64,000 nucleotides of DNA. It comes from Candidatus Levybacteria bacterium RIFCSPHIGHO2_01_FULL_40_16. GTDB taxonomy: Bacteria > Patescibacteriota > Microgenomatia > Levybacterales > UBA12049. The translations under genes and the position numbers were made by a program. The notes beneath the pieces were generated by a model. The model had not been told where the DNA came from. It ran no database searches and saw nothing but the letters and a program-made list of their open reading frames with translations. The number at the start of each line of letters is the position of its first letter. The stretch's first letter is position 1. This document shows, one piece after another, positions 1-64,000 of the stretch. The stretch spans positions 64,649 to 128,648 of the forward strand of contig MFNS01000001.1 of NCBI GenBank assembly GCA_001783805.1. The letters are read 5' to 3'.

Positions 1-1
1 T

Positions 2-532
2 ACGTACCTCCCCGAGAAAAGAAAATTTATTCAGGAATACGTATTACCGCTAAAGGAAAAGTATAATCTCAGGCTTTACGGTAGGGATTGGACAGCTTTA
101 GATAGATTTTTAAATATTATTCATAGAGCTGGCCAATATTATAATATTCCCTATTTGAGGTCTTTTAAAAAATACAAACCAACGCTTGAAGAAGAAAGAC
201 AAATTCATCGTTCCTCAACTATCGCGCTTAATATACATGAAGATTATCAAAAAAAAGATTTAGGGGATTTAAATGAACGGACTTTCAAAATTCCCATTTC
301 CGGTGGATTTGAGATTGTTGACAATGTTCCATCTTTATCGAAGTATTTTAAAGACGGAGAGGAATTAATTATAGCCAAAGACAAAAAAGATTGGTTTGAA
401 AAAATTGATTATTACATTAGAAATCCCAATAAGCGTTTGCCGATTATTGAAGCCGGTAAAAAAAAGGTATTAAAAGACCATACTTATCACAATAGGGTAC
501 GCCAATTGCTTTCAATATACGAAGATCTTTAA
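2..532 (+). CDS. 5'-truncated glycosyltransferase, CgeB-like / GT1-family C-terminal region (DUF3880-like)
   Basis: The reading frame is open from window position 2 and the listed ORF 155..532 is its 3' part. The C-terminal motifs resemble spore-maturation CgeB-like glycosyltransferases. Confidence 0.45.
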   Translation, partial: TYLPEKRKFIQEYVLPLKEKYNLRLYGRDWTALDRFLNIIHRAGQYYNIPYLRSFKKYKPTLEEERQIHRSSTIALNIHEDYQKKDLGDLNERTFKIPISGGFEIVDNVPSLSKYFKDGEELIIAKDKKDWFEKIDYYIRNPNKRLPIIEAGKKKVLKDHTYHNRVRQLLSIYEDL

Positions 533-543
533 AGGTAAAAGTG

Positions 544-1755
544 CTAGATATATTTCTGAAGAAAAGAGGTAAAAACCTCCTGCATCTTCGATATGTGTTT
601 TTGAGTAAGTCCATGGTGGCAACCAACTAAGATGCTTTGTTCCATAACGGTATTGGTTGCTGGAAATTCGTTCTCGAAAGTCTTATGGGGAATGTTTCTA
701 AATCCCGGTTGTTTTAAAATATTACCGGTAAAGACCGGGCGTGTTTGAATATTATTTTTTTCAAGATAAGTTGCAAGGGTAAGTCTGGAAAAAGGAACCG
801 TTTTTTTGATTGTTAAAGGAAATGCCAGCCATTGTGTTTTTACTTTTGGATCTTGAACGGGCAGAATAAAATAATCTTCATATTTTTTGAAAAACCCATA
901 CAACGTCTGAAAATTTTCCTCTCTCGTTTTCTTAAACGTAGCTAATTTATCAAGCTGGGCGTTGCCAAAAGCAGCTCCCATCTCAAGAGGTAGAAAATTA
1001 TATCCGATTTCATCAAAAATGAATTTAGCATCATATTGTAAGCCTCCAATTTTTGCCTTAAAACGTTTCGTAATGTCTTCTGTGTCGCCGAAAATAGAGG
1101 AGCTGCGTCCCCAGCCGCGTAAAACTTTTGCTCTATCTTCCCATTCCTTCCTGTTAACCAGCAACATTCCTCCTCCACCCCCGGCAGTTATAATATGAGA
1201 TCCATAAAAGCTTGTGGTGGTAATATCGCCAAAAGCTCCACTCGGTTTGTCATTATATGTCGCCGCAAATGTATCGCAGGAATCAATAATGAAATTGAGG
1301 TTGTGCCTAATTGCGATTTCCGCCAAACGTTTTAAATTAGGAACATTTCCGATTAGAAGAGGAATCATAAGCAATTTTGTTTTACCGGTTATCGCTTTTT
1401 CAATAAGATCAATGTTAATATTATATTTTCCTTCCTCGACATCAATAAATACCGGGATCAATTTTTTTTGCACAATCGGCGCAACTGTGGTAGAGAAAGT
1501 AAGAAGAGGGGTAATTACTTCGGATCCTTCCGGAAGATTTAACAGCTCCAAAGCGACTAAATTTGCGGACGAACCCGAATTTACCATAACTCCGTATCTA
1601 TATCCAAATTCCTTTGCGACTCTACTTTCGAATTCCCCTGTTTCTTTACCTATGATAGTCCTGTGTTCGTCTAAAACTTTTATTACCCTTTGTTTTTCCA
1701 AATCATCATGAACAGCAGAGGCATAGCTTATACGTAATGAAGAATTATTAATCAT
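544..1755 (-). CDS. rfbH: DegT/DnrJ/EryC1/StrS-family PLP/PMP enzyme, probable CDP-6-deoxy-D-xylo-4-hexulose 3-dehydrase (E1)
   Basis: 403 aa with a DegT fold (GSSANLVALELL..., ...TTSFYGSHIITAGGGGGML...). The active-site lysine position (SFxxxK) holds His (SFYGSH), as in E1 dehydrases. It is co-operonic with rfbF/rfbG-like genes. Confidence 0.6.
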   Translation of the reverse strand: MINNSSLRISYASAVHDDLEKQRVIKVLDEHRTIIGKETGEFESRVAKEFGYRYGVMVNSGSSANLVALELLNLPEGSEVITPLLTFSTTVAPIVQKKLIPVFIDVEEGKYNINIDLIEKAITGKTKLLMIPLLIGNVPNLKRLAEIAIRHNLNFIIDSCDTFAATYNDKPSGAFGDITTTSFYGSHIITAGGGGGMLLVNRKEWEDRAKVLRGWGRSSSIFGDTEDITKRFKAKIGGLQYDAKFIFDEIGYNFLPLEMGAAFGNAQLDKLATFKKTREENFQTLYGFFKKYEDYFILPVQDPKVKTQWLAFPLTIKKTVPFSRLTLATYLEKNNIQTRPVFTGNILKQPGFRNIPHKTFENEFPATNTVMEQSILVGCHHGLTQKHISKMQEVFTSFLQKYI

Positions 1756-1810
1756 ATAACTTTCCGATCATAAGGATGAATCTTTGCTTTTGCAATAGTC
1801 AATAGGAGTA

Positions 1811-2263
1811 TTATTTCGATATTAAATCCCATGCGTATGGGACAATCGAATTATCCGCCGGACTTATGCGTTTAATTTCTTTTGGGTCATGTGGCACATC
1901 GGAGCAATTTGCAACAATTGCACTTTCTGTTCCTACTCCTTTAAATCCATTCCAAATCATTGGAGGAATAGTAATAAGAGCGTAATTAGTGTCACCTGTA
2001 AATATCTCCGTAAGTTCCCCTTTAGTCTTGGAATTTTTACGATCGTCATATAAGACAAGTTTTATAAGACCTTTAATAACTGCATAATGTAATGTCATTT
2101 TTGTATGAATGTGCCAGGCTTTAACTACTTGAGGATGCACTACGGAAAAATATATCTCACCAAATTTAACAAATTCAGGATCGTCGTTACGCAACATATG
2201 CATGACCATTCCCCGTTCGTCAGGAATTTTTTTAAGCGGCCTAATGATAACCCCATCAATCAT
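1811..2263 (-). CDS. RmlC-like cupin NDP-sugar epimerase/isomerase (AscE/FdtA-like)
   Basis: 150-aa cupin with similarity to the dTDP-4-dehydrorhamnose 3,5-epimerase-like family. It is embedded in the dideoxyhexose operon. Confidence 0.5.
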   Translation of the reverse strand: MIDGVIIRPLKKIPDERGMVMHMLRNDDPEFVKFGEIYFSVVHPQVVKAWHIHTKMTLHYAVIKGLIKLVLYDDRKNSKTKGELTEIFTGDTNYALITIPPMIWNGFKGVGTESAIVANCSDVPHDPKEIKRISPADNSIVPYAWDLISK

Positions 2264-2277
2264 AAAATAATTATAAA

Positions 2278-3195
2278 CTATTTATTGTAAAAAGCATATA
2301 CTTTTTTTAGACCTTCAAATAAATTTGTTTGCGGTTGCCAGCCGAGGATTTTTTTTGCCTTTTCAGAATTACAAACCATATACATAATTTCATTTTTCGG
2401 GTAGGGGGTGTCAAAGAGAATATCTATTTTCCTCTTGCTTATTTTTTCCAGCATTCCTACGATTTCTTTGGGAGAATAAGTATTAGCGGACCCAACATTA
2501 AAAACCTCGTATTTTTTATAATCGTCGGATGTTATAAATGCTAACGCTTTAATATATGCGTTAATGATGTCGCCGACATAGGTAAAATTTAAACGCTGTT
2601 CTCCTTTGGTTAAATTAAAAGATTTACTATGAATAAAAGACTTTATAAGTAGCGGAATAAGTTTTTCGTTATCTTTTTCTCCATAAGGAAAAAAAAGCTT
2701 TAATGTCAATGCCCGAAAATCACTTTTTGCGTAGTATTTTAAAATTTTTTCAAAAGCGATTTTAGTTGCTGCGTAATAGTTGTATGGTTCCAAAAGATCT
2801 GTTTCGACAAGTTTTTTCGTAGAAGGTTTATATTCAAAGCAGGTGCCGGTATTAATAAAAGCTTTTACGCCATTTTTTACCGCCAGATTAAGAAGTAGAG
2901 AGGGGAAAGTAATATTTGTAGCATTCATCGTTTCTATATCTCCTAAGCTCTTCTCGTTTCTAATATAATAGGTAGCTAAATGCATGATAATGTCAAAATG
3001 ATATTTTTCAAATATTTTGGGAAGGTCGCTGTAGGAATCGATAGATAAGAAAGAGACATTCTTCTGTAAATTTTCTAGACGGGAGATGCTAGGGGAAGAT
3101 CGCTTGAGAAGATAAAGTTTATGATCAAATACCTGAAGTTTTTCCACGAGGTTGCTGCCGATAAATCCTGTTGATCCCGTAATGAGAATATTCAT
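2278..3195 (-). CDS. NAD(P)-dependent epimerase/dehydratase-family reductase (CDP-4-keto-dideoxyhexose reductase-like)
   Basis: N-terminal Rossmann motif ITGSTGFIGSNL and an SDR fold of 305 aa. Operon context. Confidence 0.55.
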   Translation of the reverse strand: MNILITGSTGFIGSNLVEKLQVFDHKLYLLKRSSPSISRLENLQKNVSFLSIDSYSDLPKIFEKYHFDIIMHLATYYIRNEKSLGDIETMNATNITFPSLLLNLAVKNGVKAFINTGTCFEYKPSTKKLVETDLLEPYNYYAATKIAFEKILKYYAKSDFRALTLKLFFPYGEKDNEKLIPLLIKSFIHSKSFNLTKGEQRLNFTYVGDIINAYIKALAFITSDDYKKYEVFNVGSANTYSPKEIVGMLEKISKRKIDILFDTPYPKNEIMYMVCNSEKAKKILGWQPQTNLFEGLKKVYAFYNK

Positions 3196-3215
3196 ATCAA
3201 GTAAAATCTAAGTTT

Positions 3216-4190
3216 TTATACTTTTAAGATCTTTTTATAATAATCAAAGATATCCGGTAAGACTTTTTCTATTGTAAACTTAGGTTTCCAGCCTAATTGC
3301 TTTTTTGCTTTTGTATAATCAAGAGATTGATATGGGATTTCATTGACAGCGGTATCGAGTACCTTGCAAAAAACTTTCTTCTTAAGCGTTTTTTCCACAA
3401 TTTTTAAAACTTCAAACACCGACAGGGTTTCACTGGAGCCGAAGTTAAATGCTTCCCCTTTAGTTTTTTTGATATTTTGAGCCAGCTGTAAGTAGCCTTC
3501 GATAACGTCTCTGACGTAAAGATAGTCTCTGACATATTCTCCATTGCTTCTTATTTCAAGCGTTTTATTTTCGATAATCGATTTTATTGCCCCAGGTATA
3601 ATTCTTGAAAAATTTAGATCACCCTCGCCATAGACGTTTCCAAATCTGCTTATCGTGATCGGAAGATTATAAGTTACAAAGTAAGATTGAGAAATTAAAT
3701 CGGTGCAAGACTTTGATACATCATACGGATGGTCACCCCTTAGAGCATCATCCTCCAGATACTTTTTCTTCTTGAGTTTGCCATATGACTTATCAGATGA
3801 CGCAACAACAATAGCTTTTAAATTTTTCACTTTTCGGGCGGCTTCAAGAACGTTTACTGTTCCTATTAGATTACTTTCAAAAGTTTCGAGAGGATTCGCA
3901 TATGCGTAAGGAACAATAGTGATTGCTGCTATGTGAAAAATATAATCCGGCGTGTACTCTTTAAAAATTCTCAATAGCTCTTTTCCGTTCCGAATGTCTG
4001 TTTTTCTAAATATAGCTTTTCCCTCAAGTTTATTTATTGAGAATAGGGAATTTGGATCGTTTTCGATATCTATTACAATCACGCGCGCTTTTTGCCTTAC
4101 TAATTCTGTGACTAAATTACTGCCTATGAAGCCGGTTCCTCCGGTAACAATAATGGCTTTATTTGCAAGGGCTATTTCCATATTTTCCAT
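3216..4190 (-). CDS. rfbG: NDP-sugar 4,6-dehydratase, probable CDP-glucose 4,6-dehydratase
   Basis: Motifs VTGGTGFIGSN, SSDKSYG and YDVSKS (the YxxxK triad region). Size is about 325 aa and it lies immediately downstream of the rfbF-like gene. The start was chosen at the internal ATG (MENMEIAL...); the ORF track begins at an upstream GTG. Confidence 0.55.
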   Translation of the reverse strand: MENMEIALANKAIIVTGGTGFIGSNLVTELVRQKARVIVIDIENDPNSLFSINKLEGKAIFRKTDIRNGKELLRIFKEYTPDYIFHIAAITIVPYAYANPLETFESNLIGTVNVLEAARKVKNLKAIVVASSDKSYGKLKKKKYLEDDALRGDHPYDVSKSCTDLISQSYFVTYNLPITISRFGNVYGEGDLNFSRIIPGAIKSIIENKTLEIRSNGEYVRDYLYVRDVIEGYLQLAQNIKKTKGEAFNFGSSETLSVFEVLKIVEKTLKKKVFCKVLDTAVNEIPYQSLDYTKAKKQLGWKPKFTIEKVLPDIFDYYKKILKV

Positions 4191-4951
4191 GGGGGGTTTT
4201 GATCTTTCCACATGGCATTAAGATCTTCAAGCTCTTTATATGTGTCGACTGCAAACCAAAATCCTTCATGTCTGTAGAGAGAAAGTTGTTTAATTTTTGC
4301 CAATCTCCTGAATGCTTCATGTTCAAACTCGCCCGGCCGAAGATAGCTAAAAAAATTTCGTTTAAATACCATAAAGCCACCGTTGACCCAGTCGGACAAA
4401 ACAGGTTTTTCCGTGAACCCGCTAACTAACGAGTCATTTCTTACATTAACCAATCCGTACTTGGTTCGTGGGTGAACGCCTGAAATTGTGCCGATTGTTT
4501 TCTGTTTTTTGTGGAACGTGAGTAAACTTTTAATATTAAGATTGGTTACGCCGTCACCATATGTAACCATAAAATCCGTGTCTGTTTCAGGAATATATTT
4601 TTGACAGCGTAATATTCTTTCTCCTGGAAGAGTTTCAAGCCCCGTATCGACAAATGTAATTTTAAAATCGTCAAACTTAGTTCTATTTTCCAGATAATAT
4701 TTAGTGCTGTGCGACTTTGTATCAAGGGTAAAATCAGAGGTGAATGCTTTTTGGTTAAGAAAGAAATCTTTTATGTAATCTGCTTTGTAGCCGAGAGCAA
4801 AAATAAATTCATTAATTCCATAATGAGCATAGATTTTCATGATATGCCAAATTATTGGTTGGTTGCCGACATACACCATCGGTTTTGGCTTATATTCGCT
4901 TTCTTCTTTTAACCTCGTTCCGGCTCCACCGCAAAGAATAATAACTTTCAT
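4172..4951 (-). CDS. rfbF: glucose-1-phosphate cytidylyltransferase
   Basis: MKVIILCGGAGTRLKEESEYKPKPMV...GNQPIIWHIMKIY closely matches the RfbF/DdhA N-terminus. 259 aa. Confidence 0.75.
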   Translation of the reverse strand: MKVIILCGGAGTRLKEESEYKPKPMVYVGNQPIIWHIMKIYAHYGINEFIFALGYKADYIKDFFLNQKAFTSDFTLDTKSHSTKYYLENRTKFDDFKITFVDTGLETLPGERILRCQKYIPETDTDFMVTYGDGVTNLNIKSLLTFHKKQKTIGTISGVHPRTKYGLVNVRNDSLVSGFTEKPVLSDWVNGGFMVFKRNFFSYLRPGEFEHEAFRRLAKIKQLSLYRHEGFWFAVDTYKELEDLNAMWKDQNPPWKIWK

Positions 4952-5038
4952 GAGGAAAGTATAGCATTTATTCCCGTAAATCTCTACTGAATTATAAATA
5001 CCTATGATATACTTACGTTAAGTTTAATAAGTATATTT

Positions 5039-7333
5039 GTGAAAAAAACAACGTTTTTAATATTTTTAGGGTTCTTTGCTCTCTCAGTAATATTTTTTTA
5101 CATATCATTCCACCAGTTGAAAGGTAATCAATTTTATTTTATTGGAGACCAGTTTCTCAGGTTTTCCTATAACGAAACATTTATCAACTCATTTTTTATA
5201 CGAAGATGGGGAAATCTTGGTGTTCTGAATTGTTGGCAATTAATGATCCCGTTTTGGGATGTAATTTATTATTTAATTGCCTATAAGCTGGGTGCTTCTT
5301 TATTTTTTGTTGATAGGTTTTATTTTTTTATAGTAACTCCGATTTCTTTGGTAGCATCATTTATCGGATTTAAAAAAATTAGCGAGTTGGTGATCGGTAA
5401 AATTAATTTGGCTTGCGTTTTTGTAATAACACTTTGGTATTATATTAATCCTTATTCAGTCAGTTTATTCCATGGAGGGGGATATGGTTTTAGCGTAGCA
5501 TTTGCTTATTCATTCGCGCCATTAATAATTTATTATTTTCATGAAGCAATTTTTACAGAGTTTAAGATTAACAATGCAGTCATTTGCGCGCTGCTTCTTT
5601 TTTTTGCGTCATTCACGTTTTGGCTTTCTTCCCCGCTTGTGCTCACTTTAATTTTATACACTTTAATATTTACAGCGCTAAATCCAAAATTTATTAAAAG
5701 GGTATTGGCAAACGGCTTACGATTACTATTAATTTTCCTTCCCTTAATAAGCGTTTTTCTTTTTACCGTACTGTATGAATACTTTAACCATGCCGGAGAT
5801 AATAATGCAACTTTCATGCCTACCTTTGGTAACGAAATGGGAGGAATTTGGTATCAATTACTAATGCTATTTTCGTGGGGTATTTATAATGTTTGGACGC
5901 CTAGGGCTATGTATCCATTTTTTAGCTACTATTTTTCTGCGCCCTATATAATTTCCACACTTGCTGTATACGTAATTATACTCATCGGACTGCTAAGGTT
6001 TTGTAGCCCGGCTTATCGATTGATAAAAGTTTTTATATATCAAATGGGAAAATTGCTAACTCTACGAAAAAACAAAATTAAAGTTCAGCGAATATCTTAC
6101 CAAGCAAAAATAATAATAAGCGTGATCGGGTTATTTCTTATTTCCCTCTTTTTAGCTAAGGGACCGCAACCCCCTTTCGGTGAGGTATTCTTATTCCTTT
6201 ATAACAAGGTACCATTTTTTTCGGTTTTCAGAACTCCGGATATAAGATTTGGATTCATTATCGTATTGATGATTTCAATCATGTTAATTTTCGTATCAGC
6301 TTGGTATAAAAAAACAATATTTATTCCATTAATCATAATTATCATGCTAGTTCAGAGCACTAATTTTTTTAACGGCAATGTACTGCGTGGTGAGAATATC
6401 AAGGATTTATTTTATGAAAGAATTCTAGAAATACCAAGGGAGTATACCGATGTTGCAAATTATTTAAATAAACAAAAAGAACCATTTGGGTACATCTTTA
6501 CGTTACCTTCTCAAGCATATGGTCATTTTAGACTTGAAAAGGAAATCCATCATTTTGGTCAAGATATCCTGCAGAAATTAGTCAATGACCCCTCCCTGTA
6601 TCTTGATATGTCTGATGGAACAAGTAATAAAGCTTATACAGCAGTTGCCAACGTAATTAAAAATAAGGATTTTAAATCTATCGCTAAGTTTCCCATAAAA
6701 TATATAATTTTCAGAAAAGATGTGGTATGTGATGGGTGTAGCGATATAGCAATGAAGGATCTAGAAAAATATTTTAAGCTAGTATTCCAAAACGATTTAT
6801 TTTATGTCTACAAAGTTGATAGCTTCAGGCCGATAGTCGATTCTTCAAATATTACCTATCGGATTATAAATCCGACAAAAATTAAAGTTTACTTTCGAAA
6901 TGTCAAAAAGATTCAAGATTTCAGTTTGATGCTTAGTTTTAATAATGACTGGAAATTATATGTCACAAGTTACGCCAATAAATTAATCTGTAATGACGGG
7001 AAATTATACAGCCATCTTGATGTCCAAGAATGTTTTGCGGGATATAAATTTTTTGAGAATGAAGATTTATCTTATTTGTGGAGGAAGCAGATATTTCAAG
7101 ACAGTCATGAGCTTGAAGGTAATTATGCAAACAAATGGTTAATAGATCCGGCAACTATTAAAAAGGGAAATCCTCAAATGTATTCGGTGAATAAAGATGG
7201 TTCAATAAACTTTGAGTTAATTATCTATTATCAACCCCAATCCTGGTTTTATCTAACTTTCCTAATGTCATCCTTCTCTCTTGTTGTAATATGCATATTT
7301 TTATTACTAAAGCATAGAAGAAAATATGAATAA
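5039..7333 (+). CDS. polytopic membrane protein, GT-C-fold-like glycosyltransferase candidate with C-terminal extracytoplasmic domain
   Basis: 764 aa with at least 12 predicted TM segments and an acidic GDQF motif in the first loop. The conserved GPQPPFGE motif is shared with the paralog at 14627. It has a C-terminal soluble domain plus a terminal TM, and a GTG start. Confidence 0.45.
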   Translation: MKKTTFLIFLGFFALSVIFFYISFHQLKGNQFYFIGDQFLRFSYNETFINSFFIRRWGNLGVLNCWQLMIPFWDVIYYLIAYKLGASLFFVDRFYFFIVTPISLVASFIGFKKISELVIGKINLACVFVITLWYYINPYSVSLFHGGGYGFSVAFAYSFAPLIIYYFHEAIFTEFKINNAVICALLLFFASFTFWLSSPLVLTLILYTLIFTALNPKFIKRVLANGLRLLLIFLPLISVFLFTVLYEYFNHAGDNNATFMPTFGNEMGGIWYQLLMLFSWGIYNVWTPRAMYPFFSYYFSAPYIISTLAVYVIILIGLLRFCSPAYRLIKVFIYQMGKLLTLRKNKIKVQRISYQAKIIISVIGLFLISLFLAKGPQPPFGEVFLFLYNKVPFFSVFRTPDIRFGFIIVLMISIMLIFVSAWYKKTIFIPLIIIIMLVQSTNFFNGNVLRGENIKDLFYERILEIPREYTDVANYLNKQKEPFGYIFTLPSQAYGHFRLEKEIHHFGQDILQKLVNDPSLYLDMSDGTSNKAYTAVANVIKNKDFKSIAKFPIKYIIFRKDVVCDGCSDIAMKDLEKYFKLVFQNDLFYVYKVDSFRPIVDSSNITYRIINPTKIKVYFRNVKKIQDFSLMLSFNNDWKLYVTSYANKLICNDGKLYSHLDVQECFAGYKFFENEDLSYLWRKQIFQDSHELEGNYANKWLIDPATIKKGNPQMYSVNKDGSINFELIIYYQPQSWFYLTFLMSSFSLVVICIFLLLKHRRKYE

Positions 7334-7412
7334 CAATCAAGCTTACAATTATTATATATTGCGTTTGCAATATGTGAAATAATTACTGTAAACTCAAACA
7401 AGGTTCTTTTAT

Positions 7413-9008
7413 ATGGTAAAAAATAAAAAACATGGTACCGTGTTACAACGTAATGTTTTTGTTGAGCTCTATAAAATAATTCTTGTTAAGAAGTTTATTA
7501 ATTTCATAACAAGCTTTGATTATATCGGCTTAATTTTTTTTCTCTGGAGTGTGACTATTTATCTTAGCCGTTGGATACCTTGCTACAATCTCTTAATTAA
7601 CATAGATCCTTTTGATGGGGCGTTGCGACTCGTTGCGGGGTTATATTCATCAGCATCTAATTTTAAAATTTATAATGATTTTGGCATTTTATATCCACCG
7701 GGACTTGTATTTCTTTATCAAACTTTTCACTTAAATTACACCTCGGCTTATCATTTCTTTTCATTGTTATTTTTGACGCTTACAATAGCGATTGTCTCGT
7801 TTGTTTATTACAAGACTAAATCGTTTTTCTTTTCAGGTATTTACGTGTTATTTCTTACTTGGCCTTTTTTGGTAACGAATGATCCTTTTACCGATATCGT
7901 CTGGACTATTTTTGCAACCCTGCTTCTTTTCTATCTAAAAGAAGGAGATAGGAAATATGTTTGGTTTATTATTGCAGCTGGTGTTGCCAGCATGTGGTTT
8001 AAATGGGAGAGAGTTGCAACATTGCTTGCTTTAAGCATCTTTGCATGCGTTGGTTTATATTTTATTAAATCCAAGTCGAAGGAATTGTTAAGTGCGGTTA
8101 AAATTTTAGGAGCTACAGCGGGTATCGGGCTTTTGTCTTTTTTAGTATATTTTGTTGCAAATTCAATTAATATCGCAAATGCATTGTATTTTATATTTAT
8201 TGTTCCTTTTAAAGTCGTTGCTTACAGAAAGATCACTCCTCCGCCATTAACACTTATAGAAGATTCAATTTTTTCTATCAACAATTTGTTATATCTTTGT
8301 TTTTTGCTGATCATTGTGTTATTCATTACGGTTGTTGCCCATAAGCTCTACGATAAAAAAATGCCTCTATATATTTTCCTGATTTTATTGCCGTTATCGC
8401 AAATCCCCTACGCTATCGGTAGGTCCGAAGCGGGACACCAAACACCATTATTTTTCACTATCTTAATGGTTTTAATTTTTTATTGTTATTTGGAAAAGAA
8501 AATAAAAGCAATTCTTATTTTTCCGGTTATATTTTATATCGTTGCCTGGGGTCTTCCTACGATTCACGGCTTGGATTATAGTTATTTAAAAGTAACACCT
8601 ACATATTTTGGGGTACTAAATGATTTCATTCAGGATTGTAGAAATAAAATAACAACCCAAGATTACAAAACGATATTTGTTGGTCGTACCGACTATAATC
8701 GCTATAGGTATAATGACGCGAGATTTTATTTAGTTAATATTTATGCCAAGCCGGCCACAAAATATATTAGCGATGAGCCGGGTTTGCAAAATAATTGTTA
8801 TGATGGGGGAAGAATCAGTCAAGATTTAACTAACGCGCAAAAACCTATGCTTGCGTTTATCGATTTTCATCCCGGCGCTCAAGGAACAGATCCAAATCCG
8901 GCTGCTGCGAATATGGTATCCTGCGGAAAAATAGAGAAATGGTTAATTGACCATCCTTACAAAAATTTGGGAGTCTGTAACGGACTTGAGATCCGCTTGT
9001 ATAAATGA
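7413..9008 (+). CDS. polytopic membrane protein, GT-C-like candidate
   Basis: 531 aa, multi-TM, with DPFDG in the first loop and a Cys-containing C-terminal soluble domain. Confidence 0.35.
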   Translation: MVKNKKHGTVLQRNVFVELYKIILVKKFINFITSFDYIGLIFFLWSVTIYLSRWIPCYNLLINIDPFDGALRLVAGLYSSASNFKIYNDFGILYPPGLVFLYQTFHLNYTSAYHFFSLLFLTLTIAIVSFVYYKTKSFFFSGIYVLFLTWPFLVTNDPFTDIVWTIFATLLLFYLKEGDRKYVWFIIAAGVASMWFKWERVATLLALSIFACVGLYFIKSKSKELLSAVKILGATAGIGLLSFLVYFVANSINIANALYFIFIVPFKVVAYRKITPPPLTLIEDSIFSINNLLYLCFLLIIVLFITVVAHKLYDKKMPLYIFLILLPLSQIPYAIGRSEAGHQTPLFFTILMVLIFYCYLEKKIKAILIFPVIFYIVAWGLPTIHGLDYSYLKVTPTYFGVLNDFIQDCRNKITTQDYKTIFVGRTDYNRYRYNDARFYLVNIYAKPATKYISDEPGLQNNCYDGGRISQDLTNAQKPMLAFIDFHPGAQGTDPNPAAANMVSCGKIEKWLIDHPYKNLGVCNGLEIRLYK

Positions 9009-9012
9009 TATT

Positions 9013-9738
9013 TTAGTGTATCCTTTTTAGGTAACCGTTTGGATTGAATGTGAGGAGATATTTTTCCCGACTTATGTCAGAGATAAATTGATTATTTGTT
9101 TTTTTAAACTCAGTAAGTGCTTCCATTGGTCCCGGACCATGCTCTTTAAATACAGGGTGACCATTAACGTTTGTGTCCTCAACAATAATATAGCTTCCTT
9201 TTGTAACGAACCCACTGTAGGCCTTAAGTTCTTTAAGGACATATTCAGCAGTATGATTCGAATCGAGTACCGCTAATACTTTATCGTTTTTGTGAATAGA
9301 TTTTTTTATTTTTTCAAGTACGGTTTCATCTATTGACGAACCGGAAATGTACTTAATTCTTTTATGTTTTGGTAAATTTGGCCATTTGTTAATATCAACA
9401 GTAACTATTTTTCCTTTTCCAAGAAAATCGCAAAGACAGGCCATGTAATAAGTGCTTCCTCCGCTTGCGGTGCCGGTTTCTATAATGACATCGGGTTTAA
9501 CATCGTAAATAATGTCTTGAAATATGTGTAGATCAAGCGGACACTTCTGTACGGGAATGCCGAAAAAGTATGTATCATGCCATGTTTTTCCTTGGGTGTG
9601 GGAATCATAATAAAGGTTGTGAAATCTGTCTATAATTTGTTGTTTTTTTTGAGGTTGTACAGAGAAGTTTAAAAATTCAAGCAGTTTTTTTATTCTATAT
9701 TGGATTCTTTTTGCGTATCGTAAAATTGTATTGGACAT
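9013..9738 (-). CDS. CmcI-family (cephalosporin-hydroxylase-like) SAM-dependent O-methyltransferase
   Basis: VIIETGTASGGSTYYMA...IVTVDIN is typical of the CmcI / rhamnosyl-O-methyltransferase family. 241 aa. Confidence 0.6.
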   Translation of the reverse strand: MSNTILRYAKRIQYRIKKLLEFLNFSVQPQKKQQIIDRFHNLYYDSHTQGKTWHDTYFFGIPVQKCPLDLHIFQDIIYDVKPDVIIETGTASGGSTYYMACLCDFLGKGKIVTVDINKWPNLPKHKRIKYISGSSIDETVLEKIKKSIHKNDKVLAVLDSNHTAEYVLKELKAYSGFVTKGSYIIVEDTNVNGHPVFKEHGPGPMEALTEFKKTNNQFISDISREKYLLTFNPNGYLKRIH

Positions 9739-9823
9739 AAATAAAACTTTCTACGAGAGCTATTAACGCATGATAGAGGTTTTTTGTCAAGAGAGCAAGA
9801 ATGTATGTTTAAAAACCTGTTCG

Positions 9824-9851
9824 TTGCATTTTTATCGAAATATATTACAAT
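9824..9851 (+). promoter_or_regulatory. sigma70-like promoter TTGCAT-N16-TACAAT upstream of GTG 9861
   Basis: Lies in the divergent intergenic region. The -10 is about 9 nt from the start codon. Confidence 0.35.
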
Positions 9852-9860
9852 AGCTGTATT

Positions 9861-10922
9861 GTGAAATCATTCTACAGCGGAAAGAAAATCTTGGTTACCG
9901 GAGGAGCAGGATTCATAGGATCAGCGCTAATAGATGAATTAATTCGCCTTGGAGCAGAAACTACGATTGGAGATAACCTGTCTACGGGGAGTTTAAAAAA
10001 CGTCTTTCGAGTATGGAATAAGCATGGGTTTTTCTGCAAAAAAAACTCAAAAGGATACACGACAAATAATAAACATAAGCTTGTTCTCGTAGATTTTCAA
10101 GATTTTGAGAAAACGCGAGATCTTTTGAAAGGATATGAAATTGTGCTCCATCTGGCTGCCAATATTGGAGGAAGAGGATATATTGATACTCATCCGGGGG
10201 ATTGTTGTGAGGGATTCTCCGTTAATCAAAACGTAATAAAAGCTGCTCACTTGGCAAACGTTGATAGGATTCTTTTCGCATCGTCAGCCTGTGTATATCC
10301 CAACGACCTGCAAAAAAATTACGGTTCGGAATATCTCTTAAAAGAAGAGGACGCGATTAAAAATAACTGGGGCAATGCGGACAAAGAATATGGCTGGGCA
10401 AAACTAATGGGTGAAATTACTCTCCAGGGATACAATAAGCAATATGGGCTAAAAGGAGTTAGCACCCGATATGTTACGGCGTACGGCCCATGGGAAAATG
10501 ACACGCATGCAATTATTGCTTTAATTCGTAGGGCAGTGGAAAAGAACGATCCGTATGTTATCTGGGGAAGCGGAAAACAAGACAGGGATTTCACTTACGT
10601 TGACGACATCGTTTCAGGAACACTTGCGGCGTGCGAGAAAATTACTGATGCATCCAGCATAAATTTGGGAACAAGTGTACGTTATACGATGAGAGAATCC
10701 GTAGATATTATTTTCGATATTCTAAATTGGAAACCCAAAAAAATTGTTTGCGATAAAACTAAACCTGAAGGAGTTAAGACGAGAGCATTAGATATTAAAA
10801 GGGCAAAAAAAGTATTGAACTGGAAACCCAAATACACCTTGCGTATAGGGCTTGCTAAAACAATTGAATGGTTTTTGAAGGAAAAGCCCAGAACAGTAGA
10901 TCCCCTATTGAGACATGGATAA
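9861..10922 (+). CDS. NAD-dependent NDP-sugar epimerase/dehydratase
   Basis: ILVTGGAGFIGSAL Rossmann motif and SDR-extended fold. GTG start. Confidence 0.55.
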   Translation: MKSFYSGKKILVTGGAGFIGSALIDELIRLGAETTIGDNLSTGSLKNVFRVWNKHGFFCKKNSKGYTTNNKHKLVLVDFQDFEKTRDLLKGYEIVLHLAANIGGRGYIDTHPGDCCEGFSVNQNVIKAAHLANVDRILFASSACVYPNDLQKNYGSEYLLKEEDAIKNNWGNADKEYGWAKLMGEITLQGYNKQYGLKGVSTRYVTAYGPWENDTHAIIALIRRAVEKNDPYVIWGSGKQDRDFTYVDDIVSGTLAACEKITDASSINLGTSVRYTMRESVDIIFDILNWKPKKIVCDKTKPEGVKTRALDIKRAKKVLNWKPKYTLRIGLAKTIEWFLKEKPRTVDPLLRHG

Positions 10923-11613
10923 AGTTAGCATCATCTTGCCAATATATAACGAGAAAGCGACAATAGATTCCGTTTTGGCGGAATGGGAAAAGGAATTGAG
11001 AAAAAGCAAGATTGATTATATCTTTGTAGGATGCGAAGACGGATCTACGGATGGAACAAAAGAACTATTAGAAAAGCTTAAAAAAAAATATCGATTAATA
11101 CTTGATCAAAAAACTTTTCGTAGAGGATATGGGGTTGCAGTAATAGATGGAATTAATACGTCAAAAACTAATTACATTCTCTGCATTGATTCCGACGGGC
11201 AATGTGATCCAGAGGATTTTAAAAAATTTTGGCAACAAAGACAACAGGCAGACGTATTAATTGGCTGGCGGGTAAAAAGGAGAGACCCCATTCACAGAAA
11301 AATATACTCACAGTCTTTTAAAACAGTCTTTAAGTTGCTTTTTCCAACAGATGTTCACGATCCAAGCGCTCCATATGTACTTTTCAAGAAAGAGATCATA
11401 ATGCCTTATCTTCCGTACCTGAAATATTTAAAAGAGGGGTTTTGGTGGGGCTTTGTTGGAATGTGCATGAAAAAGAAGCTTTCTTTAAAAGAAATCATTA
11501 TTCATCATAGAGACAGGAAGGCAGGCAATACTCAAGTTTATAGATTAAGCAAGATACTCAATATTGCGCGACGAAATTTAACAGGCCTTTTCCGTCTTCG
11601 ATTTGCTCAATAG
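10915..11613 (+). CDS. GT2-family glycosyltransferase
   Basis: ILPIYNE...DSDGQCDPED (DxD) GT-A signature. 8-nt overlap with the upstream gene. Confidence 0.55.
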   Translation: MDKVSIILPIYNEKATIDSVLAEWEKELRKSKIDYIFVGCEDGSTDGTKELLEKLKKKYRLILDQKTFRRGYGVAVIDGINTSKTNYILCIDSDGQCDPEDFKKFWQQRQQADVLIGWRVKRRDPIHRKIYSQSFKTVFKLLFPTDVHDPSAPYVLFKKEIIMPYLPYLKYLKEGFWWGFVGMCMKKKLSLKEIIIHHRDRKAGNTQVYRLSKILNIARRNLTGLFRLRFAQ

Positions 11614-11651
11614 ATCTCATTATATTATCCACAGTAATTATACAAATAACC

Positions 11652-11681
11652 TTGTTCTAAATACTAAAGATAGGCTATAAT
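11652..11681 (+). promoter_or_regulatory. sigma70-like promoter TTGTTC-N18-TATAAT upstream of the methyltransferase gene
   Basis: Hexamers at 11652–11657 and 11676–11681. ATG at 11689. Confidence 0.4.
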
Positions 11682-11688
11682 GTGAAGC

Positions 11689-12504
11689 ATGGAACAGGGG
11701 GAAAAAATTATTGCCAATCAGGAGGAATTTTTTAATCAGAATGCCCAGTCTCAAAAAATTCCTACAAGAGAATCGTTATTTACAACCTACGCAAATAAAG
11801 AACAAATAAATGGTTTTTTATGGATAGAGAATCAAAGAAAGATACTGGAATATGGCTGCGGAACAGGAACGTCGTTGGACATTTTTTTTAAAAATAGACA
11901 GAGGAATAAATATAAAATTTGTGGAGTAGATATTGCGCAATTAGCAATAGATAAAGCAAAAGAAAATTATCCACAATTTAATTTTTATAAGATTTCTAAT
12001 AATAAAATTCCGCAAATTAAAAACGATAGTCTTGATGCGGTATTTATGTTTCACGTATTACACCATGCGGATAAGTACCAAGAAATATTTAGAGAAATTC
12101 ACAAAAAAACGAAAAAGGGAGGAAGATTTTTAATTAATGATCTAACTTCAAATAACCCTTTTAATAAATTAGCCAGATTAATTTTTATTTTTATGCCAAA
12201 TTTTGTAAAAAGAAAGTTTGGGGATGACTTGGTGGTGGGGGAGAGTATTCCGAAAAAAAATAAAGTTAGTCCCGAGAAGATAAGGGTTCAGCTGGAAGAA
12301 GTTAGATTCGAGATTCAAGAGATGGGATACGGGCACTTATTCTTTTTTGTTTTTGGTTGGCTTGATAGATTTATTCCTTTTTCCAAAGTTACCTTCGTAC
12401 GTTTTTTTTACAAAAAACTTATAAGCTTAGAGAAGGCTCTTCTAAGATATACGTTTTTTCAGAACGGGGCTGAAGTATTTTATATCAAATGTATAAAAAA
12501 ATAA
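11689..12504 (+). CDS. class I SAM-dependent methyltransferase
   Basis: LEYGCGTGTSL motif I. Preceded by a sigma70-like promoter. Confidence 0.55.
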   Translation: MEQGEKIIANQEEFFNQNAQSQKIPTRESLFTTYANKEQINGFLWIENQRKILEYGCGTGTSLDIFFKNRQRNKYKICGVDIAQLAIDKAKENYPQFNFYKISNNKIPQIKNDSLDAVFMFHVLHHADKYQEIFREIHKKTKKGGRFLINDLTSNNPFNKLARLIFIFMPNFVKRKFGDDLVVGESIPKKNKVSPEKIRVQLEEVRFEIQEMGYGHLFFFVFGWLDRFIPFSKVTFVRFFYKKLISLEKALLRYTFFQNGAEVFYIKCIKK

Positions 12505-13568
12505 AAACACAGAAAATTATATTAACCGTAGGAATTCCGACATATAACCGTCAAAAAAAATTAGAAAAATGTTTGGAATCAGTAATTCATCAGCAAGCAG
12601 ATGGGAATGTAGAGATTCTGATTTCCGATAATGCCTCGCAAGATGCGACACAGGAATACGTTAGGGAAGTCATGGCTTTGCATGAATTAAATATTCGCTA
12701 CATTCGAAATAAAGCAAACGAAGGATTTGATAACAACATTATAAGCATTTATAAAAACGCAAAAGGTAGGTATATTTGGTTTTTGAGTGATGATGATGAA
12801 ATACTCCCTGGGGCATTAGGAAGAGTGCTCGATGCGTTGATAAAGCATAAGCCGGCTGTTTTATATCCCAACGAATTAGGAATAACAGGAGAGTCAATGA
12901 CAAAAAATGATCAATTTGTCGATATCGTTTCTTATCTGCCAACAGGTTTGGGAATAAGGGTAAAAACTGATGAGGAGCTTCTGGTTAATAAAGATGTCGC
13001 TAGGTTAGCGGTTGTAAGGCTTGCATCTTTTATTTCCTGTTGTATTGTAGAAAAACAGAATGGTATCGCTTCCGAAATTCTTAAGCTGAATTATAGCGGT
13101 ACGGGTCTTGTGCAAGACGCAATAATGTCTTTAGTACTTTTGCAAAGGCCTACTGTCTACCTTTTAAAAACGCCCTCCGTTAGGATGGGACTAAGAGCTT
13201 CATTTTCAAAATGGTCGATGGAAAGCACTTTGTTTGGTTTCAGAAAATTATATAGTAACAAAGCGCTTAAATACCCAAATGACTTAGCGAATAAAGTAAG
13301 CTTAAACAATTGCAAGTTCGGACTTCTTATCTTGGCTCAGAAGAAAATTTTAAAGATTCCCGTAGATTTCGTCTTAGACAAAAAACAGTTAATAAGACTC
13401 ATTAAATTTTATAAAACAGATAGTTTTTCTTTAGCACTATTCATACTTGTAGCCTTAATAAGTAAAATTATGCCTGGTTTTTTAATCAAAGCATCCTTTC
13501 AATTGGTATATAGGTTCGCTAAGATAGTCTCCATACGTAGGGAAAACTTTTCGGAATCAATAATTTAA
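12489..13568 (+). CDS. GT2-family glycosyltransferase
   Basis: GIPTYNRQKKLEKCLESV...ILISDNASQDAT. Paralog of the gene at 13578. Confidence 0.55.
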   Translation: MYKKIKTQKIILTVGIPTYNRQKKLEKCLESVIHQQADGNVEILISDNASQDATQEYVREVMALHELNIRYIRNKANEGFDNNIISIYKNAKGRYIWFLSDDDEILPGALGRVLDALIKHKPAVLYPNELGITGESMTKNDQFVDIVSYLPTGLGIRVKTDEELLVNKDVARLAVVRLASFISCCIVEKQNGIASEILKLNYSGTGLVQDAIMSLVLLQRPTVYLLKTPSVRMGLRASFSKWSMESTLFGFRKLYSNKALKYPNDLANKVSLNNCKFGLLILAQKKILKIPVDFVLDKKQLIRLIKFYKTDSFSLALFILVALISKIMPGFLIKASFQLVYRFAKIVSIRRENFSESII

Positions 13569-13577
13569 GCACATAAC

Positions 13578-14624
13578 ATGCAAAATAACATTTTACTTAC
13601 GGTTGCTATCCCAACGTATAATCGTTCAGAAACTCTTGAAAAAATTCTTGTGCAATTACGCAAGGAAAGTAATCAGAATTTTCTTATTTTAATTTCGGAC
13701 GACAATTCTTCCGATAAAACTTCAGAAATGGTAAAAAAATATCAGAAGTCCATGCATAATTTGATCTATCATAAAAACAACGAAAACTTGGGCTTCAGCG
13801 AAAATGTATTTAAGCTTTATGAATTAACAAAGACGCAATATATGTGGTTTCTTTGTGATGATGACATACCATTATCAGGCTCAATTGAAAATATCCTAAA
13901 CGCAATCAATAAGTATAAACCGGTTGTAGCACTTTTTAATTGTACGTGGGTAAATTCATACGGACAGAAATTAACGTCAGGTGTAAAAGAAGACATTTTA
14001 TACAAGGATTTAGACTCCTTTACAAGTTATGATGCTTTGATGAGGCTGGGATATTTATCTGTTAATGTTTTTAAAAAGAAGAAATCCATAGTCTCTTTAA
14101 GAAATGTGCCATACAAAGATAACGTTTTCTTTCAAGTAACCCTAGCGCTTTTATTACTAAGTAAAGAATTTAGATTTCTAGAGGTCGCAAAAAGTATTGT
14201 TAAAAGAAATGTGGGCTTTAAATATGGTGATTTTTTTAAATTTAATGTAATAGACATGATAAAAGCAGTTTCCATTATTCCCCATAAATTTGACAATAAT
14301 GAGTTTATTCGCCAGTCTAAGAAGAATGCTTTCTTAGCATTGCAACTTTACCTTTCACAAAAATTAGGATTATTTCAATTTGACCTTAAGCCAACCAGAG
14401 ATACGAAACAAAAAATATTCAAGTACTACGGTTTATTGTATGGTTATTTCTTTCTATCCTTCCCGTTCATTAAGCGCGTTGTCCCTACTTTTATTCTCAA
14501 GCAAATTTATTTAATTAAATTACTTCAAGTACATGGGTTTAAAAAAGGAAAAAAAGTCTACAAAAGAAATATTAATCGTGCATATAAGGATACGAGAAAA
14601 ACAAAATTTACAGCGTATCAGTAA
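13578..14624 (+). CDS. GT2-family glycosyltransferase (tandem paralog)
   Basis: AIPTYNRSETLEKIL...ILISDDNSSDKT. Tandem paralog of the gene at 12489. Confidence 0.55.
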   Translation: MQNNILLTVAIPTYNRSETLEKILVQLRKESNQNFLILISDDNSSDKTSEMVKKYQKSMHNLIYHKNNENLGFSENVFKLYELTKTQYMWFLCDDDIPLSGSIENILNAINKYKPVVALFNCTWVNSYGQKLTSGVKEDILYKDLDSFTSYDALMRLGYLSVNVFKKKKSIVSLRNVPYKDNVFFQVTLALLLLSKEFRFLEVAKSIVKRNVGFKYGDFFKFNVIDMIKAVSIIPHKFDNNEFIRQSKKNAFLALQLYLSQKLGLFQFDLKPTRDTKQKIFKYYGLLYGYFFLSFPFIKRVVPTFILKQIYLIKLLQVHGFKKGKKVYKRNINRAYKDTRKTKFTAYQ

Positions 14625-14626
14625 AT

Positions 14627-16858
14627 ATGAAGAATTTATTTTCCAGATATACCTTAAAGCTTCATTTTTTTCTGTCATTGCTTATAACAGCCTTATTGTC
14701 GGTAATTATTTTTCGAGGAATTGGTAATAATCAATTTCTTTTTATTCACGATGAGTTTCTCATATTTTCTCGTCAGGAGGCAAACTCACTTCTTTTTCTA
14801 AAATCACTAAATAATCTTGGTATTTCCAATGTTACAACTGTGCTTGTTACTTTTTATGATCAGCTATATTATCTAATAACTTACAGTTTAGGATTAAGTT
14901 TGCATTCGGTTCAGCTAATTCTTTATATCTTCAAGATTTTTACATTAGTTTTTGTTCCATTTGTTGGTTTTAAAAGATTATCATCTTTATACTTAAAAGA
15001 AAATCAAAATTTTGTCACACTTGCAATCTCACTTTGGTATACCTTCAATCCTTTCACCCTGCTTAATTGGAATGGGGGATTTTCTTTAACCACCTTTATT
15101 CTTTATGCTTTTGCGCCTTTGTGTCTATTTTTTTATCATAAGGCGATTATAAGGAGAAGTGGTCTTCGCTATAAATTGCTGGCAGCTATTTTTTTGTTTT
15201 TACTTTCTTTCCTGATATATCTTTTTGCGGTTTTTATTATGGCAATAGCTATCTATACGGTTTTCCATATGTTTTCAAAAAGAAATATAAAATTAATAAT
15301 TAAAAATGTTATTCAGACAGGCTTACTGTGCTTGCCGCTTTTTTCTATCCTTATTGTTCTCTCTTTAGATTTTACAAGAAGTTCAATAGTGTCGCCTGCA
15401 TCCCTGGCTGGTGAGACAGCCGGTAATATAGCGGGTGGATTTTTTTATCCAATTCTCCTTTGGTTTTCCTGGGGGATTTATACTGTTTGGGAACCAAGAA
15501 ATATACAAACATTTTACGAATACTTTTCCAGCATACCATATATAATTTCAGTTTTAACTCTTTATGTATTGATACTAAGAGGGATTTATAGAAAAAAAGA
15601 TTTTTATTCTTTGGTATTTTTTTCAATTTTTCTTGTTTTCCTTTTCTTCGTTAAGGGGCCCCAGCCTCCTTTTGGGGAGATATATAACTTTTTCATAAAA
15701 AACGTACCGCTATTTATTCTCTTTCGGTCACCGGATAATAAATTTGGCTTCGGGATAATATTTATACTTGCCTTATTACTTTTGCAGATTTCAACGCAGT
15801 ATAAAGAGAAATTGTTTGTTGGTTTATTGTTATTAATAATGCTTATTCAATCTTTTCCGTTATTTACGGGAGTTGCGGTTTGGGGTGAAAATACAAAGCA
15901 ATCTTGGGACAGAATTATTACTATCCCAAAACAAGATGAAGATTTGACGTCATTTATTAATACGCATAATGTTCCTTTTGGATACGTTATGCCACTTCCT
16001 GCGTCTTCGTACGCCCAGTACTGGTTAGGAAAAAATAAACTATTTATCGGTCAAGACTTATTGCCTAAACTAAGCAATTTGCCATTCATATATTTGGAAA
16101 AAAATGGCATACTGCCATTATCGGTGTATACTTCAATTACGCGCAGATTAGAAAATAATAAAAACGGGCAAAACATTACACCAATTAAATATTTTCTTTT
16201 AAGAAATGATATCAGAAAAACTCCCCCGACTAATAATATGCAAAAAAACATTGTGTCTCGTGAAGCTCTTGTTTTTAAAACTGACTCTTTCGAGCTTTAC
16301 AAAAATGATAATGCTGTTCCCTTATTGTACGCAGATAGCGGCTTAGCTTATGAAATGGTTAATCCCGTAAGATACAACATTCATTTTGCTAACCTGAAAG
16401 AACCGGTCAATCTGTATTTTAATCAAAATTTTGATAAAGATTGGAAAATATTTCTTGCGCCAATTGAAGAAAATGCTTGTAAGCAAGCGGTTTACATAGC
16501 TAAATTTAATGTTAGAGAATGTCAAAGTCATTTTTCAAGATTCTTCTTTCAAGATGTTAAGTATGCTTTCATAAATTCGCTATTCGATTCTTCGCACACA
16601 TTGCTTAATGGTTATGCGAACGTTTGGAAAATATCTCCCAAGGTATTGCTGAATTCAGCTGCCTCGCAAAACATTACTATTAATAAAGATAATTCCATTA
16701 ATTTCACTTTAACAATATTCTATCAGCCTCAAAGCTATTTTAATCTTGGTATAATAGCAACAACCATTACCCTTTCTTTATATATATTCGTAATTCTCAT
16801 ACCGAATAAGAATGAAAAAAGAAATTCTAAAAACCATCAAAAGTTAAAGCACGAATGA
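14627..16858 (+). CDS. polytopic membrane GT-C-like protein (paralog of 5039..7333)
   Basis: 743 aa. HDEF acidic motif in loop 1 and a shared VKGPQPPFGE...FRSPDNKFGFG block with the 5039 gene. The C-terminal domain ends ...IFYQPQSYF + TM, mirroring the 5039 C-terminus (IYYQPQSWF). Confidence 0.45.
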   Translation: MKNLFSRYTLKLHFFLSLLITALLSVIIFRGIGNNQFLFIHDEFLIFSRQEANSLLFLKSLNNLGISNVTTVLVTFYDQLYYLITYSLGLSLHSVQLILYIFKIFTLVFVPFVGFKRLSSLYLKENQNFVTLAISLWYTFNPFTLLNWNGGFSLTTFILYAFAPLCLFFYHKAIIRRSGLRYKLLAAIFLFLLSFLIYLFAVFIMAIAIYTVFHMFSKRNIKLIIKNVIQTGLLCLPLFSILIVLSLDFTRSSIVSPASLAGETAGNIAGGFFYPILLWFSWGIYTVWEPRNIQTFYEYFSSIPYIISVLTLYVLILRGIYRKKDFYSLVFFSIFLVFLFFVKGPQPPFGEIYNFFIKNVPLFILFRSPDNKFGFGIIFILALLLLQISTQYKEKLFVGLLLLIMLIQSFPLFTGVAVWGENTKQSWDRIITIPKQDEDLTSFINTHNVPFGYVMPLPASSYAQYWLGKNKLFIGQDLLPKLSNLPFIYLEKNGILPLSVYTSITRRLENNKNGQNITPIKYFLLRNDIRKTPPTNNMQKNIVSREALVFKTDSFELYKNDNAVPLLYADSGLAYEMVNPVRYNIHFANLKEPVNLYFNQNFDKDWKIFLAPIEENACKQAVYIAKFNVRECQSHFSRFFFQDVKYAFINSLFDSSHTLLNGYANVWKISPKVLLNSAASQNITINKDNSINFTLTIFYQPQSYFNLGIIATTITLSLYIFVILIPNKNEKRNSKNHQKLKHE

Positions 16859-19119
16859 GAAAGTCGAATATTGTCAAAATAATAATTTTTGTCAGCTTAC
16901 TGTTATTGGTAAACTTTTTTTTGCTTAGGCCGGGTTTTTGGTTTTATCAGGATGCGGGATTTTGGCCAAAAACCAATCATGAGGCAATGGCATTATTTTT
17001 GCAGCAGTTTCATATATTCACAAATCTTGGATATTACATGGGTTCTGACCAGGGGCTTCTTAGCTTTACAAGGATTCTTCCTGTTGGATTTACTACTTTT
17101 GTTTTTTATATTCTCAAACAAAATAATTCGCAGATAGTGTTTACTTTTACAGGTTATATCCTTTCATTTGCCTCATTTTATTTGTTTAGCGGAATCTTTT
17201 TTAAAGAAAAAAGATTGAGATATATTATGTCCCTGGTTTATGTCTTTAACCCATTATCTTATACGTTGCAGGGGTACGTTTTTTACAACGCTACAGTGCC
17301 GCTCTTTATTTATTCGTTTTATAAATATTTTTTCAATAAAGAAGGGTTTAGGGCTAAATATCTATTGCTCAATATTTTTGCATCATTTATTTGGGTATCT
17401 TATATAAGATTTGTTCAGGGATATTCCTTCATAATTTTTCCCTATCTTATATACTTAACTCTTCGGAATAGAAGGGAAATTCGCCTTAACAAAATTGTTA
17501 TATTCCTTTTTTCATACTTATTGATATTTGCTCCGGTAATTTTTGCATTCATTAGCCAATTATTGGAAAGATCAGATACGGCATTTAATTATGGAAATCT
17601 ATTTGGCAATTATATTATTAAGAATAAAATGTATGACGCATTTAATATATTTCAATCTGTTGGGGCAAAATTATATGAAGGTAAATGGTGGTCGACATTA
17701 GGCTTAATTGTTTTCGCTTATATGATTTATCTTATTACGACGTTTTCAAAGAAAAAACATTCTGTTCTTTACTTGTTAAATCTATCACTTATTCTTATCG
17801 GAATTACGATGTATGGATTGGGAAATATATTCGGAGACACAATCTATCTGCAGGTTATTCATTTTCTACCGTTTATTATTAACGGACCATATTGGGCAAT
17901 GTACATATTGGGTGTCCCCTACGTTATTTTGATAGGGTTATTAACAAAAGATAGAATTAAACATTTATATATATTTACTTTTTTCCTTATTGTCCTAGCG
18001 ACATTTCCTTTGCTAAATTTGTTTGATTTCCAATTGCAAAAATATAATATTGATTCTGTGCCAACAGCGTATAAAACATACTTTATTACATCTTACACGA
18101 GTATTCCTGAAGCTTCGTATTATTTTTTGAGAGATTGTTGGCGAGCAGAATTTATGAACGAAGCAAATGTTCCTACATTTTGTATCAACTATGGACATCA
18201 TTATCCGCCTATTATATTTGATAATCCTCGCGTTGTGTCGGGGAATACCAATGATATTTCACAATTCTTATATGCGACTACTCATATTAATAATTTGCGA
18301 ATTACACATAATCTTAAAAATATTTTTGTACCAAACGATATGGTTAAGACAAAAGGTCCAGGTCCAATCACAGAAACAAAAGAAATTGAGATGGCGAAAA
18401 ATGCAAATCTAGAATTTGAGGAGAATAAGCTATTATCGGCTGATAATAACCAAAATTTCAGCAATTACGTCTTTGTTGATAAGGATAAATACGATTTCTT
18501 AATTTACTCACCTAAGACAATTATTTTTAGTCAAGATTTTAATATTCTTACTGGCGATACGTTAGATATGAATACTAGACCGGTTATTCTTCCCAAGAAT
18601 TCCCTACAGATTCCTGATGCAATTTCTAATAATGTAAAAATTGAGTATAAAATTTCACCTCTGGAACCATATAAATATTATCTTCATGTTACGAATATTG
18701 ACAACGTTAATTCTTTCTTAATTCAGTTTAATCAAAAATACAGCCCCATTTGGCAAATGAAACTGATTTCTAAGGCTTATTATGATGAAAAATCTTGTAT
18801 TTCCGACTGGAAAACTTTTACGATTACTAATAATAGTTATTGTCAGTACCAAAACAGTTTCCTTGATCTGGGTAATGTAGCTTTATTGAAAAAACGAAAT
18901 GTATCGGAACTGAAACATTTTCAAGGCAATTTTTTTAGTAACACTTGGGTAGTTTCCCCTCAAGACTCTCAAGGGGAAAATGAGCTCTACTTGGTGATTA
19001 TATACGCAAAGCAAATTTATTATATATATACTATACTTATTGCCGGGATTACATTGATGGGGCTATTTATGATATTTATTATTCAGGAGGTTCAAAAAAA
19101 GATAAGGCGACATATCTAA
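16855..19119 (+). CDS. polytopic membrane GT-C-like protein
   Basis: 754 aa, multi-TM, YQDAG in loop 1, C-terminal soluble domain plus a terminal TM. ATGA overlap with the upstream gene. Confidence 0.4.
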   Translation: MRKSNIVKIIIFVSLLLLVNFFLLRPGFWFYQDAGFWPKTNHEAMALFLQQFHIFTNLGYYMGSDQGLLSFTRILPVGFTTFVFYILKQNNSQIVFTFTGYILSFASFYLFSGIFFKEKRLRYIMSLVYVFNPLSYTLQGYVFYNATVPLFIYSFYKYFFNKEGFRAKYLLLNIFASFIWVSYIRFVQGYSFIIFPYLIYLTLRNRREIRLNKIVIFLFSYLLIFAPVIFAFISQLLERSDTAFNYGNLFGNYIIKNKMYDAFNIFQSVGAKLYEGKWWSTLGLIVFAYMIYLITTFSKKKHSVLYLLNLSLILIGITMYGLGNIFGDTIYLQVIHFLPFIINGPYWAMYILGVPYVILIGLLTKDRIKHLYIFTFFLIVLATFPLLNLFDFQLQKYNIDSVPTAYKTYFITSYTSIPEASYYFLRDCWRAEFMNEANVPTFCINYGHHYPPIIFDNPRVVSGNTNDISQFLYATTHINNLRITHNLKNIFVPNDMVKTKGPGPITETKEIEMAKNANLEFEENKLLSADNNQNFSNYVFVDKDKYDFLIYSPKTIIFSQDFNILTGDTLDMNTRPVILPKNSLQIPDAISNNVKIEYKISPLEPYKYYLHVTNIDNVNSFLIQFNQKYSPIWQMKLISKAYYDEKSCISDWKTFTITNNSYCQYQNSFLDLGNVALLKKRNVSELKHFQGNFFSNTWVVSPQDSQGENELYLVIIYAKQIYYIYTILIAGITLMGLFMIFIIQEVQKKIRRHI

Positions 19120-19141
19120 TATTACGATGAGTATCTAAAAT

Positions 19142-20236
19142 ATGAAAATTTCTTTTAATCGGTTCGTAGCATTTGGAATAACCCCTTTCTTATTGATGTT
19201 TCTTTGGCTTATTCTTTCGTTATTTTTTGCATCGAAATACAGCCTATCCGTTATTAGCGTAGCTTATAATAAAACAAGCTTAGTTTCTTTAAAAACAGAC
19301 GAATTGCTCGCAAAACAAAAAGTATCCGCTCGATTTCGGGCAATAGCAAATAATTTAGGCATAGTCTCTGTTCGATTCAAAACTTATGGTAGAATTAATA
19401 ATGACGAAGTTGTCTTTAGGCTAAGAGAAGAAGGTAAAAAGAATTGGTACTACGACCACACATATAGAGTTGATCAATTCCAGGACGATGATTATTTTAC
19501 TTTCGGATTACCCATTATTTCAAATTCAGAAGGCAAAACATACTATTTTGAAATAGAGTCAACCAAGGGAAAAAGGGGTGACGCCGTTTCAATCAGCGCA
19601 ACATCTCCTGTTTTTATTACACAATATCAATTTACTAAACAGAAGCTTCTGGCGAACAAGACAATAATTCCAGATTTCTTAATAAAGAAAATACACTATT
19701 CATTTAGCGATATAAATTTCACTATATCAGCTTTTATATATGCTCTTCCTTTTCTTTTTTATATGCTTTGGTTTTTTTATTTTAAAAAATATTTACCACC
19801 TATTCAAATAAAAAACTTAATAGTTAAATATAAAATGTACGTATCTCCCGATAATTACATTTTGCTTTATGTCTACATTTTTGTCTTTATATTAAGTATA
19901 TTTTTCAAAAACAAAATACTTTTGTCGGAGGAGATAATACTTATTTTCCTTTGGCTCGGATTAATTAGGATATATATACTTCATAGTAGCGTTACCTTCT
20001 TTTTAGCTCTAGCATCCTTATCTATCTCTCCTATTTTTCTCATTCTTAATTCGGAAATCATTGCGGAGAATGCTGCTATGTGGGCATATCTATTTTTGTT
20101 AATCGGGACGATTCAAGCTATTTATGGACTTTATAAAAAGGCACAGCCCTTACGAGCTATACAACTATTATTGCGAGAGCTTTCAGATAACAGATATTTT
20201 AAAAAAATTAAGAAAGTTTGGGATAGACTTCCTTAA
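19142..20236 (+). CDS. membrane protein with extracytoplasmic domain and C-terminal 4-TM bundle (possibly GtrA-like)
   Basis: 364 aa with an N-terminal TM, a soluble domain (LGIVSVRF...YYFEIES) and then about 4 TM helices. Clear paralog of the gene at 21952. Confidence 0.35.
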   Translation: MKISFNRFVAFGITPFLLMFLWLILSLFFASKYSLSVISVAYNKTSLVSLKTDELLAKQKVSARFRAIANNLGIVSVRFKTYGRINNDEVVFRLREEGKKNWYYDHTYRVDQFQDDDYFTFGLPIISNSEGKTYYFEIESTKGKRGDAVSISATSPVFITQYQFTKQKLLANKTIIPDFLIKKIHYSFSDINFTISAFIYALPFLFYMLWFFYFKKYLPPIQIKNLIVKYKMYVSPDNYILLYVYIFVFILSIFFKNKILLSEEIILIFLWLGLIRIYILHSSVTFFLALASLSISPIFLILNSEIIAENAAMWAYLFLLIGTIQAIYGLYKKAQPLRAIQLLLRELSDNRYFKKIKKVWDRLP

Positions 20237-20356
20237 GGAGTAACGGAGTGCCATCTTAAATCCCCAATAATAAAGTTGAAAGTAGCGTACAGCATGACGT
20301 ATCCTTGATTTTGTATTTGTATTAATGGACAATGGAATTAGATTTTTGGACAATAC

Positions 20357-21952
20357 ATGAGGCAAACTAAATTACCTGTAATAATTTTTTCTTTTTTGAT
20401 AGCCCTTTTTTGCACCTGGAGTATCATGTTCATCTACAAAAGCTCATTTTTAATAAATGGCATAAGATATTACAGTCTATTTGATGATGCGATGATTTCC
20501 ATGAAATATTCATGGCAATTTATTCATGGTTACGGACTTGTTTGGAATCATTTAGATAGAGTCGAGGGATATACAAATCTACTTTGGGTTATTATCATGG
20601 CACTGTTCCAGATTATTTTTGAACAACGATTCGCTGTTTTATCTATTCAAATTTTGGGCATTTTTATTATTCTTGGCATAGCTTTCGCTTCGGTTAAAAT
20701 AGCGCATGTGGCAAAAGTTGTTGAAGAAAAAAATAAAAACCTTCATACCTTCTTAATTTTATTGCTGATATTTTCTTATTATCCATTGCTCTATTGGACC
20801 CTGATGGGTATGGAGACGGGTTTACTTACGCTGTCAATTTTATTGGCAGCGCTATATATGTTGAAATTAATGAGGCTACGAAGACTGCAGGATGGGTTAA
20901 TGATGTCATTTTTTCTTTCGCTTTCTTATCTCATAAGACCAGATTCTTTTTATCTTGCGATTGTTATATTGCTTAGTTCCTATATTTATTTTATCGTTAG
21001 TAACAAAAAAGGAGAGAATAAAAAAATATATTTTGGAATTATTGCTCCATATATGCTGGTAATTTTAACGCATATGGCATTAAGAAAATACTATTATGGG
21101 GAAATTGTTCCCAATACCGTAATGCTTAAGGTGTTTGGTATGTCAACTTGGTTTAGAATAGAAAACGGATATGGTTTTATTAAACCTTTTATAAACGAAT
21201 CTTTATTCATAATTGTATTTGCATTCACATCAGTTATTCATCGTTTTAGCAAAATAAAACTGATTTTTTTCCTCTTATTTCTATCGTCATGTTTTTATCA
21301 AATTTTCGTAGGTGGAGATTCGTGGAACTATTGGAGGTTTTTAGTTCCCGCAATGCCGTTTGTCTTTATCCTCGCTTCAGCGGAAATCGTACAGGTGGGA
21401 AGATATATTCTTAACAACAATCTACTTAAAAAAATAAAAACTCAACTGTTAATGCCTATATTCTGTATTTTGGTAACGGTAGGCGTAATTTTTGGACATA
21501 ATAACAGATTTTTAAAACAAATGGTTTTTAAAGAAGGTATTTATTCCGTTGAGTATAACGTTATAAATACTGTTTACGCACTCCGCTTGAAAGAAATTAC
21601 AAAACCAAACGCAACGGTAGGAGTGGTTTGGGCTGGAGCAATACCATATTATTCTGAACGGGATGGCATTGATTTCCTTGGAAAAAGTGACAAGTATATT
21701 GCGCATTTGAAGCCTGATTTGACAATATTTAACTCAGTCTATGGTATGAAAACCCTTCCTGGTCACAATAAATTTGACTTGCGCTACTCGATCATTTTTC
21801 TTCACCCAGATGTTATTGAACGATCAGATTGGGCAAATCAAGCTGTAGGATTGCGACCGGATTTTAAATACAAACCTTATACATATAAAAACATTAGCTT
21901 TTTAATCCACGATAAATCACCGAATATACTTTGGGACAAGCTAAAAAAATAA
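20357..21952 (+). CDS. polytopic membrane GT-C-like glycosyltransferase candidate
   Basis: 531 aa. YYSLFDDAMISMKY acidic motif in the first extracytoplasmic loop, and at least 10 TM helices. Confidence 0.4.
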   Translation: MRQTKLPVIIFSFLIALFCTWSIMFIYKSSFLINGIRYYSLFDDAMISMKYSWQFIHGYGLVWNHLDRVEGYTNLLWVIIMALFQIIFEQRFAVLSIQILGIFIILGIAFASVKIAHVAKVVEEKNKNLHTFLILLLIFSYYPLLYWTLMGMETGLLTLSILLAALYMLKLMRLRRLQDGLMMSFFLSLSYLIRPDSFYLAIVILLSSYIYFIVSNKKGENKKIYFGIIAPYMLVILTHMALRKYYYGEIVPNTVMLKVFGMSTWFRIENGYGFIKPFINESLFIIVFAFTSVIHRFSKIKLIFFLLFLSSCFYQIFVGGDSWNYWRFLVPAMPFVFILASAEIVQVGRYILNNNLLKKIKTQLLMPIFCILVTVGVIFGHNNRFLKQMVFKEGIYSVEYNVINTVYALRLKEITKPNATVGVVWAGAIPYYSERDGIDFLGKSDKYIAHLKPDLTIFNSVYGMKTLPGHNKFDLRYSIIFLHPDVIERSDWANQAVGLRPDFKYKPYTYKNISFLIHDKSPNILWDKLKK

Positions 21953-22983
21953 TGACAAGAGCTTTGCTTGAAAATAAAATAATAAAAAAAACTTCTGATA
22001 TTTTACACAACAGAATCATTGTTTGGATAGTAATTCCATTTCTGTTGCTGGTGTTTTGGATATTTTTATCGTATCGATATATTGCCTCAAAAACAGGAGT
22101 AACCGTACTTACTTATCCGTCAAATGCGAATAATTATACGTCATGGAAAACAACAGAATTATTAAAAGGAGAAAAAATTAAAGGGCAATTTATTGCAAGT
22201 GATAATCATTTAGGAATAGTTGCTGTTCGGTTTAGCACATTTAGCAGGATTAACAAGGATGCAGTGATTTTCCGTATTAAAAACATAAAATCAAAAAATT
22301 GGCTTTATGAACATTCTTATCTCGTTAATCAATTTCAGGATAATCAATACTTCACATTTGGTATGCCGATTTTTGATAACTCTTTCAAAGAGACGTATCA
22401 ATTTGAAATAGAATCAGTACGTGGAAAACCAAAAGATGCAATTGCGTTAAGTCGGAAAGAACCTGTTTTTGTAACAAAATACAAGTTTCCCAAAAAAGAA
22501 ATATTGGATAAGAATATTCTTATGAAATTTATCTTTATGAAAACAACGGAGTCATTATTAGACAATGATTTTATAGCTTCTTCGACAATTTACCTTTTAC
22601 CATTCTTGTTTTACTTTACAGCAATGATTATTTTTCTTGGCGCACATTCTTATTTGAAAAATAATAGCCTTAAAAGGCTATTTATATATCTGCCGCTTTA
22701 TCTGATTTTACTTTGTGCATTAATTGCTGTTGTTCTTGCAAAAACAATTTATCCCCTAATGATCATTATAGTAGTCGTTTTATGGATGTCCGCGATTATA
22801 AGGTATAGATTTAAAGGTCGGGTTACTATTATTTTTGGTAGCGCTTGTTTACTTATCTCTCCGTTTCTTTTACTATTTTCATTTCTTCGTGAAGCGATAA
22901 ATATAACAATTTGGGCGTATGTGTTTTTAGTTATAGCGACTGTTCAGTCTTTGGTAGAGCTAAAATTAGTAAAAAAACGTTAA
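21952..22983 (+). CDS. membrane protein, paralog of 19142..20236
   Basis: LGIVAVRF...YQFEIES domain conserved with the 19142 gene. The ATG at 21952 overlaps the upstream stop (TAATG); the ORF track begins 21 nt earlier at TTG. Confidence 0.35.
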   Translation: MTRALLENKIIKKTSDILHNRIIVWIVIPFLLLVFWIFLSYRYIASKTGVTVLTYPSNANNYTSWKTTELLKGEKIKGQFIASDNHLGIVAVRFSTFSRINKDAVIFRIKNIKSKNWLYEHSYLVNQFQDNQYFTFGMPIFDNSFKETYQFEIESVRGKPKDAIALSRKEPVFVTKYKFPKKEILDKNILMKFIFMKTTESLLDNDFIASSTIYLLPFLFYFTAMIIFLGAHSYLKNNSLKRLFIYLPLYLILLCALIAVVLAKTIYPLMIIIVVVLWMSAIIRYRFKGRVTIIFGSACLLISPFLLLFSFLREAINITIWAYVFLVIATVQSLVELKLVKKR

Positions 22984-24515
22984 TGAAAAGAATTAGTTTA
23001 TTTTTCTTATTCTTAATACTTCTCCTTTCTTTTCTTTTGGGGGCTAGGATGGTTTTGTCTGGGGACTTTTTCTATCTTTACGATCAAGCCAGAGATTATT
23101 TGCTTGTGCAAAATATTGTTGATACGCGCGATCTTGTTTTAATTGGATCTCACAGTGGTTTGAGCGGTTTTTTCCATGGTCCTCTTTGGCTATATATACT
23201 TACGCCCGTCTATATTCTAGGCAGCGGTAATCCTTTTTCTTTTACATATGCATATGTCGGATTACAGCTTACGACAGTTCTGCTTGCATATTTGATTGGC
23301 TCAAAACTGTATGGAAATAAAGGAGGCCTTTTAATATCATTGTTAATTGCATTGTCACCGGCAACTTGGAGCACCGTTCAGAATACAATAGGAGTAAATG
23401 TTGTTTCACTTGTTTTTCTTGGCTTATTTTATTTTCTTATTAAGTTTTTAAGGGGTAACAAAAATTCTTTTATTTTTGCAGCATTTTTTGCAGGCCTTTC
23501 TCTTCAATTCGAAACTGCCCTCCCATTAATTTTAATTCCAGTTATGGTAATTATTTTTCTTTGGAATAAAATTGCAATTAAAAATTTGAGAGTAATCCTC
23601 TTATCTTTTATCTCTTATTTCTTATCTCTTGGCACATTTATCTTATTCGATCTTCGCCATAAATTCTTGATGACAAATGCATTAATAGGCGTTGTTAAGG
23701 GGGGCATAAAAGAAAAAGGATACCTAGAGTTTGAAGACAGGATTATCGCGCACGTTAATAGCTTGCTAGCTGTTTATGAAAGTATTTTATTTAATCAGAA
23801 TATTTGGTTGATAATATTGATGGTTATAATATTTATTATTGCCTTAATTTTAATTCATAGAAATAACGATATTAAGTACAGAAAAGAATTTGGATTTTTA
23901 TTATTATTTCCTGCTTTAACGTACGGGTTTTTCATGTTATATTCCTATCCTGTATGGCCCGAATATGTGTTTGGGTTACTTATTCCGGTTGCTTTTGCTT
24001 TTTATTTGGCACTTATAACCGTTTGGAAAAATTCTTTTGGAAAAATTTTGGTAATTATATTTTTTGTTATTACATCTGTTAATGTTTTAGGATTTTTACA
24101 GAATCAATATCTGATGAAGTATCAGCCGGTCGAATCAGCCGGTTCATATATAAATCAATTGGCGGTTGTCGATTGGATATTTATAGATGCGGAAAAAGGA
24201 AAGTTTGGGTATTTTGTTTATACGCCGGAAACTTTTACTCATGGAATGGATTATCTAATCTCCTGGAAAGCAAAAAGCTATCCAGACAAGATTCCCACTA
24301 AGAACAAAGAGCTAATAACTTACCTAATCTTGTATCCGCACATAGAAAATGATGAAGGAGCTTATGACTTTTGGAAGAAAAATACCTTAAGAACCAATAG
24401 TCAAATACTTTTGACAAAAACCTTTATCGGCGGAATCACTGTTGAAAAGCTACTTATCAACAAAAGTGAACCGGAAGTTGATCCAAATTATTATCAAGGC
24501 TTGTTGTTTAGATAG
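22983..24515 (+). CDS. PMT_2/ArnT-like GT-C glycosyltransferase candidate
   Basis: FFYLYDQARDY loop-1 motif shared with the gene at 28086. Multi-TM. The ATG at 22983 overlaps the upstream stop (TAATG). Confidence 0.4.
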   Translation: MKRISLFFLFLILLLSFLLGARMVLSGDFFYLYDQARDYLLVQNIVDTRDLVLIGSHSGLSGFFHGPLWLYILTPVYILGSGNPFSFTYAYVGLQLTTVLLAYLIGSKLYGNKGGLLISLLIALSPATWSTVQNTIGVNVVSLVFLGLFYFLIKFLRGNKNSFIFAAFFAGLSLQFETALPLILIPVMVIIFLWNKIAIKNLRVILLSFISYFLSLGTFILFDLRHKFLMTNALIGVVKGGIKEKGYLEFEDRIIAHVNSLLAVYESILFNQNIWLIILMVIIFIIALILIHRNNDIKYRKEFGFLLLFPALTYGFFMLYSYPVWPEYVFGLLIPVAFAFYLALITVWKNSFGKILVIIFFVITSVNVLGFLQNQYLMKYQPVESAGSYINQLAVVDWIFIDAEKGKFGYFVYTPETFTHGMDYLISWKAKSYPDKIPTKNKELITYLILYPHIENDEGAYDFWKKNTLRTNSQILLTKTFIGGITVEKLLINKSEPEVDPNYYQGLLFR

Positions 24516-24534
24516 GGTAGTTAATTAAGCGCGG

Positions 24535-26274
24535 TTAATTTTTATTAAAAATATACTTTGTGCAGAAAGAGTTTATGGGCAAATTCTCGATATTGAAATC
24601 GAAAAACTTAAAATTGTCAGGATATTTAGATAAAGAATAAATACTGCATACGCGATCTTTATATATAGAATATATTGTTCCGGCATCGGATAGCTGAGAA
24701 ATTTCTACAGGCTTTTTCATAACCTGATAACTGCTAATTTCATCGCATTTCATGGTATTATTAATAATAATTGTATTGTCGGAACTTATTACATTTTTAT
24801 CAGGACATCCCTTAAGGAATCTTACGCCGTCTAACGCGTAAATATTGCTGTTGAAATTTTCGGTCACTATCTTGGCCGATTTTTGACTATAAGTATCTGC
24901 ATAAAGTACGTAACCCTTATATAGGGGTTCCGGTTCGGGCGAATAGACATACACAGATTTATCTTGTGCATTTACTAGGGCAATATACCCGGATAATATT
25001 CTTGTACTAAAGTTGGAGCCTTCAGAATTGTAGATAGGATATCTAAGGAAATAAATCACCAGAAAATTTGTTAATAAAGCTGTATATATTAAAAGGATAA
25101 ATCCGGCGAGAAATTTTCTGTAAAATGTTTTTTTTGGCAAAGACAGGGCATAAGATATGCCAACTCCGACTACTATTATAAAAAGCGGATAAATGAGCGT
25201 CCATTTATGAACAAATCTTTCTTGATCTGTGCTAATCGCAGCCGGAAAAGGGGCAATCAGTATGAGACCGATTATTAGCAACGCAACTTTTTTGTTTTTT
25301 TGAAAAAGATAGTAAAATCCCAACAATAGAAAAATAAGATCAACATAGTAAAAGTATCCATGATTCCAGAGGGAAACATACATATTGCTGTCTCCGGTTA
25401 TAAATTGGTATTGAGGAGAGAATGCGCCAAGGTATTTGTTTAAAAAATCTTTAGCAAATACAGTATATTTATTTATAATTAAGTTATTGATTGGAGAATT
25501 AATAGATAATTTTCTGTCAAGATTAACCTTTTCTGCAATGGATTGGCTCCATGGTGTATAAATTTCAGACAGTCTTTTTCCGGCGTTTCCCGAATTAAGC
25601 GATTGTAAAAAAAAGATAAACAAGAATAAGCAAGCGATAATTAGCGTTAAATAATACTTGGTATATTTTTTATTATTTAATATATGCCATGAAAAAAAAG
25701 CTGCAATAATTACAAATGGTAGAAAAATAATTTTTGTTCCTATGTAAGAATAGAATGCTAGAAATAAGGGTATAAAACTTAATAATATTCTCCAACTTTT
25801 ACTATAAAGCAAAATAGTCAAAGCCAACATGTAAAAGAAAACTGCAAGAGGAAAATCATAAGCAGTCCGGCCGAAAAAAATTCCCCATGGGCTAATAGCC
25901 GCAACTATCCCGACGATTAAAGCTTCCTTTTTACTAAAAAGTTTGTTTGTAATTAAATACAAGATTCCAACTAACAAAGTGCTAAATAAAGCGTATGGTA
26001 ATTTAGCGGTAAAAAGAGTTACCTTAAATAGACTAAGCAGTGGAGAAGCTATTAAGAAGGATAGTTCTGACATGGGATACGTATTATATATGGGTTGCAG
26101 TGACCATGGCTGCCAAGTGCCCAGAATATCCTTACCGGTCAGAGCGACCGATTTCGCGTTAATTATGAAAGTTAATTCATCGTTACTTAGAGCTAGGGGA
26201 ACTTCGTTTATAAAGATCGTCCTAAGTAAAAAAGCTATTATTAATATGAAAAATATTGCATCGATTTTCTTCAT
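24535..26274 (-). CDS. GT39/PMT-ArnT-family-like membrane glycosyltransferase
   Basis: 579 aa with the loop-1 motif LSNDELTF (DE) as in protein-O-mannosyltransferase/ArnT families. The C-terminal Cys-containing soluble domain is homologous to that of the divergent neighbour. Confidence 0.45.
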   Translation of the reverse strand: MKKIDAIFFILIIAFLLRTIFINEVPLALSNDELTFIINAKSVALTGKDILGTWQPWSLQPIYNTYPMSELSFLIASPLLSLFKVTLFTAKLPYALFSTLLVGILYLITNKLFSKKEALIVGIVAAISPWGIFFGRTAYDFPLAVFFYMLALTILLYSKSWRILLSFIPLFLAFYSYIGTKIIFLPFVIIAAFFSWHILNNKKYTKYYLTLIIACLFLFIFFLQSLNSGNAGKRLSEIYTPWSQSIAEKVNLDRKLSINSPINNLIINKYTVFAKDFLNKYLGAFSPQYQFITGDSNMYVSLWNHGYFYYVDLIFLLLGFYYLFQKNKKVALLIIGLILIAPFPAAISTDQERFVHKWTLIYPLFIIVVGVGISYALSLPKKTFYRKFLAGFILLIYTALLTNFLVIYFLRYPIYNSEGSNFSTRILSGYIALVNAQDKSVYVYSPEPEPLYKGYVLYADTYSQKSAKIVTENFNSNIYALDGVRFLKGCPDKNVISSDNTIIINNTMKCDEISSYQVMKKPVEISQLSDAGTIYSIYKDRVCSIYSLSKYPDNFKFFDFNIENLPINSFCTKYIFNKN

Positions 26275-26275
26275 T

Positions 26276-26304
26276 TTGTTAAATAATAATTCTTACTATA
26301 TAAT
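26276..26304 (+). promoter_or_regulatory. sigma70-like promoter TTGTTA-N17-TATAAT in the 60-bp divergent region between PMT-like paralogs
   Basis: -35 at 26276–26281 and -10 at 26299–26304. It drives the + gene starting at about 26335. Confidence 0.4.
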
Positions 26305-26334
26305 ATAGGTCAACTCTAATTGTACCACCATTAT

Positions 26335-28086
26335 ATGATGAATTTATTAAAAAGTAACCTCTTTTTAAGAAAGAACATCTTTTTTCTTTTGTTAATACTT
26401 ATTGCAATTTTGCCGCGTTTTATTTTCTTAAGCAACGTGCCAAATGCAATAAATCAAGATGAACTGCATTATGCTCTCGATGCAAAATCTTTTTTCTTAA
26501 CCGGCAAGGATGTTCTAGGACAAACTTCTCTGGTTGACGTACTGTTATTCAATTCTCCCAAAAGTGAACCTTTGCAAGCCGAGTTGCAATATTTTTTTGA
26601 GATTCCGGTTTTGGGACTTATGGGTTTTTCCATGACAAATTTGGTATTGCCCAATGTATTGCTAGGGATTTTAACTGTAGTCTTGATTTATCTCATAACC
26701 TTAAAGTTATTTGATAAAAATACTGCTCTTTTGGCTGGGTTAATTGCTGCAATAAATCCATGGTTGATTTTTTTAAGTAGAACCACCTATGAGGCAGGTC
26801 CGGCAACATTATTTTTTCTCTGCGTTTTTTACATGATGTTAATAACAAAAAGTTGGAAAATTTTACTGACAATCCCCTTCGCGCTTCTTGCTTTTTATTC
26901 TCATATTGCAACGAAACTTATTTTTCTGCCTTTTATGTCATTAAGTATTTTGTATGCTTTTTTGTCTGTTAATAAAAGAAAATATTTTAAACAGTATTTA
27001 TTTCTTTTTATGTTCTCGTGCGTTTTGACATTATTCTTCCTATTTCAACTTAAACAGGGAAAGTCTTCCAGGGGGACTGAAATTTTACTACCAAATAGCA
27101 TTGCAATAATACAGCGGGTTAATGAAGTCAGAAAAGCTACCATTCAGAACCCTTTTATCAATTTAGTCGAGAATAAATTCACAGTTTATGGATCTTTTCT
27201 TGTCAGGAATACATTTAATATTTTTTCTCCTACTTATCTTTTTGCTAATGCCGATTATTTTTTTATGCTGGGCGGACATGGCCTTTTCTACTATATAGAT
27301 TCATTTTTTTTAATTATTGGTTTAGGATGGGCGTTTTTGAAAAATAAGAAGTTATTTCTTACTTTTGTTTTAATTATATTTGTTGGAATTGTGCCCCAGA
27401 TAGTGCATAGCTCGAGTGTGAATGGAAATTTTAGTCATCACATAGCCCTGTCAATACCATTTATGATTATTTTTATGTCGCTTGGTATCAATGGTGTTTT
27501 CGGGAAGTTTAAAGATAAAAAACGTAGAGTTTTATTTATCGTTCTAATTGCTTTAATATATATCTTTTCATTCTTAAGGTTTTCTAATTTTTATTTTTTT
27601 AGGTACCCTCTTCAGGCAGGAACGTTTGGGGTGGAAAACCGTATTCTTTCTAAATACATAACCCTTTCTGAAGATGAAAAAAGACCAATAATTATTTATT
27701 CGGTTAACCCTATGCTTGCTTTTAAAGAATTTTTGTTCTATTCAAATCTCTACAACAAGAATACGGTAAAAACAATAAATGAATCGCTGAAAGACAAGAA
27801 GTTTATTTATAATAATATTTCATTTATTTCGTGTAGCAGGAGCATGCTTCCCGATTCGCAACCGGTATTAGTTATTGATGATGCGAATTGCGATAGATCA
27901 AGAAGTGAACATTCTATAAGTATTGCTCAATTGGAGGATAGCGGAAAAAAATATAATATCTATGGTGATAAAGCATGCAGTAGTTTTAATTTGCCTGGTT
28001 ATATTTCGAATTTGAAATTATCAGATTTTGATGTTGAAAATCTTCCGGCAAAAAAGTTTTGCGAAACATTCATAGTTTCTTATTAA
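26335..28086 (+). CDS. GT39/PMT-ArnT-family-like membrane glycosyltransferase (divergent paralog)
   Basis: INQDELHYALDAKS loop-1 DE motif, and the C-terminal domain (CDRSRSEH...FCETF) is conserved with the 24535 gene. The start was set at ATG 26335; the ORF track starts at TTG 26320. Confidence 0.45.
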   Translation: MMNLLKSNLFLRKNIFFLLLILIAILPRFIFLSNVPNAINQDELHYALDAKSFFLTGKDVLGQTSLVDVLLFNSPKSEPLQAELQYFFEIPVLGLMGFSMTNLVLPNVLLGILTVVLIYLITLKLFDKNTALLAGLIAAINPWLIFLSRTTYEAGPATLFFLCVFYMMLITKSWKILLTIPFALLAFYSHIATKLIFLPFMSLSILYAFLSVNKRKYFKQYLFLFMFSCVLTLFFLFQLKQGKSSRGTEILLPNSIAIIQRVNEVRKATIQNPFINLVENKFTVYGSFLVRNTFNIFSPTYLFANADYFFMLGGHGLFYYIDSFFLIIGLGWAFLKNKKLFLTFVLIIFVGIVPQIVHSSSVNGNFSHHIALSIPFMIIFMSLGINGVFGKFKDKKRRVLFIVLIALIYIFSFLRFSNFYFFRYPLQAGTFGVENRILSKYITLSEDEKRPIIIYSVNPMLAFKEFLFYSNLYNKNTVKTINESLKDKKFIYNNISFISCSRSMLPDSQPVLVIDDANCDRSRSEHSISIAQLEDSGKKYNIYGDKACSSFNLPGYISNLKLSDFDVENLPAKKFCETFIVSY

Positions 28087-29765
28087 TGAAAAAGAACTTA
28101 TCAAGCACCTTTAAAAACATCGCAGGTTATAGCGTTCGTAGTGGTCGTATTTCTCTCTGTTTGAATGAGGCACTTGGCAAAAAAAAGGTGCTGGATTTAT
28201 TACTTGTTATTATTACGTCAGCCATAGTTTTATTTTCCTTTGCGTTTGCTTTGAGATTAGTTCCTTCTCAAGTTACTTTTGGATACGATCAGGCAAGGGA
28301 CGCATACGAAGCTAATTCGATCTGGCAAAAACACGATCTCAAAATATTGGGGCCGTCTTCAGATGTCCCGGGGCTGAATCATGGTGTTCTCTGGTACTAT
28401 TTCTTAGCCTTGGCCTATGGTATATCGCAAGGCAATCCCGAAGGAGCAGCGATTTTTACATTGTTTTTGCTTTACCTATTTATTCCGGTAATGGGAATTA
28501 TAGCTTATAAAATTACCGAAAATTACAGAGATTCCTTAATGTCAGTTGCCTTATATTCTTTCGCTCCGCTTTCTGTTGCATTTTCCCATTGGTTATCAAA
28601 TCCAATGTTAGCTTTGTTGATTGCGCCTCCACTGTTGCTTTTAATCTGGATGTATCTTAAAAAACAAAACAAAATCCTTGCGCTTTTTATTGGCTTAAGC
28701 TATGGATTATTAATTCAATCCGACTTTGCTTTTTTAGTATTGCTGTTGACAATTCCCTTTTATATTTATTTCTTTAAATTAAAAGTAAAAATATCGGATG
28801 CATTGATGTTCTCTCTGGGTCTATTAATCGCTCTTTCTACATTTATCCTTTCTTATATTAAATTTCAAACTAATATTATCCAAATAATCTCGTCTTTTCT
28901 TGTTAACAATACAGGAGCAGGATTTTCAACCAGCTCTGCTCTTCTGTCTTTAGTCGATTGGACCGTAAATATATTTTCAATTACTTTTCTGCCTTTTCCA
29001 AAATTACTTGTCTTTGCACTGTTATTATTCTTAATTACCTATAAGCGCAAAGAAATATTTAATATAAGCAATAAACTAATAACTTTTTTATTAATTTGGT
29101 TAAGTGGCTCGCTATTTTTATTTATATTCAATCGCGGGAACATGTCTGCAACTTTTCTTTATAGCCCTTTTTTGTTTTCCGGAGCCTTATTAATAGGATT
29201 AATTTTGAACAACCTGATTAGAAAAGACTACGTACGTTACTCAATTCTCGCGGGCATAGTTTTGTTTCAAGCATTATTAATTAATTCCTGGACAAATAGA
29301 TACTATACTCCTCTTTCCATTCAGCTTGGAATTACTACCAAATTCGAAAAGGAGATAGTGAATTATACTTATAATCAGTCGGAAGGAAAAAATTTTATAA
29401 TTAATACAATAACGAATCCTTTATATATTAATACTACTTGGGCATATTTGTACGAATATTATGGTAAAAATAAATACGGTTATTTGCCATACTGGGGTGG
29501 TAGGAGTCAAGTGGGCTATCTGGGCAACCTATCGGAAAAAGCGCCTTCAAATGTAGCCTTGCGTTATCTTATTATTGAGCCTCAAGACGGAATACAAGAG
29601 ATATGGAAGGCAAGAATAATTTATGATGAAGACCGGATATCGGATATAATTGAGCGGAAAAAATTCGGAAATTACGAAGTTCAAAAAAGAATTATTAACT
29701 TGAATAAGGGTCCAATTCCGCTTCCCGATATTCTTCAAAAACGCGCGGATGTTCTTAAATTTTAA
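28086..29765 (+). CDS. PMT_2/ArnT-like GT-C glycosyltransferase candidate
   Basis: FGYDQARDAYEAN motif and multi-TM topology. The ATG at 28086 overlaps the upstream stop (TAATG). Confidence 0.4.
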   Translation: MKKNLSSTFKNIAGYSVRSGRISLCLNEALGKKKVLDLLLVIITSAIVLFSFAFALRLVPSQVTFGYDQARDAYEANSIWQKHDLKILGPSSDVPGLNHGVLWYYFLALAYGISQGNPEGAAIFTLFLLYLFIPVMGIIAYKITENYRDSLMSVALYSFAPLSVAFSHWLSNPMLALLIAPPLLLLIWMYLKKQNKILALFIGLSYGLLIQSDFAFLVLLLTIPFYIYFFKLKVKISDALMFSLGLLIALSTFILSYIKFQTNIIQIISSFLVNNTGAGFSTSSALLSLVDWTVNIFSITFLPFPKLLVFALLLFLITYKRKEIFNISNKLITFLLIWLSGSLFLFIFNRGNMSATFLYSPFLFSGALLIGLILNNLIRKDYVRYSILAGIVLFQALLINSWTNRYYTPLSIQLGITTKFEKEIVNYTYNQSEGKNFIINTITNPLYINTTWAYLYEYYGKNKYGYLPYWGGRSQVGYLGNLSEKAPSNVALRYLIIEPQDGIQEIWKARIIYDEDRISDIIERKKFGNYEVQKRIINLNKGPIPLPDILQKRADVLKF

Positions 29766-29811
29766 TTTCTTGAAATTTGGCTATGAAACGTAGAAATGAT
29801 AGAATTAGCTT

Positions 29812-30741
29812 ATGATTTCTGTAGTTGTGCCTGTTTACAACGAGCATGAAAGTCTTGAAGCTTTTTTTAAAGTTTTAATTCCCAATTTATCTAAATTAGA
29901 CAACGAACATGAAGCAATCTTTGTTGATGATGGGTCAACGGATAAAACTCTTGAGATTTTAAAGGACTTTGCGGCTAAAAATTCAAATGTCAAAGTTTTT
30001 TCTTTTAGGAAAAATAGAGGAAAAGCAGAAGCGTTAATAGTTGGTTTTCAAAAAGCAAAGGGAGATTTAATTGTTACTTTAGATGCGGATTTGCAGGACA
30101 GGCCGGAAGAGATCGCAAAACTAATAAAAAAACAAAAAGAAGGTTTTGACTTAGTTTGCGGTTGGAGAAAAAATAGAAAAGATGCTTTGAGGGCGAACCT
30201 TTCTTCCAAACTTTTTAATTCTATAGCATCTATTCTTTGGGGATTAAAATTACATGATTATAATTGTGGATTAAAACTCTACACTAAAGATGTTGCAAAA
30301 TCTCTTAATCTTTATGGAGGCATGCATAGGTTTATACCCCTTTTGGTTGCCGACCAAGGTTTTAGCGTCGCGGAAGTGGCAATCGAACATGTTGAAAGAA
30401 AATATGGAAAGTCAAAATATGGATTTTCCAAAATCTGGAAAGATTTGCCCGACATATTTACTATGCTTTTTTTGAGCAAATACAGTAAAAGACCATTTCA
30501 TTTTTTCGGAGCAGCAGGAAGCTTAATGGTTTTAATTGGCGCATTAATATTGGGATATCTTACTTACCTTAAGATCTTGGGCGAAGCCATTGGTCAACGG
30601 CCGCTTTTATTTTTGGGGATGCTATTTATAATTAGCGGATTTCAGCTGTTTTTTACGGGATTTTTAGCGGATCTAATTATTAATATTTCTTCAAAGAAGC
30701 AGAAAGATTTTACTTTTAAATATTCCAGCGAAGAGTTGTAA
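29812..30741 (+). CDS. polyprenyl-phosphate glycosyltransferase, GT2 (GtrB/ArnC/Ppm1/DPM1-like)
   Basis: VVVPVYNE...DDGSTD...DADLQD catalytic domain plus two C-terminal TM helices. This is the GtrB/DPM-synthase architecture. Confidence 0.65.
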   Translation: MISVVVPVYNEHESLEAFFKVLIPNLSKLDNEHEAIFVDDGSTDKTLEILKDFAAKNSNVKVFSFRKNRGKAEALIVGFQKAKGDLIVTLDADLQDRPEEIAKLIKKQKEGFDLVCGWRKNRKDALRANLSSKLFNSIASILWGLKLHDYNCGLKLYTKDVAKSLNLYGGMHRFIPLLVADQGFSVAEVAIEHVERKYGKSKYGFSKIWKDLPDIFTMLFLSKYSKRPFHFFGAAGSLMVLIGALILGYLTYLKILGEAIGQRPLLFLGMLFIISGFQLFFTGFLADLIINISSKKQKDFTFKYSSEEL

Positions 30742-30742
30742 A

Positions 30743-31342
30743 TTATTTTTCTCCCAAAATTAACGTCCAGGGAAAGGGAAAGATTATTTTTTTAACCTTT
30801 ATTCCATTTTGCTTAAGTATCTTTTTTAAACTCCAAGGGCTCCAATGGTTAACATGTCCGGGATCATTGCCGAATCTTGACAGATTTTTTCCTCTTAGAA
30901 AATTACTTAACATAAATAACGGTTCGTTTGGCACACTGATAACTAGGTATTTATTTGATACCCGCAACATTTCTTTTAGTGCTTTTGTGGGACTTTCTAA
31001 GTGCTCAAGAACTTCCGTGCAAATGATTAAATCGAAGGAATTGTCTTTGTAAGGAAGGTCATATACGCTTCCCTGTTTAATTGTTAAATTAGGAAAAAGT
31101 TTTTTACCAAAGTCTATAGATTCTTTTGAATATTCAACTCCTTCAATCTTTTTACCAAGACCATTTTCTCTTAGTTTGTTCATAGTAAAGCCTTCACCGC
31201 AGCCTGCATCAAGTATTGAATCGGCGTTTAATGGTTTTATTAAGGAAATCAGGGTGGAGAAAAAGTTCCCGATTAAAAACTTTTGAATTGGATTTTTGCT
31301 GGTATGTTTGACCAAATTGGTTGGAAGCTGTGTTTTTGTCAT
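30743..31342 (-). CDS. class I SAM-dependent methyltransferase
   Basis: ILDAGCGEGF motif I. 199 aa. Confidence 0.55.
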   Translation of the reverse strand: MTKTQLPTNLVKHTSKNPIQKFLIGNFFSTLISLIKPLNADSILDAGCGEGFTMNKLRENGLGKKIEGVEYSKESIDFGKKLFPNLTIKQGSVYDLPYKDNSFDLIICTEVLEHLESPTKALKEMLRVSNKYLVISVPNEPLFMLSNFLRGKNLSRFGNDPGHVNHWSPWSLKKILKQNGIKVKKIIFPFPWTLILGEK

Positions 31343-31407
31343 TTAACAGTATTTGTGTAATAATTCTAAATTATACGACATGAAGATACAAGATGTAGCG
31401 TTTTATA

Positions 31408-32277
31408 ATGAGCGATAAACAAAAAGCACTTATTTTTATATTATTAACGGTAATCCTGGGAGGAATGACATCGACTGTTACAAAAATCGGTCTTACGAGC
31501 TTTCCGTCATTGAGTTTTGCTTTTATCCGTTTTCTAATTGCCGGTATTATTGTTTTCCCATTTCTTTTGAAAACCGACTTCCTTAAGAATTTAAGGCAAC
31601 TTGTCCCCTTTTCATTATTGGGATCAATTAATATTGCGTTTTTTATCGTAGGAATTAAAACAACAACCGCAACAATTGGCCAATTGCTTTACGCCGGCGT
31701 GCCGCTTTTGACCGCTATTTTCCTTTTTTTATTGTTTAAGGAAAGATTAACCAGAAAAAAAGAATTAGGAATTGCAATTGGTTTTTTCGGGGTAGCACTT
31801 ATTGTTCTGCTTCCAGCGATTGAAAAAGGAACAAGGTTCTCAGGAGACCTTTTGGGAAATATACTTATTGGAATTGGAGTAATTTCTTGGTCTTTATACA
31901 TGGCATATTCCCAAAAAAAACTGCAATCTTTTCCTCCGCTTATTATCAATTCCGCTTTCATCTGGACAACTTGTTTCGCATTATTCCCTCTGTTTTTAAC
32001 AGATTTAATATCCTATCCAAGCTGGTGGCAAAGCTTAACAATTCCAGGCATATTGTCTTTATTCTATATAAGTATTGTCTCAACGGTTATAGTTTTTCTA
32101 TTAAATCAATATGCAATAAGACATGGAGGAGCTATTTTGGCTTCTTTACAATTTTATTTGCTGCCAATAGTAGCTTATCTGTCAGCCTCGTTTCTCCTGG
32201 GAGAGCAGTTGACATTGGGGATTGTTATAGGCGGAACATTGGCTCTTTTGGGAGTTTACATAACTACTAAAAAATAG
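31408..32277 (+). CDS. EamA/DMT-family 10-TM transporter
   Basis: 289 aa with two EamA-like 5-TM repeats. Confidence 0.55.
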   Translation: MSDKQKALIFILLTVILGGMTSTVTKIGLTSFPSLSFAFIRFLIAGIIVFPFLLKTDFLKNLRQLVPFSLLGSINIAFFIVGIKTTTATIGQLLYAGVPLLTAIFLFLLFKERLTRKKELGIAIGFFGVALIVLLPAIEKGTRFSGDLLGNILIGIGVISWSLYMAYSQKKLQSFPPLIINSAFIWTTCFALFPLFLTDLISYPSWWQSLTIPGILSLFYISIVSTVIVFLLNQYAIRHGGAILASLQFYLLPIVAYLSASFLLGEQLTLGIVIGGTLALLGVYITTKK

Positions 32278-32310
32278 CTAAAATCCTCTCCTTTCTGCTA
32301 CAATTAAAAA

Positions 32311-32844
32311 ATGAAGATTGGGATAGACATATCGCAAATTGCCTACGAGGGAACAGGGGTGGCAAACTTTCTTAGTAATTTAGTCTCGAATTTATTAAAA
32401 TTTGATAAAAAAAATGAATATATTCTATTTTACTCTTCTTTAAGAAGAAATTTTCAATTTTCAATTTTCAATTTTCAAGCAAATCGCAATTTTCAAGTCA
32501 AAAAATTCAAATTTCCACCCTTAATTCTGGATTTACTTTGGAATAGGCTGCATGTTTTGCCGATTGAATGGCTGATTGGAGACGTGGATGTTTTTGTTAC
32601 TTCTGATTGGACAGAACCGCCGACTATTAAGGCAAAAAAAGCAACTATTCTGTACGATCTGATTATTTATAAATATCCGAATGAGACAGATAAAAAAATT
32701 GTTGAAGTGCAAAAACGCAAACTAAAATGGGTTAAAAAAGAGTCGGAAATGATATTTTGCATTTCCGAGTCGGCGAAAAAAGATGCGGAGGAAATCTTGG
32801 GGATAGAAAATAAGCGATTAAAGGTTATTTATCCCGGAATTTGA
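32311..32844 (+). pseudogene. GT4 glycosyltransferase, N-terminal domain only (truncated duplicate)
   Basis: 177 aa ending at the YPGI interdomain motif with no C-terminal EX7E domain. The next gene starts 2 nt later with its own N-domain. Contains a TTTTCAA x4 heptamer array. Confidence 0.4.
32451..32496 (+). repeat. heptamer array TTTTCAA x4 (+1) inside GT4 N-domain gene
   Basis: Four perfect copies at 32451–32478 and a fifth at 32490–32496. Read in frame it encodes NFQFSIFNFQ. Confidence 0.8.
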
Positions 32845-32845
32845 T

Positions 32846-33988
32846 ATGACAATAGGAATTAATGGATATGAGGCGGTAATTCCCAGATTTGGTTATGATC
32901 CAAAAACCGGCTTGCCGCGAAGGGTTGGGAGCGGAGAGTATTGTTTTCAGCTTTTATTAAACTTAAATAAAATTGATAAACAGAATAGCTACATAATTTA
33001 CCTTCCGGAAAACCCAACATCGGATTTACCCAAAGAATCCTCAAGCTGGCATTACAAGATTATTAAACCGAGAAAAATGTGGACTTTGTTCGGATTATCT
33101 TTGGAATTTCTATTTAGACGTTCGAAACCCGACGTTTTCCTTTCCCCGACGCACTATTTGCCAATTATCGCGCCAAACCGGTCGGCAATCTCCATTTTGG
33201 ACGTGTCATATCTAAAATTTCCGGAGCTTTTTCAAAAATCTGATCTCAATCAACTGACGAAATGGACTAAATATTCCGCCCAAAAGGCCTCAAAGATTTT
33301 TACTATTAGCCAGGCTAGCAAAGATGATATAATTGAAAAATACGGGATTATGGCAAACAAAGTTGTGGTAACATATCCCGGCGTAAAACTCAAAACTCAA
33401 ATGTCAAAACTCAAAACTGAAGCTCAAAACTCAAATCTGCTTAAGGAAAAGTATGGGATTGAAGGGAAGTATATTTTGTTTGTGGGGACGCTACAGCCCC
33501 GTAAGAATATCGTCCGCTTAATAGAGGCTTTTTCTAAGCTAAACAAGCCAAATCTAGATTTGATTGTTGTGGGCAAGAAAGGCTGGAAATTTGAGGAAAT
33601 CCTTGCAGCGCCTAAAAAGTTCGGAATAGAAAATAAAGTTAAGTTTCTGGGTTCCGTTTCGGATGAAGATCTGCCAGCTTTTTATAAGAATGCAATTTGT
33701 TTTGTTTTGCCAAGTCTGTATGAGGGCTTCGGACTGCCGGTTTTGGAAGCAATGAAGTATGGATGTCCGGTTGTAACCAGCAATATCTCCTCTCTTCCCG
33801 AGGCGGGAGGGGACGCGGCTTTGTACATAGATCCGCTTAATGTTGCAGATATAAAGAAGAATCTGGAATTAATAATTAACAATCAGGAATTACGCAAAGA
33901 TTTGATAAGAAAAGGCTACGAGCAGGTCAAAAAATTTAGCTGGGAAAAAACCGCAAAAGAAACATTAAGGGTGCTGGAGGGCATTTAA
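32846..33988 (+). CDS. GT4-family glycosyltransferase
   Basis: N-domain plus C-domain with EGFGLPVLEAM (EX7E). Confidence 0.65.
   Translation: MTIGINGYEAVIPRFGYDPKTGLPRRVGSGEYCFQLLLNLNKIDKQNSYIIYLPENPTSDLPKESSSWHYKIIKPRKMWTLFGLSLEFLFRRSKPDVFLSPTHYLPIIAPNRSAISILDVSYLKFPELFQKSDLNQLTKWTKYSAQKASKIFTISQASKDDIIEKYGIMANKVVVTYPGVKLKTQMSKLKTEAQNSNLLKEKYGIEGKYILFVGTLQPRKNIVRLIEAFSKLNKPNLDLIVVGKKGWKFEEILAAPKKFGIENKVKFLGSVSDEDLPAFYKNAICFVLPSLYEGFGLPVLEAMKYGCPVVTSNISSLPEAGGDAALYIDPLNVADIKKNLELIINNQELRKDLIRKGYEQVKKFSWEKTAKETLRVLEGI
33389..33436 (+). repeat. degenerate heptamer array CTCAAAA/CTCAAAT x~7 in GT4 interdomain linker
   Basis: Units are ctcaaaa ctcaaat gtcaaaa ctcaaaa ctgaag ctcaaaa ctcaaat. 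Encodes KLKTQMSKLKTEAQNSN. Confidence 0.75.
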
Positions 33989-33989
33989 G

Positions 33990-34544
33990 ATGATTAATAA
34001 AATTTTTAGGAGAATAGGGACGATATTATTAGAGTTTGTTGTTTTTAAATTGCACTACGTTGGATATGTCCCGAGCCATCATTATCGGAGGTTTTTTTAC
34101 CGGCTTTTTGGTATGAAGATAGGCCGCGGATCAACCATGCATATGGGAGCCCGTTTTTATAATCCGTATAACATTACAATAGGAGAGGATTCGATTATTG
34201 GCGAAGGTGCAGTTTTGGACGGAAGAGATAAGCTCGCAATTGGCAATCACGTGAGTATTGCAACAGATGTAATGATCTATAACGCGGAGCATGATATCAA
34301 AGATCCAAATTTTAAGGCAATTTCCGCACCGGTTGTGATACAGGATTACGTATTTATCGGTCCGCGGGCGATTATTCTTCCGGGAGTAACAATCAAAAAA
34401 GGTGCGGTTGTCGGAGCCGGCGCAGTAGTCACAAAAGATGTTGAAGAAAACGTAATTGTCGGAGGCGTACCTGCGAAGCAAATTGGGGAAAGAGGAGTAA
34501 AAGATTTAAATTACCGACTTGGCCGCGCCGCATGGTTTAGATAG
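33990..34544 (+). CDS. hexapeptide-repeat (LbH) sugar O-acetyltransferase
   Basis: IGEGAVLDG...IGNHVSIA...GVTIKKGAVVGAGAVV left-handed beta-helix repeats. WcaF/WbbJ-like. Confidence 0.6.
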   Translation: MINKIFRRIGTILLEFVVFKLHYVGYVPSHHYRRFFYRLFGMKIGRGSTMHMGARFYNPYNITIGEDSIIGEGAVLDGRDKLAIGNHVSIATDVMIYNAEHDIKDPNFKAISAPVVIQDYVFIGPRAIILPGVTIKKGAVVGAGAVVTKDVEENVIVGGVPAKQIGERGVKDLNYRLGRAAWFR

Positions 34545-34550
34545 TAACTA

Positions 34551-34578
34551 ATTGTTAAATTGCTATATTGTTAAATTG
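34551..34578 (+). promoter_or_regulatory. 12-nt direct repeat (ATTGTTAAATTG x2) with embedded extended -10 (TGcTATATT) upstream of the GT2 gene
   Basis: Copies at 34551–34562 and 34567–34578. Possible operator/promoter. Confidence 0.3.
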
Positions 34579-34583
34579 TTACG

Positions 34584-35474
34584 ATGGAACTTTCTATTAT
34601 TGTTCTTTCCTATAATACGAGGAATTTAACGCTTGCATGCCTCGAATCGATTGCCTCTCAATATAAGAAGGAGTTGGAAGAAAAAAAGCTGGAAATAATT
34701 GTTGTAGATAACAATTCAACTGACGACTCGGTAGCAAGTATTAAGTATTGCGTATCCCACCTTCGCCAAGGCTTCGGCGGGCAGGCAAGTATTAGGCTCA
34801 TTGAGAGTAAGGAGAATGTGGGGTTTGGCAGAGGATGCAATGTCGGAGCAAAAGAGTCGTCGGGAAAATATCTTCTATTTCTCAATTCGGACACACAAGT
34901 TTTAGACGAGGGTTTTTTATCAATGGTTGGTTTTATGGATAAGAGTAAAAATGTTGCGATTTTGGGAGGAAAACTTGAAAACAATGACGGATCAACTCAA
35001 CGGTCTTGCGGAAAATTCTATAATCTCTTTAATCTTTTGCTTATACTGTTAGGTTTTGAACGATTAGGTTTTTTGAGATCAAGCCCGAGTAAAATTCAAA
35101 AAGTAGATTGGGTTAGCGGTGCCTGCATGATGGTAAGACATGATGTTTTTGAAAAATTAACCGGATTTGATGAGAAACTTTTTATGTATGTAGAGGATAT
35201 GGAGATATGTTTTAGAGCGAAAAAGCTCGGTTTTCTGACTTATTTCTATCCCGATCTTAAGCTTATGCATAAGTCTTTGGGAAGCAGTAACCGCACATTT
35301 GCTATAATTAATATCTATAAGGGCATTTTGCATTTTTACGCAAAGCATAAATCCTATCCGGAATACCTAACTGCCAAAATATTATTAATTGCAAAAGCTG
35401 AAATATTAATTTTGGTCGGATTCTTAACATTTAATCCGGAGTTGAGAAATAGATATAGAAAAGCAATTTCTTGA
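34584..35474 (+). CDS. GT2-family glycosyltransferase
   Basis: LSIIVLSYNTRNLT...VVDNNSTDDS. Confidence 0.6.
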   Translation: MELSIIVLSYNTRNLTLACLESIASQYKKELEEKKLEIIVVDNNSTDDSVASIKYCVSHLRQGFGGQASIRLIESKENVGFGRGCNVGAKESSGKYLLFLNSDTQVLDEGFLSMVGFMDKSKNVAILGGKLENNDGSTQRSCGKFYNLFNLLLILLGFERLGFLRSSPSKIQKVDWVSGACMMVRHDVFEKLTGFDEKLFMYVEDMEICFRAKKLGFLTYFYPDLKLMHKSLGSSNRTFAIINIYKGILHFYAKHKSYPEYLTAKILLIAKAEILILVGFLTFNPELRNRYRKAIS

Positions 35475-35478
35475 AATT

Positions 35479-38400
35479 ATGAAGATTTTAAAATGGATTG
35501 TTCACAATATATTATTCGTTTTTACTTTGTTTTTGTTGCTATTTATTCCTCTTTATCCAAAAATTCCTCTTTTGGATATACAGCATACGTGGGTATATGT
35601 CCGGGTCGAGGATTTTGTTGTTGTGCTGGCTATTGCCGCCTGGATTATTTTACTTTTGCTCAAGAGAGTTAGCCTAAAGACTCCATTGACGCTGCCGATA
35701 CTTTTATTTTGGGTTGTGGGTGGTTTAGCTACTTTACATGGAGTATTGTTTTTTTTCCCAACCTTGTCCAATGTTTTTTCAAATGTTGCCTTATTAAGTT
35801 TTCTAAGGGGAATAGAATACATGTTTCTGTTTTTTGTCGCTTATGCGGGTATTAAATCTGAAAAAAATATCTATCCAGTTGCGATTATTTTACCTATCAC
35901 ATTACTCTTGATTGTGGGGTATGGATTTGGTCAAAAATATCTAGGGTTTCCGGCCTTTTTGACGATGAATGAGGAAGCTGCTAAAGGGATTCCAATTCAG
36001 CTTTCCTCATTATCACGCATTCCCTCTACCTTTGCCGGACATTACGATTTGGCCGGATATTTAGTCTTGACAATCCCTATTGTTGCAAGTATGTTTTTTG
36101 GATTTAAAAATTGGCTTATAAAGATTTTTCTGTTTATCACCGGATTTTTGGGTGTGATTATTCTTTTTTTGACGGTATCCCGCATTTCATTTTTTGCCCT
36201 TTTATTATCACTACTTATGCTATTGATTTTTCAAAGAAAAAAATGGGTCATGGTAGCGCTTTTTATAATCATGATCGCTTTTTTTGGCTTTTTCCCAACA
36301 CTGCTGCAGCGTTTTAGCAGTATGGTTTCGGAAGTTGACGTATTGGTTAATGCTCAAACGGGTTCGTCAATCGGTCAAGCCAGAATTGTTCCGGCGGACT
36401 ATTTTAAGGATAAAGTTGTTCTCACGCAGGCATTTCCAAACGAGGATTTAAATCCTAATCTAGCCAGTTCCTCTGCTTTGATATATCCGTTTGAGAAAAT
36501 ACCCCCTCAAGCGGTTTTAGTATTTGAACCAAATGTTTCAAATGGGGAGAATTTACCGCAGGGAACAAGTTATATAAACCTTCCGCTGTCTCCGGTGACG
36601 GGCAAGGCACGTGAGTATTTTTTTGAAAAATCAACTAACCGGGCAGGAATAATTTCAACGGAAATACGCGTCTACCCCGGAGATTATGTTATAAAAAGGG
36701 CAAAAGCGTATGACATTTCTTTTACCACGAGATTTCAGGGTGAATGGCCCAATACTCTTACGGCTTTTAAAAGAAATATTTTCTTAGGCAGCGGTTACGG
36801 GTCGGTTAGTCTGGCAGTAGACAATAATTATTTGCGCATTTTGGGAGAAACTGGACTCCTTGGATTTATTTCTTTCTTCTCAATCTTTATAATTGCAGGA
36901 ATTTATATTGGAAAATTTTTACCAAAACTAAGATCACCTTTAGCCAAGAGTTTTATTCTAGGTTTTATAGCCGGCTCACTTGGGTTGGCAGTAAATGCGG
37001 TACTAATTGACGTTTTTGTTGCTTCGAAGATTGCTTTTATCTATTGGCTTTTGCTGGGAATAGCCTTGGGAATTTTAACCTCACATAAGGAAGAAATTAT
37101 CGATCTTTATGGGGAGATAAAAAAAATAGTCACCTCTTCCTACGCGATTATTATTTATCTTTTTATTACGATTTTTATAATGTTCTCTTCGATTTTAAAC
37201 TTCTATTTTGTAGGCGATGATTTTACTTGGTTTCGATGGGCTGCTAATTGCAGCAACTGTCTTTCTTTCTCGACAATAATTAACTACTTCACGAACGCAA
37301 GTGGGTTTTTCTATCGGCCGGGAACAAAAATCTTTTTTGATTTAATGTATTCAACATTTTGGTTTAATCAAGCCGTGTATCATCTGGCCTCAATTCTTCT
37401 TCATTTTACCGTCGCAACGTTGATATTTTTGCTCGCAAAAAAAATCTTGAAAAATCTTGCTATGTCTGCGGCTGTTGCATTTTTATTCCTAATTTTAAGC
37501 GGATATTTAGAGATTGTTTTATGGATTGCTGCAGTTGGTCATCTTTTCAATGCGGTCTTTGTTCTCTTAAGCTTGTTGATGTTTGTTCTTTGGAAGGAAA
37601 AGAAAAAAATGATCTACCTTATCGCTTCTTCCATTTTTACCTTTTTAAGTCTAATGTTTTACGAAATAGGGGTTGTTGCTCCATTCCTGATAATCCTTTA
37701 CAATTCGATTTTCGGGAGTCAGACGGGTAAAGATGCTATTTCCAAAAAAGCAGCGTATTTTATTGCATTTTTACCTCTTTTGCCTTATTCTTTATTACGT
37801 TTTTTTGCGCAAAGCCATTGGTTTAGCGGTGATTACAGCTACAATTTGATTAAGTTACCTTTCAACGTTGTAGGCAATCTTCTTGGATATTTTTCTCTTA
37901 CACTTTTTGGGCCCGCTTCTTTAAGCTTCTATGAGAATCTTAGAGTCTTATCAAGGAATAATGTGCTAATTACGCTACTGGGGTTATTAATTTTACTATT
38001 CTTGTTAGCTAAAACTTATCGGTCTGCGATTGTAAAGTTGGATACTCAAGAAAAGAAAATTTTGGCTTTCGGCTCATTGTTCTTTGCAATTTCCTTACTG
38101 CCGTTTTTGGGATTGGGGAATATAACTTCAAGATATAGCTACTTGTCTTCCTTTGGGCTCGTAATTCTTTTTGTATTTTTTCTTAAAAAAACTTATTATT
38201 ATTTGCTGAATAATAATAAATATATCGCTTCAACAATCATTATTTTGATAGTTATCATCTTTTCTTCTTTCCAGCTTTTTCAATTCCAAAGAATCCAGAC
38301 TGATTGGAAGGAAGCAGGGGAAAAAACAAAAAGCTTTCTCACGTCACTGGATTGGATATATGCGCATTATCCTGAGCAATACACCAAACAACTTTATTTC

Positions 38401-38643
38401 GTAAATGTGCCAATCCGTAACGGAGAAGCATGGGTGTTTCCTGTCGGACTAAATGATGCGGCCTGGCTTGTTTTTAGAGGAAAAGATGTTAAGATTTCTC
38501 AAGCTCAATCATCAGAACAGGCATTTGCTAATCTTGGGAGCGGTTATGGTAAAGTATTTGAATTTGATAGTAACGCAAAACTTATAGAGATGGTCAGAAA
38601 CCGTCAGGGAAAGATTGTTCCGGTCAGCCAGCAATATAAGTAA
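35479..38643 (+). CDS. 1054-aa fusion: O-antigen-ligase/PglL-like (Wzy_C) module + second GT-C-like polytopic module
   Basis: The N-half carries the Wzy_C signature (...FLGSGYGSVSLAVDNNYLRILGETGLLGF...). The C-half (about aa 540–1054) is another multi-TM region with a VGDDF acidic loop-1 motif and a C-terminal soluble domain. Confidence 0.45.
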   Translation: MKILKWIVHNILFVFTLFLLLFIPLYPKIPLLDIQHTWVYVRVEDFVVVLAIAAWIILLLLKRVSLKTPLTLPILLFWVVGGLATLHGVLFFFPTLSNVFSNVALLSFLRGIEYMFLFFVAYAGIKSEKNIYPVAIILPITLLLIVGYGFGQKYLGFPAFLTMNEEAAKGIPIQLSSLSRIPSTFAGHYDLAGYLVLTIPIVASMFFGFKNWLIKIFLFITGFLGVIILFLTVSRISFFALLLSLLMLLIFQRKKWVMVALFIIMIAFFGFFPTLLQRFSSMVSEVDVLVNAQTGSSIGQARIVPADYFKDKVVLTQAFPNEDLNPNLASSSALIYPFEKIPPQAVLVFEPNVSNGENLPQGTSYINLPLSPVTGKAREYFFEKSTNRAGIISTEIRVYPGDYVIKRAKAYDISFTTRFQGEWPNTLTAFKRNIFLGSGYGSVSLAVDNNYLRILGETGLLGFISFFSIFIIAGIYIGKFLPKLRSPLAKSFILGFIAGSLGLAVNAVLIDVFVASKIAFIYWLLLGIALGILTSHKEEIIDLYGEIKKIVTSSYAIIIYLFITIFIMFSSILNFYFVGDDFTWFRWAANCSNCLSFSTIINYFTNASGFFYRPGTKIFFDLMYSTFWFNQAVYHLASILLHFTVATLIFLLAKKILKNLAMSAAVAFLFLILSGYLEIVLWIAAVGHLFNAVFVLLSLLMFVLWKEKKKMIYLIASSIFTFLSLMFYEIGVVAPFLIILYNSIFGSQTGKDAISKKAAYFIAFLPLLPYSLLRFFAQSHWFSGDYSYNLIKLPFNVVGNLLGYFSLTLFGPASLSFYENLRVLSRNNVLITLLGLLILLFLLAKTYRSAIVKLDTQEKKILAFGSLFFAISLLPFLGLGNITSRYSYLSSFGLVILFVFFLKKTYYYLLNNNKYIASTIIILIVIIFSSFQLFQFQRIQTDWKEAGEKTKSFLTSLDWIYAHYPEQYTKQLYFVNVPIRNGEAWVFPVGLNDAAWLVFRGKDVKISQAQSSEQAFANLGSGYGKVFEFDSNAKLIEMVRNRQGKIVPVSQQYK

Positions 38644-38645
38644 AT

Positions 38646-40118
38646 ATGAAAAAAAATGAAATTTTATTTTTGCTATTTATTCTTGTAGGAGCATTTGCGG
38701 TTAGACTCTATCATTTTAGTTGGCCGATTGCCGATTGGCATTCCTGGCGTCAGACAGATACATCGGCAGTTTCCCGCAATTTCGTTCAAAATGGATTTGA
38801 TGTTTTACATCCTAAATTTGAAGATTTATCATCTTCAGTTTCTTTAATTGATAATCCACAGGGATATCGTTTCGTTGAATTTCCTTTTTATAACATTTTG
38901 CAGGCCGGACTGTTTGAAACATTCCAAAAGTTTACAATAGAAGAATGGGGCAGGTTGGTCACAATTTCTTTTTCACTTATTTCCATAATTTTTCTTTACC
39001 TTTTGGTAAAAAAATACACTTCAGTTAGGGCTGGTCTATTTGCGGCGTTTTTCTACGCGTTTATTCCGTACAACATTTATTACGGCAGAGCTATTCTTCC
39101 AGATTCGCTTATGCTTGCGTCATTTTTGGCGGCCATATATTTCTTCAGCCAATATCTGGATAACGAATATAAGAAAAACTTATATTACTTCTTAGGTATT
39201 ATTTCTTTGGCCATAGCATTTCTTATTAAACCCTATGTTGCTTTTTATATTCTACCTTTCGCGTACCTAATATATTCAAAATACGGCATTAAAGGATTTA
39301 TGAGATTAGATATGTGGTTATTCTTTTTGTTATCAATACTTCCATTTGGTTTGTGGCGAATGTGGATGAGTCAATATCCGGCAGGAATACCGAGAAATAA
39401 CTGGTTATGGAACGGAACGGGAATAAGATTTAGGCCAGCATTTTTCCAATGGATTTTTGCCGAAAGAATCGCAAAATTAATTCTCGGTTATTGGGGGTTG
39501 ATATTTGTCATATTGGGATTAGTAATAAAACCTCTCAAAAAAGAGGGCTGGCTTTTTTTGACATTTATAATATCAAGCCTAATGTACCTTTTTACTTTTG
39601 CAACCGGTAATGTGCAGCATGATTATTATCAGATGCTCATAATTCCAACACTTGCGATTTTTTTCGCTAAAGGATTTGATGGAATTTTGCGTCTTGGTAA
39701 AGAAGGAGTGCTTAATTACAAAATAGGTTTGATATCAAGTATAACTGCAATTATCTTTATGCTTGCTTTTGGATGGTTTGCAATTCGTGATTATTACAGT
39801 ATTCAGCACCCTAATATTATCGCAGCAGGTCGGGCAGTTGACCAATTGGTTCCCGAAGACGCAAAAGTTATTGCTCCTTATGGTGGAGATACAACTTTTT
39901 TATATTTTACCAATCGGCAAGGATGGCCGGTTTTTGACAGGTCTTTTAAGAAATTTAAGGAAGCGGGGGCATCGCATATTGCCTTTGCCGATCCAACCTC
40001 TGAAGACCTTAATTTGGAAGAGCTATTTAAACCCGTAGTCATAACTTCTACATACGCGATATTTGACATGACAAAACCTACTCCCGAAGGCTTGATGGCT
40101 CAACAGAAAAAAGATTAA
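38646..40118 (+). CDS. GT-C-like membrane glycosyltransferase (PMT_2/ArnT-like)
   Basis: 490 aa. WHSWRQTDTSAVSRNF loop-1 region. Multi-TM. Confidence 0.4.
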   Translation: MKKNEILFLLFILVGAFAVRLYHFSWPIADWHSWRQTDTSAVSRNFVQNGFDVLHPKFEDLSSSVSLIDNPQGYRFVEFPFYNILQAGLFETFQKFTIEEWGRLVTISFSLISIIFLYLLVKKYTSVRAGLFAAFFYAFIPYNIYYGRAILPDSLMLASFLAAIYFFSQYLDNEYKKNLYYFLGIISLAIAFLIKPYVAFYILPFAYLIYSKYGIKGFMRLDMWLFFLLSILPFGLWRMWMSQYPAGIPRNNWLWNGTGIRFRPAFFQWIFAERIAKLILGYWGLIFVILGLVIKPLKKEGWLFLTFIISSLMYLFTFATGNVQHDYYQMLIIPTLAIFFAKGFDGILRLGKEGVLNYKIGLISSITAIIFMLAFGWFAIRDYYSIQHPNIIAAGRAVDQLVPEDAKVIAPYGGDTTFLYFTNRQGWPVFDRSFKKFKEAGASHIAFADPTSEDLNLEELFKPVVITSTYAIFDMTKPTPEGLMAQQKKD

Positions 40119-40119
40119 G

Positions 40120-41328
40120 ATGAACATTCTTTTGGTTTCATCATATCTGCCTTATCCTCTTTTTTCCGGAGGACACATCCGCTTGTATAATTTGATAAAA
40201 GAATTAAGTCATAAACATAAAATAACTTTGGTTTGTGAAAAAAGAGATTATCAAGGTGATGCCGAAATCTCGGAGCTTAAGAAATTCTGCAAAAAAGTTA
40301 TTTCAGTTCCCCGTAAAAAGCAATGGTCTTTGAAAAATATTACAAAAACCGGATTGTCAGCTTTACCCTTTTTAATAATAGGTCACACTAGTAGCGAAAT
40401 GCGGAAAGAAATTCAAAGAGAACTCAATGAAAATCAATTTGATTTAATTCACGCGGAGACTTCTTATGTAATGCAGAATATTCCTGAAACCAAAATTCCT
40501 ATTATTTTGGCAGAGCACAATGTGGAATATTTGGTCTACAAGCGTTTTGCAGATAAAGCACCATTGTTGCTGAGGCCGCTTTTGTATATGGATGTTTTAA
40601 AGCTTAAGCGTTGGGAAGAAGCAGTATGGAAAAAGGCCACGAAATTGATAGCGGTTTCAAAAATTGAAAAAGAAATTATGAACAAAGTTAGAAAAGATGT
40701 TGTTGTTGTTTCAAATGGAGTGGACATTGAAAAATTTACAATTAACGATTTACAATTAACAAGAGATGGAAGAGAAAAAAGAATTTTGTTTATTGGGGAA
40801 TTTAAATGGGTGCAAAATAGAGACGCAATCGAATGGATAATTAAAGAAATTTGGCCAAAGCTTATGGCCGAATTTATCCCGCCTATAACAGGCGGTGGGA
40901 TTAAATTATGGGTAGTTGGGAGGAATATTCCTGATTCAATTAGAGAATTGACAAGCGATAAAAATATTATATTTGATGACAAAGCACCAAAAGAAACGGA
41001 AGAGATATTCAGAAAATCAAATCTTCTCCTGGCTCCAATTCAGGTTGGCGGAGGAACGAGTTTCAAAATTTTGGAAGCAATGGCGAGCGGCGTTCCAGTT
41101 GTCACAACAGATCTAGGTAATGCAATAGGAGCAAAAGAAGATTTAGAAATAGTTATTGCAAATGAGGCGCACGATTTTATTGTAAAGATTAAAGAACTAT
41201 TCGAGAATAAGAAATTTTATGAAACAATTTCTCAAAATGCCAGAAAGTTAATTGAAGAAAAATTTAACTGGCAAAAAATTGCAGGAGATCTAGATTCCGT
41301 TTATGAGCTAGTCGTGCCTTATGCTTGA
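40120..41328 (+). CDS. GT4-family glycosyltransferase
   Basis: C-domain GGTSFKILEAMASGVPVV (EX7E). Confidence 0.65.
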   Translation: MNILLVSSYLPYPLFSGGHIRLYNLIKELSHKHKITLVCEKRDYQGDAEISELKKFCKKVISVPRKKQWSLKNITKTGLSALPFLIIGHTSSEMRKEIQRELNENQFDLIHAETSYVMQNIPETKIPIILAEHNVEYLVYKRFADKAPLLLRPLLYMDVLKLKRWEEAVWKKATKLIAVSKIEKEIMNKVRKDVVVVSNGVDIEKFTINDLQLTRDGREKRILFIGEFKWVQNRDAIEWIIKEIWPKLMAEFIPPITGGGIKLWVVGRNIPDSIRELTSDKNIIFDDKAPKETEEIFRKSNLLLAPIQVGGGTSFKILEAMASGVPVVTTDLGNAIGAKEDLEIVIANEAHDFIVKIKELFENKKFYETISQNARKLIEEKFNWQKIAGDLDSVYELVVPYA

Positions 41329-42199
41329 CCTTTCTATTATTATTGTCAGTTACAACGCAAAGGAGTTCTTGAGGAAATGCATTGCGTCAATCGTGAAGAA
41401 CATAAAGAACGTTTCATACGAAGTGATTGTTGTTGATAATAATTCAACAGACAGTTCTTCCGAAATGGTCAAAAAAGAGTTTCCCCAAATAAAGTTAATT
41501 GCGAATAAGAAAAATTTTGGGTTTTCAAAGGCGAATAATCAGGGAATTAAAATCTCAGAGGAAAGCAAATATATTTTATTTTTAAATCCGGATACGATTG
41601 TTAACGAACAGTCAGTTGAGGGAATGGTTAAATTTATGGATAGTCATTCAGATGCGGGGGCATCCACTTGCAAACTCGTAATGCCGAATGGAAGAATCGA
41701 TGATGCATCCCATCGCGGTTTTCCAACTCCTTGGAATTCTTTCTGCCATTTCTCAGGAATGTCCCGAATATTTCCAAAATCACAGATTTTCGCAGGATAT
41801 AACTTGGGATGGATGAACTTTGAGAAAACCCACGAAATAGATGTGCTGGCTGGAGCATTCATGTTGGTTAGAAGAGTTGCGGGTAAGGAAGCGAAATGGT
41901 GGGATGAAGATTATTTTTTCTACGGGGAAGATATAGATTTTTGTTATCAGCTAAAAGCAAAAGGCTGGAAAATTTATTATGTCCCGACCTTTTCTATAAT
42001 TCATTACAAAGGCGTGAGCGGCGGGATAAAATCTGTTTCTAAAGAAATCACCACAGCGAGTAAGGAAACAAAAGAAATGGTAACCAAATGGCGTTTTAAG
42101 GCAATGAGAATTTTTTACAATAAACATTACAGGCAAAAATATCCTTGGATTATTAATTTATTAGTAAATGTTGGAATTTCAATCAGAGAAAAAATATGA
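41321..42199 (+). CDS. GT2-family glycosyltransferase
   Basis: LSIIIVSYNAKEFL...VVDNNSTDSS. Confidence 0.6.
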   Translation: MLDLSIIIVSYNAKEFLRKCIASIVKNIKNVSYEVIVVDNNSTDSSSEMVKKEFPQIKLIANKKNFGFSKANNQGIKISEESKYILFLNPDTIVNEQSVEGMVKFMDSHSDAGASTCKLVMPNGRIDDASHRGFPTPWNSFCHFSGMSRIFPKSQIFAGYNLGWMNFEKTHEIDVLAGAFMLVRRVAGKEAKWWDEDYFFYGEDIDFCYQLKAKGWKIYYVPTFSIIHYKGVSGGIKSVSKEITTASKETKEMVTKWRFKAMRIFYNKHYRQKYPWIINLLVNVGISIREKI

Positions 42200-43338
42200 A
42201 AATAGGAATTGATACGAGGCTTTGGGGTGAAACTGGAGTTGGGAGATATATTCGCAATTTAGTGTCTGAACTTTCTAAAATAGACTTTAAGAATAGTTAT
42301 GTCTTGTTCGCCTTAAACAAAAACGAAAAAAACATTAAATCCGCAATTCGTAATTCTCAATTCGTAATTCGATTAACTGATATTAAGTGGCATACGCTTG
42401 AAGAACAATTAAAATTTCCTGCAATTTTGAATAAAGAAAATCTCGATCTAATACATTTTCCTTATTTTTCCGTTCCCGCTCTTTATAACAAACCATTTGT
42501 TTTTACGATTCACGATCTTATTATCGATCATTTTCCAACCGGACAGGCATCTGCTTTGCCATTTCCCATCTATAACCTTAAAAGGTTAGCATATAATCTT
42601 GTACTTAGTTACGCAGCAAAAAAAGCAAAAAAAATCATTACTGTTTCAAATGCGACGAAAGATGAAATTATAGATCATTTAAAAGTTAATCCCGAAAAAG
42701 TTGCAGTGACCTATGAGGGGGTGGATGATAGAATATCAAATATCAAATATCAAAAATCAAAAATTGATAGTGAATACTTTCTTTGTGTTGGGAATGCGTA
42801 TCCGCATAAAAATCTTGAGAGATTATTGGAAGCGTTTAAAATATTGGATAACGACACGAAACTTGTTTTGGTTGGAAAGGAAGATTATTTTTACAAAAGA
42901 TTAAGGAGTAAGGTGGCGGGAATGAGACTTTCCGACAAAACAATTCTCTTACAAAATGTAGCTGATGAAGAATTGTCAAGTTTGTACCAAAATGCAAAAG
43001 CTTTAATCTTGCCGTCTTTAATGGAAGGGTTTGGTCTGCCGGCTTTGGAGGCGATGGCGAATAAATGTTTGGTTTTGGCATCAGATATACCTTCATTGAG
43101 AGAAATATGTGGTAATGCCGCTTTGTATTTTAACCCATTAAGCATTGATGAATTGACAAAAAAGCTCAATATGGTTACCTCCCATACTACAGGGTATGGA
43201 AGGTTAGAAGAAATAAGAAAAAGAGGAATTGAGAGAGTCAAGCTTTTTTCCTGGCGCAAAATGGCAAGGAAGACATTGAAAATATATGAAAGTAGTTCTT
43301 CGGCAAGTCGAAGATACCCAGAGGGGCACTCAGAATAA
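42196..43338 (+). CDS. GT4-family glycosyltransferase
   Basis: EGFGLPALEAMANKCLVL. Contains two heptamer arrays (AATTCGT x4 and AATATCA x4–5). Confidence 0.65.
   Translation: MKIGIDTRLWGETGVGRYIRNLVSELSKIDFKNSYVLFALNKNEKNIKSAIRNSQFVIRLTDIKWHTLEEQLKFPAILNKENLDLIHFPYFSVPALYNKPFVFTIHDLIIDHFPTGQASALPFPIYNLKRLAYNLVLSYAAKKAKKIITVSNATKDEIIDHLKVNPEKVAVTYEGVDDRISNIKYQKSKIDSEYFLCVGNAYPHKNLERLLEAFKILDNDTKLVLVGKEDYFYKRLRSKVAGMRLSDKTILLQNVADEELSSLYQNAKALILPSLMEGFGLPALEAMANKCLVLASDIPSLREICGNAALYFNPLSIDELTKKLNMVTSHTTGYGRLEEIRKRGIERVKLFSWRKMARKTLKIYESSSSASRRYPEGHSE
42345..42372 (+). repeat. heptamer array AATTCGT-like x4 in GT4 N-domain
   Basis: Units are aattcgt aattctc aattcgt aattcga. Confidence 0.8.
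42732..42766 (+). repeat. heptamer array AATATCA x3 + AAAATCA + AAAATTG in GT4 interdomain linker
   Basis: Encodes ISNIKYQKSKI. Confidence 0.75.
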
Positions 43339-43365
43339 ACTTACTTATTATTGCAAGTTCATCCT

Positions 43366-44535
43366 ATGAAAGTGGCATTAGTGTACGACCGATTGAATAA
43401 ATGGGGAGGGGCAGAAAGAGTAATGCTTGCTTTGCATAAGCTATTTCCTCTAGCTCCGCTTTACAGCTCAGTTTACGATAAAAAGAAAGCTCCTTGGGCC
43501 CTTCGTTTTAACTCAGGGCAAGCAAAAATTAAAACTTCTTTCCTTCAAAACTTTCCATTCGCCATGCGCCATGAGCTATATGCTGGCCTGATGCCTTTGG
43601 CGTTTGAGAGCTTTAATTTTGACGAGTTTGATTTAGTAATTTCCATAACTTCGGAAGCGGCAAAAGGAATTATTACTAAGCCCCAAACAAAACATATTTG
43701 TTATTGTTTAACGCCGACCCGTTATCTTTGGAGTGGATACAAAGACTATTTTAATAATCCGGTTCTTCGTTTTCTTTCATTTCCGGTTGTTTGGTATTTG
43801 AAGTTTTGGGATAAAATTGCAGCGCAAAGGCCGGACGCGTACATTGCGATTTCAAAAGAGGTTCAGATGAGGATTAAGAAGTATTATGGCAGAGAATCAA
43901 CCGTGGTGTACCCGCCAATCGAAATCTCAAATCTCAAATCTCAAATCTCAAATAAATCTCAAAATGCCAAATACAAAATACAAAATATCCCTTATTTCTT
44001 AATTGTTTCCCGTCTAGTTCCGTATAAGAAAATAGATCTTGCAATAAGAACTTTTAATAAATTAAAACTTCCCTTAAAAATAATTGGAACAGGCTCACAG
44101 ATGCAGGAATTAAAATCAATGGCGGAGCCGACAATTGAGCTTCTGGGTAACTTGACGGATAAAGAGCTGGTAAGGTATTATAGTGAGTGTTGCGCTTTGG
44201 TTTTTCCCGGTCCTGAAGATTTCGGTTTAACAATCTTAGAGGCGCAGGTTTTTGGCAAGCCGGTTATCGCTTTTAGAGGTGGAGGGGCTCTGGAAACAAT
44301 CATTGAAAAAAAGACAGGCGTTTTTTTTGAAGAACAAACAATCGAGAGCCTAACCAAAACAATAAAGCAATTTAACAAAATGAAATTTGATCCAAGAGAT
44401 TGCATCGAGCAAGCAAACAAATTTAATTTTAAAGTGTTTGAGGAGCGATTTATGCAAGAGATCCTTCGGCTGATGCCTCGTGCCGCCGGCATAGCCTTTG
44501 GCGACGCACGGCAGGATGACATTAATAAATTATGA
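43366..44535 (+). CDS. GT4-family glycosyltransferase
   Basis: MKVALVYDRL... and the C-domain EDFGLTILEAQVFGKPVI. A long AAATCTC/AAATACA heptamer array lies in the interdomain linker. The start was set at ATG 43366; the track starts at TTG 43351. Confidence 0.6.
   Translation: MKVALVYDRLNKWGGAERVMLALHKLFPLAPLYSSVYDKKKAPWALRFNSGQAKIKTSFLQNFPFAMRHELYAGLMPLAFESFNFDEFDLVISITSEAAKGIITKPQTKHICYCLTPTRYLWSGYKDYFNNPVLRFLSFPVVWYLKFWDKIAAQRPDAYIAISKEVQMRIKKYYGRESTVVYPPIEISNLKSQISNKSQNAKYKIQNIPYFLIVSRLVPYKKIDLAIRTFNKLKLPLKIIGTGSQMQELKSMAEPTIELLGNLTDKELVRYYSECCALVFPGPEDFGLTILEAQVFGKPVIAFRGGGALETIIEKKTGVFFEEQTIESLTKTIKQFNKMKFDPRDCIEQANKFNFKVFEERFMQEILRLMPRAAGIAFGDARQDDINKL
43922..43989 (+). repeat. heptamer array AAATCTC x4 followed by AAATACA x2–3 in GT4 interdomain linker
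   Basis: 68 nt of AAAT-N-N-C-type units. Encodes EISNLKSQISNKSQNAKYKIQNI. Confidence 0.8.
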
Positions 44536-45614
44536 AGATTGTTGTTTTTGCAGGCGGAGTCGGAACAAGGCTTTGGCCGCTTTCCCGGAAAAATAGTCCC
44601 AAACAATTTGAAAAAATATTAGGTGACAAATCTACTTTGCAACTCGCAGTTGATAGGCTCAATCCGGATTTCGCCTTCGAAGATATTTATGTTGCAACAG
44701 GAGAAAAATATGAAAAAATTGTCCGAGTTCAGCTTCCCAAAATTCCAGCTAAAAACTTTATTTTTGAACCTGCGGTAAGGGATGTCGGTCCTGCGGTTGG
44801 TATGGCAATGTCAATCATAGGAAAAGAGTACCCGAATTCTCCGGTTGCAATTTTGTGGAGTGATCATTTTGTCAAAAAAGAAAGAAGATTCCGTGAGGTT
44901 TTGCATTTTGCAGAAGGGCTTGTTAAAAAAAATAATAACGCACTTATACTTATTGGGCAAAGGGCGAGATTTGCGAATCAGAATTTGGGATGGATAGAAT
45001 TTGGCCGTGAAATAGAGGAGATTAGGGGAACAAAGGTTTTCGAATTTAAGAAGCTAATTTATAGACCAACACTTGAGCAAGCAGAACAATTCCTGGAAAC
45101 CGGTAATTTTGCCTGGAATCCGGGTTACTTTGTTACAACTCCCGGATTCATCTTATCCCAATTTAAGACATTTGCTCCTCAATTATATGCTGGACTGAAG
45201 CAAATACGAGATGCCGTGGGTACTGCCAGACTTGACAGAACTGTTAACGCCGTATATCCGACGCTTGAGAAAATAAGCTTTGACAATGCGATTTTGGAAA
45301 AGATACATCCAAAACATGTTGCTGTTATTGCAGCAGATTTAGGCTGGAGCGATGTGGGCGCATGGGAAGCATTAAAAGAAGCATTGGAAAAAACGTCGGA
45401 TGAAAATGTTACCAAGGGAAAAGTTATAATAAATGATTCTTCCGATAATCTCGTTTTTAACTATACGGATCAACTAGTGGTGGGAATTGATCTTGAAAAG
45501 ATGCTGGTTATAAGTACGGATGATGTGCTTTTGGTTTGCAGTAAAAATTCCGTTCCTAAAATAAAAAAACTGGTTGAAAAACTGGAAAATACTCCGCATG
45601 AACATCTTACGTAA
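44532..45614 (+). CDS. manC: mannose-1-phosphate guanylyltransferase (no PMI domain)
   Basis: MKIVVFAGGVGTRLWPLSRKNSPKQF matches the ManC/CpsB N-terminus. 360 aa. Confidence 0.65.
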   Translation: MKIVVFAGGVGTRLWPLSRKNSPKQFEKILGDKSTLQLAVDRLNPDFAFEDIYVATGEKYEKIVRVQLPKIPAKNFIFEPAVRDVGPAVGMAMSIIGKEYPNSPVAILWSDHFVKKERRFREVLHFAEGLVKKNNNALILIGQRARFANQNLGWIEFGREIEEIRGTKVFEFKKLIYRPTLEQAEQFLETGNFAWNPGYFVTTPGFILSQFKTFAPQLYAGLKQIRDAVGTARLDRTVNAVYPTLEKISFDNAILEKIHPKHVAVIAADLGWSDVGAWEALKEALEKTSDENVTKGKVIINDSSDNLVFNYTDQLVVGIDLEKMLVISTDDVLLVCSKNSVPKIKKLVEKLENTPHEHLT

Positions 45615-45617
45615 ACT

Positions 45618-46292
45618 ATGTCTAATATGCCAGTAACGGAGATTGAAAAAAGCAATTATTATCTATTCGCAAAAAGAACAATGGATGTTATTTCTTCTAT
45701 ATTTTTGCTGATATTTTTTTCTCCAGCAATACTAATTATAGCCATAGCGATAAAGCTTGATTCAAAAGGGCCGGTTCTGGCAGATACACCAAAAAGAGTT
45801 GGAAAAGATGGAAAACTGTTCAAAATGTATAAATTCAGATCCATGGTGGAAAATGCCCATGAAATATTAAGGGAAAATCCTAAGTACTCAAATCTATATA
45901 ATGCTTACAAAAGAGGAAGTTATAAATTGAAAGATGATCCGCGCATTACCAGGGTTGGTCACTTCATACGCAAACATTCTTTGGATGAAATACCGCAAGC
46001 CCTGAATATCTTAAAAGGTGAAATGAGCCTGGTAGGTCCCCGGGCTTATTATCCTGATGAATTGCGCGATCAGCAAAAAAAATACCCCCACACGATTGAT
46101 TCTGTCAAGATTGTGCTTTCAGTCAAGCCCGGAGTCACCGGATTCTGGCAGGTTTCAGGTCGAAGCGAGATAAATTTCGATAAGCGTATTGAAATGGACG
46201 CATCTTATGTCAAAAAAAGATCTCTTCTTTATGACCTTTGGATTATTGCAAAGACCCCTTTGGCTATGGTTACAGGGCGCGGCGCCCTCTAG
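45618..46292 (+). CDS. small initiating phosphoglycosyl transferase (bacterial sugar transferase, PglC/WbaP C-domain type)
   Basis: One N-terminal TM plus ...PRITRVGHFIRKHSLDEIPQALNILKGEMSLVGPRA...GVTGFWQVSGR. Canonical bacterial sugar-transferase (PF02397-type) motifs. Confidence 0.75.
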   Translation: MSNMPVTEIEKSNYYLFAKRTMDVISSIFLLIFFSPAILIIAIAIKLDSKGPVLADTPKRVGKDGKLFKMYKFRSMVENAHEILRENPKYSNLYNAYKRGSYKLKDDPRITRVGHFIRKHSLDEIPQALNILKGEMSLVGPRAYYPDELRDQQKKYPHTIDSVKIVLSVKPGVTGFWQVSGRSEINFDKRIEMDASYVKKRSLLYDLWIIAKTPLAMVTGRGAL

Positions 46293-46303
46293 TCTATCTG
46301 CAG

Positions 46304-46344
46304 TTGACCCCGCTAAGCGGGGTTGACAGGATTGAGCTTTTTTG
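46304..46344 (+). terminator. GC-rich stem-loop (gaccccgc-taa-gcggggtt) followed by a T-run; possible terminator/attenuator between the phosphoglycosyl transferase and DUF4012 genes
   Basis: An 8-bp stem (one mismatch) with a 3-nt loop at 46306–46324. The T6 run starts about 12 nt downstream, so this is non-canonical. It overlaps a TTGACA hexamer. Confidence 0.3.
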
Positions 46345-46357
46345 CCATCATTAAGGG

Positions 46358-48331
46358 ATGGAAGGTTTTAATAAGATTGATTTGGAAACTGTCCCCTCCC
46401 AACCTGCAGAACCTAGGATTATTGATAATAGACCTAAGCCTAAAGCAAAAATAAACTTTTTAAAAAAATCATTAATTGCTCTCGGAGTTATATTGGCCGT
46501 ATTATTTATTTCCGGACTGATTCTGATAGCGCCTTTGCAGAAGGTTTATTCGGATGCCAAATCTACATTTAAACAGGTGAAAATTGCAGTGGACGCGTTA
46601 AAAAAGCAAAATATTACCTTAACATCCGAAGAGCTTAATAAAACCAAGGAAAGCCTAACTCAAACCCAAAAAAGCTTGGATGAAATTAGTTATTTTAAAT
46701 TTATCCCGTTGGCAAGCGCATATTATAATGACGCCCAGCATTTAATTAAAGCAGGATTTTACGGACTCTCTGCGGCAAGGGTTCTTGTCGATTCAATAAC
46801 TCCCTACGCAGATATTCTTGGGCTTAAAGGCCAGGGAAGTTTCGTTGGGGGTACAGCTTCCCAAAGGATACAGACCGCAGTTACAACCATGGGTAAAATT
46901 GCGCCCCACATTGACGATATTGCCGTACAGATGGAGGGAGCGAAAAAGGAAATAGATGCGGTTGACCCGAATCATTACCCAGCTTTCTTTGGAGGTGAAA
47001 AGATTAGAAATGGATTGTTTCAATCAAAACAATTAATAGATCAGGGCGTTGGCTTTGTATCCGATGCGAGACCGCTTATCAAAATTCTTCCGAGCCTCTT
47101 GGGTGACCCTAAAGAAAAAAAGTATCTGATACTTTTTCAAAACGATAAGGAGCTTCGCCCGACCGGCGGATTTATCACAGGCTATGCTATTTTCAGAATA
47201 GTCAGCGGTGTTATTCACGTAGATAGTGCCAATGACATATACTCTCTTGATGCAGGAATATATGGAAAACAAACTGCTCCCGCTCCAATCCTCAAGTACC
47301 TTGCCAATGTTCCTGTTTTGAATTTGAGAGACTCTAATCTTTCTCCGGACTTTATAACGTCCATGGAGACATTTAATAGTCTCTACAAAAAAGCAGCGGG
47401 CTATGTGCCGGTAGATGGAATTATTGCTTTGGATACTAATGTTTTGGTTTCAACGATTAAGATCTTGGATGATGAAGTATATGCGGACGGAATTAGATTT
47501 ACGAGCAAAACTGATCCTCGGTGTGATTGTCCGCAAGTTATTTATGAACTGGAAAGTCTTATTTCAACACCTAAAAGTGTTGACTTAAAAGTTACCACCC
47601 TTAGAGCCGTACAGTCCCAAAGAAAAGATATTATCGGAACGCTTTTATATGCAATTATGGATAAAGCTTTGAAATCATCGCCCAAATTATATTGGGGACC
47701 TTTATTCCAAGACATGCTGGTTCAAACGCAGCAAAAACACGTTCTATTTGATATTTATAATCAGGATGCTCAAAGCGGGATAGAAGCATTAAATGCCGCA
47801 GGCAGAATCAGGACTTTTGAAGGAGATTATCTGCATATTAATCAAGCAAATTTCGGAGGAGCCAAGTCTAACATGTTTGTTCAGGAAACTGTAACTCAAA
47901 ATTATGAGATGGCAGAGGATAAAACTATAACCAAAAAGCTCACGATAAATTACAAAAATCCCCACAAGCCGTCAGATTGCAATTTGGAGCGGGGAAATCT
48001 TTGTATTAACGCGGTTTTGCGGGACTGGATTAGGATATATGTCCCGTTAGGAAGTAAATTAGTAGACAGCAAGGGATCCGAGGTAAAAATGATTTCTTAT
48101 GATGAATTGGGCAAAACGGTTTTTGAAGGTTTCCTTACCGTAAGACCTCTTGGATCCGCAGTTTTTTCAATTTCCTACACGCTGCCATTTAAAGTAAAAG
48201 ATGGGTCTTTACCCCTCCTTATCCAAAAGCAGCCCGGAACAGGCGGAAATGAATATACACTTAAAGTTAATGACAATAAAATTGATAAGTTTGAGCTCTT
48301 GACGGATAGAGAAACAAAAATAAAACTTTAA
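46358..48331 (+). CDS. DUF4012-domain membrane-anchored protein
   Basis: N-terminal TM. LILFQNDKELRPTGGFITGYA matches the DUF4012 NxxExRxxGG core. 657 aa. Confidence 0.55.
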   Translation: MEGFNKIDLETVPSQPAEPRIIDNRPKPKAKINFLKKSLIALGVILAVLFISGLILIAPLQKVYSDAKSTFKQVKIAVDALKKQNITLTSEELNKTKESLTQTQKSLDEISYFKFIPLASAYYNDAQHLIKAGFYGLSAARVLVDSITPYADILGLKGQGSFVGGTASQRIQTAVTTMGKIAPHIDDIAVQMEGAKKEIDAVDPNHYPAFFGGEKIRNGLFQSKQLIDQGVGFVSDARPLIKILPSLLGDPKEKKYLILFQNDKELRPTGGFITGYAIFRIVSGVIHVDSANDIYSLDAGIYGKQTAPAPILKYLANVPVLNLRDSNLSPDFITSMETFNSLYKKAAGYVPVDGIIALDTNVLVSTIKILDDEVYADGIRFTSKTDPRCDCPQVIYELESLISTPKSVDLKVTTLRAVQSQRKDIIGTLLYAIMDKALKSSPKLYWGPLFQDMLVQTQQKHVLFDIYNQDAQSGIEALNAAGRIRTFEGDYLHINQANFGGAKSNMFVQETVTQNYEMAEDKTITKKLTINYKNPHKPSDCNLERGNLCINAVLRDWIRIYVPLGSKLVDSKGSEVKMISYDELGKTVFEGFLTVRPLGSAVFSISYTLPFKVKDGSLPLLIQKQPGTGGNEYTLKVNDNKIDKFELLTDRETKIKL

Positions 48332-48882
48332 TGAGGACATATAGAATAGAGGGAATTGTTCTTAGGCGCAGAAATTTGGGTGAAGCGGATAGGATTTTAA
48401 CAATCCTAAGTAAAGAATCAGGCAAAATAGTGGTTAAAGCTCCGGGGGTAAGGCGAATTCATAGCCGCAGATCTTCCCATATTGAGTTATTAAACTTTTC
48501 GGAGTTTACTCTTTATTCAGGCTCCAAAACCTTCATGCCGATAGTCACGGAAGCCCAAATCATTGATGATTTTTCCCGTATCAAAAAAGACCTCCACAAG
48601 ATTGGAGTGGCCTATTATATTTGCGAGCTGATAAATGGTTTATGCGCGGATAATCAAGAAAATCGAGGAGTATTTTTTCATTTGAAAGCTAGTCTCTCCG
48701 AGCTTTCCGGAACTTTGGACACAGCTGTTCTTATAAAAAAGTTTGAGAAAGATCTTTTGACGGAATTGGGATTTTGGTCGGAAGCAAAACTCCTGCAAAC
48801 TCAGGATTCGCAAATAGTGATGGAGAGATTGTTAGAGAGAAAACTTAAAACCCTACGTGTCCTACCGCTTTTTACTCCGTAA
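48331..48882 (+). CDS. recO: DNA repair protein RecO (short form)
   Basis: N-terminal OB-fold: YRIEGIVLRRRNLGEADRILTILSKESGKIVVKAPGVRR. 183 aa. Confidence 0.6.
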   Translation: MRTYRIEGIVLRRRNLGEADRILTILSKESGKIVVKAPGVRRIHSRRSSHIELLNFSEFTLYSGSKTFMPIVTEAQIIDDFSRIKKDLHKIGVAYYICELINGLCADNQENRGVFFHLKASLSELSGTLDTAVLIKKFEKDLLTELGFWSEAKLLQTQDSQIVMERLLERKLKTLRVLPLFTP

Positions 48883-48895
48883 CTGCGTTTTGGTG

Positions 48896-48904
48896 TATGC
48901 TATA
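48896..48904 (+). promoter_or_regulatory. extended -10 (TGcTATAAT) upstream of glyQS, leaderless-like
   Basis: TGCTATAAT ends 9 nt before ATG 48914. Confidence 0.35.
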
Positions 48905-48913
48905 ATTTAGAAA

Positions 48914-50215
48914 ATGGACTCATCCAACTTAATGGATAAAATTACCGCGCTTTGCAAAAGACGGGGAATAATATTCCCGGGAAGTGAATTGTACGGCGGA
49001 TTAAACGGAACATGGGATTTGGGGCCAATAGGAACACTAATAGCAAATAACATTAAAAATGAATGGCTAGGAAACATGCTTTCTCGAGGAAATATAGTTC
49101 CTCTGGATTCCTCAATATTGCATGCAGCTCGTGTCTGGGAAGCATCAGGCCATGTGACATCATTTACTGATCCATTGGTTGAATGTAAAATCTGCCATGA
49201 AAGATTTAGGGCGGATCATGAAGGTCAAATTAAAGAACACGAGAAGACTCACGACAAGCATTCCTGGACAGAAGTAAAATCATTTAATCTGATGTTTAAA
49301 ACATTTGTCGGGCCAATTGATGATGAGAAAAACAAGACTTATCTCCGACCCGAAACTGCGCAGGGAATTTTTATTAATTTTAAAAATGTTATTGATTCAA
49401 CAAGAATAAATATTCCTTTTGGAATTGCACAAATCGGTAAAGGATTTAGAAACGAAATTACAACCGGCAATTTCTTATTTCGTGTTCGCGAATTTGAACT
49501 GATGGAGCTGGAGTTTTTTGTAAAGCCGACTGAAAGCGCAAGGTGGTATGAATATTGGAAAAAGGAACGCCTGAATTGGTATTTGTCACTTGGTATTAGA
49601 AAAGAAAACGTAAAGTTAGCTGACCTACCAAAGAAAGACATTGCTCATTACTCTAAAGGAACTTCGGAAATCTGGTATAAATGGCCATTTATGGGATTTG
49701 GAGAATTAGAGGGTATTGCAAATCGAGGTGATTATGATTTATCACAACATTCGAAATATTCCGGGAAAGACCTTTCGTATTTTGATGAAAAAACAAAAGA
49801 AAAATATTTGCCATACGTGATTGAACCATCTGTTGGTATAGGACGAGCAATGCTTGCGTTTCTACTTGACGCTTTCCATGAAGAAAAAAAAAGAATTGTT
49901 TTGAAGCTTCATCCGAAACTTGCCCCTTATAAAGTTGCGGTATTTCCGCTATTAGCCAATAAACCTGAACTTGTTAAAAAAGCGGAAGGAATTTGCAAGG
50001 GCTTAATGAAAAGTTTTGTCACGGTTTATGATGGACGCGGAAATATCGGCAAACGTTATTTTGCCCAGGATGAAATCGGAACGCCGTTTTGCATTACCGT
50101 TGATTTTGAAACCTTGGAAAACGATACGGTGACAATCCGGATTCGGGACACCATGAAACAGGAAAGAGTAAGAGTGCCTGACCTCGTAAGCCTCATCAGT
50201 CGTAAAATTATCTAA
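48914..50215 (+). CDS. glyQS: glycine--tRNA ligase (alpha2 type)
   Basis: RRGIIFPGSELYGGLNGTWDLGPIGTLI... class II motifs. 433 aa. Confidence 0.75.
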   Translation: MDSSNLMDKITALCKRRGIIFPGSELYGGLNGTWDLGPIGTLIANNIKNEWLGNMLSRGNIVPLDSSILHAARVWEASGHVTSFTDPLVECKICHERFRADHEGQIKEHEKTHDKHSWTEVKSFNLMFKTFVGPIDDEKNKTYLRPETAQGIFINFKNVIDSTRINIPFGIAQIGKGFRNEITTGNFLFRVREFELMELEFFVKPTESARWYEYWKKERLNWYLSLGIRKENVKLADLPKKDIAHYSKGTSEIWYKWPFMGFGELEGIANRGDYDLSQHSKYSGKDLSYFDEKTKEKYLPYVIEPSVGIGRAMLAFLLDAFHEEKKRIVLKLHPKLAPYKVAVFPLLANKPELVKKAEGICKGLMKSFVTVYDGRGNIGKRYFAQDEIGTPFCITVDFETLENDTVTIRIRDTMKQERVRVPDLVSLISRKII

Positions 50216-50223
50216 TCTGCCAT

Positions 50224-50251
50224 CTTGACAAAATCCTGACAATTTGTAGAA
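50224..50251 (+). promoter_or_regulatory. sigma70-like promoter TTGACA-N16-TAGAAT upstream of purF
   Basis: Hexamers at 50224–50229 and 50246–50251. A second TAGAAT lies at 50266–50271. Confidence 0.4.
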
Positions 50252-50281
50252 TAAGATTGGCATTACATAGAATTTGTTTGG

Positions 50282-51769
50282 ATGGCTAATTTGGAATTAT
50301 CCCCTCATTGTCCAGAGATTAAGGGAGTTCAGGACGAATGTGCCGTTGTTGGCGTTTTTTCAACAATATCTAAGCCTGTTGCAGAAATTGCATTGGAAGG
50401 TTTGATAGAACTTAATCACCGTGGTCAGGAAAGCTCCGGAATTGCGATTGTAGGCGAGAATGGGATTCAAGTAGTTAAAGATTCGGGACTCGCCGAAATT
50501 GTATTTAAAATAAAGCACAATTTGCCTGATACTCCTGGCGCTTCTGTTGCGGTTGGGCATGATAGGTATTCCACCTCGGGATCCCTAAGCGATATGCAGC
50601 CGTTTAGCGACGGCAATATTGCGTTTGCTCATAACGGAAATTTGACCAATATTAAACAGCTTAAGGCTCGGTTTAATTTACCTGATGAAATTGATGGGGC
50701 AAAAAGCGATACCAGAATGGCCTTAGCAGTAATAAATAGCCTGCGGGGAACCGAAAAAGAAAGAATATTGCAGACATTACCCCTATTTGAGGGGTCATAT
50801 TGCTTTGTATTCGGAACCAAAGATTCCTTATATGCGAGTAGAGACCCAAGGGGATTTAAACCCCTTGTGATTGGGAAGATTAAGGATGATGGATATGTTG
50901 TTGCATCAGAAACGGCGGCATTGCGTTCAATGGGAGCAAGTTTTCTTCGTGAAGTTGAAGCGGGAGAAACGATTCAGATAGATAAATATGGTCTAAAAAC
51001 CATAGCTTTTGCCGGTAAAAACGAAAAACTTTCCAGATGCATCTTTGAACTTGTTTATTTTTCAAGGCCGGATAGTGTTGTGTTTGGTATTCCCGTAATG
51101 GAATTTAGAAAAAGACAAGGTGAGATACTCGCAAGACATCTTCCTGATGTTGATGTTGTGTCATCAGTGCCAAGATCAGGAATTGGAGCTGCACTTGGAG
51201 TTGTAACTGCAGAAATAGCAAGAATATCCAGAATAACTCCAATTCCTGTTGAGGCTTTTTACCCAAATCCATATCGGAATGTTGCGGAAAACGGTCCTAG
51301 AACTTTTATATTGCCAAATGGCAGAGATAAGGCAGCCACACAAAAATATTCAGTTATAGAAACAAGCGTCAAAGGCAAAAGAATTCTTTTAGTTGATGAC
51401 TCAATAGTTAGGGGATCGATGAGGAGGATAGTTCAGATATTAAGATCTCATGGTGCTATTGAAGTACATGCCTTAATAGCTTCCCCTTCACTTAGGAACT
51501 CATGTTATTATGGGGCAGATTTTGGCGATGGGGAACTTCTTGCGCATGAGATTCCGGATCTTGAAGAAAGAAGAAGGTATCTTGGTCTTGACAGCCTTTA
51601 TCACTTGAGTTATGCTGAGTTATTAGAAGCTGTTTTGGGAAATCCGGTTGAGAATGTTGCGGAATCATTTGAAAAAAATGGTTTTTGCGGCGCTTGCTTT
51701 ACAGGTAAGTATCCAACATCTACCGGCGGAGAAATAAATAAAAAGGAAGTTCAAATCTGTGAAAAATAA
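50282..51769 (+). CDS. purF: amidophosphoribosyltransferase
   Basis: Propeptide then CAVVGVF (Ntn Cys), then ...RGQESSGIA..., the PRTase motif LVDDSIVRGSM, and C-terminal Cys ligands (FCGACFTGKYP). Confidence 0.7.
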   Translation: MANLELSPHCPEIKGVQDECAVVGVFSTISKPVAEIALEGLIELNHRGQESSGIAIVGENGIQVVKDSGLAEIVFKIKHNLPDTPGASVAVGHDRYSTSGSLSDMQPFSDGNIAFAHNGNLTNIKQLKARFNLPDEIDGAKSDTRMALAVINSLRGTEKERILQTLPLFEGSYCFVFGTKDSLYASRDPRGFKPLVIGKIKDDGYVVASETAALRSMGASFLREVEAGETIQIDKYGLKTIAFAGKNEKLSRCIFELVYFSRPDSVVFGIPVMEFRKRQGEILARHLPDVDVVSSVPRSGIGAALGVVTAEIARISRITPIPVEAFYPNPYRNVAENGPRTFILPNGRDKAATQKYSVIETSVKGKRILLVDDSIVRGSMRRIVQILRSHGAIEVHALIASPSLRNSCYYGADFGDGELLAHEIPDLEERRRYLGLDSLYHLSYAELLEAVLGNPVENVAESFEKNGFCGACFTGKYPTSTGGEINKKEVQICEK

Positions 51770-52211
51770 GAAAATAATTACATTTTTAGTGGTTGGGGTA
51801 ATTGTTTTGCTTGTTGGCGGATTCTTGGTTTTATCCGATAAGAAAGCTCCCGCTCCGATTATTCAAATTCCCCCCGAAGAAATAATTTCGATGATGAAGC
51901 CTGAAGAAATAGGATTGACACTAACGGCATCCAGTGACAATAAAAAAGTAATTCTTGAAGTTGAAAACACAAACGGCATAACGGGTCTTGATTATGAATT
52001 GTCTTATACGTCCAAAGGTAATATTCCCCGCGGAGTTATCGGACATATTGACATCAAACAAGCCGGGAGAAAGATTCTGCAGGAAATTACTCTGGGGACA
52101 TGCTCAGATGTTTGTCATTATGATGAAGGCGTTTCCAATATAAAATTAATCTTAAAAGTTGCAAAAACGGATGGAACAGTCGGCCAAGTCGAAAAATCCC
52201 TCGAACTTTAG
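51759..52211 (+). CDS. hypothetical membrane-anchored small protein
   Basis: 150 aa with a GTG start overlapping the purF end, an N-terminal TM helix and then a soluble domain. No recognisable family. Confidence 0.3.
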   Translation: MKNKKIITFLVVGVIVLLVGGFLVLSDKKAPAPIIQIPPEEIISMMKPEEIGLTLTASSDNKKVILEVENTNGITGLDYELSYTSKGNIPRGVIGHIDIKQAGRKILQEITLGTCSDVCHYDEGVSNIKLILKVAKTDGTVGQVEKSLEL

Positions 52212-52214
52212 TAT

Positions 52215-52256
52215 TAACTTCTAACTTCTAACTGCTAATGACTAACTTTTAACAAC
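52215..52256. repeat. intergenic heptamer array TAACTTC-like x6 (stops in all three frames)
   Basis: The six units are taacttc taacttc taactgc taatgac taacttt taacaac. The array begins 4 nt after the stop of the upstream gene. Confidence 0.7.
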
Positions 52257-52307
52257 TACATCTTGCGTAATTCTACTTTGTAGAACACTATTGTGGTCAT
52301 TTCCCTA

Positions 52308-52336
52308 TTGACATAGTCAATAAATCGTACCAAAAT
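52308..52336 (+). promoter_or_regulatory. candidate sigma70-like Pmra promoter (TTGACA-N17-CAAAAT)
   Basis: TTGACA at 52308–52313 with a weak -10 at 52331–52336. The predicted TSS falls in the first GTGGG box. Confidence 0.3.
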
Positions 52337-52340
52337 GGAA

Positions 52341-52370
52341 TAAAGTGGGTCAAAGTGGGAAAAGGTGGGA
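52341..52370 (+). promoter_or_regulatory. MraZ operator: three GTGGG direct repeats at exact 10-bp spacing
   Basis: AAAGTGGGTC AAAGTGGGAA AAGGTGGGAC (GTGGG at 52345, 52355 and 52365). This matches the known MraZ binding-site architecture upstream of mraZ. Confidence 0.65.
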
Positions 52371-52488
52371 CGGACTGAGCATTGCGAAGGAGTCCGCTTG
52401 CGAGCAGCAGCGAGACAAGGGCGGCATGCTCAACAGAAAGGCAGGCCCGCCTAAAATATAAAAAATTTTAGCGGCGGGTAAATTAAAA
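52371..52488 (+). promoter_or_regulatory. GC-rich structured 5' leader of mraZ (candidate cis-regulatory RNA)
   Basis: About 100 nt of locally high GC in a 35%-GC genome. Stems: ggact..agtcc and tgagcat..atgctca. A 12-bp hairpin, cccgcctaaaat[ataaaaa]attttagcggcggg, ends 18 nt before the mraZ ATG. Confidence 0.35.
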
Positions 52489-52929
52489 ATGTTATTAGGG
52501 CAATATGAAGGCAAAGTCGGAGAGAAGAGCAGAATAGCTCTTCCTAAAAAATTAAGAGAAATTATCGGAGAAAAGTTAATAATAACTTTAGGATATGAAA
52601 ACTCGCTTATTCTCGTATCGGAAGCAGGTTGGAAGGCACTTCTTGAGGGAACAGAAGGTAGACCGTTTATTGAAAAACCAGCCCGGGAGATCCAGCGTTA
52701 CCTTCTTGGAGGAGCAACCAACATTTCGCTTGATTCTAAAGGAAGGTTTATTATACCTGACTACTTGCGACGCTTTGCAAAGATTAAAGGAAAAGTTGTA
52801 TTCCTAGGATTGTCGCGGTATGTTGAGCTGTGGGATATGGAACTTTGGGAAGAGTACCGCCAGAACCTTGAAAAAAACATTGATAAGATTTCGGAAAAAC
52901 TTATTAATAAGGAAGACACGAAAAAATGA
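52489..52929 (+). CDS. mraZ: transcriptional regulator MraZ
   Basis: Two SpoVT/AbrB-like halves (...KSRIALPKKLRE... and ...DSKGRFIIPDYLR...). 146 aa. Confidence 0.8.
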   Translation: MLLGQYEGKVGEKSRIALPKKLREIIGEKLIITLGYENSLILVSEAGWKALLEGTEGRPFIEKPAREIQRYLLGGATNISLDSKGRFIIPDYLRRFAKIKGKVVFLGLSRYVELWDMELWEEYRQNLEKNIDKISEKLINKEDTKK

Positions 52930-53798
52930 GTGACTTTCATGAGGGTGTACTTTTAAAAGAAACAATAGCCGGATTAAAAGTTGAGAAAAACAAAAAGTAC
53001 ATTGACGCAACATTGGGAGGGGGAGGACACACGGGTGAGATTTTGAAGCATGGGGGGATCGTTTTGGGCTTGGATGTTGATGAGGATGCGCTTGCGTACG
53101 TTGATAAAAATTTCAAATTTCAAATTTCAAATTTCAAATTGACGCTGGCGAGAGGAAATTTTAGAGATATAGATAGAATTGCACTTTTAAATAATTTTGC
53201 TCCGCCGGCTGGCGGAGTGGCCGGAATAATTTTTGACCTTGGTGTTTCCGGCTATCAGATAGATAATCCCGCGCGCGGATTCAGTTTCCAGTATGAGGGC
53301 CCGCTGGATATGAGAATGGACCAGGATTTGGGAGTAAGGGCCCTAGATTTAATCAAGATTCTGACGAAAGGAGAGCTCTATGAAATATTTACTAGATTTG
53401 GTGAAGAGAACCATGCTTGGGAGATTGCTAACGCTATTGTTAGGGCCCGTAGCGTAAAAGCAATTGCAACAACCAGGGATCTGGCGAAAATAATTTTTCC
53501 AATAGCCGGGCAAAGTAAAAGAGTCTTTCAAGCACTTAGAATCGCAGTGAACGACGAGCTAGATGCAATTACGCAAGCCCTACCGAAAGCTTTAAAGCTT
53601 TTAGAGAAAAATGGAAGATTATGCGTAATTTCGTTTCATTCTCTGGAAGACAGAATCATCAAAAGAAAATTTTTGGAATTTGAAGAGAAAAATTTGGGAA
53701 AAATTATTACGGAAAAACCAATTGTTACGACAAACGAAGAAATCGAAAAGAATAAAAGAGCAAGAAGTGCAAAATTAAGAATATTTGAAAAAACTTAA
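52926..53798 (+). CDS. rsmH: 16S rRNA (cytosine1402-N4)-methyltransferase RsmH
   Basis: HEGVLLKETI...DATLGGGGHT...DLGVSGYQID...FHSLEDR. Contains an AAATTTC x4 heptamer array in a variable region. Confidence 0.8.
   Translation: MSDFHEGVLLKETIAGLKVEKNKKYIDATLGGGGHTGEILKHGGIVLGLDVDEDALAYVDKNFKFQISNFKLTLARGNFRDIDRIALLNNFAPPAGGVAGIIFDLGVSGYQIDNPARGFSFQYEGPLDMRMDQDLGVRALDLIKILTKGELYEIFTRFGEENHAWEIANAIVRARSVKAIATTRDLAKIIFPIAGQSKRVFQALRIAVNDELDAITQALPKALKLLEKNGRLCVISFHSLEDRIIKRKFLEFEEKNLGKIITEKPIVTTNEEIEKNKRARSAKLRIFEKT
53108..53140 (+). repeat. heptamer array AAATTTC x4.7 inside rsmH
   Basis: 33 nt, in frame (NFKFQISNFKL). Replaces a non-conserved surface segment. Confidence 0.8.
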
Positions 53799-53818
53799 CC
53801 CCGTGTGACGGGGCAAAT

Positions 53819-54103
53819 ATGAAAAAACCTTATCTTATAATTACAATTTTATTGGGATTAGTCATAGTTCTATCTATAACTAGAGCATTCCTGCATAATA
53901 TGCTGTCTACGTCCGGAATTTTCGTAAGCCGTGCCGAACAGGAAATAAATTTCTATAAAACGCAGAATGCTATTCTAGCAGAAGAGCTCTTGACAGAGTC
54001 CTCCTTGACGAATACCATTGAGAAAGCAAGGGAGTCAGGATTTACCGACGAAAACACCCTAATGGTTATTAAAACATCAAGACCTTTGGCAGTCAGACCA
54101 TGA
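53819..54103 (+). CDS. ftsL: cell division protein FtsL-like
   Basis: 94 aa, single TM plus a coiled-coil. Sits between rsmH and ftsI. Confidence 0.5.
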   Translation: MKKPYLIITILLGLVIVLSITRAFLHNMLSTSGIFVSRAEQEINFYKTQNAILAEELLTESSLTNTIEKARESGFTDENTLMVIKTSRPLAVRP

Positions 54104-55779
54104 AGTGGCGCTATTCTTTTGTCTTTTCAATCCTCGTCCTATTATTTGTTCTAATTATTGGACGTTTGTTTTATTGGCAGGTGGTAAAAGCAGAAATGCT
54201 TTCCGAACTGGCCATATCACAATATAGCGGTTCGATAAAAATCATGCCCAAAAGGGGTACAATCAAAACATCCGATGGTTTTCCAATAGCAACCAATAAA
54301 GTTTCCTATTCTCTGTTTGTTAATCCGACAGAAATTAAAGACAAAAACCAAACAATTCTGACGCTTTCCTCTCTTCTGGATGTCACTAAAGCTTCTATCA
54401 GCGCTTCATTATTGCCGGATAGATTTTGGGTTCCCATAAGATCAGGAATTGAGGCAAAAGAAAAAGAAAGAATAGAAGAAATGCAGATTCCGGGAGTCGG
54501 ATTTGAAGAGCGTTATACGCGTTTTTATCCGGAAGCATCTGTTGCGGCGCAGCTTCTGGGATTTGTCGGTAAAAATGATGCGGGAGAGAATAAGGGCTAT
54601 GTGGGACTTGAAGGATTTTATGACAGGTTTTTAATGGGCAAAGAAGGATATGTGGTTCAGTTTAGCGATGCCTTGGGACGGCCGATTATACCCAGAAAAA
54701 CCTCAATGCTTGGCGGTTCGGACGGAGGCAATCTTAGGCTGAGTTTGGATAGGTCAATACAATTTCTGGCGGAACAAAAACTTAAAGCAGGCATAGAAAG
54801 ATACGGCGCGGCCGGCGGAATGATCGGAATAATGGATCCACAAACCGGAGATATTCTGGCAATGGCTTCCAGTCCATCCTTTTCACAAGCTCAATATTGG
54901 AAATATGACGAAAGTTTGTACAAAAACCCTTTTATTACCAATACATATGAACCTGGCTCTACTCTCAAACCAATTATAATGGCCTCGGCCTTAGATGCGG
55001 GAATCATTACGCCTCAAACAATCTGCAATATTTGCGCCGGTCCGGTGTCGGTGAGCGGATACGAATTGCATACTTGGAATGATAAGTATTACAAAGATAG
55101 CAATATGATCGAAGTTATTCAGCATTCGGATAATATCGGCATGGTTTTCGTTGCGTTGAAGCTGGGATCGGACAAGATGATATCGTATCTCACGAAATTT
55201 GGCATGGGCAAATCAACCGGCATTGACTTGCAAGGTGAAACTGTACCGTCTCTGAAGCCAAGAAGTGCCTGGTATGACGTTGATTTGGCGACTACCGGAT
55301 TTGGCCAGGGAATTTCCGTAACTCCGATTGAACTTTTGACTGCTTTTTCCGCTTTGGCAAATGAGGGAAAAATTATGAAGCCCCATGTGGTAACCGCATT
55401 TGAAAATTCAAACGGAGAAGTGTTCAAAGTGCCTGCCAAGGTTGCCAGCACGCCTATCTCTGCAAAAACCGCCAAGATTATGGCGGAAATTCTGGTAAAT
55501 GCCGTTGAAAAAGGAGAGGCGCAATGGACCAAACTTAAAGGCTACCGGATTGCAGGGAAAACCGGCACCGCATCGATTCCAGTAAAAGGACATTATGATC
55601 CCAGTAGTACAATTGCCTCATTTATTGGTTTTGCTCCTGTTGATAAGCCCAAATTTGTCATGCTGGTGATTTTGGAAAAACCAACCAGTTCTATTTATGC
55701 CGCAGAAACAGCGGCTCCGGTATTTTTTGATGTAGCGGGCAATTTATTAAATTACTACGGAATTCCCCCCTCAGAGTGA
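54100..55779 (+). CDS. ftsI: penicillin-binding protein (FtsI/PBP2-type transpeptidase)
   Basis: N-terminal TM, SxxK (GSTLKP), SDN (HSDNIG) and KTGT (AGKTGTA) motifs. Confidence 0.8.
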   Translation: MKWRYSFVFSILVLLFVLIIGRLFYWQVVKAEMLSELAISQYSGSIKIMPKRGTIKTSDGFPIATNKVSYSLFVNPTEIKDKNQTILTLSSLLDVTKASISASLLPDRFWVPIRSGIEAKEKERIEEMQIPGVGFEERYTRFYPEASVAAQLLGFVGKNDAGENKGYVGLEGFYDRFLMGKEGYVVQFSDALGRPIIPRKTSMLGGSDGGNLRLSLDRSIQFLAEQKLKAGIERYGAAGGMIGIMDPQTGDILAMASSPSFSQAQYWKYDESLYKNPFITNTYEPGSTLKPIIMASALDAGIITPQTICNICAGPVSVSGYELHTWNDKYYKDSNMIEVIQHSDNIGMVFVALKLGSDKMISYLTKFGMGKSTGIDLQGETVPSLKPRSAWYDVDLATTGFGQGISVTPIELLTAFSALANEGKIMKPHVVTAFENSNGEVFKVPAKVASTPISAKTAKIMAEILVNAVEKGEAQWTKLKGYRIAGKTGTASIPVKGHYDPSSTIASFIGFAPVDKPKFVMLVILEKPTSSIYAAETAAPVFFDVAGNLLNYYGIPPSE

Positions 55780-55793
55780 TATAATATAAAACT

Positions 55794-57029
55794 ATGTGGC
55801 AGAGAACAAAGAATCTTTATCATCTCGGTATTGCGATCATTTCCAATGCCTGGTTTAAATTTCCTTCAAGAAAGTTGACCATAATTGGCGTAACCGGAAC
55901 GGATGGAAAAACGACGACAACCAGCCTTATCTATCACGTTTTACATACTGCCGGTTTGAATACTTCAATGGTGAGCTCAATCGGGGCAGTAATCAACGGA
56001 AAAAACTTTGATGTAGGCTTTCACGTCACCACCCCCTCCTCTTTTGCCCTGCAGAGATTCTTACAAAAAGCTTCCAAGGAGAGCCCTTCCTCTGGCGCCA
56101 CCCCTCGAAATTTCTTAGTTCTGGAAACTACATCCCACGCTTTGGATCAGTACCGGGTTTTTGGGATTAAATTCGCTGTCGGAGTATTAACGAATGTTAC
56201 CCATGAACACTTGGACTATCACAAAACCTATGAAAATTACGTTAAAACAAAGGCAAAGTTGCTCAAGATGTCCAGAATTGCAGTTGTGAATAAAGATGAC
56301 CAGTCATATCGCTTGATAAATTCGAAATTCGAAATTCGAAATTCGAAATTAGTAACCTATGGGTTGGGAAAAGATTCGGATATAAATCCGAAAACATTTC
56401 CTTTTAAAACAAATTTAATCGGTGATTACAACAAATATAATATTTTGGCCGCAATAAGTGCTTGCAGAGCGCTTGGAGTAAAGGATGAGGCAATAAGGAA
56501 GGGAATTGAAAGTTTTGTGGCGCCACTTGGCAGGGGAGACATTGTTTATCCAACGGCTGCCTTAGGGCAAGCTGATTTTACGGTGATGATTGATTTTGCT
56601 CACACTCCGAATGCAATTGATCAAGTTTTAAAATCGGTTAGGCCGATTGTTGAAGGCAAAATTATTCATGTTTTCGGTTCTGCCGGAGCAAGAGATGTGA
56701 CAAAAAGACCGTTAATGGGAGAAATGTCCTCCAAATACGCGGACATAATTATTCTGACAGCCGAAGATCCAAGAAAAGAAAATGTTGAAAAGATTATGAA
56801 CGGGATAGCCGGAGGAATTCAGAATTCGGAATTAAGGATTAAGAATGGAACATTGTTTAAAATTCCAGACCGGAAAGAGGCAATTAAAACCGGAATTAAA
56901 CTGGCTAAGAAAGGTGATTTTGTCATTATTACCGGAAAATCGCACGAAAGATCTATGAATTACGGACACGGAGAGGTCGCATGGGACGAATATGGAGTTG
57001 TTAGAAGAGTATTAAGGATTAATGATTAA
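55794..57029 (+). CDS. murE: UDP-MurNAc-L-Ala-D-Glu:diamino-acid ligase MurE (lacks canonical N-terminal domain)
   Basis: IIGVTGTDGKTTTTS P-loop, VVNKDD, EDPR and ITGKSHE. Only 411 aa. Contains an AAATTCG x4 array. Confidence 0.7.
   Translation: MWQRTKNLYHLGIAIISNAWFKFPSRKLTIIGVTGTDGKTTTTSLIYHVLHTAGLNTSMVSSIGAVINGKNFDVGFHVTTPSSFALQRFLQKASKESPSSGATPRNFLVLETTSHALDQYRVFGIKFAVGVLTNVTHEHLDYHKTYENYVKTKAKLLKMSRIAVVNKDDQSYRLINSKFEIRNSKLVTYGLGKDSDINPKTFPFKTNLIGDYNKYNILAAISACRALGVKDEAIRKGIESFVAPLGRGDIVYPTAALGQADFTVMIDFAHTPNAIDQVLKSVRPIVEGKIIHVFGSAGARDVTKRPLMGEMSSKYADIIILTAEDPRKENVEKIMNGIAGGIQNSELRIKNGTLFKIPDRKEAIKTGIKLAKKGDFVIITGKSHERSMNYGHGEVAWDEYGVVRRVLRIND
56318..56350 (+). repeat. heptamer array AAATTCG x4.7 inside murE
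   Basis: 33 nt, in frame (NSKFEIRNSKL). Lies between the NxDD motif and the ...TYG strand. Confidence 0.8.
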
Positions 57030-57038
57030 GGATTAATG
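57011..57038 (+). repeat. perfect 2 x 14-nt (4 x ATTAA[G/T]G heptamer) tandem repeat spanning the murE stop and murC RBS/start
   Basis: attaaggattaatg attaaggattaatg. Copy 1 encodes the murE C-terminus (LRIND) and copy 2 supplies the murE TAA stop and the murC ATG. Confidence 0.8.
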
Positions 57039-58415
57039 ATGAAAAAAATAAAGTCAATACATTTTGTGGGGATAAAAGGGGTCGGGATGACACCTTTGGC
57101 AATTATTGCCAAGGAAGCGGGAGTAGTTGTTTCCGGCTCGGACATTGCTGATGAATTTATTACCGATAAGGTGCTTAAAAAAGCGGGAATAATACCAATG
57201 GTTGGGTTTGCTGATAAAAATGTCGGAGACGTTGATTTAATTATTGCAACCGGAGCCCATGGCGGATTTAACAATCCCGAAGTTCTGGCAGCAAAAAAGA
57301 AAAAAATAAAAGTGATTACTCAAGGAGAAGCAGTCGGGGTTTTCATGGACGGAACAATTTTTAACAGAAAATTTTCAGGAATTTCCGTCACCGGAACGCA
57401 TGGAAAAACTACGACAACTGCAATGATTGCCACCTTACTTAAAGCAAATAATTTTGACCCGTCCTTTTTAATTGGGACTGCGACCGCGATTTCTTTAGGA
57501 GTGCCGGGACATTACGGATTAGGGGACTATTTCGTAGCTGAAGCGGATGAATATATGACGGAACCAACTTTCGACGCAACTATCAAACACATGTGGCAGC
57601 ATCCGAAAATTGCGGTAATTACCAATATCGAGTTTGACCATCCTGATGCTTATAGCTCGCTAAGGGACACGCGGGAAAAATTTCTGGCTTTTGCCAAGCA
57701 ATTGCCAAAAGACGGAGTTTTAATTGTCTGCGGAGACGATCCGCAAATAAAACAACTGCTTGGTGAATTTAGGGGTAAGAAAATAACGTACGGTTCCGCA
57801 AGGCAGAACGATTATATTGTTGATAATGTCTTGAAAGATGTTGAACTTTCCGTTTTCGGAGACCATAACCGTTTGAATGCAACTGCGGCTTTTGCAGTTG
57901 GAATAGAGATTGGCTTATCCAAAGAACAGATTAAAAAAGGTTTAGAGCGATATAAGGGTTCGAAAAGAAGATCCGAATTTGTCGGCACACTTTCATCCGG
58001 GGCACGGGTATTTGATGATTATGCGCACCATCCGACCGAAGTTCAAAAGACGCTCAGAGCTTTCAGAGAAAAATTTCCAAACTCGAAAATAGTCTGCATT
58101 TTTCAACCGCATACTTATTCCAGAACAAAATCTTTGTTCGAACAGTTTGCTAATTCATTTAAAGACGTTGATACGGTTATTCTGACCAACATCTATTCAT
58201 CTTTACGCGAAAAACCCGATCTAACAGTTTCAATGGAAGATTTGGCAAATAAAATCGGTAAGAAAGCCTTATTCTTGCCGGAAGCAAGCGATGTGGTAAA
58301 ATACATTAATGATCAAGGCTACGGAAATGATATTGTTCTGATTACGATGGGCGCGGGAGATGTCTATAAGATAAATTCAGAACTCAAAATGCAAAAGTCA
58401 AAATTAATAGAATAA
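57036..58415 (+). CDS. murC: UDP-N-acetylmuramate--L-alanine ligase
   Basis: IHFVGIKGVGMTPLAIIAKEAGVVVSGSD is the MurC N-terminal signature. GTHGKTTTT P-loop. Confidence 0.75.
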   Translation: MMKKIKSIHFVGIKGVGMTPLAIIAKEAGVVVSGSDIADEFITDKVLKKAGIIPMVGFADKNVGDVDLIIATGAHGGFNNPEVLAAKKKKIKVITQGEAVGVFMDGTIFNRKFSGISVTGTHGKTTTTAMIATLLKANNFDPSFLIGTATAISLGVPGHYGLGDYFVAEADEYMTEPTFDATIKHMWQHPKIAVITNIEFDHPDAYSSLRDTREKFLAFAKQLPKDGVLIVCGDDPQIKQLLGEFRGKKITYGSARQNDYIVDNVLKDVELSVFGDHNRLNATAAFAVGIEIGLSKEQIKKGLERYKGSKRRSEFVGTLSSGARVFDDYAHHPTEVQKTLRAFREKFPNSKIVCIFQPHTYSRTKSLFEQFANSFKDVDTVILTNIYSSLREKPDLTVSMEDLANKIGKKALFLPEASDVVKYINDQGYGNDIVLITMGAGDVYKINSELKMQKSKLIE

Positions 58416-58419
58416 TAAT

Positions 58420-59757
58420 ATGGAGAAAATAATTATTAACGGCGGGAAAAAGCTAACAGGAACAATCGGGGTAACGGGTGCAAAAAACGTTGCCCTGAAA
58501 GCCATAGTTGCCGCCTGCCTGACAGATCAGGAGGTTATTATCAGAAATGTTCCCCTCATCTCGGATTTCATGGTAATGGTGGCAATAGTGCGGGAATTAG
58601 GCGGGGAGGTAAAAATTACAGACCACGTAGTCCGCATGCGCATGAGAGAGTTTAAAAAAGAAAAAATATCCTTGGAAGAAGCAGCCAAAATCCGGGCGTC
58701 TTGCTTGTTTTTGGCTCCGCTTTTAGCCCGGATGGGCAAAGCAATTATTCCAAATCCCGGCGGGTGCAGGATTGGCGCGCGTCCAATAGACAGAACTATA
58801 AAGGGCTTAAGAAAAATGGGGTACTTAGTAGCGTACAACAGTAAAGACGGATTTTTTTATCTTAAAAAAAAGAACGACTTTAAGAGCAGAGAAATTGTTT
58901 ACAGATTTGAAAAATGTACACATACGGGTACAGAAACGCTGATGATGCTCGCTTCGCTTCTGAAGGGAATCAGAATCACACTTGAGAATTGTGCGACCGA
59001 GCCGGAGATTGACGAGCTGATAAATCTTTTAAATCAAATGGGAGGGAAGATTCTAAGAACAGGAGAACGCACAATAGTTATTCAAGGAGTTGAGAAGCTG
59101 GGGGAGGCCGAATTTACGATCGGACCGGATAGAAACGAAATTGTTACTTTTGCAATCGCGGCAATTGTTACCAAAGGCGACGTCCTGATTAAAGATGCAC
59201 AAAACGTTGATTTATTTCCATTCATCCAGAGATTGGAATTATCCGGAGGAGGAGTAGAAAATAAAAAAGCAGGAATAAGGTTTTTTTACAAAGGTGAATT
59301 AACCAGCGTTGATGTTGAGACTTCATCTTATCCCGGATTTATGACGGATTGGCAAGGTCCATGGGCAATACTAATGACCCAGGCAAAAGGTAAAGCCGTA
59401 ATTCACGAAACAGTCTACGAAAATAGATTTGGATACGTTGAGGAGCTGAAAAAAATGGGAGCTGACATCACCTTATTCAATCCCGATATTCAAAATCCGG
59501 AGATAGTTTACAATTTTAACTTATCAGATAACGACCCTTCATATTATCATGCGATCAGGATAACAGGCAAAACTGCGCTGCATAACGGCGTGGTCAATGT
59601 TTCCGATTTAAGAGCAGGAGCAACCTTGGTGTTGGCAGCCTTATCCGCAAGAGGCAAGAGTATCATTTTCGGAGTAGAACATCTGGATAGAGGATACGAA
59701 AAGTTGGAAGAACGCTTGAGAATGTTGGGTGCAGATATAAAAAGAGTTAAGGAATAA
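58420..59757 (+). CDS. murA: UDP-N-acetylglucosamine 1-carboxyvinyltransferase
   Basis: ...GGKKLTGTIGVTGAKNVALKAI... and the active-site loop PGGCRIGARPID. Confidence 0.8.
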   Translation: MEKIIINGGKKLTGTIGVTGAKNVALKAIVAACLTDQEVIIRNVPLISDFMVMVAIVRELGGEVKITDHVVRMRMREFKKEKISLEEAAKIRASCLFLAPLLARMGKAIIPNPGGCRIGARPIDRTIKGLRKMGYLVAYNSKDGFFYLKKKNDFKSREIVYRFEKCTHTGTETLMMLASLLKGIRITLENCATEPEIDELINLLNQMGGKILRTGERTIVIQGVEKLGEAEFTIGPDRNEIVTFAIAAIVTKGDVLIKDAQNVDLFPFIQRLELSGGGVENKKAGIRFFYKGELTSVDVETSSYPGFMTDWQGPWAILMTQAKGKAVIHETVYENRFGYVEELKKMGADITLFNPDIQNPEIVYNFNLSDNDPSYYHAIRITGKTALHNGVVNVSDLRAGATLVLAALSARGKSIIFGVEHLDRGYEKLEERLRMLGADIKRVKE

Positions 59758-59758
59758 T

Positions 59759-60496
59759 ATGAGAAAAATTGCGGTAATAATTTTGGCAGCGGGTAAAGGT
59801 AAAAGAATGAAATTCTTAAATCATAACAAAGTTGTCTTAAGACTTGCCAATAAGCAAATGATTGTGCGCACGGTTGATCTTTTGGATAAGTTGAAAATTA
59901 AACAAAAAATTGTCGTGGTCGGTTTTGCGAAGGAGTCCGTGATTGGTGCTCTAGGTGACAGAGTTACCTACGCAGTTCAACAAAAAAGATTGGGAACCGC
60001 GCATGCGGTGATGTGCGCTCTTAAAAAAATAGGAAAAGATATAGCCGACGTTTTGGTTCTGCAGGGAGATGATTCGGCGTTCTATAAAGAACAAACAATC
60101 AAAAAAATTATCGATCTTCATTGGAATTCACAAGCAGATTTTACATTTTTAACAATAGACGTAGATAGTCCAGATGGCCTTGGAAGAATAGTTAGGGATC
60201 GAAGTGGCAAGCTAATCTCGGTAGTTGAGGAAAAAGATGCATCCATTGCGGAAAAAAAGCTCAAGGAAATTAATCCCGCATGTTATTTAATTTCCGTTGA
60301 ATTTCTTAAAAAATATCTAAAAAAAATAAAAAAAAGCCCGATAACTGGAGAGTATTATTTAACCGGTCTCATTAATTTGGCTATCAAAAATAATGAAAAG
60401 ATTGAGGCAGTGAAAGCTGGAAAAATATTGTGGCGCGGAATAAATACTCCGGAAGAATTGAAAGAAGCGGAAAAGTTATTTTTAAATCTAAAATAA
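59759..60496 (+). CDS. glmU: GlcNAc-1-P uridyltransferase, GlmU N-terminal domain only (no LbH acetyltransferase domain)
   Basis: IAVIILAAGKGKRMK, RLGTAHAV, VEEKDA and GEYYLTG match the GlmU uridyltransferase domain. Ends at 245 aa. Confidence 0.7.
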   Translation: MRKIAVIILAAGKGKRMKFLNHNKVVLRLANKQMIVRTVDLLDKLKIKQKIVVVGFAKESVIGALGDRVTYAVQQKRLGTAHAVMCALKKIGKDIADVLVLQGDDSAFYKEQTIKKIIDLHWNSQADFTFLTIDVDSPDGLGRIVRDRSGKLISVVEEKDASIAEKKLKEINPACYLISVEFLKKYLKKIKKSPITGEYYLTGLINLAIKNNEKIEAVKAGKILWRGINTPEELKEAEKLFLNLK

Positions 60497-60509
60497 ATTT
60501 TAAATAAAT

Positions 60510-60947
60510 ATGAAAGTAATAATTGAGCAAGTTAAAACTTTTTCTCTCGGCTTAACTCAAGAGCTTAACAGCTTGTTGATCCAATTAAATCCCGATTCAA
60601 GAACACTTCTTGATGAGGATGTGAAAGAAACAATTGAAGAGTCATCAAATCATCTCCTTGTGGCAAAAGAACCGGTTAATCATAAAATAGTTGGCATGCT
60701 GACCCTTATCATCAACCGTATACCGTCGTGGAAAAAAGGTTGGATTGAGGATGTAGTTGTTGATAAAAAGTATAGGAATCAAGGAATTGCAACAGAGCTA
60801 ATCACTTATGCAATAGAAAATGCAAAAAACAATGGCGCTGTCTCGCTTAATTTGACTTCCCGTCCCGAAAGAGAAGATGCGAACAAACTTTATGGAAAAT
60901 TAGGTTTTAAGAAACGCGATACCAATGTATATAGGATGGAATTATGA
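60510..60947 (+). CDS. GNAT-family N-acetyltransferase (candidate glucosamine-phosphate N-acetyltransferase)
   Basis: 145-aa GNAT fold (...RNQGIATELITYAIENAKNNG...). Confidence 0.55.
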   Translation: MKVIIEQVKTFSLGLTQELNSLLIQLNPDSRTLLDEDVKETIEESSNHLLVAKEPVNHKIVGMLTLIINRIPSWKKGWIEDVVVDKKYRNQGIATELITYAIENAKNNGAVSLNLTSRPEREDANKLYGKLGFKKRDTNVYRMEL

Positions 60948-61609
60948 TGCAACAAAATAAACCTGTTGTGCTTTTCGATATCGACTATACGCTTTTCAAC
61001 AGAGATATATTTCTAGAATCCTTATTTGATTCGATTGGGAGTCTTTTTAAAATAGACAAGAAAGCAATGGCACAAATTGGCCAAACAGCTTATAAAGAAA
61101 CTGTTAATGAATTTAATCGCTTTAAGCCAAAAGAGTTTTCTTTAAAAGTTGCCAAAGCCTTAGGAAGAATACGGGGTTTACGAAAGATTGAAGATATAGC
61201 AATGGCAAAATATAATCGTCCGGAAAGCTTATATGAGGAGACTTTAGAGACTATTAGTGAGGTGTCCAGGATCGCAGTTATTGGCATTTTTTCAAAAGGA
61301 CATAAACAATTTCAGGTAAATAAGGTAAGAAAATTTAAGCATTTATTACACGTTGACCACGTGTATATGGGCGTTGACAAGTATAAAACGCTGCCAAAAA
61401 TTATTGATAAATATAAACAAACAAAACTGTATTTAATTGATGATTTGCTAGATATTCTTTATTTGGCAAAAAAATTAAAAAACGACATCGTAACGATTTG
61501 GGTAAAAAGAGGAATTTACGCTGCTTCGCAAGAACTTATTCCTGGATTTAAGCCCGATGCAATAATCACAAATATCTCCGATATAGTATCGATAATTAAA
61601 AATAATTAA
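60944..61609 (+). CDS. HAD-superfamily hydrolase / phosphomutase-like
   Basis: N-terminal DxDxT motif (FDIDYTLF) and the C-terminal DD motif LIDDLLD. Confidence 0.5.
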   Translation: MMQQNKPVVLFDIDYTLFNRDIFLESLFDSIGSLFKIDKKAMAQIGQTAYKETVNEFNRFKPKEFSLKVAKALGRIRGLRKIEDIAMAKYNRPESLYEETLETISEVSRIAVIGIFSKGHKQFQVNKVRKFKHLLHVDHVYMGVDKYKTLPKIIDKYKQTKLYLIDDLLDILYLAKKLKNDIVTIWVKRGIYAASQELIPGFKPDAIITNISDIVSIIKNN

Positions 61610-61611
61610 AT

Positions 61612-61701
61612 ATGTGTGGAATATTCGGAACGGACGATCGCGTAGCGAAGAGAGTTCACCTGCAAGTGAAACGGACAGGCGTGGGTGATTGTAAATAAAT
61701 T
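61612..61701 (+). promoter_or_regulatory. GC-rich element beginning with a synonymous duplicate of the glmS start (29-codon uORF MCGIFG...)
   Basis: atgtgtggaatattcgga... encodes MCGIFG, as does the glmS start atgtgtggcatatttggt. The rest is about 65 nt of GC-rich sequence ending TAA 4 nt before glmS. The uORF is in the same frame as glmS. Confidence 0.35.
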
Positions 61702-63465
61702 ATGTGTGGCATATTTGGTTACGTAGGACATGAGTCAAAGGCGGCGGAGATTGTCCTGGAAGGACTAAAACTTCTGGAGTACAGAGGTTATGATTCTTGG
61801 GGAATCGCTGTCAAGCAGGGAAAGAAATTGGTTTTTGAAAAACATGTTGGGAAAATAGGAGATGCGAAAATAAATTTACCCCAAAGTTCTTTAGGTATCG
61901 GGCACACCAGGTGGGCAACTCATGGCGGTGTGACGGAAAAAAATTCCCATCCTCATTTGGATTGCACAAAAACAATCGCAGTTGTTCACAACGGAATTGT
62001 AGAGAACTTTCAGGAGTTAAAAACAGAGCTAATTAAAAAAGGACATAAGTTTATTTCGGAAACCGACACAGAGGCAATCCCGCATTTGGTTGAAGAAAAT
62101 CTCAAACGTGAGGGATTTTCTTCATCAGTCAGGGATGCATTTAATTTATTGAAAGGACTTAATGCGGTTGTAATTGCCAACGCCGTATCCAAAGAAATTG
62201 TGGCTGCCAAAACCGGCTCACCTCTGGTGGTGGGCATTGGAAATAAAGAATTATTTGTCGCCTCCGACTTCTGCGCGATTGTAAAGCATACCAACAAAGT
62301 TATTTTTCTGGAAGACAAACAAATGGTCATTCTGGGAGAAAAATTAAAGCTTATCAGTCTGCCCGGAGGGGTAGAAATACAGCCGAACATTCAAACTTTG
62401 GATTGGAAATTTGCAGAAACGGAAAAAGGAAAGTACAAACATTTCTTGCTGAAAGAAATTCATGAACAGCCAAAAGTCATCGAAAACATCGCGCTTAATT
62501 ACACTACGGAAATTAACCATTTAGCGAAGTTAATTGACCAGGCCTTTGGAACTTTTATGTTGGGATGTGGTACCGCTTCATATTCGGCATTGGCGGGAAC
62601 TTATCTTTTCTCAAGAATTGCCAAAAAACACGTTAATTTTTCCATTGGTTCGGAATTTAATTATTTGGAGGATTATTTAACTGAAAGAAGTCTGGTAATT
62701 GCAATTTCTCAATCCGGTGAGACGATTGATGTGGTTGACCCGGTTGTTCAGGCCAAAAAGAAAGGCTCCAAAATCGTGGCAATTGTCAATATGCTGGGAT
62801 CAACACTTTATCGGCAAGCCGACTTTAAAATTTTGCTTGGAGCCGGTCAAGAAAAAGCCGTGATCGCCACGAAATCCTTTATCGCCATGATCTCTGTTTT
62901 AATTCTTGCGGCTTATTCTTTGGCGAAAAGACAAATAGCTGGCAAGAGTCTCCTTTTGAAAGCGGCAAAAAATGTGCAGGAAATTCTGCAGGAAGAATTC
63001 GAAAAAAGTTTGCAAAAAGTAGCGGGTGAATTAAGAAATAAAGAACACATTTATATTATCGGACGCGGATTATCTTATGCTTCGGCAATGGAGGCAACTT
63101 TGAAAATCAAAGAAACCGCCTGTCTGCACGCGGAGGGCTTTGCGGGAGGAGAATTAAAGCACGGCGTGATTGCGCTCATAGAAAAAGGAACGCCCTGCAT
63201 TGTTTTTGCCCCAAACGATGAAACCTATGACGATATCGTCTCCAATGCTCAGGAAATCAAAGCGCGGGGCGGATTTATCATTGGCATCGGACCCAAAAAC
63301 AACAACGTTTTTGACCGGTTTTTACCAACATCCGATGTGGGAGACGCGACAATTATTCCGCAAGTGGTAATTTCCCAGCTGCTGGCTTATTATTTGGCGC
63401 TAAAACGCGGCATTAAAGATCCGGACAAGCCCCGCAACCTCGCCAAATCAGTAACTGTAAAATAG
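61702..63465 (+). CDS. glmS: glutamine--fructose-6-phosphate aminotransferase
   Basis: MCGIFGYVG Ntn start, two SIS domains, and ends ...KSVTVK. 587 aa. Confidence 0.85.
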   Translation: MCGIFGYVGHESKAAEIVLEGLKLLEYRGYDSWGIAVKQGKKLVFEKHVGKIGDAKINLPQSSLGIGHTRWATHGGVTEKNSHPHLDCTKTIAVVHNGIVENFQELKTELIKKGHKFISETDTEAIPHLVEENLKREGFSSSVRDAFNLLKGLNAVVIANAVSKEIVAAKTGSPLVVGIGNKELFVASDFCAIVKHTNKVIFLEDKQMVILGEKLKLISLPGGVEIQPNIQTLDWKFAETEKGKYKHFLLKEIHEQPKVIENIALNYTTEINHLAKLIDQAFGTFMLGCGTASYSALAGTYLFSRIAKKHVNFSIGSEFNYLEDYLTERSLVIAISQSGETIDVVDPVVQAKKKGSKIVAIVNMLGSTLYRQADFKILLGAGQEKAVIATKSFIAMISVLILAAYSLAKRQIAGKSLLLKAAKNVQEILQEEFEKSLQKVAGELRNKEHIYIIGRGLSYASAMEATLKIKETACLHAEGFAGGELKHGVIALIEKGTPCIVFAPNDETYDDIVSNAQEIKARGGFIIGIGPKNNNVFDRFLPTSDVGDATIIPQVVISQLLAYYLALKRGIKDPDKPRNLAKSVTVK

Positions 63466-63467
63466 AT

Positions 63468-63680
63468 ATGGAAATTGATAGAAGGAATAGCGCTATTGTT
63501 AGGAAAACTGTTACGGAAAGAGGTAGGACTGTAAAGAAGACGCTCATAGATGCCGGCGTTTATCCTGATCCGAAAAGTCCTTCTCCAAGCGATGAAAAAA
63601 TACAGGAAATATTGAACGTTCTGCGAAGCAATGAAAGAAAAACTCCGCATGGAAAACGAGGGCAGCATTATAGCAGGTAA
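63468..63680 (+). CDS. hypothetical small basic protein
   Basis: 70-aa ORF starting 2 nt after the glmS stop. No family recognised. Confidence 0.2.
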   Translation: MEIDRRNSAIVRKTVTERGRTVKKTLIDAGVYPDPKSPSPSDEKIQEILNVLRSNERKTPHGKRGQHYSR

Positions 63681-63694
63681 AATAATGAACCTCT

Positions 63695-63723
63695 TTGCGT
63701 TTTGAGTAAAAAAAATTTATAAT
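63695..63723 (+). promoter_or_regulatory. sigma70-like promoter TTGCGT-N17-TATAAT, leaderless configuration
   Basis: The -10 ends 6 nt before ATG 63730. Confidence 0.45.
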
Positions 63724-63729
63724 TCGCTC

Positions 63730-64000
63730 ATGGACACACAAGAGCTTTTTAATGAAGAAGGTTTGGCACAACAAAGAGTAATGTCCTTCGTAGAAGGAAT
63801 GCATGACGTCAAATTTGCCGGTCCAAGAGGTAAGTTTGCTGATTTGGACACCTGGCTCTTGATCACTTACAATCGAATAACGAAAGAAGACGAAATAAAC
63901 TTTGTATCCTGGGCAGAGAATCAGGATGCCTCAAAAGATCCGGAAAATCCAAATGATCCGCTAAGGAAATATCCTTTTAATTTCATATCCTCCATTCGTT
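63730..64000 (+). CDS. 3'-truncated hypothetical protein
   Basis: The ATG at 63730 opens a frame that runs to the window end (MDTQELFNEEGLAQQRVMSF...). Not in the ORF track because there is no stop in the window. Confidence 0.35.
   Translation, partial: MDTQELFNEEGLAQQRVMSFVEGMHDVKFAGPRGKFADLDTWLLITYNRITKEDEINFVSWAENQDASKDPENPNDPLRKYPFNFISSIR

Follow-up and report, generated by a model that had tools for sequence, protein, structure and literature searches.

Coding tandem repeats with a 7-nt unit are already known in bacteria. In E. coli K1, the neuO gene carries a 5'-AAGACTC-3' heptanucleotide repeat, the 'poly-psi' region, in which slippage alters the copy number, full-length protein being made only with frame-keeping multiples of three units (PMC13001214). 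The arrays presented here, from a Candidatus Levybacteria genome (candidate phyla radiation), are a new variant of such coding simple-sequence repeats. Like neuO, they have a tandem 7-nt unit within coding sequence, so that a frame-keeping length change amounts to steps of 7 aa, and the A-rich neuO unit is near those of the window, e.g. the AAAACTC at 33385 which encodes KLKTQ.S (the window is the whole 64,000-nt stretch analysed; positions are counted within it). However, the neuO repeat, a proven phase-variation switch, is a single array (3-53 units) in one phage-borne gene, of which it occupies the 5' end, whereas in each Levybacteria genome dozens of genes, housekeeping genes included, have short arrays (4-7 units) in their interior, and for the GT4 glycosyltransferase genes switching is conjecture.

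Other heptamers have been described. According to a 2007 survey, as cited in PMC4692102, heptamer simple-sequence repeats are over-represented in bacteria and an origin by polymerase slippage was proposed; the cases given in that paper are the GGGNATC repeats of Xanthomonas and Nostoc and the STRR heptamers of Calothrix and Nostoc. As far as that account goes, the likeness lies in an excess at period 7 with other long periods normal, and in length and sequence that vary among close relatives. The Xanthomonas, Nostoc and Calothrix repeats described there are G-rich, with many copies, and mainly intergenic, whereas Levybacteria units are A/T-rich, about 85% of the arrays are in ORFs and in frame, and their length clusters around 33 nt. 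The TAACTGA direct repeats of Beggiatoaceae, Cyanobacteria and Bacteroidetes are genome-scattered heptamers in 2-6 copies, found just upstream of start codons, for which a role in translational regulation was proposed (PMC4679880). The intergenic TAACTTC array at 52215 of the window resembles them, but they use one specific unit and the Levybacteria arrays use many, mostly within coding sequence. In host-adapted bacteria, hypermutable tandem repeats in glycosyltransferase genes cause frameshifts by unit slippage (PMC8437040, PMC11868660). Such contingency loci have 1-5 nt units, are usually near the 5' end and concern surface-structure genes alone; the Levybacteria arrays have a 7-nt unit, lie in mid-gene tolerant loops and hit essential genes also. 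Rickettsia palindromic elements, finally, are mobile, palindromic, 100-150 bp in length and of one sequence family, and they sit in frame inside conserved proteins at tolerant positions. The likeness is that of repeat-derived sequence kept in frame where extra residues are tolerated, but the Levybacteria arrays have no conserved sequence, ends or palindromes.

About 15 period-7 arrays, mostly of 30-33 nt, were detected in the window with Tandem Repeats Finder and by direct reading of the sequence. An earlier note had reported heptamer arrays in the linkers of three GT4 genes, after the motifs VTYPGV, VTYEGVDD and VVYPPI; both detection methods found the arrays at these places and the translations bore out the motifs. 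A fourth GT4 gene, which had been overlooked, has an array at the same linker position. The GT4 genes and their arrays are as follows.

32311-32844, + strand: GT4 N-domain-only ORF, 177 aa, which stops at VIYPGI, exactly at the linker position.
32449-32478, + strand: AATTTTC heptamer array, 4.3 copies, 100% matches, encoding NFQFSIFNFQ (N-domain site 1).
32846-33988, + strand: GT4 glycosyltransferase, 380 aa (PF00534 at 3e-41, plus PF13439).
33385-33439, + strand: degenerate AAAACTC/CTCAAAA heptamer array, 7.4 copies, 77% matches, encoding KLKTQMSKLKTEAQNSN (interdomain linker).
40120-41328, + strand: fourth GT4 glycosyltransferase, 402 aa (Pfam PF13692, PF13439, PF00534).
40733-40762, + strand: period-7/14 array ATTTACA/ATTAACG, the 14-mer copies 100% identical, encoding KFTINDLQLTR (interdomain linker).
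42196-43338, + strand: GT4 glycosyltransferase, 380 aa, modelled GT-B fold (Pfam, AlphaFold, Foldseek).
42338-42371, + strand: period-7/14 array of AATTCGY type, encoding KSAIRNSQFVIR (N-domain site 1).
42732-42764, + strand: AATATCA heptamer array, 4.3 copies at 95% matches (42732-42761), about 4.7 to 42764, encoding RISNIKYQKSKI (interdomain linker).
43366-44535, + strand: GT4 glycosyltransferase, 389 aa from the ATG, in an ORF that opens with TTG at 43351 (PF00534 at 1e-24).
43922-43953, + strand: AAATCTC heptamer array, 4.6 copies, 100% matches, encoding EISNLKSQISN (interdomain linker).
43960-43987, + strand: degenerate CAAAATA heptamer array, 4 copies, 85% matches, adjoining the AAATCTC array, of which it looks like an older, decayed part.

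The structural position proposed to be common to these arrays was confirmed by the paralog alignment and the Pfam boundaries: all four linker arrays fall between the last strand of the N-domain (V.Y.G[VI]) and the first strand of the C-domain (Y[IF]L.VG). Glycos_transf_1 (PF00534) is matched by the four full-length GT4 proteins of the window and Glyco_transf_4 (PF13439) by three of them; when both are matched, the linker array lies in the gap between the two matches, as for array 33385-33439, which sits between matches 67-182 and 202-359 of its host. The fourth protein (40120-41328) also matches TIGR03087, at 1e-50 yet below its cut-off. The AlphaFold model of the GT4 at 42196 (pLDDT 84.8) gave Foldseek matches to MshA, BshA, PimA and PglA (TM 0.67-0.75). 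In that model the array residues, 179-190, are in a coil (172-193) between strands 169-171 and 194-198, the only internal coil with a pLDDT below 50 (residues 175-186).

The claim that two GT4 N-domains also carry arrays at a matching position proved to be real, 32449-32478 coming after YILFYSSLRR and 42338-42371 after YVLFALNKNEKNI, in both cases after strand beta-2. Residues 16-177 of the N-domain-only ORF match Glyco_transf_4 with 27 bits, slightly under the 28.5 cut-off, and this type of truncation recurs in many related genomes. Its array has orthologous arrays in L005, L019 and L024, and a non-periodic segment of equal length, 57 nt, in L004 and L054. In the orthologs of the GT4 at 42196, the site-1 columns are hypervariable and carry arrays. 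There, the model puts the array at a helix end, loop and strand, ordered and with high pLDDT, which speaks against a floppy loop at that site.

In full-length GT4 hosts, which belong to many species and to four or more orthogroups, 36 of the 38 arrays are at residues 36-63 or 164-207 (P = 5e-24). The arrays are site-specific, and these two narrow sites support one of the two origins put forward in the earlier note, namely recurrent targeting of flexible linkers. The remaining arrays of the window lie outside these GT4 genes and include arrays in rsmH, murE and murC.

23598-23630, + strand: CTCTTAT heptamer array, 4.7 copies, 84% matches, encoding LLSFISYFLSL in ORF 22911-24515 (itself without a Pfam match).
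52215-52258, + strand: TAACTTC heptamer array, intergenic, 5.6 copies, with a stop codon within the unit.
53108-53140, + strand: AAATTTC heptamer array, 4.7 copies, perfect, in rsmH (KNFKFQISNFKL).
56318-56350, + strand: AAATTCG heptamer array, 4.7 copies, perfect, in murE (INSKFEIRNSKL), polymorphic in the population.
56815-56846, + strand: degenerate heptamer array of GAATTMR type, in murE (GIQNSELRIKN).
57011-57040, + strand: 14-mer ATTAAGG ATTAATG, 2.1 copies, covering the murE stop codon, an AGGA motif and the murC start codon, polymorphic.
58373-58405, + strand: degenerate heptamer array of AAATTCA type, at the murC C-terminus (INSELKMQKSKL).

The period is specific, and the arrays exceed what chance would give. 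Perfect arrays of at least 3 copies in the window, for periods 4 to 15, were five at period 7 and none at each other period. With a mismatch-tolerant score, period 7 gave 6 arrays, and the figure for 20 dinucleotide-preserving shuffles was 0.0; apart from 7, enrichment was confined to its multiples 14 and 21. Higher-order duplication is seen at 40734-40760, 42344-42370 and 57011-57040, where two diverged units together form a perfect 14-nt repeat. Counted strictly over 1.23 Mb of DNA from 80 related genomes, arrays numbered 88 at period 7 and 0-8 at non-multiple periods. Six Gottesmanbacteria-labelled loci (roughly 116 kb) contained none, which fits a restriction to the lineage. The arrays are probably generated by heptamer-specific slippage filtered by selection, short coding microsatellites surviving only in tolerant protein loops.

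The units are diverse, with about 55 different ones in 94 arrays, and 80 of the 94 arrays (~85%) are within ORFs, the A-rich strand being the coding strand. A stop filter is apparent: of the 80 coding units, 71 lack stops in each of the three frames, where 63% would be expected to (P = 2.5e-7), while 60 carry a stop on the opposite strand and 13 of the 14 intergenic units have one on at least one strand. Units with an A-run then a T-run are favoured (AAATTTC, AATTTTC and AAAATTC make up 18 of the 94 arrays), a bias which exceeds what a stop filter requires and which slippage does not readily account for. That the arrays are a mobile mini-element, or that proteins are selected for heptad or low-complexity linkers, is extremely improbable. 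In-frame siting in permissive loops does recall the Rickettsia palindromic elements, and three heptamer units do encode a 7-residue period, but the diversity of units does not fit an element, and the flanks, whose information content nowhere exceeds 0.16 bit per position, have no conserved ends or target motif. As for selection on the protein, the DNA itself is exactly periodic, even at synonymous positions, some arrays are intergenic, and the model shows the linker as coil instead of helix.

The other origin put forward, a single repeat-encoded linker in the GT4 common ancestor from which the present units would have diverged, is disfavoured and we regard it as very improbable. The position is shared by four paralogs, sites persist in deeply diverged orthologs with changed units, and long-lived arrays in concert evolution are conceivable. 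However, the paralogs are only 22-36% identical while arrays 32449 and 43922 are 100% periodic internally, and units differ between orthologs at one site; an ancestral repeat linker is therefore not supported. At the site of array 43922, for instance, orthologs have AAATTCG, AAATCCC, AAAAGTC, AACTGGC, AAATTTC or AAATGGC arrays: units do turn over. Furthermore, for each paralog there are many orthologs whose linker is non-periodic and of baseline length, distant GT4 relatives have a canonical 'GVD..F.P'-type connector without periodicity, and identical kinds of arrays are found in unrelated protein families (rsmH, murE, murC, GT2, PMT_2) and in intergenic DNA.

The lengths of the 94 arrays peak sharply at 32-33 nt (4.6-4.7 copies), and array-bearing and array-free orthologs are often equal in length, as seen at three independent sites: the 57-nt segment of the N-domain gene, which holds a different, GC-rich filler in L004, the rsmH site, where orthologs have different units without net length difference, and the linker of the GT4 40120 family, where six orthologs have arrays of differing units at a fixed position in linkers of 18-19 aa. 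These observations could suggest that a lineage-specific process overwrites ~30-33 nt in place with neighbouring heptamer copies, length unchanged, perhaps through gene conversion involving copies offset by 7 nt, perhaps through templated patch synthesis, slippage insertion not being the source. We hold this to be decidedly unlikely: the polymorphisms seen are plain deletions or insertions of units (-7, -14 and -21 nt), linker lengths range widely across species (12-69 aa), and selection on loop length combined with decay of old arrays could also equalise length. Simple slippage, for its part, predicts net insertions where equal lengths are often found; a 'short seed plus three units' idea fits the length mode only loosely, and going from 1.7 to 4.7 copies needs out-of-frame intermediates or a hypothetical processive event.

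The arrays are still changing, with -7 nt and -14 nt differences between otherwise identical contigs. A -7 nt allele of murE array 56318-56350, which frameshifts the gene, is present in L084 (0 mismatches over 4.5 kb), L085 and L087, and in three samples the assembly has it as the consensus; another two contigs break off within that array. A MurE variant from the same population (P0153) lacks exactly 7 aa (FEIRNSK, three units), and a -21 nt allele is therefore implied. At the murE/murC junction, 57011-57040, L092 has a -14 nt allele by which murE loses its stop codon; over 4.3 kb this is the sole difference. The expectation that linker length changes in steps of 7 aa holds only in part. Besides the MurE variant, the L005 ortholog of the GT4 at 42196 has the identical AATATCA array plus a second array that makes its linker exactly 7 residues longer than that of the window; the L051 ortholog of the GT4 at 32846 shares the AAAACTC unit in a linker shorter by 7 aa. 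But one-unit and two-unit changes occur too, orthologs of equal length are frequent, and the 7-aa periodicity of ortholog linker lengths is not significant (P = 0.14 and 0.41).

Could selection keep the arrays as contingency loci, where unit slippage switches genes or resizes linkers and gives variable surface glycans and cell-wall enzymes, as do the glycosyltransferase repeats of Haemophilus, Neisseria and Campylobacter and E. coli neuO? Glycosyltransferases are enriched among the hosts: GT4 genes, 8% of the window's DNA, hold 7 of its 15 arrays (P = 8e-5), and among 71 host ORFs, from loci chosen around a GT cluster, 38 are GT4, 9 PMT_2 and 7 GT2. The frameshifting murE consensus and the altered murE stop codon point in the same direction, and neuO, with its heptanucleotide repeat in frame by threes, is a precedent (PMC13001214). 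We nevertheless find it unlikely. Housekeeping genes (rsmH, murE, murC), where switch-off should harm, are hosts too; the arrays have few copies (4-5) and many are degenerate, so less prone to slip; and their siting, away from the 5' end in mid-gene segments that are structurally tolerant, is predicted by a tolerance filter and not needed for switching. Among about 20-25 contigs of this strain the GT4 arrays had no length variant, an observation which also sits uneasily with ongoing slippage.

If slippage filtered by selection is the right reading, tandem duplication would occur almost only in the 7-nt register in this Levybacteria lineage, anywhere in the genome, and selection would decide which arrays stay visible. 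Inside a gene, an array would survive only if the net length change keeps the frame (three units, i.e. 21 nt and 7 aa, or combinations such as 7 and 14 nt), if no frame of its unit contains a stop, since translation runs through the three frames of a heptamer array one after another, and if the 10-11 residues encoded fall in a segment tolerant of almost any sequence. The stop filter would yield A-rich units of the AAAnnTC, AAATTCG and AAATTGG kinds. GT-B glycosyltransferases would offer two tolerant segments, one after N-domain strand beta-2 and the other in the disordered stretch that joins the N- to the C-domain, so that unrelated GT4 paralogs and orthologs would gain arrays there independently, with differing units. 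Units would then mutate and tracts decay, with new arrays arising on the spot from partial copies, a turnover which would explain differing units at similar length across orthologous sites. We infer from these patterns both the source of the arrays, slippage, and the cause of their 7-nt register, and that they are tolerated rather than useful. Heptamer arrays are not GT4-specific; the GT4 linkers are one local case of a habit of the Levybacteria lineage.

Arrays of tandem 7-nt repeats are present, both by Tandem Repeats Finder and in the raw sequence, in the linkers of the three GT4 glycosyltransferase genes where the earlier note had placed them, and also in the two GT4 N-domains that it had named. 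Its three linkers are confirmed, but a fourth GT4 gene, which it had missed, carries an array at the linker position shared with the other three. The arrays in GT4 genes (which are named below, like the arrays, by their start coordinate) are the following.

Heptamer arrays in GT4 genes
32449-32478: N-domain array of AATTTTC, 4.3 copies, perfect
33385-33435/39: linker array of AAAACTC, 7.4 copies, 77% matches (Tandem Repeats Finder)
40733-40762: period-7/14 linker array in the fourth GT4 gene (40120-41328)
42338-42371: N-domain array of period 7/14
42732-42761: linker array of AATATCA, 4.3 copies, 95% matches (Tandem Repeats Finder)
43922-43953: linker array of AAATCTC, 4.6 copies, 100% matches (Tandem Repeats Finder)
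43960-43987: array of CAAAATA, 4.0 copies (Tandem Repeats Finder)

The 33385 array encodes in frame KLKTQMSKLKTEAQNSN after VTYPGV, the 42732 array RISNIKYQKSKI after VTYEGVDD and the 43922 array EISNLKSQISN after VVYPPI. All four full-length GT4 proteins have a Pfam match to Glycos_transf_1 (PF00534; E = 3e-41, 2e-12, 3e-30 and 1e-24) and three of them to Glyco_transf_4 (PF13439), GT4 43366 having the C-domain match only; wherever both matches exist, the linker arrays occupy the gap between them. For the 177-aa ORF 32311 the N-domain Pfam score was slightly under the cut-off. This ORF (32311-32844) is a stand-alone GT4 N-domain that ends directly after VIYPGI, at the point where an interdomain linker would start. 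The same truncation is kept in the related loci L004, L005, L011, L017, L019, L022, L024, L045, L046, L054 and L067, among others; in farther relatives (L055, L062, L077, L078 and L082) the N-domain continues into a canonical linker and C-domain. ORF 32311 may not be a pseudogene but a split GT-B enzyme that is conserved.

The five arrays of the earlier note are real, but they belong to a set of about 15 heptamer arrays in the window, which extends outside the GT4 genes.

Heptamer arrays outside GT4 genes
23598: array in an unannotated ORF
52215: intergenic array
53108: rsmH array of AAATTTC, 4.7 copies, perfect
56318: murE array of AAATTCG, 4.7 copies, perfect
56815: second murE array
57011: murE/murC junction array
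58373: array at the murC C-terminus

Perfect arrays of at least three copies number five in the window at period 7, against none at the other periods from 4 to 15. With a mismatch-tolerant score, six period-7 arrays were found versus none in 20 dinucleotide-preserving shuffles, and the only other periods enriched were the multiples 14 and 21. These period counts and shuffles reject chance or base composition as the source of the periodicity. An assembly artefact is likewise rejected: the arrays recur across many independent assemblies and species, and they are shorter than the k-mer given in the contig label (k141).

The same detector was applied to 80 loci (1.23 Mb) surrounding GT4 42196 orthologs in species-representative genomes. 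It returned 88 arrays of period 7, 10 of period 14, 8 of period 8 and 0 or 1 for each other period from 4 to 15. Period 8 is the sole non-multiple with a small excess; one such array (AATTGTTA, 4 copies, 83% matches) lies in the window at 34550-34581, in the intergenic gap between ORFs 33990-34544 and 34584-35474. Arrays are frequent in loci labelled Levybacteria, and none was found in the six labelled Gottesmanbacteria (about 116 kb). From the period counts and from this contrast, the feature is lineage-wide and heptamer-specific. Its density inside genes of the lineage is about 7-10 per 100 kb, and the difference between Levybacteria and the sampled Gottesmanbacteria loci offers a comparative handle on the cause of the 7-nt register.

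The anatomy of the arrays was established on a set of 94, 80 of them within ORFs and 14 intergenic. Their length has a sharp mode at 32-33 nt (31 of 94); a 21-nt spacing was also sought in the histogram of perfect-run lengths, which is confounded by runs from imperfect arrays. Coding arrays have a median of 32 nt (SD 4.8) and intergenic ones spread more widely (21-46 nt, SD 7.4). In genes the position is internal, mostly at 0.1-0.6 of the length, with 4-7 units. About 55 distinct units are used, headed by AAATTTC (7 arrays), AATTTTC (6), AAATCTC and AAAATTC (5 each). On the coding strand, which in this data set is inseparable from the replication strand (the minus strand holds only 4.6% of the coding DNA), the units are 45% A and 9% G. 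Successive copies of a heptamer are translated in different frames, all three in turn, and a coding unit must therefore be stop-free in every frame; this holds for 71 of the 80 coding units, against 63% of random genomic heptamers (P = 2.5e-7). The opposite strand would hold a stop in 60 of the 80. The nine exceptions are short, or have a substitution in the copy where the stop would fall in frame. Among the intergenic units, 13 of 14 have a stop on at least one strand.

We consider it probable that slippage in heptamer register occurs genome-wide and is filtered by selection for reading frame, stop-free units and structural tolerance. The arrays have what defines simple sequence repeats (SSRs) or microsatellites, namely short head-to-tail units in excess over chance, and the perfect duplications of a 14-nt pair of diverged units, at 40734-40760, 42344-42370 and 57011-57040, are typical higher-order microsatellite behaviour. 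A mobile in-frame mini-element, or selection for heptads at the protein level, is barely conceivable as the source. Such an element would be expected to have a conserved body, ends or target, but the units are of some 55 kinds and no conserved motif was found beside the arrays, where information reaches at most 0.16 bit per position, so that there are no conserved ends and no target motif. RPE-like mini-elements have a conserved sequence and ends, and the arrays here have neither.

The structural part of the filter is best seen in the GT4 proteins. The 71 host ORFs include 38 GT4, 9 PMT_2, 7 GT2, 5 RsmH, 1 MurE and 1 hexapeptide transferase, a mix that is biased because the loci are centred on a glycosyltransferase cluster. 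In the window, 7 of the 15 arrays are in GT4 genes, which make up 8% of the DNA (P = 8e-5). In full-length GT4 hosts, 12 arrays fall at residues 36-63, after strand beta-2 (site 1), 24 at residues 164-207, between V.Y.G[VI] and Y[IF]L.VG, and 2 at residues 228-229; 36 of the 38 are thus within 19% of the protein length (P = 5e-24). One of the paralogs, GT4 42196, was modelled with AlphaFold from 40 orthologs (pLDDT 84.8, pTM 0.82). The protein is predicted to be a GT-B fold, with two Rossmann-like domains and a connector, and Foldseek matched the model to MshA, BshA, PimA, PglA and WaaG at TM 0.67-0.75. In the model the linker array (residues 179-190) is in the coil between strands 169-171 and 194-198. 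Inside this coil, at residues 175-186, pLDDT falls below 50, as it does nowhere else in the interior of the chain. The site-1 array (residues 48-59) covers a helix end, a loop and a strand modelled with high confidence; site 1 varies in sequence but is not disordered in the model. Under slippage plus selection, the interdomain connector and the post-beta-2 region would be the tolerant sites of the GT4 fold, and paralogs and orthologs would converge on them for that reason.

The earlier note had left open whether one ancestral repeat-encoded linker had diverged in the paralogs or flexible linkers had been targeted recurrently. Inheritance of an ancestral repeat linker is very improbable: the four GT4 paralogs are only 22-36% identical, while two of the arrays are 100% periodic, and the low identity together with the differing units of the orthologs argues against it. 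For GT4 42196, ortholog linkers are 13-36 aa long and non-periodic in many species; where arrays exist, the units include AATATCA, AAATTTC, AAATTGG, AAATTCG followed by AAAATAC, and ACGTATC. GT4 43366 orthologs have a non-periodic baseline linker of 15-18 aa, and at this site AAATCTC, AAATTCG, AAATCCC, AAAAGTC, AACTGGC, AAATTTC and AAATGGC are found across species. Likewise, a single site in rsmH has units that vary by species, including AAATTTC, AAATCTC, AAAATTC and AATTCAG. The concentration of the GT4 arrays in two sites and the turnover of units among orthologs speak for recurrent targeting. This comparison of sequences supports recurrent birth and turnover of arrays at sites that appear tolerant; old tracts would decay and then be reseeded, and unit turnover would follow from that. 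In L018, a locus with a GT4 40120 ortholog, there is an in-frame stop inside the linker array ('DTK*FEVRSSKFEV'); the gene may be a pseudogene or a phase-off allele, or the stop a sequencing error.

The expectation that linkers change in 7-aa steps was borne out in some cases but not as a rule across species. Locus L005 has, in the GT4 42196 linker, the window's AATATCA array plus an AAATGGA array, i.e. exactly 7 extra residues, and the 32846 linker of the window is 7 aa longer than that of L051, with the same unit; MurE (below) is a third case. A 7-residue periodicity of linker length across species did not reach significance (P = 0.14 and 0.41). Orthologs with and without an array are often of equal length, as in the N-domain gene (57 nt), in rsmH and in the GT4 40120 family, where six species with arrays of differing units all have linkers of 18-19 aa and members without array have 16-20 aa. 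Simple slippage does not account in full for the absence of net insertion or for the 32-33 nt mode. For this reason the alternative is retained that tracts are rewritten in place, without insertion, which we nevertheless hold to be decidedly unlikely. The wider proposal, itself unlikely, is that a process peculiar to Levybacteria writes heptamer tracts, each about 33 nt long, directly over existing sequence in permissive loops, whose length stays the same, and re-homogenises the tracts with new units as a built-in means of diversification or bet-hedging. If so, it would continuously provide, genome-wide, envelope enzymes (GT4, GT2, PMT and MurE) with altered loop sequences, with lengths changed by 7 aa and, now and then, with frameshift alleles, in the setting of an episymbiotic bacterium with a small genome. 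Levybacteria are uncultured.

Other fillers occupy similar places. One is GC-rich, about 35 nt long and in frame, of the form CCCAC(C/T)TCGC...GCGGGGCA(A/G)GC, and encodes e.g. HLRQGFGGQAS, PTSLKLRGAS or HFAEALRGKQ. It sits in hypervariable loops that elsewhere carry heptamer arrays, and in L004 it takes up exactly those 57 nt where the window has its AATTTTC array.

Copies of the GC-rich filler
window, about 34755-34795: in ORF 34584-35474
L004, about 150-185
L012, about 10545-10580
L036, about 8195-8235

In the alignment of GT4 42196 orthologs (columns about 78-100 and 295-337), a third hypervariable site is occupied in many members by 'CHPELVSGSQLNRDSDLRQND'-like inserts, and site 1 by 'EILKQVQND'; the window is without these inserts. 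The two look as if a single inverted-repeat DNA element had been translated in frame from either direction.

The arrays are dynamic now at no fewer than two places of the window, 56318 and 57011. Among the MurE proteins clustered at 90% identity is a variant of 404 aa (P0153) from which exactly FEIRNSK is missing, i.e. three units or 21 nt, in frame; split products, 183 and 221 aa long, are found there too. At the DNA level the split murE has 0 mismatches to the window over 4.5 kb, except that one heptamer is absent from the 56318 array; this loss leads to an immediate TAG stop. Three assemblies have the -7 nt allele as their consensus (L084, on a contig of 526 kb, L085 and L087), and two more contigs, L086 and L088, break off within the array. 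Within the 14-mer ATTAAGGATTAATG, which is duplicated at 57011-57040, lie the TAA stop of murE, an AGGA motif and the ATG of murC. A 276-kb contig, L092, has a 14-nt deletion in this array and is otherwise identical to the window over 4.3 kb; its one-copy allele deletes the murE stop, so that murE continues for 36 codons into murC in a different frame. Whole-unit copy-number polymorphism thus exists among near-identical genomes at murE (-7 nt and, by implication, -21 nt) and at murE/murC (-14 nt). Since such unit-step variants lie on otherwise identical contigs, whole-unit change must be much faster than point substitution.

Some neighbouring features of this region may be mentioned. MurE (55794-57029) scores 357 bits against TIGR01085 (cut-off 257) with an alignment that starts only at profile position 72, and is therefore without the usual N-terminal domain. 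In L091, a 1.9-kb JGI contig, the 68 nt corresponding to 53075-53142 are deleted, with 2-nt microhomology; the rsmH array is lost together with the 33 nt before it, and a frameshift results. Either a genuine deletion allele or a fault of assembly could account for this. A period-20 direct repeat (CAAAATGGAAAAAAGTGGGT, 2 copies) at 52331-52369, upstream of ORF 52489-52929, which precedes rsmH, may be a MraZ-box-like operator ahead of a probable mraZ.

At the GT4 arrays, the variation in linker length between strains that the earlier note had wished to see measured did not appear in about 20-25 contigs. Over 7.1 kb, three contigs with GT4 42196 have 100% identity to the window, and no variant in array length is found in the 90%-identity cluster of any of the five GT4 ORFs. 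In a metagenome collection, a pattern with exact flanks and a variable gap, built around the 43922 tract, had no match, which is uninformative on variation, the strain being apparently absent from that collection. Two short contigs, L089 (against 33435) and L090 (against 42764), match the window exactly as far as the end of a GT4 linker array, beyond which their sequence is unrelated; these contigs may be assembly chimeras through similar arrays, or products of rearrangement or recombination between arrays, and were excluded as evidence for this reason. Out-of-frame alleles coexist with the intact one at murE (L084, L085 and L087), and none was seen at the GT4 arrays in the same 20-25 or so contigs. 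That the arrays are contingency loci, maintained by selection for switching, is doubtful. We favour slippage followed by selection, in which arrays generated across the genome would be kept where the frame is intact, the units are stop-free and the position is structurally tolerant.

The closest functional analogue is neuO of E. coli K1, in which an AAGACTC coding repeat gives full-length protein only when the number of units is divisible by three, and in which repeat length tunes activity (PMC13001214). As in neuO, the unit is a coding heptamer and only multiples of three keep the frame (loss of three units from murE is in frame, loss of one leads to TAG); however, the neuO array is long (3-53 units), 5'-terminal and found in one gene, whereas those described here have 4-7 units, are internal and occur in many genes. 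PMC4692102 cites a 2007 survey in which heptameric repeats are over-represented among bacterial SSRs, with polymerase slippage as the hypothesis, and gives intergenic G-rich examples in Xanthomonas and Nostoc. The closest genomic analogue is this reported excess. To our knowledge, it has had no mechanism and little follow-up since 2007, and the cases described are mostly intergenic. Cyanobacterial STRR or G-rich heptamers are G/C-rich, mainly intergenic and of many copies, unlike the present G-poor arrays, most of which are in ORFs. The TAACTGA repeats of Beggiatoaceae are a further heptamer case (PMC4679880). Compared with neuO, with the bacterial heptamer SSRs and with the TAACTGA repeats, the arrays of this lineage are short, mostly in frame inside genes, essential ones included, of many A/T-rich units and at defined structural sites. 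No relevant report on heptamer repeats in candidate-phyla-radiation bacteria or Levybacteria was found in the literature library searched, and PMC3315296 does not discuss heptamers.

Because the arrays are inside genes, the sequence makes three layers of selection directly legible, on the reading frame, on the absence of stops from the unit and on structural tolerance. These tracts flag positions in conserved enzymes that tolerate arbitrary sequence, and they indicate that candidate-phyla-radiation proteins can gain low-complexity loop segments by slippage at the DNA level, not by adaptive insertion. The polymorphic murE arrays show an ongoing process, which can put an apparently essential gene out of action in assembled populations. 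Genome annotation is affected, since what looks like a split gene or a pseudogene at an array may be a live allele, and so is the assessment of genome quality.

Follow-up and report, generated by a model that had tools for sequence, protein, structure and literature searches.

A 64,000-nucleotide stretch of a Candidatus Levybacteria genome (hereafter the window) carries a gene whose single product joins a WaaL/Wzy/SEDS-type glycosyltransferase module to a second, TMTC/PMT-like GT-C module. This fusion is a genuine, conserved membrane protein and no frameshift artefact, since the same in-frame arrangement recurs in ~70 species-level assemblies, and on balance we favor its being a bifunctional, outward-facing polytopic glycosyltransferase in a conserved Microgenomates surface-glycan operon. 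The gene and its parts are as follows.

35479..38643, + strand: whole fusion gene, 1054 aa with ~25 transmembrane helices (open reading frame list, full-length homologues)
35479..37089, + strand: N-module, aa 1-537, a 12-TM WaaL/SEDS-type (GT-C_B, Wzy_C) glycosyltransferase module
37084..37137, + strand: linker joining the modules, aa 536-553, cytoplasmic, with a short amphipathic helix and no internal Met, in frame in relatives
37138..38367, + strand: membrane part of the C-module, aa 554-963, a ~13-TM GT-C_A glycosyltransferase of the TMTC/PMT/ArnT clan
38371..38628, + strand: C-terminal extracytoplasmic alpha/beta domain, aa 965-1050 (AF2 models)

The reading frame runs uninterrupted from ATG to stop, and the two motifs quoted in a preliminary description of this DNA (a Wzy_C signature block and VGDDF) lie where it had placed them. 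The AF2 model of the whole 1054-aa protein has a pLDDT of 74 and a pTM of 0.75. The best 120 database relatives are all of similar size (1009-1074 aa, 54-100% identity, 96-100% coverage), and tblastn against 80 species-representative genomes gave a single in-frame alignment from aa 1 to ~1045 wherever the contig was complete, with a change of frame in two loci only (L018 and L047). The genomes with the fusion belong to Levyibacteriota, Gottesmanbacteria and Roizmanbacteria. That two neighboring genes were artificially joined in sequencing or assembly, a concern raised in the preliminary description, might draw on those two frame changes and on the split versions of both genes known in other lineages, but the retention of the in-frame fusion in ~70 independent species-level assemblies and in 120/120 best database hits, along with a linker that is alignable family-wide and that, in the window gene, has neither a stop nor a start codon where the modules meet, leaves this idea with next to no chance of being right, and we dismiss it. 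The architecture had also been called unusual. This holds for the literature, in which it is rare (we found no description of a Wzy_C and GT-C fusion, and nothing relevant on envelope glycosylation in Patescibacteria), but not for nature, where it is common and the standard form in Levybacteria and their relatives. NCBI already labels the protein 'O-antigen ligase family protein', and PDB sequence searches with full-length and C-half profiles returned no match at E<=10.

The two halves also occur apart. At one related locus (L086) their genes lie side by side and overlap at TGATG, and on another contig (P0188) they are likewise adjacent, in both cases within the same operon; the stop and start codons of these split forms fall within the linker region. 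In more distant relatives, Wzy_C is a gene of its own that overlaps a PMT_2 gene by 4 nt, which we read as the ancestral pairing. True stand-alone forms of the C-half are more divergent proteins of ~450-500 aa. A high-scoring 'stand-alone' C-half match (P0121) proved to be a truncation of the fusion at a contig edge, and other high-scoring matches of this kind may be contig-edge truncations as well. Conserved fusion together with split, translationally coupled versions constitutes a Rosetta-stone link, which suggests that WaaL/Wzy-type and TMTC/PMT-type enzymes act jointly on one product and that these outer-face steps of glycan assembly are physically coupled.

The residues and segments that bear on the identity of the N-module are these.

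36181..36183, + strand: R235, equivalent to E. coli WaaL R215 (LTVSR versus LTQTR), a predicted diphosphate-binding Arg
36325..36714, + strand: beta-rich extracytoplasmic insert in a large outer loop, aa 283-412 (AF2 secondary structure, of patchy confidence)
36730..36732, + strand: R418, likely equivalent to WaaL R288, a second diphosphate-binding Arg (motif comparison)
36781..36867, + strand: Wzy_C signature block FLGSGYGSVSLAVDNNYLRILGETGLLGF, aa 435-463 (motif location)
36820..36822, + strand: D448, at the site of the O-antigen ligase catalytic His (E. coli WaaL H338, HLHNE; hhalign pairing)

The earlier assignment of the N-half to the Wzy_C/WaaL fold is borne out by structure and motif. 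Pfam Wzy_C matches this half only, in two stretches and below the gathering score (26.7 bits against 31.7, E 5.5e-6), and a precomputed PF04932 hit is present on many relatives, both fused and stand-alone. The 12 helices of the AF2 model match WaaL in Foldseek (7tpg_B, prob 1.0, TMt 0.56), with FtsW and RodA matching too. A full-length hhalign alignment to E. coli WaaL (E 1.2e-3) was obtained with stand-alone relatives added to the profile, at a low probability that reflects the single-sequence template, while a shallow Levybacteria-only profile gave no such alignment to the same template. R235 and R418 are each kept in 119/119 relatives; the equivalence of R418 with WaaL R288 is likely on motif comparison only, the pair not being aligned by hhalign. 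AF2 confidence is low near the catalytic loops (aa 161-187 and 435-455).

The label 'O-antigen-ligase/PglL-like' given to this half proved too specific, because the ligase catalytic His is replaced by Asp, as in Wzy and SEDS proteins. No ligase-type His is present at this site, and Asp occupies the D448 position, aligned with E. coli H338, in 118/119 relatives; in PglL the His is essential, and no PglL_A or other such Pfam domain was detected. Defined CAZy polymerase families include GT119 and GT122-GT135. Clan GT-C1 (Meitil et al. 2024) takes in the RodA/FtsW family GT119 along with GT126 and other inverting BP-Pol families, and the N-module has the combination by which its polymerases are recognized, an Asp at the WaaL-His position with conserved Arg. 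O-antigen ligases require the His as the catalytic residue that activates the acceptor, and Asp or Glu at this site is typical of the SEDS and inverting Wzy families of clan GT-C1 (PMC10920833). Judged by sequence, D448 is a hallmark shared with Wzy-type polymerases and SEDS proteins and not with WaaL or PglL, and for the large Asp-type branch to which it belongs within the 'O-antigen ligase family' the annotation as ligase is probably misleading.

In the C-module, four sites correspond to motifs of TMTC-type enzymes.

37210..37224, + strand: VGDDF of the first outer loop, from aa 578, with D580/D581 matching TMTC motif M1
37312..37320, + strand: Y612-R613-P614 (GFFYRPGTK), corresponding to TMTC motif M2 (SHKSYRP) by hhalign
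37660..37665, + strand: Y728-E729, where TMTC motif M4, KET(Q)xxT, has K-E
38131..38142, + strand: R885-Y886-S887-Y888 (GNITSRYSYL), corresponding to TMTC motif M7 (ERxxY) by hhalign

The C-half as a whole (aa 554-1054) had been described as a separate polytopic, GT-C-like region with a soluble C-terminal domain, and this is what we find: ~13 helices and, after them, a small alpha/beta domain, a fold that Foldseek matches to STT3, ALG12, PglB, AftA, DPY19 and Pmt4 (all prob 1.0, TM 0.4-0.5), and a conserved Asp pair in the first outer loop. An hhalign comparison with a TMTC-like TPR protein of Geobacter (prob 94.9%, E 4.8e-8) aligned motifs M1, M2, M4 (its Glu) and M7, as defined for TMTC proteins, in which the DD is the acidic pair that GT-C enzymes use in catalysis (PMC7801869). 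Here DD follows the first helix of the module, and the cytoplasmic linker after the 12-TM N-module would place the DD loop outside. Conservation was scored over 150 cluster representatives: D580 is present in 87/91 and D581 in 91/91, R613 in 88/92 and P614 in 91/92, R885 in 126/131, and E729 is Glu in 93/102 and Asp in 8 more. The M4 Lys, which binds the donor phosphate in TMTC-type enzymes (PMC7801869), is replaced, by His in most relatives and by Tyr in the window protein. The alpha/beta domain, with W985, G990 and D993 conserved, stands where TMTC-like relatives bear TPR repeats; Pfam finds no TPR in the window protein and AF2 shows only this small domain. Pfam likewise gives no match to the C-half at E<0.1, the PMT, PMT_2 and TMTC models included, weak PMT, PMT_2 or GtrII matches being confined to a few distant stand-alone relatives, and detects no GT25 or other soluble glycosyltransferase domain in the window protein.

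It might be supposed that one module alone is catalytic and the other a degenerate scaffold whose role is to bring in substrate or partner proteins. Neither half of the window protein reaches a curated family threshold, the phosphate-binding Lys of M4 is lost and there is no His at the N-module site, all of which would suit such a division. We nonetheless think it quite improbable, for the catalytic-type residues of both modules are near-invariant across distant fused and stand-alone relatives, as expected of active enzymes.

The genomic setting is that of a surface-glycan locus, which takes up ~48 kb of the window and includes about a dozen polytopic membrane proteins.

29812..30741, + strand: ArnC/PgfS-like GT2, predicted undecaprenyl-phosphate sugar synthase (NCBIfam PRK10714 2e-51 over the full length, PgfS 5.6e-41)
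32311..35474, + strand: upstream operon genes, namely a GT4 N-domain open reading frame, GT4, WcaF-like acetyltransferase and GT2 (Pfam, NCBIfam)
38646..44535, + strand: downstream operon genes, namely a PMT_2-type GT-C (38646-40118), GT4, GT2, GT4 and GT4 (Pfam)
45618..46292, + strand: WbaP-type polyprenyl glycosylphosphotransferase (Pfam Bac_transf 3.3e-61, NCBIfam EPS_sugtrans 1.4e-75)

The order GT4, acetyltransferase, GT2, fusion, PMT_2, GT4, GT2, GT4, GT4 is conserved in ~74 of 80 related loci, with the upstream genes present in 51-74 and the downstream genes in 49-74 of them. The ArnC/PgfS-like GT2 probably supplies the GT-C_A modules with their donor, and the WbaP-type enzyme is the predicted initiator of an undecaprenyl-diphosphate (Und-PP)-linked glycan. 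The N-module of the fusion is the sole Wzy_C-type protein found in the cluster. In the window we recognized no flippase of Wzx or GtrA type, no regulator of chain length and no LCP ligase, so that the pathway is incomplete as annotated. An origin of the C-half by recent duplication of the adjacent PMT_2 gene was also considered and is unsupported (hhalign E 0.0065, prob 5.8%).

We propose that the fusion holds two catalytic sites, both of which would lie outside the cytoplasmic membrane. The N-module would hold an Und-PP-linked oligosaccharide through R235 and R418, with D448 as the putative base that activates the acceptor hydroxyl, and would polymerize or transfer the glycan, the oligosaccharide itself presumably being a cytoplasmic product of the WbaP-type initiator together with the acetyltransferase and the GT4 and GT2 enzymes that the cluster encodes. 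The C-module, working through D580/D581, the YRP motif, Glu729 and the R885xxY motif, would move one sugar from an undecaprenyl-monophosphate sugar, presumably made by the ArnC-like GT2, to that same glycan or to the glycan's acceptor, and fusion would keep the two steps together. The donors, the acceptor, the order of the steps and the choice between polymerization and ligation for the N-module are all as we infer them. A coupling of glycan transfer with extracytoplasmic modification, already suggested in the preliminary description, fits the operon context and the split, translationally coupled forms. With His or Tyr in place of the M4 Lys, the C-module might use a donor other than a simple polyprenyl-monophosphate sugar. 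Oligosaccharyltransferases (OSTs), which use diphosphate-linked oligosaccharides, are its best structural matches, and this too counts against our reading.

These same matches, STT3 and PglB at the top, also raise the alternative that the N-module polymerizes repeats, as its Asp-type site would allow, and that the C-module passes the lipid-linked polymer to its final acceptor. Such a division of labor has been put forward for Lactococcus, with WpsI as the polymerase and WpsJ as the GT-C transferase (PMC9574508), and would suit a window in which no LCP ligase is seen; OSTs likewise transfer en bloc. The motifs of the C-module, however, align with those of the TMTC/ArnT/PMT clan, whose members use monophosphate-linked single sugars, a WWDYG-like OST motif is absent from the sequence, and the Foldseek TM-scores do not tell OSTs from Pmt4, ALG12 or DPY19; we regard a polymer-transferring C-module as unlikely.

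It is possible, if rather doubtful, that the C-module acts first, in the manner of the glycosyltransferase in Brucella WadA, and places a single sugar that then receives the whole Und-PP-linked glycan by ligation at the N-module. The primer site would be a protein Ser/Thr, a lipid or a wall acceptor, and the fusion a self-contained O-glycosylation or anchor-ligation machine in place of a polymerase with its decorator. Relatives of the TMTC and PMT type act as protein O-mannosyltransferases (PMC7801869), some relatives of the fusion are named 'protein O-mannosyl-transferase' by JGI, the glycosyltransferase fused in WadA makes the acceptor sugar for its ligase domain (PMC9938171), and no second Wzy_C-type protein accompanies the N-module in the cluster. 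Set against this are the Asp, a polymerase-type signature, at the position of the ligase/PglL catalytic His, the lack of TPR repeats, which are the protein-binding part of TMTC-like enzymes, and the failure to find a candidate acceptor protein. In a broader form, offered tentatively and with more doubt than belief, there would be a hitherto unrecognized, lineage-wide Microgenomates envelope pathway, marked by the fusion together with its split and PMT_2-paired relatives, in which a TMTC/PMT-like module puts one sugar on a protein or wall acceptor and an Asp-type Wzy_C module builds or ligates an Und-PP-derived glycan on this primer. If true, this would amount to a self-contained prime-and-ligate glycoconjugation machine, a single polypeptide with both of its sites on the outer face, and would stand apart from the WaaL, PglL, OST and LCP routes.

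Candidate phyla radiation bacteria have tiny genomes, yet ~48 kb of this window goes to surface glycans. The bifunctional outward-facing enzyme that we favor, with two active sites and two donor classes, would offer a testable entry point to their envelope glycans. It would also extend bifunctional Wzy_C enzymes, represented so far, to our knowledge, by WadA only, to two membrane-embedded, outward-facing sites.

WaaL of E. coli K-12 (CAZy GT121; PDB 7TPG) shares with the N-module the 12-TM GT-C_B fold, the Arg of LTxxR (R235 for R215), a second loop Arg (R418, likely for R288), the C-terminal xNxxL...E.G..G block and, between TM9 and TM10, an outer loop of large size. It differs in having a catalytic His where the fusion has Asp448, an alpha-helical outer-loop domain where the fusion has a beta-rich insert, and no second membrane glycosyltransferase, and the Wzy_C score of the fusion is below the gathering threshold. 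We know of no LPS made by the host lineage of the fusion. Inverting Wzy and SEDS enzymes are alike in the GT-C_B fold, the conserved Arg residues and the Asp/Glu at the WaaL-His position, but classical Wzy has no GT-C_A fusion, and its partners Wzx and Wzz were not found near the window gene.

TMTC-like enzymes with TPR repeats (eukaryotic TMTC1-4 and bacterial proteins such as that of Geobacter pickeringii) have a membrane domain homologous to the C-module, with the DD, YRP, M4 Glu and RxxY elements in common; the C-module of the window protein differs in its ~85-aa alpha/beta domain in place of TPR, in the His/Tyr in place of the M4 Lys, in the absence of a Pfam PMT_2 or TMTC match and in its position behind a Wzy_C module. 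Brucella WadA (GT25 with an O-antigen ligase) similarly fuses a Wzy_C/O-Lig-type module to a glycosyltransferase of the same pathway, yet its partner is an N-terminal, soluble, cytoplasmic GT-A-type domain and its two sites face opposite sides of the membrane, whereas the fusion described here has a C-terminal 13-TM GT-C_A partner and, as predicted, both sites outward. Finally, Gram-positive wall systems (GtrB/GtrA/GtrC, GacI-L, WpsI/WpsJ) likewise combine an undecaprenyl-phosphate sugar synthase with extracytoplasmic GT-C enzymes that act on a lipid-linked or wall glycan, and in them a Wzy-like enzyme works with a GT-C enzyme on a single polymer; their components, GtrA-type flippases among them, are separate proteins, whereas in the window the Wzy_C and GT-C_A modules are parts of one polypeptide.

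The open reading frame at 35479-38643 (+) runs uninterrupted from its ATG to its stop codon and encodes a 1054-aa protein whose layout is concordant between hydropathy analysis and AlphaFold models. The N-terminal region (N-half, aa 1-537) comprises 12 helices and a large outer loop, with the Wzy_C block FLGSGYGSVSLAVDNNYLRILGETGLLGF starting at aa 435 (nt 36781); VGDDF starts at aa 578 (nt 37210), in the second polytopic half (C-half, aa 554-1054). From the junction onward the protein is organized as follows.

Layout of the fusion protein from the junction onward
aa 536-553: short cytoplasmic linker between N-half and C-half
after the linker: membrane part of the C-half, about 13 helices
aa 965-1050: small C-terminal alpha/beta domain

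A frameshift error joining two genes, the artifact considered in the preliminary description, can be excluded, because the junction contains neither a Met nor a stop codon, relatives are full-length, and the frame is preserved across loci. The best 120 database relatives are all 1009-1074 aa long (54-100% identity, 96-100% coverage), most of them from Candidatus Levybacteria metagenome-assembled genomes and several labelled 'O-antigen ligase family protein' by NCBI. Scanning one genome per species yielded 80 loci, mostly in Levyibacteriota, plus some in Gottesman- and Roizmanbacteria; in tblastn the window protein aligned as a single in-frame stretch (aa 1-2 to ~1040-1050) at every complete-contig locus except L018 and L047, the only two with a frame change. 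By eye, one residue (YLTSFG vs YLSSFG, aa 890, window 38146-38148) sets the relative reported as a 100% match (P0001) apart from the window translation. Many species-representative TPA assemblies bearing the gene and operon, including those of L001, L002, L008 and L009, are titled 'uncultured Gammaproteobacteria bacterium'; gene content and similarity point to Patescibacteria, so these titles look wrong.

The two halves also occur apart. At L086, in the same operon, two genes stand where the fusion would be, encoding a 531-aa protein with 37% identity to the N-half and its Asp kept (see below), and a 470-aa protein with 32% identity to the C-half; the two genes overlap at stop and start codon (TGATG). 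The contig of relative P0188 has the same split arrangement (540-aa and 480-aa genes), and at L087, with the same gene neighbourhood, the fusion is shorter (929 aa). At the more distant L088 and L089, which have no C-half homologue, a stand-alone Wzy_C gene leads directly, with a 4-nt overlap, into a PMT_2-type GT-C gene. At L083-L085 a stand-alone 481-aa C-half paralogue lies between GT2 and PMT_2 genes; upstream of the GT2 gene is the C-terminal end of another C-half-like gene, so some lineages have duplicated the module. One high-scoring 'stand-alone' C-half match, P0121, proved to be a contig-edge truncation. The split, shorter-fused and PMT_2-paired forms point, from gene arrangement, to a recurrent partnership of an Asp-type Wzy_C enzyme with a GT-C_A enzyme, of which the Levybacteria fusion is the most extreme form.

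Wzy_C is the sole Pfam match in the N-half, in two stretches (26.7 bits, E 5.5e-6) that do not reach the gathering score of 31.7; a precomputed PF04932 match is present on many relatives, fused and stand-alone. In the AF2 model of the full-length protein (pLDDT 74, pTM 0.75), the N-half matches WaaL 7tpg_B (probability 1.0, TM-score 0.56 normalised to WaaL) as well as FtsW and RodA; this is the GT-C_B fold class, to which both O-antigen ligases and SEDS proteins belong (PMC10920833). A beta-rich insert in the outer loop (aa 283-412) is modelled with patchy confidence. Compared with E. coli K-12 WaaL, LTQTR(215) corresponds to LTVSR(235) and HLH(338)NE to AVD(448)NN, while TTR(418)FQGEW resembles the WaaL R288 region. 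In hhalign a wider profile, built from 119 relatives both fused and stand-alone, aligned with the whole of WaaL (E 1.2e-3), at low probability because the template is a single sequence, pairing R235 with R215 and D448 with H338. R235, R278 and R418 are invariant in this alignment, and D448 is present in 118/119. In O-antigen ligases two Arg bind the diphosphate of Und-PP and a His activates the acceptor; within this clan, Asp/Glu occupies the His position in SEDS proteins and in the majority of inverting Wzy-type polymerase families (Meitil et al., PMC10920833). Given the fold match, the conserved Arg and the Asp in place of His, the N-half is truly a Wzy_C/GT-C_B module, though one with a catalytic signature of the polymerase/SEDS type and not the WaaL/PglL type to which it had been likened.

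The C-half has no match in Pfam or NCBIfam, and no PDB sequence match. Its AF2 model (aa 539-1054; pLDDT 77, pTM 0.78) matches human and yeast STT3, ALG12, PglB, AftA, DPY19 and Pmt4, each with probability 1.0 and TM 0.4-0.5; as modelled, the fold is GT-C, which bears out the proposed separate GT-C-like module with a soluble C-terminal domain. Its profile found 29,448 relatives (E<=1e-3) among 1.84 billion cluster representatives, making the C-module part of a large family, and a search started from P0183, a stand-alone relative, led to bacterial 'tetratricopeptide repeat proteins' 560-700 aa long, some named 'protein O-mannosyl-transferase' by JGI. Against one of these, from Geobacter pickeringii, hhalign gave a probability of 94.9% (E 4.8e-8, 353 columns), pairing YFVGDDF with GFVWDD, FFYRPG with GYYRPL, FHELGVV with AKEPALT and TSRYSYL with AERYLYL. 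By this alignment, the four segments are assigned as TMTC motifs M1, M2, M4 and M7; VGDDF lies in the first outer loop. In TMTC proteins M1 is a strictly conserved DD in that loop (equivalents ArnT D55/E56 and Pmt1 D77/E78), M2 is SHKSYRP, M4 is KET(Q)xxT, with a Lys that binds dolichyl-phosphate and a Glu that binds the metal, and M7 is ERxxY (Eisenhaber et al., PMC7801869). The corresponding residues are highly conserved.

C-half residues among the best 150 cluster representatives, fused and stand-alone
D580: in 87/91
D581: in 91/91
R613: in 88/92
P614: in 91/92
E729: in 93/102, plus 8 Asp
R885: in 126/131

The C-half departs from canonical TMTC-like proteins at two points: the M4 Lys is replaced, by Tyr in the window protein and by His in most of its relatives, and the small alpha/beta domain stands where they have TPR repeats. 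The Tyr (aa 728, window 37660-37662) is shared with the closest relative, P0002; at least 90% of aligned Levybacteria relatives have His. A further alternative, that one of the two modules is degenerate, is argued against by the conservation of both catalytic residue sets. Twelve preceding helices and the cytoplasmic linker put the DD loop outside in the models, on the same predicted face as the D448 loop.

The fusion sits in a tightly packed operon, in the order GT4 N-domain ORF, GT4, WcaF-like acetyltransferase, GT2, fusion, PMT_2-type GT-C (38646-40118, +), GT4, GT2, GT4, GT4; its neighbours are kept in 49-74 of the 80 loci. The first ORF (177 aa, 32311-32844) is a Glyco_transf_4 N-terminal domain alone, directly upstream of a complete 380-aa GT4 (32846-33988), and, being kept in 51/80 loci, is probably a separate subunit and not a broken gene. 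Farther out are a mannose-1-phosphate guanylyltransferase-type enzyme, a WbaP-type polyprenyl glycosylphosphotransferase and a DUF4012 protein, and the window also encodes sugar-nucleotide modification enzymes and an ArnC/PgfS-like GT2 (full-length match, 2e-51). Enzymes of this last kind supply undecaprenyl-phosphate sugars to GT-C enzymes. The window showed no recognisable Wzx flippase, Wzz or LCP ligase.

Positions 1-48331 form one unbroken surface-glycan region of ~48 kb, with a DegT aminotransferase, epimerases/dehydratases, an NTP transferase, a CmcI-type methyltransferase and many GT2 and GT4 genes, besides the WbaP-type initiator and the DUF4012 protein. The latter (46358-48331; 657 aa, single-pass, without NCBIfam match) adjoins the initiating phosphoglycosyl transferase and may serve in chain-length control or export. 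The polytopic membrane proteins encoded in the window number about a dozen, several of them forming paralogous pairs.

Paralogous multi-TM pairs in the glycan region
5039-7333 and 14627-16858: phmmer E 1e-125, no Pfam family
19142-20236 and 21931-22983: phmmer E 1e-67, no Pfam family
24535-26274 (-) and 26320-28086 (+): phmmer E 1e-97, weak PMT_2 match, the only pair with one

Directly downstream (48331-63465) come housekeeping genes for RecO, a class II tRNA synthetase, an MraW methylase, a transpeptidase-type penicillin-binding protein, two Mur ligases, a MurA-type enolpyruvyl transferase and a GlmS-type (GATase plus SIS) protein, from which the organism appears to make peptidoglycan. The downstream part includes a dcw-type cell-wall cluster.

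The evidence best supports an enzyme with two sites that would work on the outer face of the membrane. The N-module would handle an Und-PP-linked oligosaccharide, with the diphosphate bound by its Arg pair and D448 serving as base, and the C-module would move a single sugar from Und-P-sugar by means of the motifs it shares with the monophosphate-donor clan (DD, YRP, Glu and RxxY). The analysis shows the folds, the residues, the operon and the split forms; we infer the donors, the acceptor and the step order, for which a 'prime-and-ligate' sequence as in WadA (PMC9938171) would be an alternative by analogy. Whether the N-module acts as polymerase or ligase is likewise a matter of prediction, and the modules might instead resemble a polymerase and en-bloc transferase pair such as Lactococcus WpsI and WpsJ (PMC9574508). 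The fusion is real, occurs widely within one candidate-phylum group and is suggestive as to mechanism, but it is made of familiar parts and its function is a prediction. No description of such a Wzy_C plus GT-C fusion, or of its operon, turned up in the literature searched. Its closest known bifunctional relative is WadA, called the first bifunctional O-antigen ligase in 2023 (PMC9938171, PMC10920833), in which a soluble cytoplasmic GT25 domain is fused to an O-antigen ligase module. The Levybacteria protein differs in joining two polytopic modules, GT-C_B and GT-C_A, in having both sites facing outward according to the models, and in carrying Asp in place of His.

Follow-up and report, generated by a model that had tools for sequence, protein, structure and literature searches.

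Promoter, predicted MraZ-box operator and probable lineage-specific repeat and hairpin insertions upstream of mraZ in a Candidatus Levybacteria genome

The interval preceding mraZ in the DNA analysed here, a stretch of 64 kb from one Candidatus Levybacteria genome of the Candidate Phyla Radiation (CPR) that we call the window, likely holds the promoter of the dcw operon together with its operator and 5' leader (Table 1). Its organization is probably best explained by a conserved core of promoter and MraZ boxes, to which a heptamer array and structured GC-rich insertions were added in a lineage-specific manner. A preliminary description had listed an array, a promoter, the boxes and a GC-rich leader, and all four are present in the sequence. 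It also named the downstream gene mraZ, in agreement with the Pfam match and with rsmH, likewise identified with Pfam, following it. The nearest relatives of the window are all Candidatus Levybacteria genomes, sampled almost entirely as dcw neighbourhoods, and their dcw genes follow the order mraZ-rsmH-ftsL-ftsI-mur...-glmS-...ftsA-ftsZ. The 150-codon gene upstream of mraZ, to which no Pfam family matched, also precedes mraZ in related loci and is a conserved neighbour of mraZ in Levybacteria.

Table 1. Features in and around the mraZ control region; positions are those of the window.
Feature	Position	Strand	Description
Upstream gene, 150 aa	51759..52211	+	ORF; hydrophobic N-terminus; conserved G[TS]CS..C.YD motif
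Imperfect array of six TAACTTC-like heptamers	52215..52256	+	Directly 3' of the upstream stop codon
Inverted repeat TTCTAC-ttt-GTAGAA	52271..52285		5' of the promoter; read from sequence
CACTATT motif	52286..52292	+	About 16 nt 5' of the -35; consensus 'ac.cta.ttt' over 97 distinct regions
-35 hexamer TTGACA	52308..52313	+	Sigma-70-like match; conserved in the consensus of 97 orthologous regions
-10 hexamer CAAAAT	52331..52336	+	17 nt after the -35; tCAAAATG conserved at at least 80% in 97 sequences
Predicted MraZ operator	52335..52369	+	One degenerate box and three perfect GTGGG, 10-bp period
Hairpin P1	52368..52395	+	RNAalifold and pair counts; base stem GGAC/GUCC, tip GC-auu-GC
Hairpin P2	52396..52422	+	GCTTG ... 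CAAG-gg-C around CGAGCAGCAGCGAGA; compensatory changes
GGCAGG	52440..52445	+	Most conserved element of Levybacteria mraZ leaders
Hairpin P3, 33 nt	52446..52478	+	CCCGCCTAAAAT, loop ATAAAAA, ATTTTA-gc-GGCGGG; -12.6 kcal/mol
mraZ, 146 aa	52489..52929	+	Pfam MraZ, 1.5e-27, two matched stretches
Second P1-P2 copy, upstream of glmS	61612..61701	+	Covariance-model match 61625-61686, 21.8 bits, E ~2e-4

Three GTGGG repeats begin at positions 52345, 52355 and 52365, at the exact 10-bp spacing first reported for them, and this phased triple is the sole such site in 64 kb (0.00 expected from 100 shuffles). A fourth, degenerate box, ATGGA at 52335, keeps the same phase and overlaps the -10 hexamer; TRF detects a 20-nt period across 52331-52369. 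Phasing of the GTGGG boxes upstream of mraZ is conserved in relatives, as the preliminary description required: boxes of the form (A)AAGTGG(G/T) recur with a 10-bp phase in 97 distinct orthologous regions, whose consensus reads TTGACA, 17 nt, CAAAATG, then AAGTGG, AAAGTGGG and AAaGTGGG. Published MraZ boxes have been defined as GTG(T/G), contacted via K13, R15 and R86 (PMC12957436), as three copies of GTGG[A/T]G separated by 4-nt spacers (bioRxiv 10.1101/2022.02.09.479790) and as AAAGTG[T/G] (PMC8475190). An MraZ-box operator has at least three direct repeats of a GTG(G/T) core with a 10-bp period (4-5 nt spacers); the Levybacteria site conforms to this and matches these boxes. Its cognate MraZ retains the DNA-contacting basic residues and the DXXXR motifs: K13 and R15 are found in ...GEKSRIALP... 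and R86 in ...LDSKGRFIIP..., read directly from the translation and compared with PMC12957436 and bioRxiv 10.1101/2022.02.09.479790. The earlier claim of a documented MraZ operator arrangement is thus upheld by both the boxes and the protein, and the site is, as a prediction from sequence, a further member of the MraZ-box operator class.

The boxes are associated with a sigma-70-type promoter. TTGACA-17 nt-CAAAAT is the top sigma-70-like match of the region (10/12), its spacer lies within the 16-18 nt range and its hexamers are conserved in orthologues. Conservation of the -35 is partly by construction, since the 97 distinct upstream regions were chosen and anchored on a match to TTGAC[AT]; one of them reads TTGACT. 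The -35 originally proposed is confirmed, whereas the qualification of the -10 as weak has to be corrected given the conservation of CAAAAT in the 97 sequences. Transcription is predicted to start near 52343-52345. MraZ subunits would enter successive major grooves at the 10-bp-phased boxes and the MraZ oligomer would then cover the -10 and the start region, repressing its own operon. Repression of its own operon by MraZ is experimentally established for E. coli, B. subtilis and Mycoplasma. The Levybacteria site shares with the MraZ-box operators of these bacteria a cognate protein with K13, R15 and R86 and the presence of three to four boxes. It differs from them in phylum, being found in the CPR, and in layout: the boxes overlap the -10 and sit just downstream of it, and many relatives have two further in-phase boxes within the -35/-10 spacer, for a total of up to six. 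The four boxes of M. genitalium, in contrast, are described as upstream of the promoter (PMC12957436).

The inverted repeat between the upstream gene and the promoter recurs as the same palindrome (TTCTGCTTTGCAGAA) at this position in four relatives (L005, L046, L054 and L065). It may terminate transcription of the upstream gene or bind a protein; an inverted repeat is found at the analogous position in S. aureus (PMC11796246).

The heptamer array that follows the upstream gene is composed of the units TAACTTC, TAACTTC, TAACTGC, TAATGAC, TAACTTT and TAACAAC (TRF: period 7, 5.6 copies, 75% matches). The six units initially described are there, and TAA every 7 nt does place stops in all three frames; only two of the copies are perfect. 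The attribution of the array to the mraZ control region does not hold, as it is absent or has another copy number in most relatives and belongs to a period-7 class spread over the window. The copy number in relatives ranges from about 2 (L003) to 6 and many have no array at all; where it exists, the upstream stop codon is itself the first unit (taaCTTC TAAC..., stop codon in lower case). Arrays of period 7 or 14 are strongly over-represented in the window, with 13 found for 0.85 expected. They are short (27-33 nt, save three of 44-66 nt). The others have unrelated units and mostly lie within housekeeping ORFs; one is found at 53108-53140 in rsmH. Bacterial heptameric repeats have been suggested to originate in polymerase slippage (PMC4679880, PMC4692102). 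The array upstream of mraZ would be a slippage-type, variable-copy heptamer repeat added in a lineage-specific manner, its location outside any ORF being the simple reason for its stop codons. The heptameric repeats of Beggiatoaceae and cyanobacteria (TAACTGA) and of Xanthomonas (GGGAATC) show the same strong over-representation of period-7 arrays, and the intergenic copy likewise overlaps or follows a stop codon. In the window, however, the unit changes from one array to the next, the arrays are short and most are in housekeeping ORFs; the unit upstream of mraZ is TAACTTC with variants, not the TAACTGA of the Beggiatoaceae and cyanobacterial family.

Downstream of the boxes the composition of the leader is an outlier, as had been noticed: the highest 80-nt GC content of the window (0.64; window mean 0.358, sd 0.069) lies within 52341-52463. 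Folded as a single sequence, the whole leader is unexceptional (z = -1.88), 11 of 200 shuffles folding equally well. A minimum-energy fold that pairs GAGCAT (52377-82) with ATGCTC (52426-31) was rejected on account of this modest z-score and of the lack of the pairing in the closest relatives, and a comparative model of hairpins P1 and P2 was used instead. Perfect GC-rich hairpins are in modest excess across the window (7 for 2.6 +/- 1.6 expected). The Rfam search suggested for the leader retrieved no family: the whole window gave 0 matches at gathering thresholds, the mraW motif and the glmS ribozyme included, and relaxing the threshold to E values up to 10 over 51700-53000 gave only two chance matches to unrelated archaeal snoRNA families. 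The mraW RNA motif of Rfam is a structured motif found upstream of mraW/mraZ in Actinobacteria. The Levybacteria leader resembles it as a structured GC-rich element in a dcw-operon leader and differs from it by having no Rfam match.

We read the GC-rich leader as two insertions, a two-hairpin module at 52368-52422 (P1-P2) and the 33-nt hairpin P3. In leaders that lack the module, the last box and the ATG are 6-74 nt apart. Without the insertions the predicted 5' UTR would measure about 45 nt, with them about 145 nt. They would likely affect mRNA stability or translation and would not be needed for control by MraZ.

The base stem of P1 incorporates the two final G of box 3 and is followed by a purine-rich internal loop with conserved CGGA and GAG. 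Five variants of this stem are found: GGAC/GUCC, GGGC/GCCC, GAGC/GCUC, GAAC/GUUC and GGUC/GACC. Compensatory changes in P2 replace U-A by C-G in L045 and group B, and C-G by G-C in L038. The covariation check proposed for homologous leaders is thereby positive: over the three insertion sites identified, 100% of the cells of the P1-P2 helices are paired, with compensatory changes in 4/8 pairs and none broken. The module, of about 55 nt, is found at mraZ in this genome and in L039, L055/56, L054, L045, L070, L005, L058, L064 and L074, and is truncated in L067, a total of about 11 of the 98 distinct mraZ leaders. Conservation of the GC-rich leader in related genomes is therefore not borne out; 10 other lineages have a hairpin before the ATG. 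The suggestion of a cis-regulatory RNA or small ncRNA fares better on one count, the pairing being backed by compensatory changes, and worse on others, the module behaving like a dispersed insertion rather than a conserved mraZ leader RNA and matching no Rfam family.

The glmS copy and a third one, located after ftsI in L038, were detected by covariance model only, not by BLAST; a BLAST search with the leader, run on the window and the related loci, gave no copies beyond mraZ leaders. We attribute to chance an exact match of 15 nt at 59925, located within an ORF. A further 115 kb or so of dcw sequence yielded no additional P1-P2 copies. A diverged duplicate of the glmS start, 18 nt long, precedes the copy at this gene, and the copy forms an upstream ORF of 28 codons ending 3 nt before the glmS ATG at 61702. 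Six relatives have just 2-29 nt at this site and no module copy. At the mraZ insertion, the flanks show no more than short GTGG sequences. At all three sites the module is in sense orientation in the 5' region of a cell-wall or division gene. Related GC-rich palindromes are found in frame within rsmH and glmS of several genomes.

The leader next to the mraZ start codon combines a conserved motif and a variable hairpin. Of the 98 distinct leaders, 82 have GGC[AG]GG at most 70 nt from the ATG, most often 0-11 nt before it. The motif is not a coding extension of the MraZ N-terminus: its frame relative to the ATG varies, despite upstream in-frame ATGs in some lineages. The protein starts with MLLGQY, which we take to match the N-terminus of E. 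coli and B. subtilis MraZ. Nor is GGCAGG the usual ribosome-binding site of the genome, as GGC[AG]GG is not enriched in the window (14 for 12.7 expected) and most genes are without a Shine-Dalgarno (SD)-like sequence. P3, which matched no Rfam family, separates GGCAGG from the ATG; its stem of 12 bp is interrupted by a 2-nt bulge, and its 3' arm forms a second GGC[AG]GG. The 12-bp hairpin previously noted is real but ends 10 nt before the ATG, not 18. In ten other lineages GGCAGG is followed at once by a different hairpin, with a tail of 4-10 nt before the ATG. P3 would have been inserted at a hot spot delimited by the conserved GGCAGG and the ATG, and would either restore the proximity of GGCAGG to the start codon or sequester the second motif, GGCGGG. 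In phage T4, genes 38 and 25 have 'split' ribosome-binding sites that are bridged by a hairpin. The mraZ leader shares with them a stable hairpin between a conserved purine-rich GGCAGG and the start codon, and the 4-10 nt left after folding fall inside the 0-11 nt of hairpin-free relatives. Unlike in T4, GGCAGG is at most a candidate SD sequence, most window genes having no obvious one, and the 3' arm of P3 could instead be a sequestered SD-like GGCGGG.

Other functions can be considered for the G-rich boxes and for the array. The G-tracts of the boxes could form a G-quadruplex controlling PmraZ rather than bind a protein, given that the three GGG tracts are 7 nt apart and that a G-quadruplex has been reported downstream of PmraZ in S. 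aureus (PMC11796246). This is most improbable: a G-quadruplex takes at least four G3 tracts with 1-7 nt loops and only three such tracts are present, the adjoining runs being GG, and the GTGGT boxes of many relatives break a G3 tract. What is conserved includes the A-rich flanks (AAAGTGG) and the exact 10-bp phase, and MraZ keeps its DNA-contact residues, all of which favour protein-binding boxes. A functional array, acting as a stop-codon trap against read-through or as a binding array for a post-transcriptional regulator, is very unlikely too. It would account for the presence of TAA in all three frames and has a parallel in Beggiatoaceae, in which TAACTGA heptamers 5' of genes are proposed to be regulator sites and forward copies overlap stops (PMC4679880). 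It does not fit with an array that is missing or differs in copy number and unit in most relatives, in which it begins at the stop codon, nor with the remaining arrays of the window having unrelated units within ORFs. The array is upstream of the promoter and therefore probably outside the mraZ mRNA.

According to the explanation that we prefer, the P1-P2 module would be a member, of about 55 nt, of a dispersed hairpin family inserted into the leader, where it may modulate the mRNA. Copies do exist at non-homologous sites, the term 'dispersed' relying on a small number of them, three sites in a sampling of nearly all dcw neighbourhood. Small dispersed palindromic insertions are known as Rickettsia palindromic elements, which are inserted in frame in ORFs, as REP/MITE-like repeats and as the GC clusters of yeast mitochondria. 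The Levybacteria modules share with these elements the short GC-rich hairpin format in an AT-rich genome, the patchy presence in close relatives, nested insertions and compensatory pairing, as well as related GC palindromes in frame in housekeeping genes. They differ from these elements by the three P1-P2 sites being all sense and beside gene starts, and by the lack of an identified transposase or recognisable terminal repeats in the 64 kb of this genome and the dcw neighbourhoods of relatives; the 18-nt duplication at the glmS copy exceeds typical target-site duplications. The alternative, to which we assign a rather low probability, is a cis-regulatory RNA, acting as a riboswitch or as a protein-binding leader and dedicated in some Levybacteria to the coordination of cell-wall and division genes (mraZ/dcw, glmS and the one after ftsI). 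Its merits are the helix pairs preserved by compensatory changes over the three loci and likewise within the mraZ copies, the conserved unpaired CGGA, GAG and GACA, the location of each copy, in sense orientation, immediately before a gene for peptidoglycan synthesis or division, and a module identity of 98% and 96% between this genome and L039 and L055, respectively, where the mraZ coding sequences are only 84% and 81% identical. Against it weigh the presence of the module in only about 11 of 98 mraZ leaders and its scattering over a poorly resolved tree, the empty glmS site of six relatives, the gene-start duplication as a signature of insertion at glmS, the additional hairpins nested in the P2 loop of L064 and L074, the truncation in L067 and the missing Rfam match. 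The neighbour-joining tree of mraZ and rsmH is star-like, so that gain and loss of the module are indistinguishable, and sampling of almost only dcw DNA may have created the apparent link to cell-wall genes. Conservation of the module far beyond that of neutral DNA, its sense orientation and its location 5' of cell-wall and division genes are compatible with a selfish element and equally with an RNA function under selection. A broader proposal, which is tentative and not favoured by us, combines both aspects. Levybacteria would have an undescribed system of small modules, GC-rich hairpins and period-7 arrays mostly of about 30 nt, that remodels leaders and housekeeping ORFs, and P1-P2 could be a new structured RNA motif, with two covarying helices and a conserved GA-rich internal loop, recruited as a shared post-transcriptional control of the mraZ operon, glmS and the post-ftsI gene.

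The leader illustrates that a GC-rich, well-folding sequence in one genome is not by itself a riboswitch, the comparative data pointing here to lineage-specific insertion. With about 100 orthologous examples, the predicted operator brings the MraZ-box class into the Candidate Phyla Radiation, and the occurrence in some lineages of up to six in-phase boxes across the promoter bears on the number of MraZ-ring subunits that engage DNA. If the modules and arrays prove to be general in Levybacteria, they would be a CPR counterpart of the Rickettsia palindromic elements and would generate in-frame variation in essential enzymes, among them RsmH, GlmS, the Mur ligases and glycosyltransferases.

The mraZ gene is followed directly by rsmH (mraW) and preceded by an ORF to which a Pfam search assigned no family. 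An N-terminal membrane anchor is predicted for the encoded protein, which also shows a conserved G[TS]CS..C.YD motif; throughout Levybacteria this gene is always found next to mraZ on its upstream side. Species-representative genomes contributed 41 and metagenomes 80 of the loci found in the search for MraZ relatives (designated L003, L005, etc.); where their records carry a lineage label it is Levybacteria/Levyibacteriota or Patescibacteria, with a few 'uncultured Gammaproteobacteria'. The window's GlmS shares 100% identity with a protein from a Levybacteria genome.

Positions of the features discussed (window coordinates unless a related locus is named)
Feature	Position	Strand	Remarks
Upstream gene, ORF	51759-52211	+	150 aa
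Heptamer array	52215-52256		
TTCTAC-ttt-GTAGAA inverted repeat, then conserved CACTATT	52271-52292		5' of -35
-35, TTGACA	52308		
-10, CAAAAT	52331-52336		
Degenerate box, ATGGA	52335		
GTGGG boxes	52345, 52355, 52365		
P1-P2 module	52368-52422		
GGCAGG	52440-52445		
Hairpin P3	52446-52478		
mraZ (MraZ)	52489-52929	+	Pfam PF02381, 1.5e-27, two matched stretches
rsmH/mraW	52926-53798		2.4e-83
Period-7 arrays, first six	23598-23630, 32449-32478, 33385-33439, 40733-40762, 42338-42371, 42732-42761	coding strand of ORFs	
Period-7 arrays, other six	43922-43987, 53108-53140 (rsmH), 56318-56350, 56815-56846, 57011-57040, 58373-58405	coding strand of ORFs	
Palindrome in rsmH	53200-53217		in frame
P3-type hairpins elsewhere	46307-46323, 53799-53813		
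Module copy at glmS	61625-61686		
ORF upstream of glmS	61612-61698		28 codons
glmS ATG	61702		
Module copy in L038	3457-3523		3' of ftsI
21-nt palindrome, relatives	L039 3722; L126 10416		in frame
Second hairpin family, examples	L127 2152; L018 4709, 4755; L019 4696; L063 3116		

The best promoter-like site of the region is TTGACA, the -35 put forward in the preliminary description, followed after 17 nt by CAAAAT. Anchoring the relatives' upstream regions on the -35, which makes TTGACA conserved partly by construction, gave 97 distinct sequences with the consensus ac.cta.ttt ... tTTt.ccT.TTGACA - 17 nt - tCAAAATG..a..AAGTGG...AAAGTGGGAaAAaGTGGG; conservation therefore extends to the -35, its spacing to the -10, the -10 itself (earlier called weak) and the phased boxes, the consensus -10 being CAAAAT. 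The three phased GTGGG boxes are present as described and form the sole such triple in the 64 kb (shuffles expect 0.00), and a degenerate fourth box in the same phase overlaps the -10. Many lineages have two extra in-phase boxes within the -35/-10 spacer (TTGACAAGTGGGAAAAAGTGG.TCAAAATG), reaching up to six boxes at 10-nt intervals; both spacer positions are degenerate in the window. In sequence, the boxes match MraZ sites described in the literature: the four GTG(T/G) boxes contacted by K13, R15 and R86 in cryo-EM structures from M. genitalium (PMC12957436), the three B. subtilis GTGG[A/T]G motifs, spaced 4 nt apart, where R15 and R86 are needed (bioRxiv 10.1101/2022.02.09.479790), and the AAAGTG[T/G] repeats of Mollicutes (PMC8475190). 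K13, R15 and R86 are found at the exact published positions in the translation of the window's MraZ. Given the end of the -10, transcription would be expected to start near 52343-52345, so that the perfect boxes would cover about +1 to +27. From the conserved promoter and boxes, the match to published sites and the three residues we read 52308-52369 as a predicted standard autorepressed dcw promoter. Judged on sequence, promoter and operator appear real, conserved and ordinary; in the literature searched, the MraZ-box dcw promoter has not previously been looked at in this phylum.

The heptamer array described 5' of this promoter is present with six TAACTTC-like units, although only two are perfect (TRF: 5.6 copies, 75% matches). 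In relatives, the intergenic core between the stop codon and the -35 measures about 55 nt, and only a subset carries heptamers 3' of the stop codon. There the first unit is the stop codon itself (taa|CTTC TAACTTC ...) and copy number ranges from about 2 (L003: TAACTTC TAACAAC) to 6, with drifting units; TAACTGA repeats overlapping stop codons have been described (PMC4679880). Counted without overlaps, the window's arrays of period 7 or 14 number 13, against 0.85 in Markov shuffles; apart from this one, nearly all are located on the coding strand of long ORFs, and the majority span 27-33 nt. The units of the ORF-internal arrays have no stops in any frame; every unit of the intergenic array contains TAA, there being no selection against stops at that site. 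Heptameric repeats are over-represented in bacteria, and polymerase slippage has been proposed as the explanation (PMC4692102). We see no grounds for involving the array in mraZ control; it sits 5' of the promoter. It is a real feature, yet not a conserved part of the control region.

The twelve ORF arrays mostly have 4-5 copies, two being longer (55 and 66 nt) and several 100% perfect, and the unit changes from one array to the next. Their hosts include four GT4-type glycosyltransferases, where they are located at the inter-domain linker after a GVD/YPG motif, as well as rsmH, a Mur ligase and the C-terminal tail of murC. In 42 related loci, rsmH has an array of about 32 nt at the codon position of the window's rsmH array, about +610 to +690 nt counted from the mraZ ATG, and the unit differs in almost every lineage (AAATTTC, AAATCTC, AAAAATC, GGAAGAT, AAGTTAA, others): position, length and period are conserved, the sequence is not. 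Other lineages have no array there (KPENLTL). GlmS homologues show two hot spots with the same pattern.

Between the MraZ boxes and the ATG the most conserved element is GGCAGG, sometimes GGCGGG. Of the 98 distinct leaders, 82 have GGC[AG]GG at most 70 nt from the ATG, the usual distance being 0-11 nt. The element is not enriched elsewhere in the window, where most genes have no SD-like sequence, and it is a candidate unusual ribosome-binding site or protein-binding site. TATAAT-like hexamers lie 6-10 nt 5' of the ATG at many gene starts without Shine-Dalgarno-like sequence (e.g. 48914, 55794, 11689, 2263); this suggests that many mRNAs of the window may be leaderless or have very short leaders.

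The hairpin noticed near the start codon, P3 (-12.6 kcal/mol), is immediately 3' of GGCAGG. The distance from its end to the ATG is 10 nt, not the 18 nt first given. Ten lineages have other hairpins at this exact spot (CCCCGC-taa-GCGGGG, CCTCA...TGAGG, CCCTTT...AAAGGG, others), each separated from the ATG by an A-rich tail of 4-10 nt. This arrangement fits two alternatives: folding may restore the usual short GGCAGG-to-ATG distance, or the G-rich 3' arm (GGCGGG, GGGGT or GAGGT) may be an SD-like element held in the stem. Similar C-run/G-run hairpins are found in intergenic gaps just 5' of genes: ACCCCGC-taa-GCGGGGT, 35 nt before an ATG at 46358, whose CCCCGC-taa-GCGGGG is identical to the hairpin of the L009 mraZ leader, and CCCCGT-gtg-ACGGGG, 5 nt before an ftsL-like ATG at 53819.

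The GC-rich structured leader does contain the window's highest 80-nt GC (0.64; mean 0.358, sd 0.069), but it is not conserved in relatives. Among leaders whose last box could be located automatically, 6-74 nt separate that box from the ATG, and 96-119 nt in the nine leaders bearing the P1-P2 module; the commonest form is ...gaaAGGCAGGaat-ATG. Group A carriers are the window, L039, L055/56, L054, L045 and L070; group B comprises L005, L058, L064 and L074, and L067 retains a truncated remnant. RNAalifold and explicit pair counts define P1, in which a purine-rich internal loop and a variable tip sit on a 4-bp base stem that includes the last two G of box 3, and P2, a 4-5 bp stem around a 15-nt loop in which L064 and L074 nest extra hairpins. 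Compensatory changes are frequent in these helices and one-sided changes absent: 94.9% of cells pair in group A, with 3 pairs changed on both sides, and 98.4% in groups A and B together, with both sides changed in 3/8 pairs. Conservation of the module far exceeds that of its surroundings: between the window and L039 and L055 it is 98% and 96% identical, against 84% and 81% for the mraZ coding sequence. In a star-like NJ tree its carriers are interspersed with non-carriers. In group B the P1 tip is an inverted copy of the TTCTAC-ttt-GTAGAA palindrome (GTTCTGCAAAGCAGAAC).

A P1-P2 covariance model recovered all mraZ copies and two others, one just 5' of glmS (21.8 bits, E about 2e-4) and one in L038 (29.3 bits); scanning the remaining window sequence and about 115 kb of further dcw DNA yielded no more copies. 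Across the three sites both stems pair in 100% of cells, with compensatory changes in 4/8 pairs and P1 bases GGAC/GUCC, GAGC/GCUC, GAAC/GUUC, GGUC/GACC and, in L039, GGGC/GCCC; the base-pairing is genuinely supported, and a few dispersed copies are known. Every known copy precedes a cell-wall or division gene and is sense-oriented, which makes a selected RNA function possible. We nevertheless hold it improbable, as dcw DNA makes up almost the whole sample and an apparent insertion signature marks the glmS copy. That site reads ATGTGTGGAATATTCGGA / module / ...TAAATT / ATGTGTGGCATATTTGGTTAC, with a second copy of the first 18 nt of glmS (15/18 identical) lying 5' of the module. In six related genomes the preceding gene and glmS are only 2-29 nt apart; the copy is therefore probably an insertion specific to the window's lineage. 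Duplicate and module together make up an upstream ORF (MCGIFGTDDRVAKRVHLQVKRTGVGDCK) that stops 3 nt before the true glmS ATG, and termination-reinitiation could keep glmS translated after the insertion.

Related GC-rich palindromes also lie in frame within coding sequences. The window's rsmH has a perfect one, CTCCGCC-ggct-GGCGGAG; at this site TCCGCCAGCTGGCGGA, TCCGCCGGCCGGCGGA or CCACGTcaaACGTGG is found in relatives, or no palindrome at all. A 21-nt palindrome, C(C/T)TGCCTGCCGGCAGGCA(A/G)GG (peptide LPAGRQG), is common to rsmH of L039 and L073 and glmS of L126, and in rsmH (L010, L067) and glmS (L127, L128) heptamer arrays are split by GC-rich inserts. Such elements resemble Rickettsia palindromic elements and yeast mitochondrial GC clusters. 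A second dispersed hairpin family, (A)TGA(C/T)C-CTTCGAnnnn(G/A)CTCAG-G(G/A)TCAT, has a conserved loop and variable stems. Its loop motif has 40 matches in 646 kb, roughly half stem-flanked (e.g. between ftsL and ftsI). The motif also stands 3' of box 3 in several mraZ leaders (L018, L019, L048, L053, L060, L065 and L071) and inside the L127 glmS ORF; a search for it found none in the window.

The in-frame palindromes in housekeeping genes favour an insertion reading of the leader too. The GC-rich leader of mraZ, although real, is not a conserved part of the control region, and is best described as two structured, probably lineage-specific GC-rich insertions.
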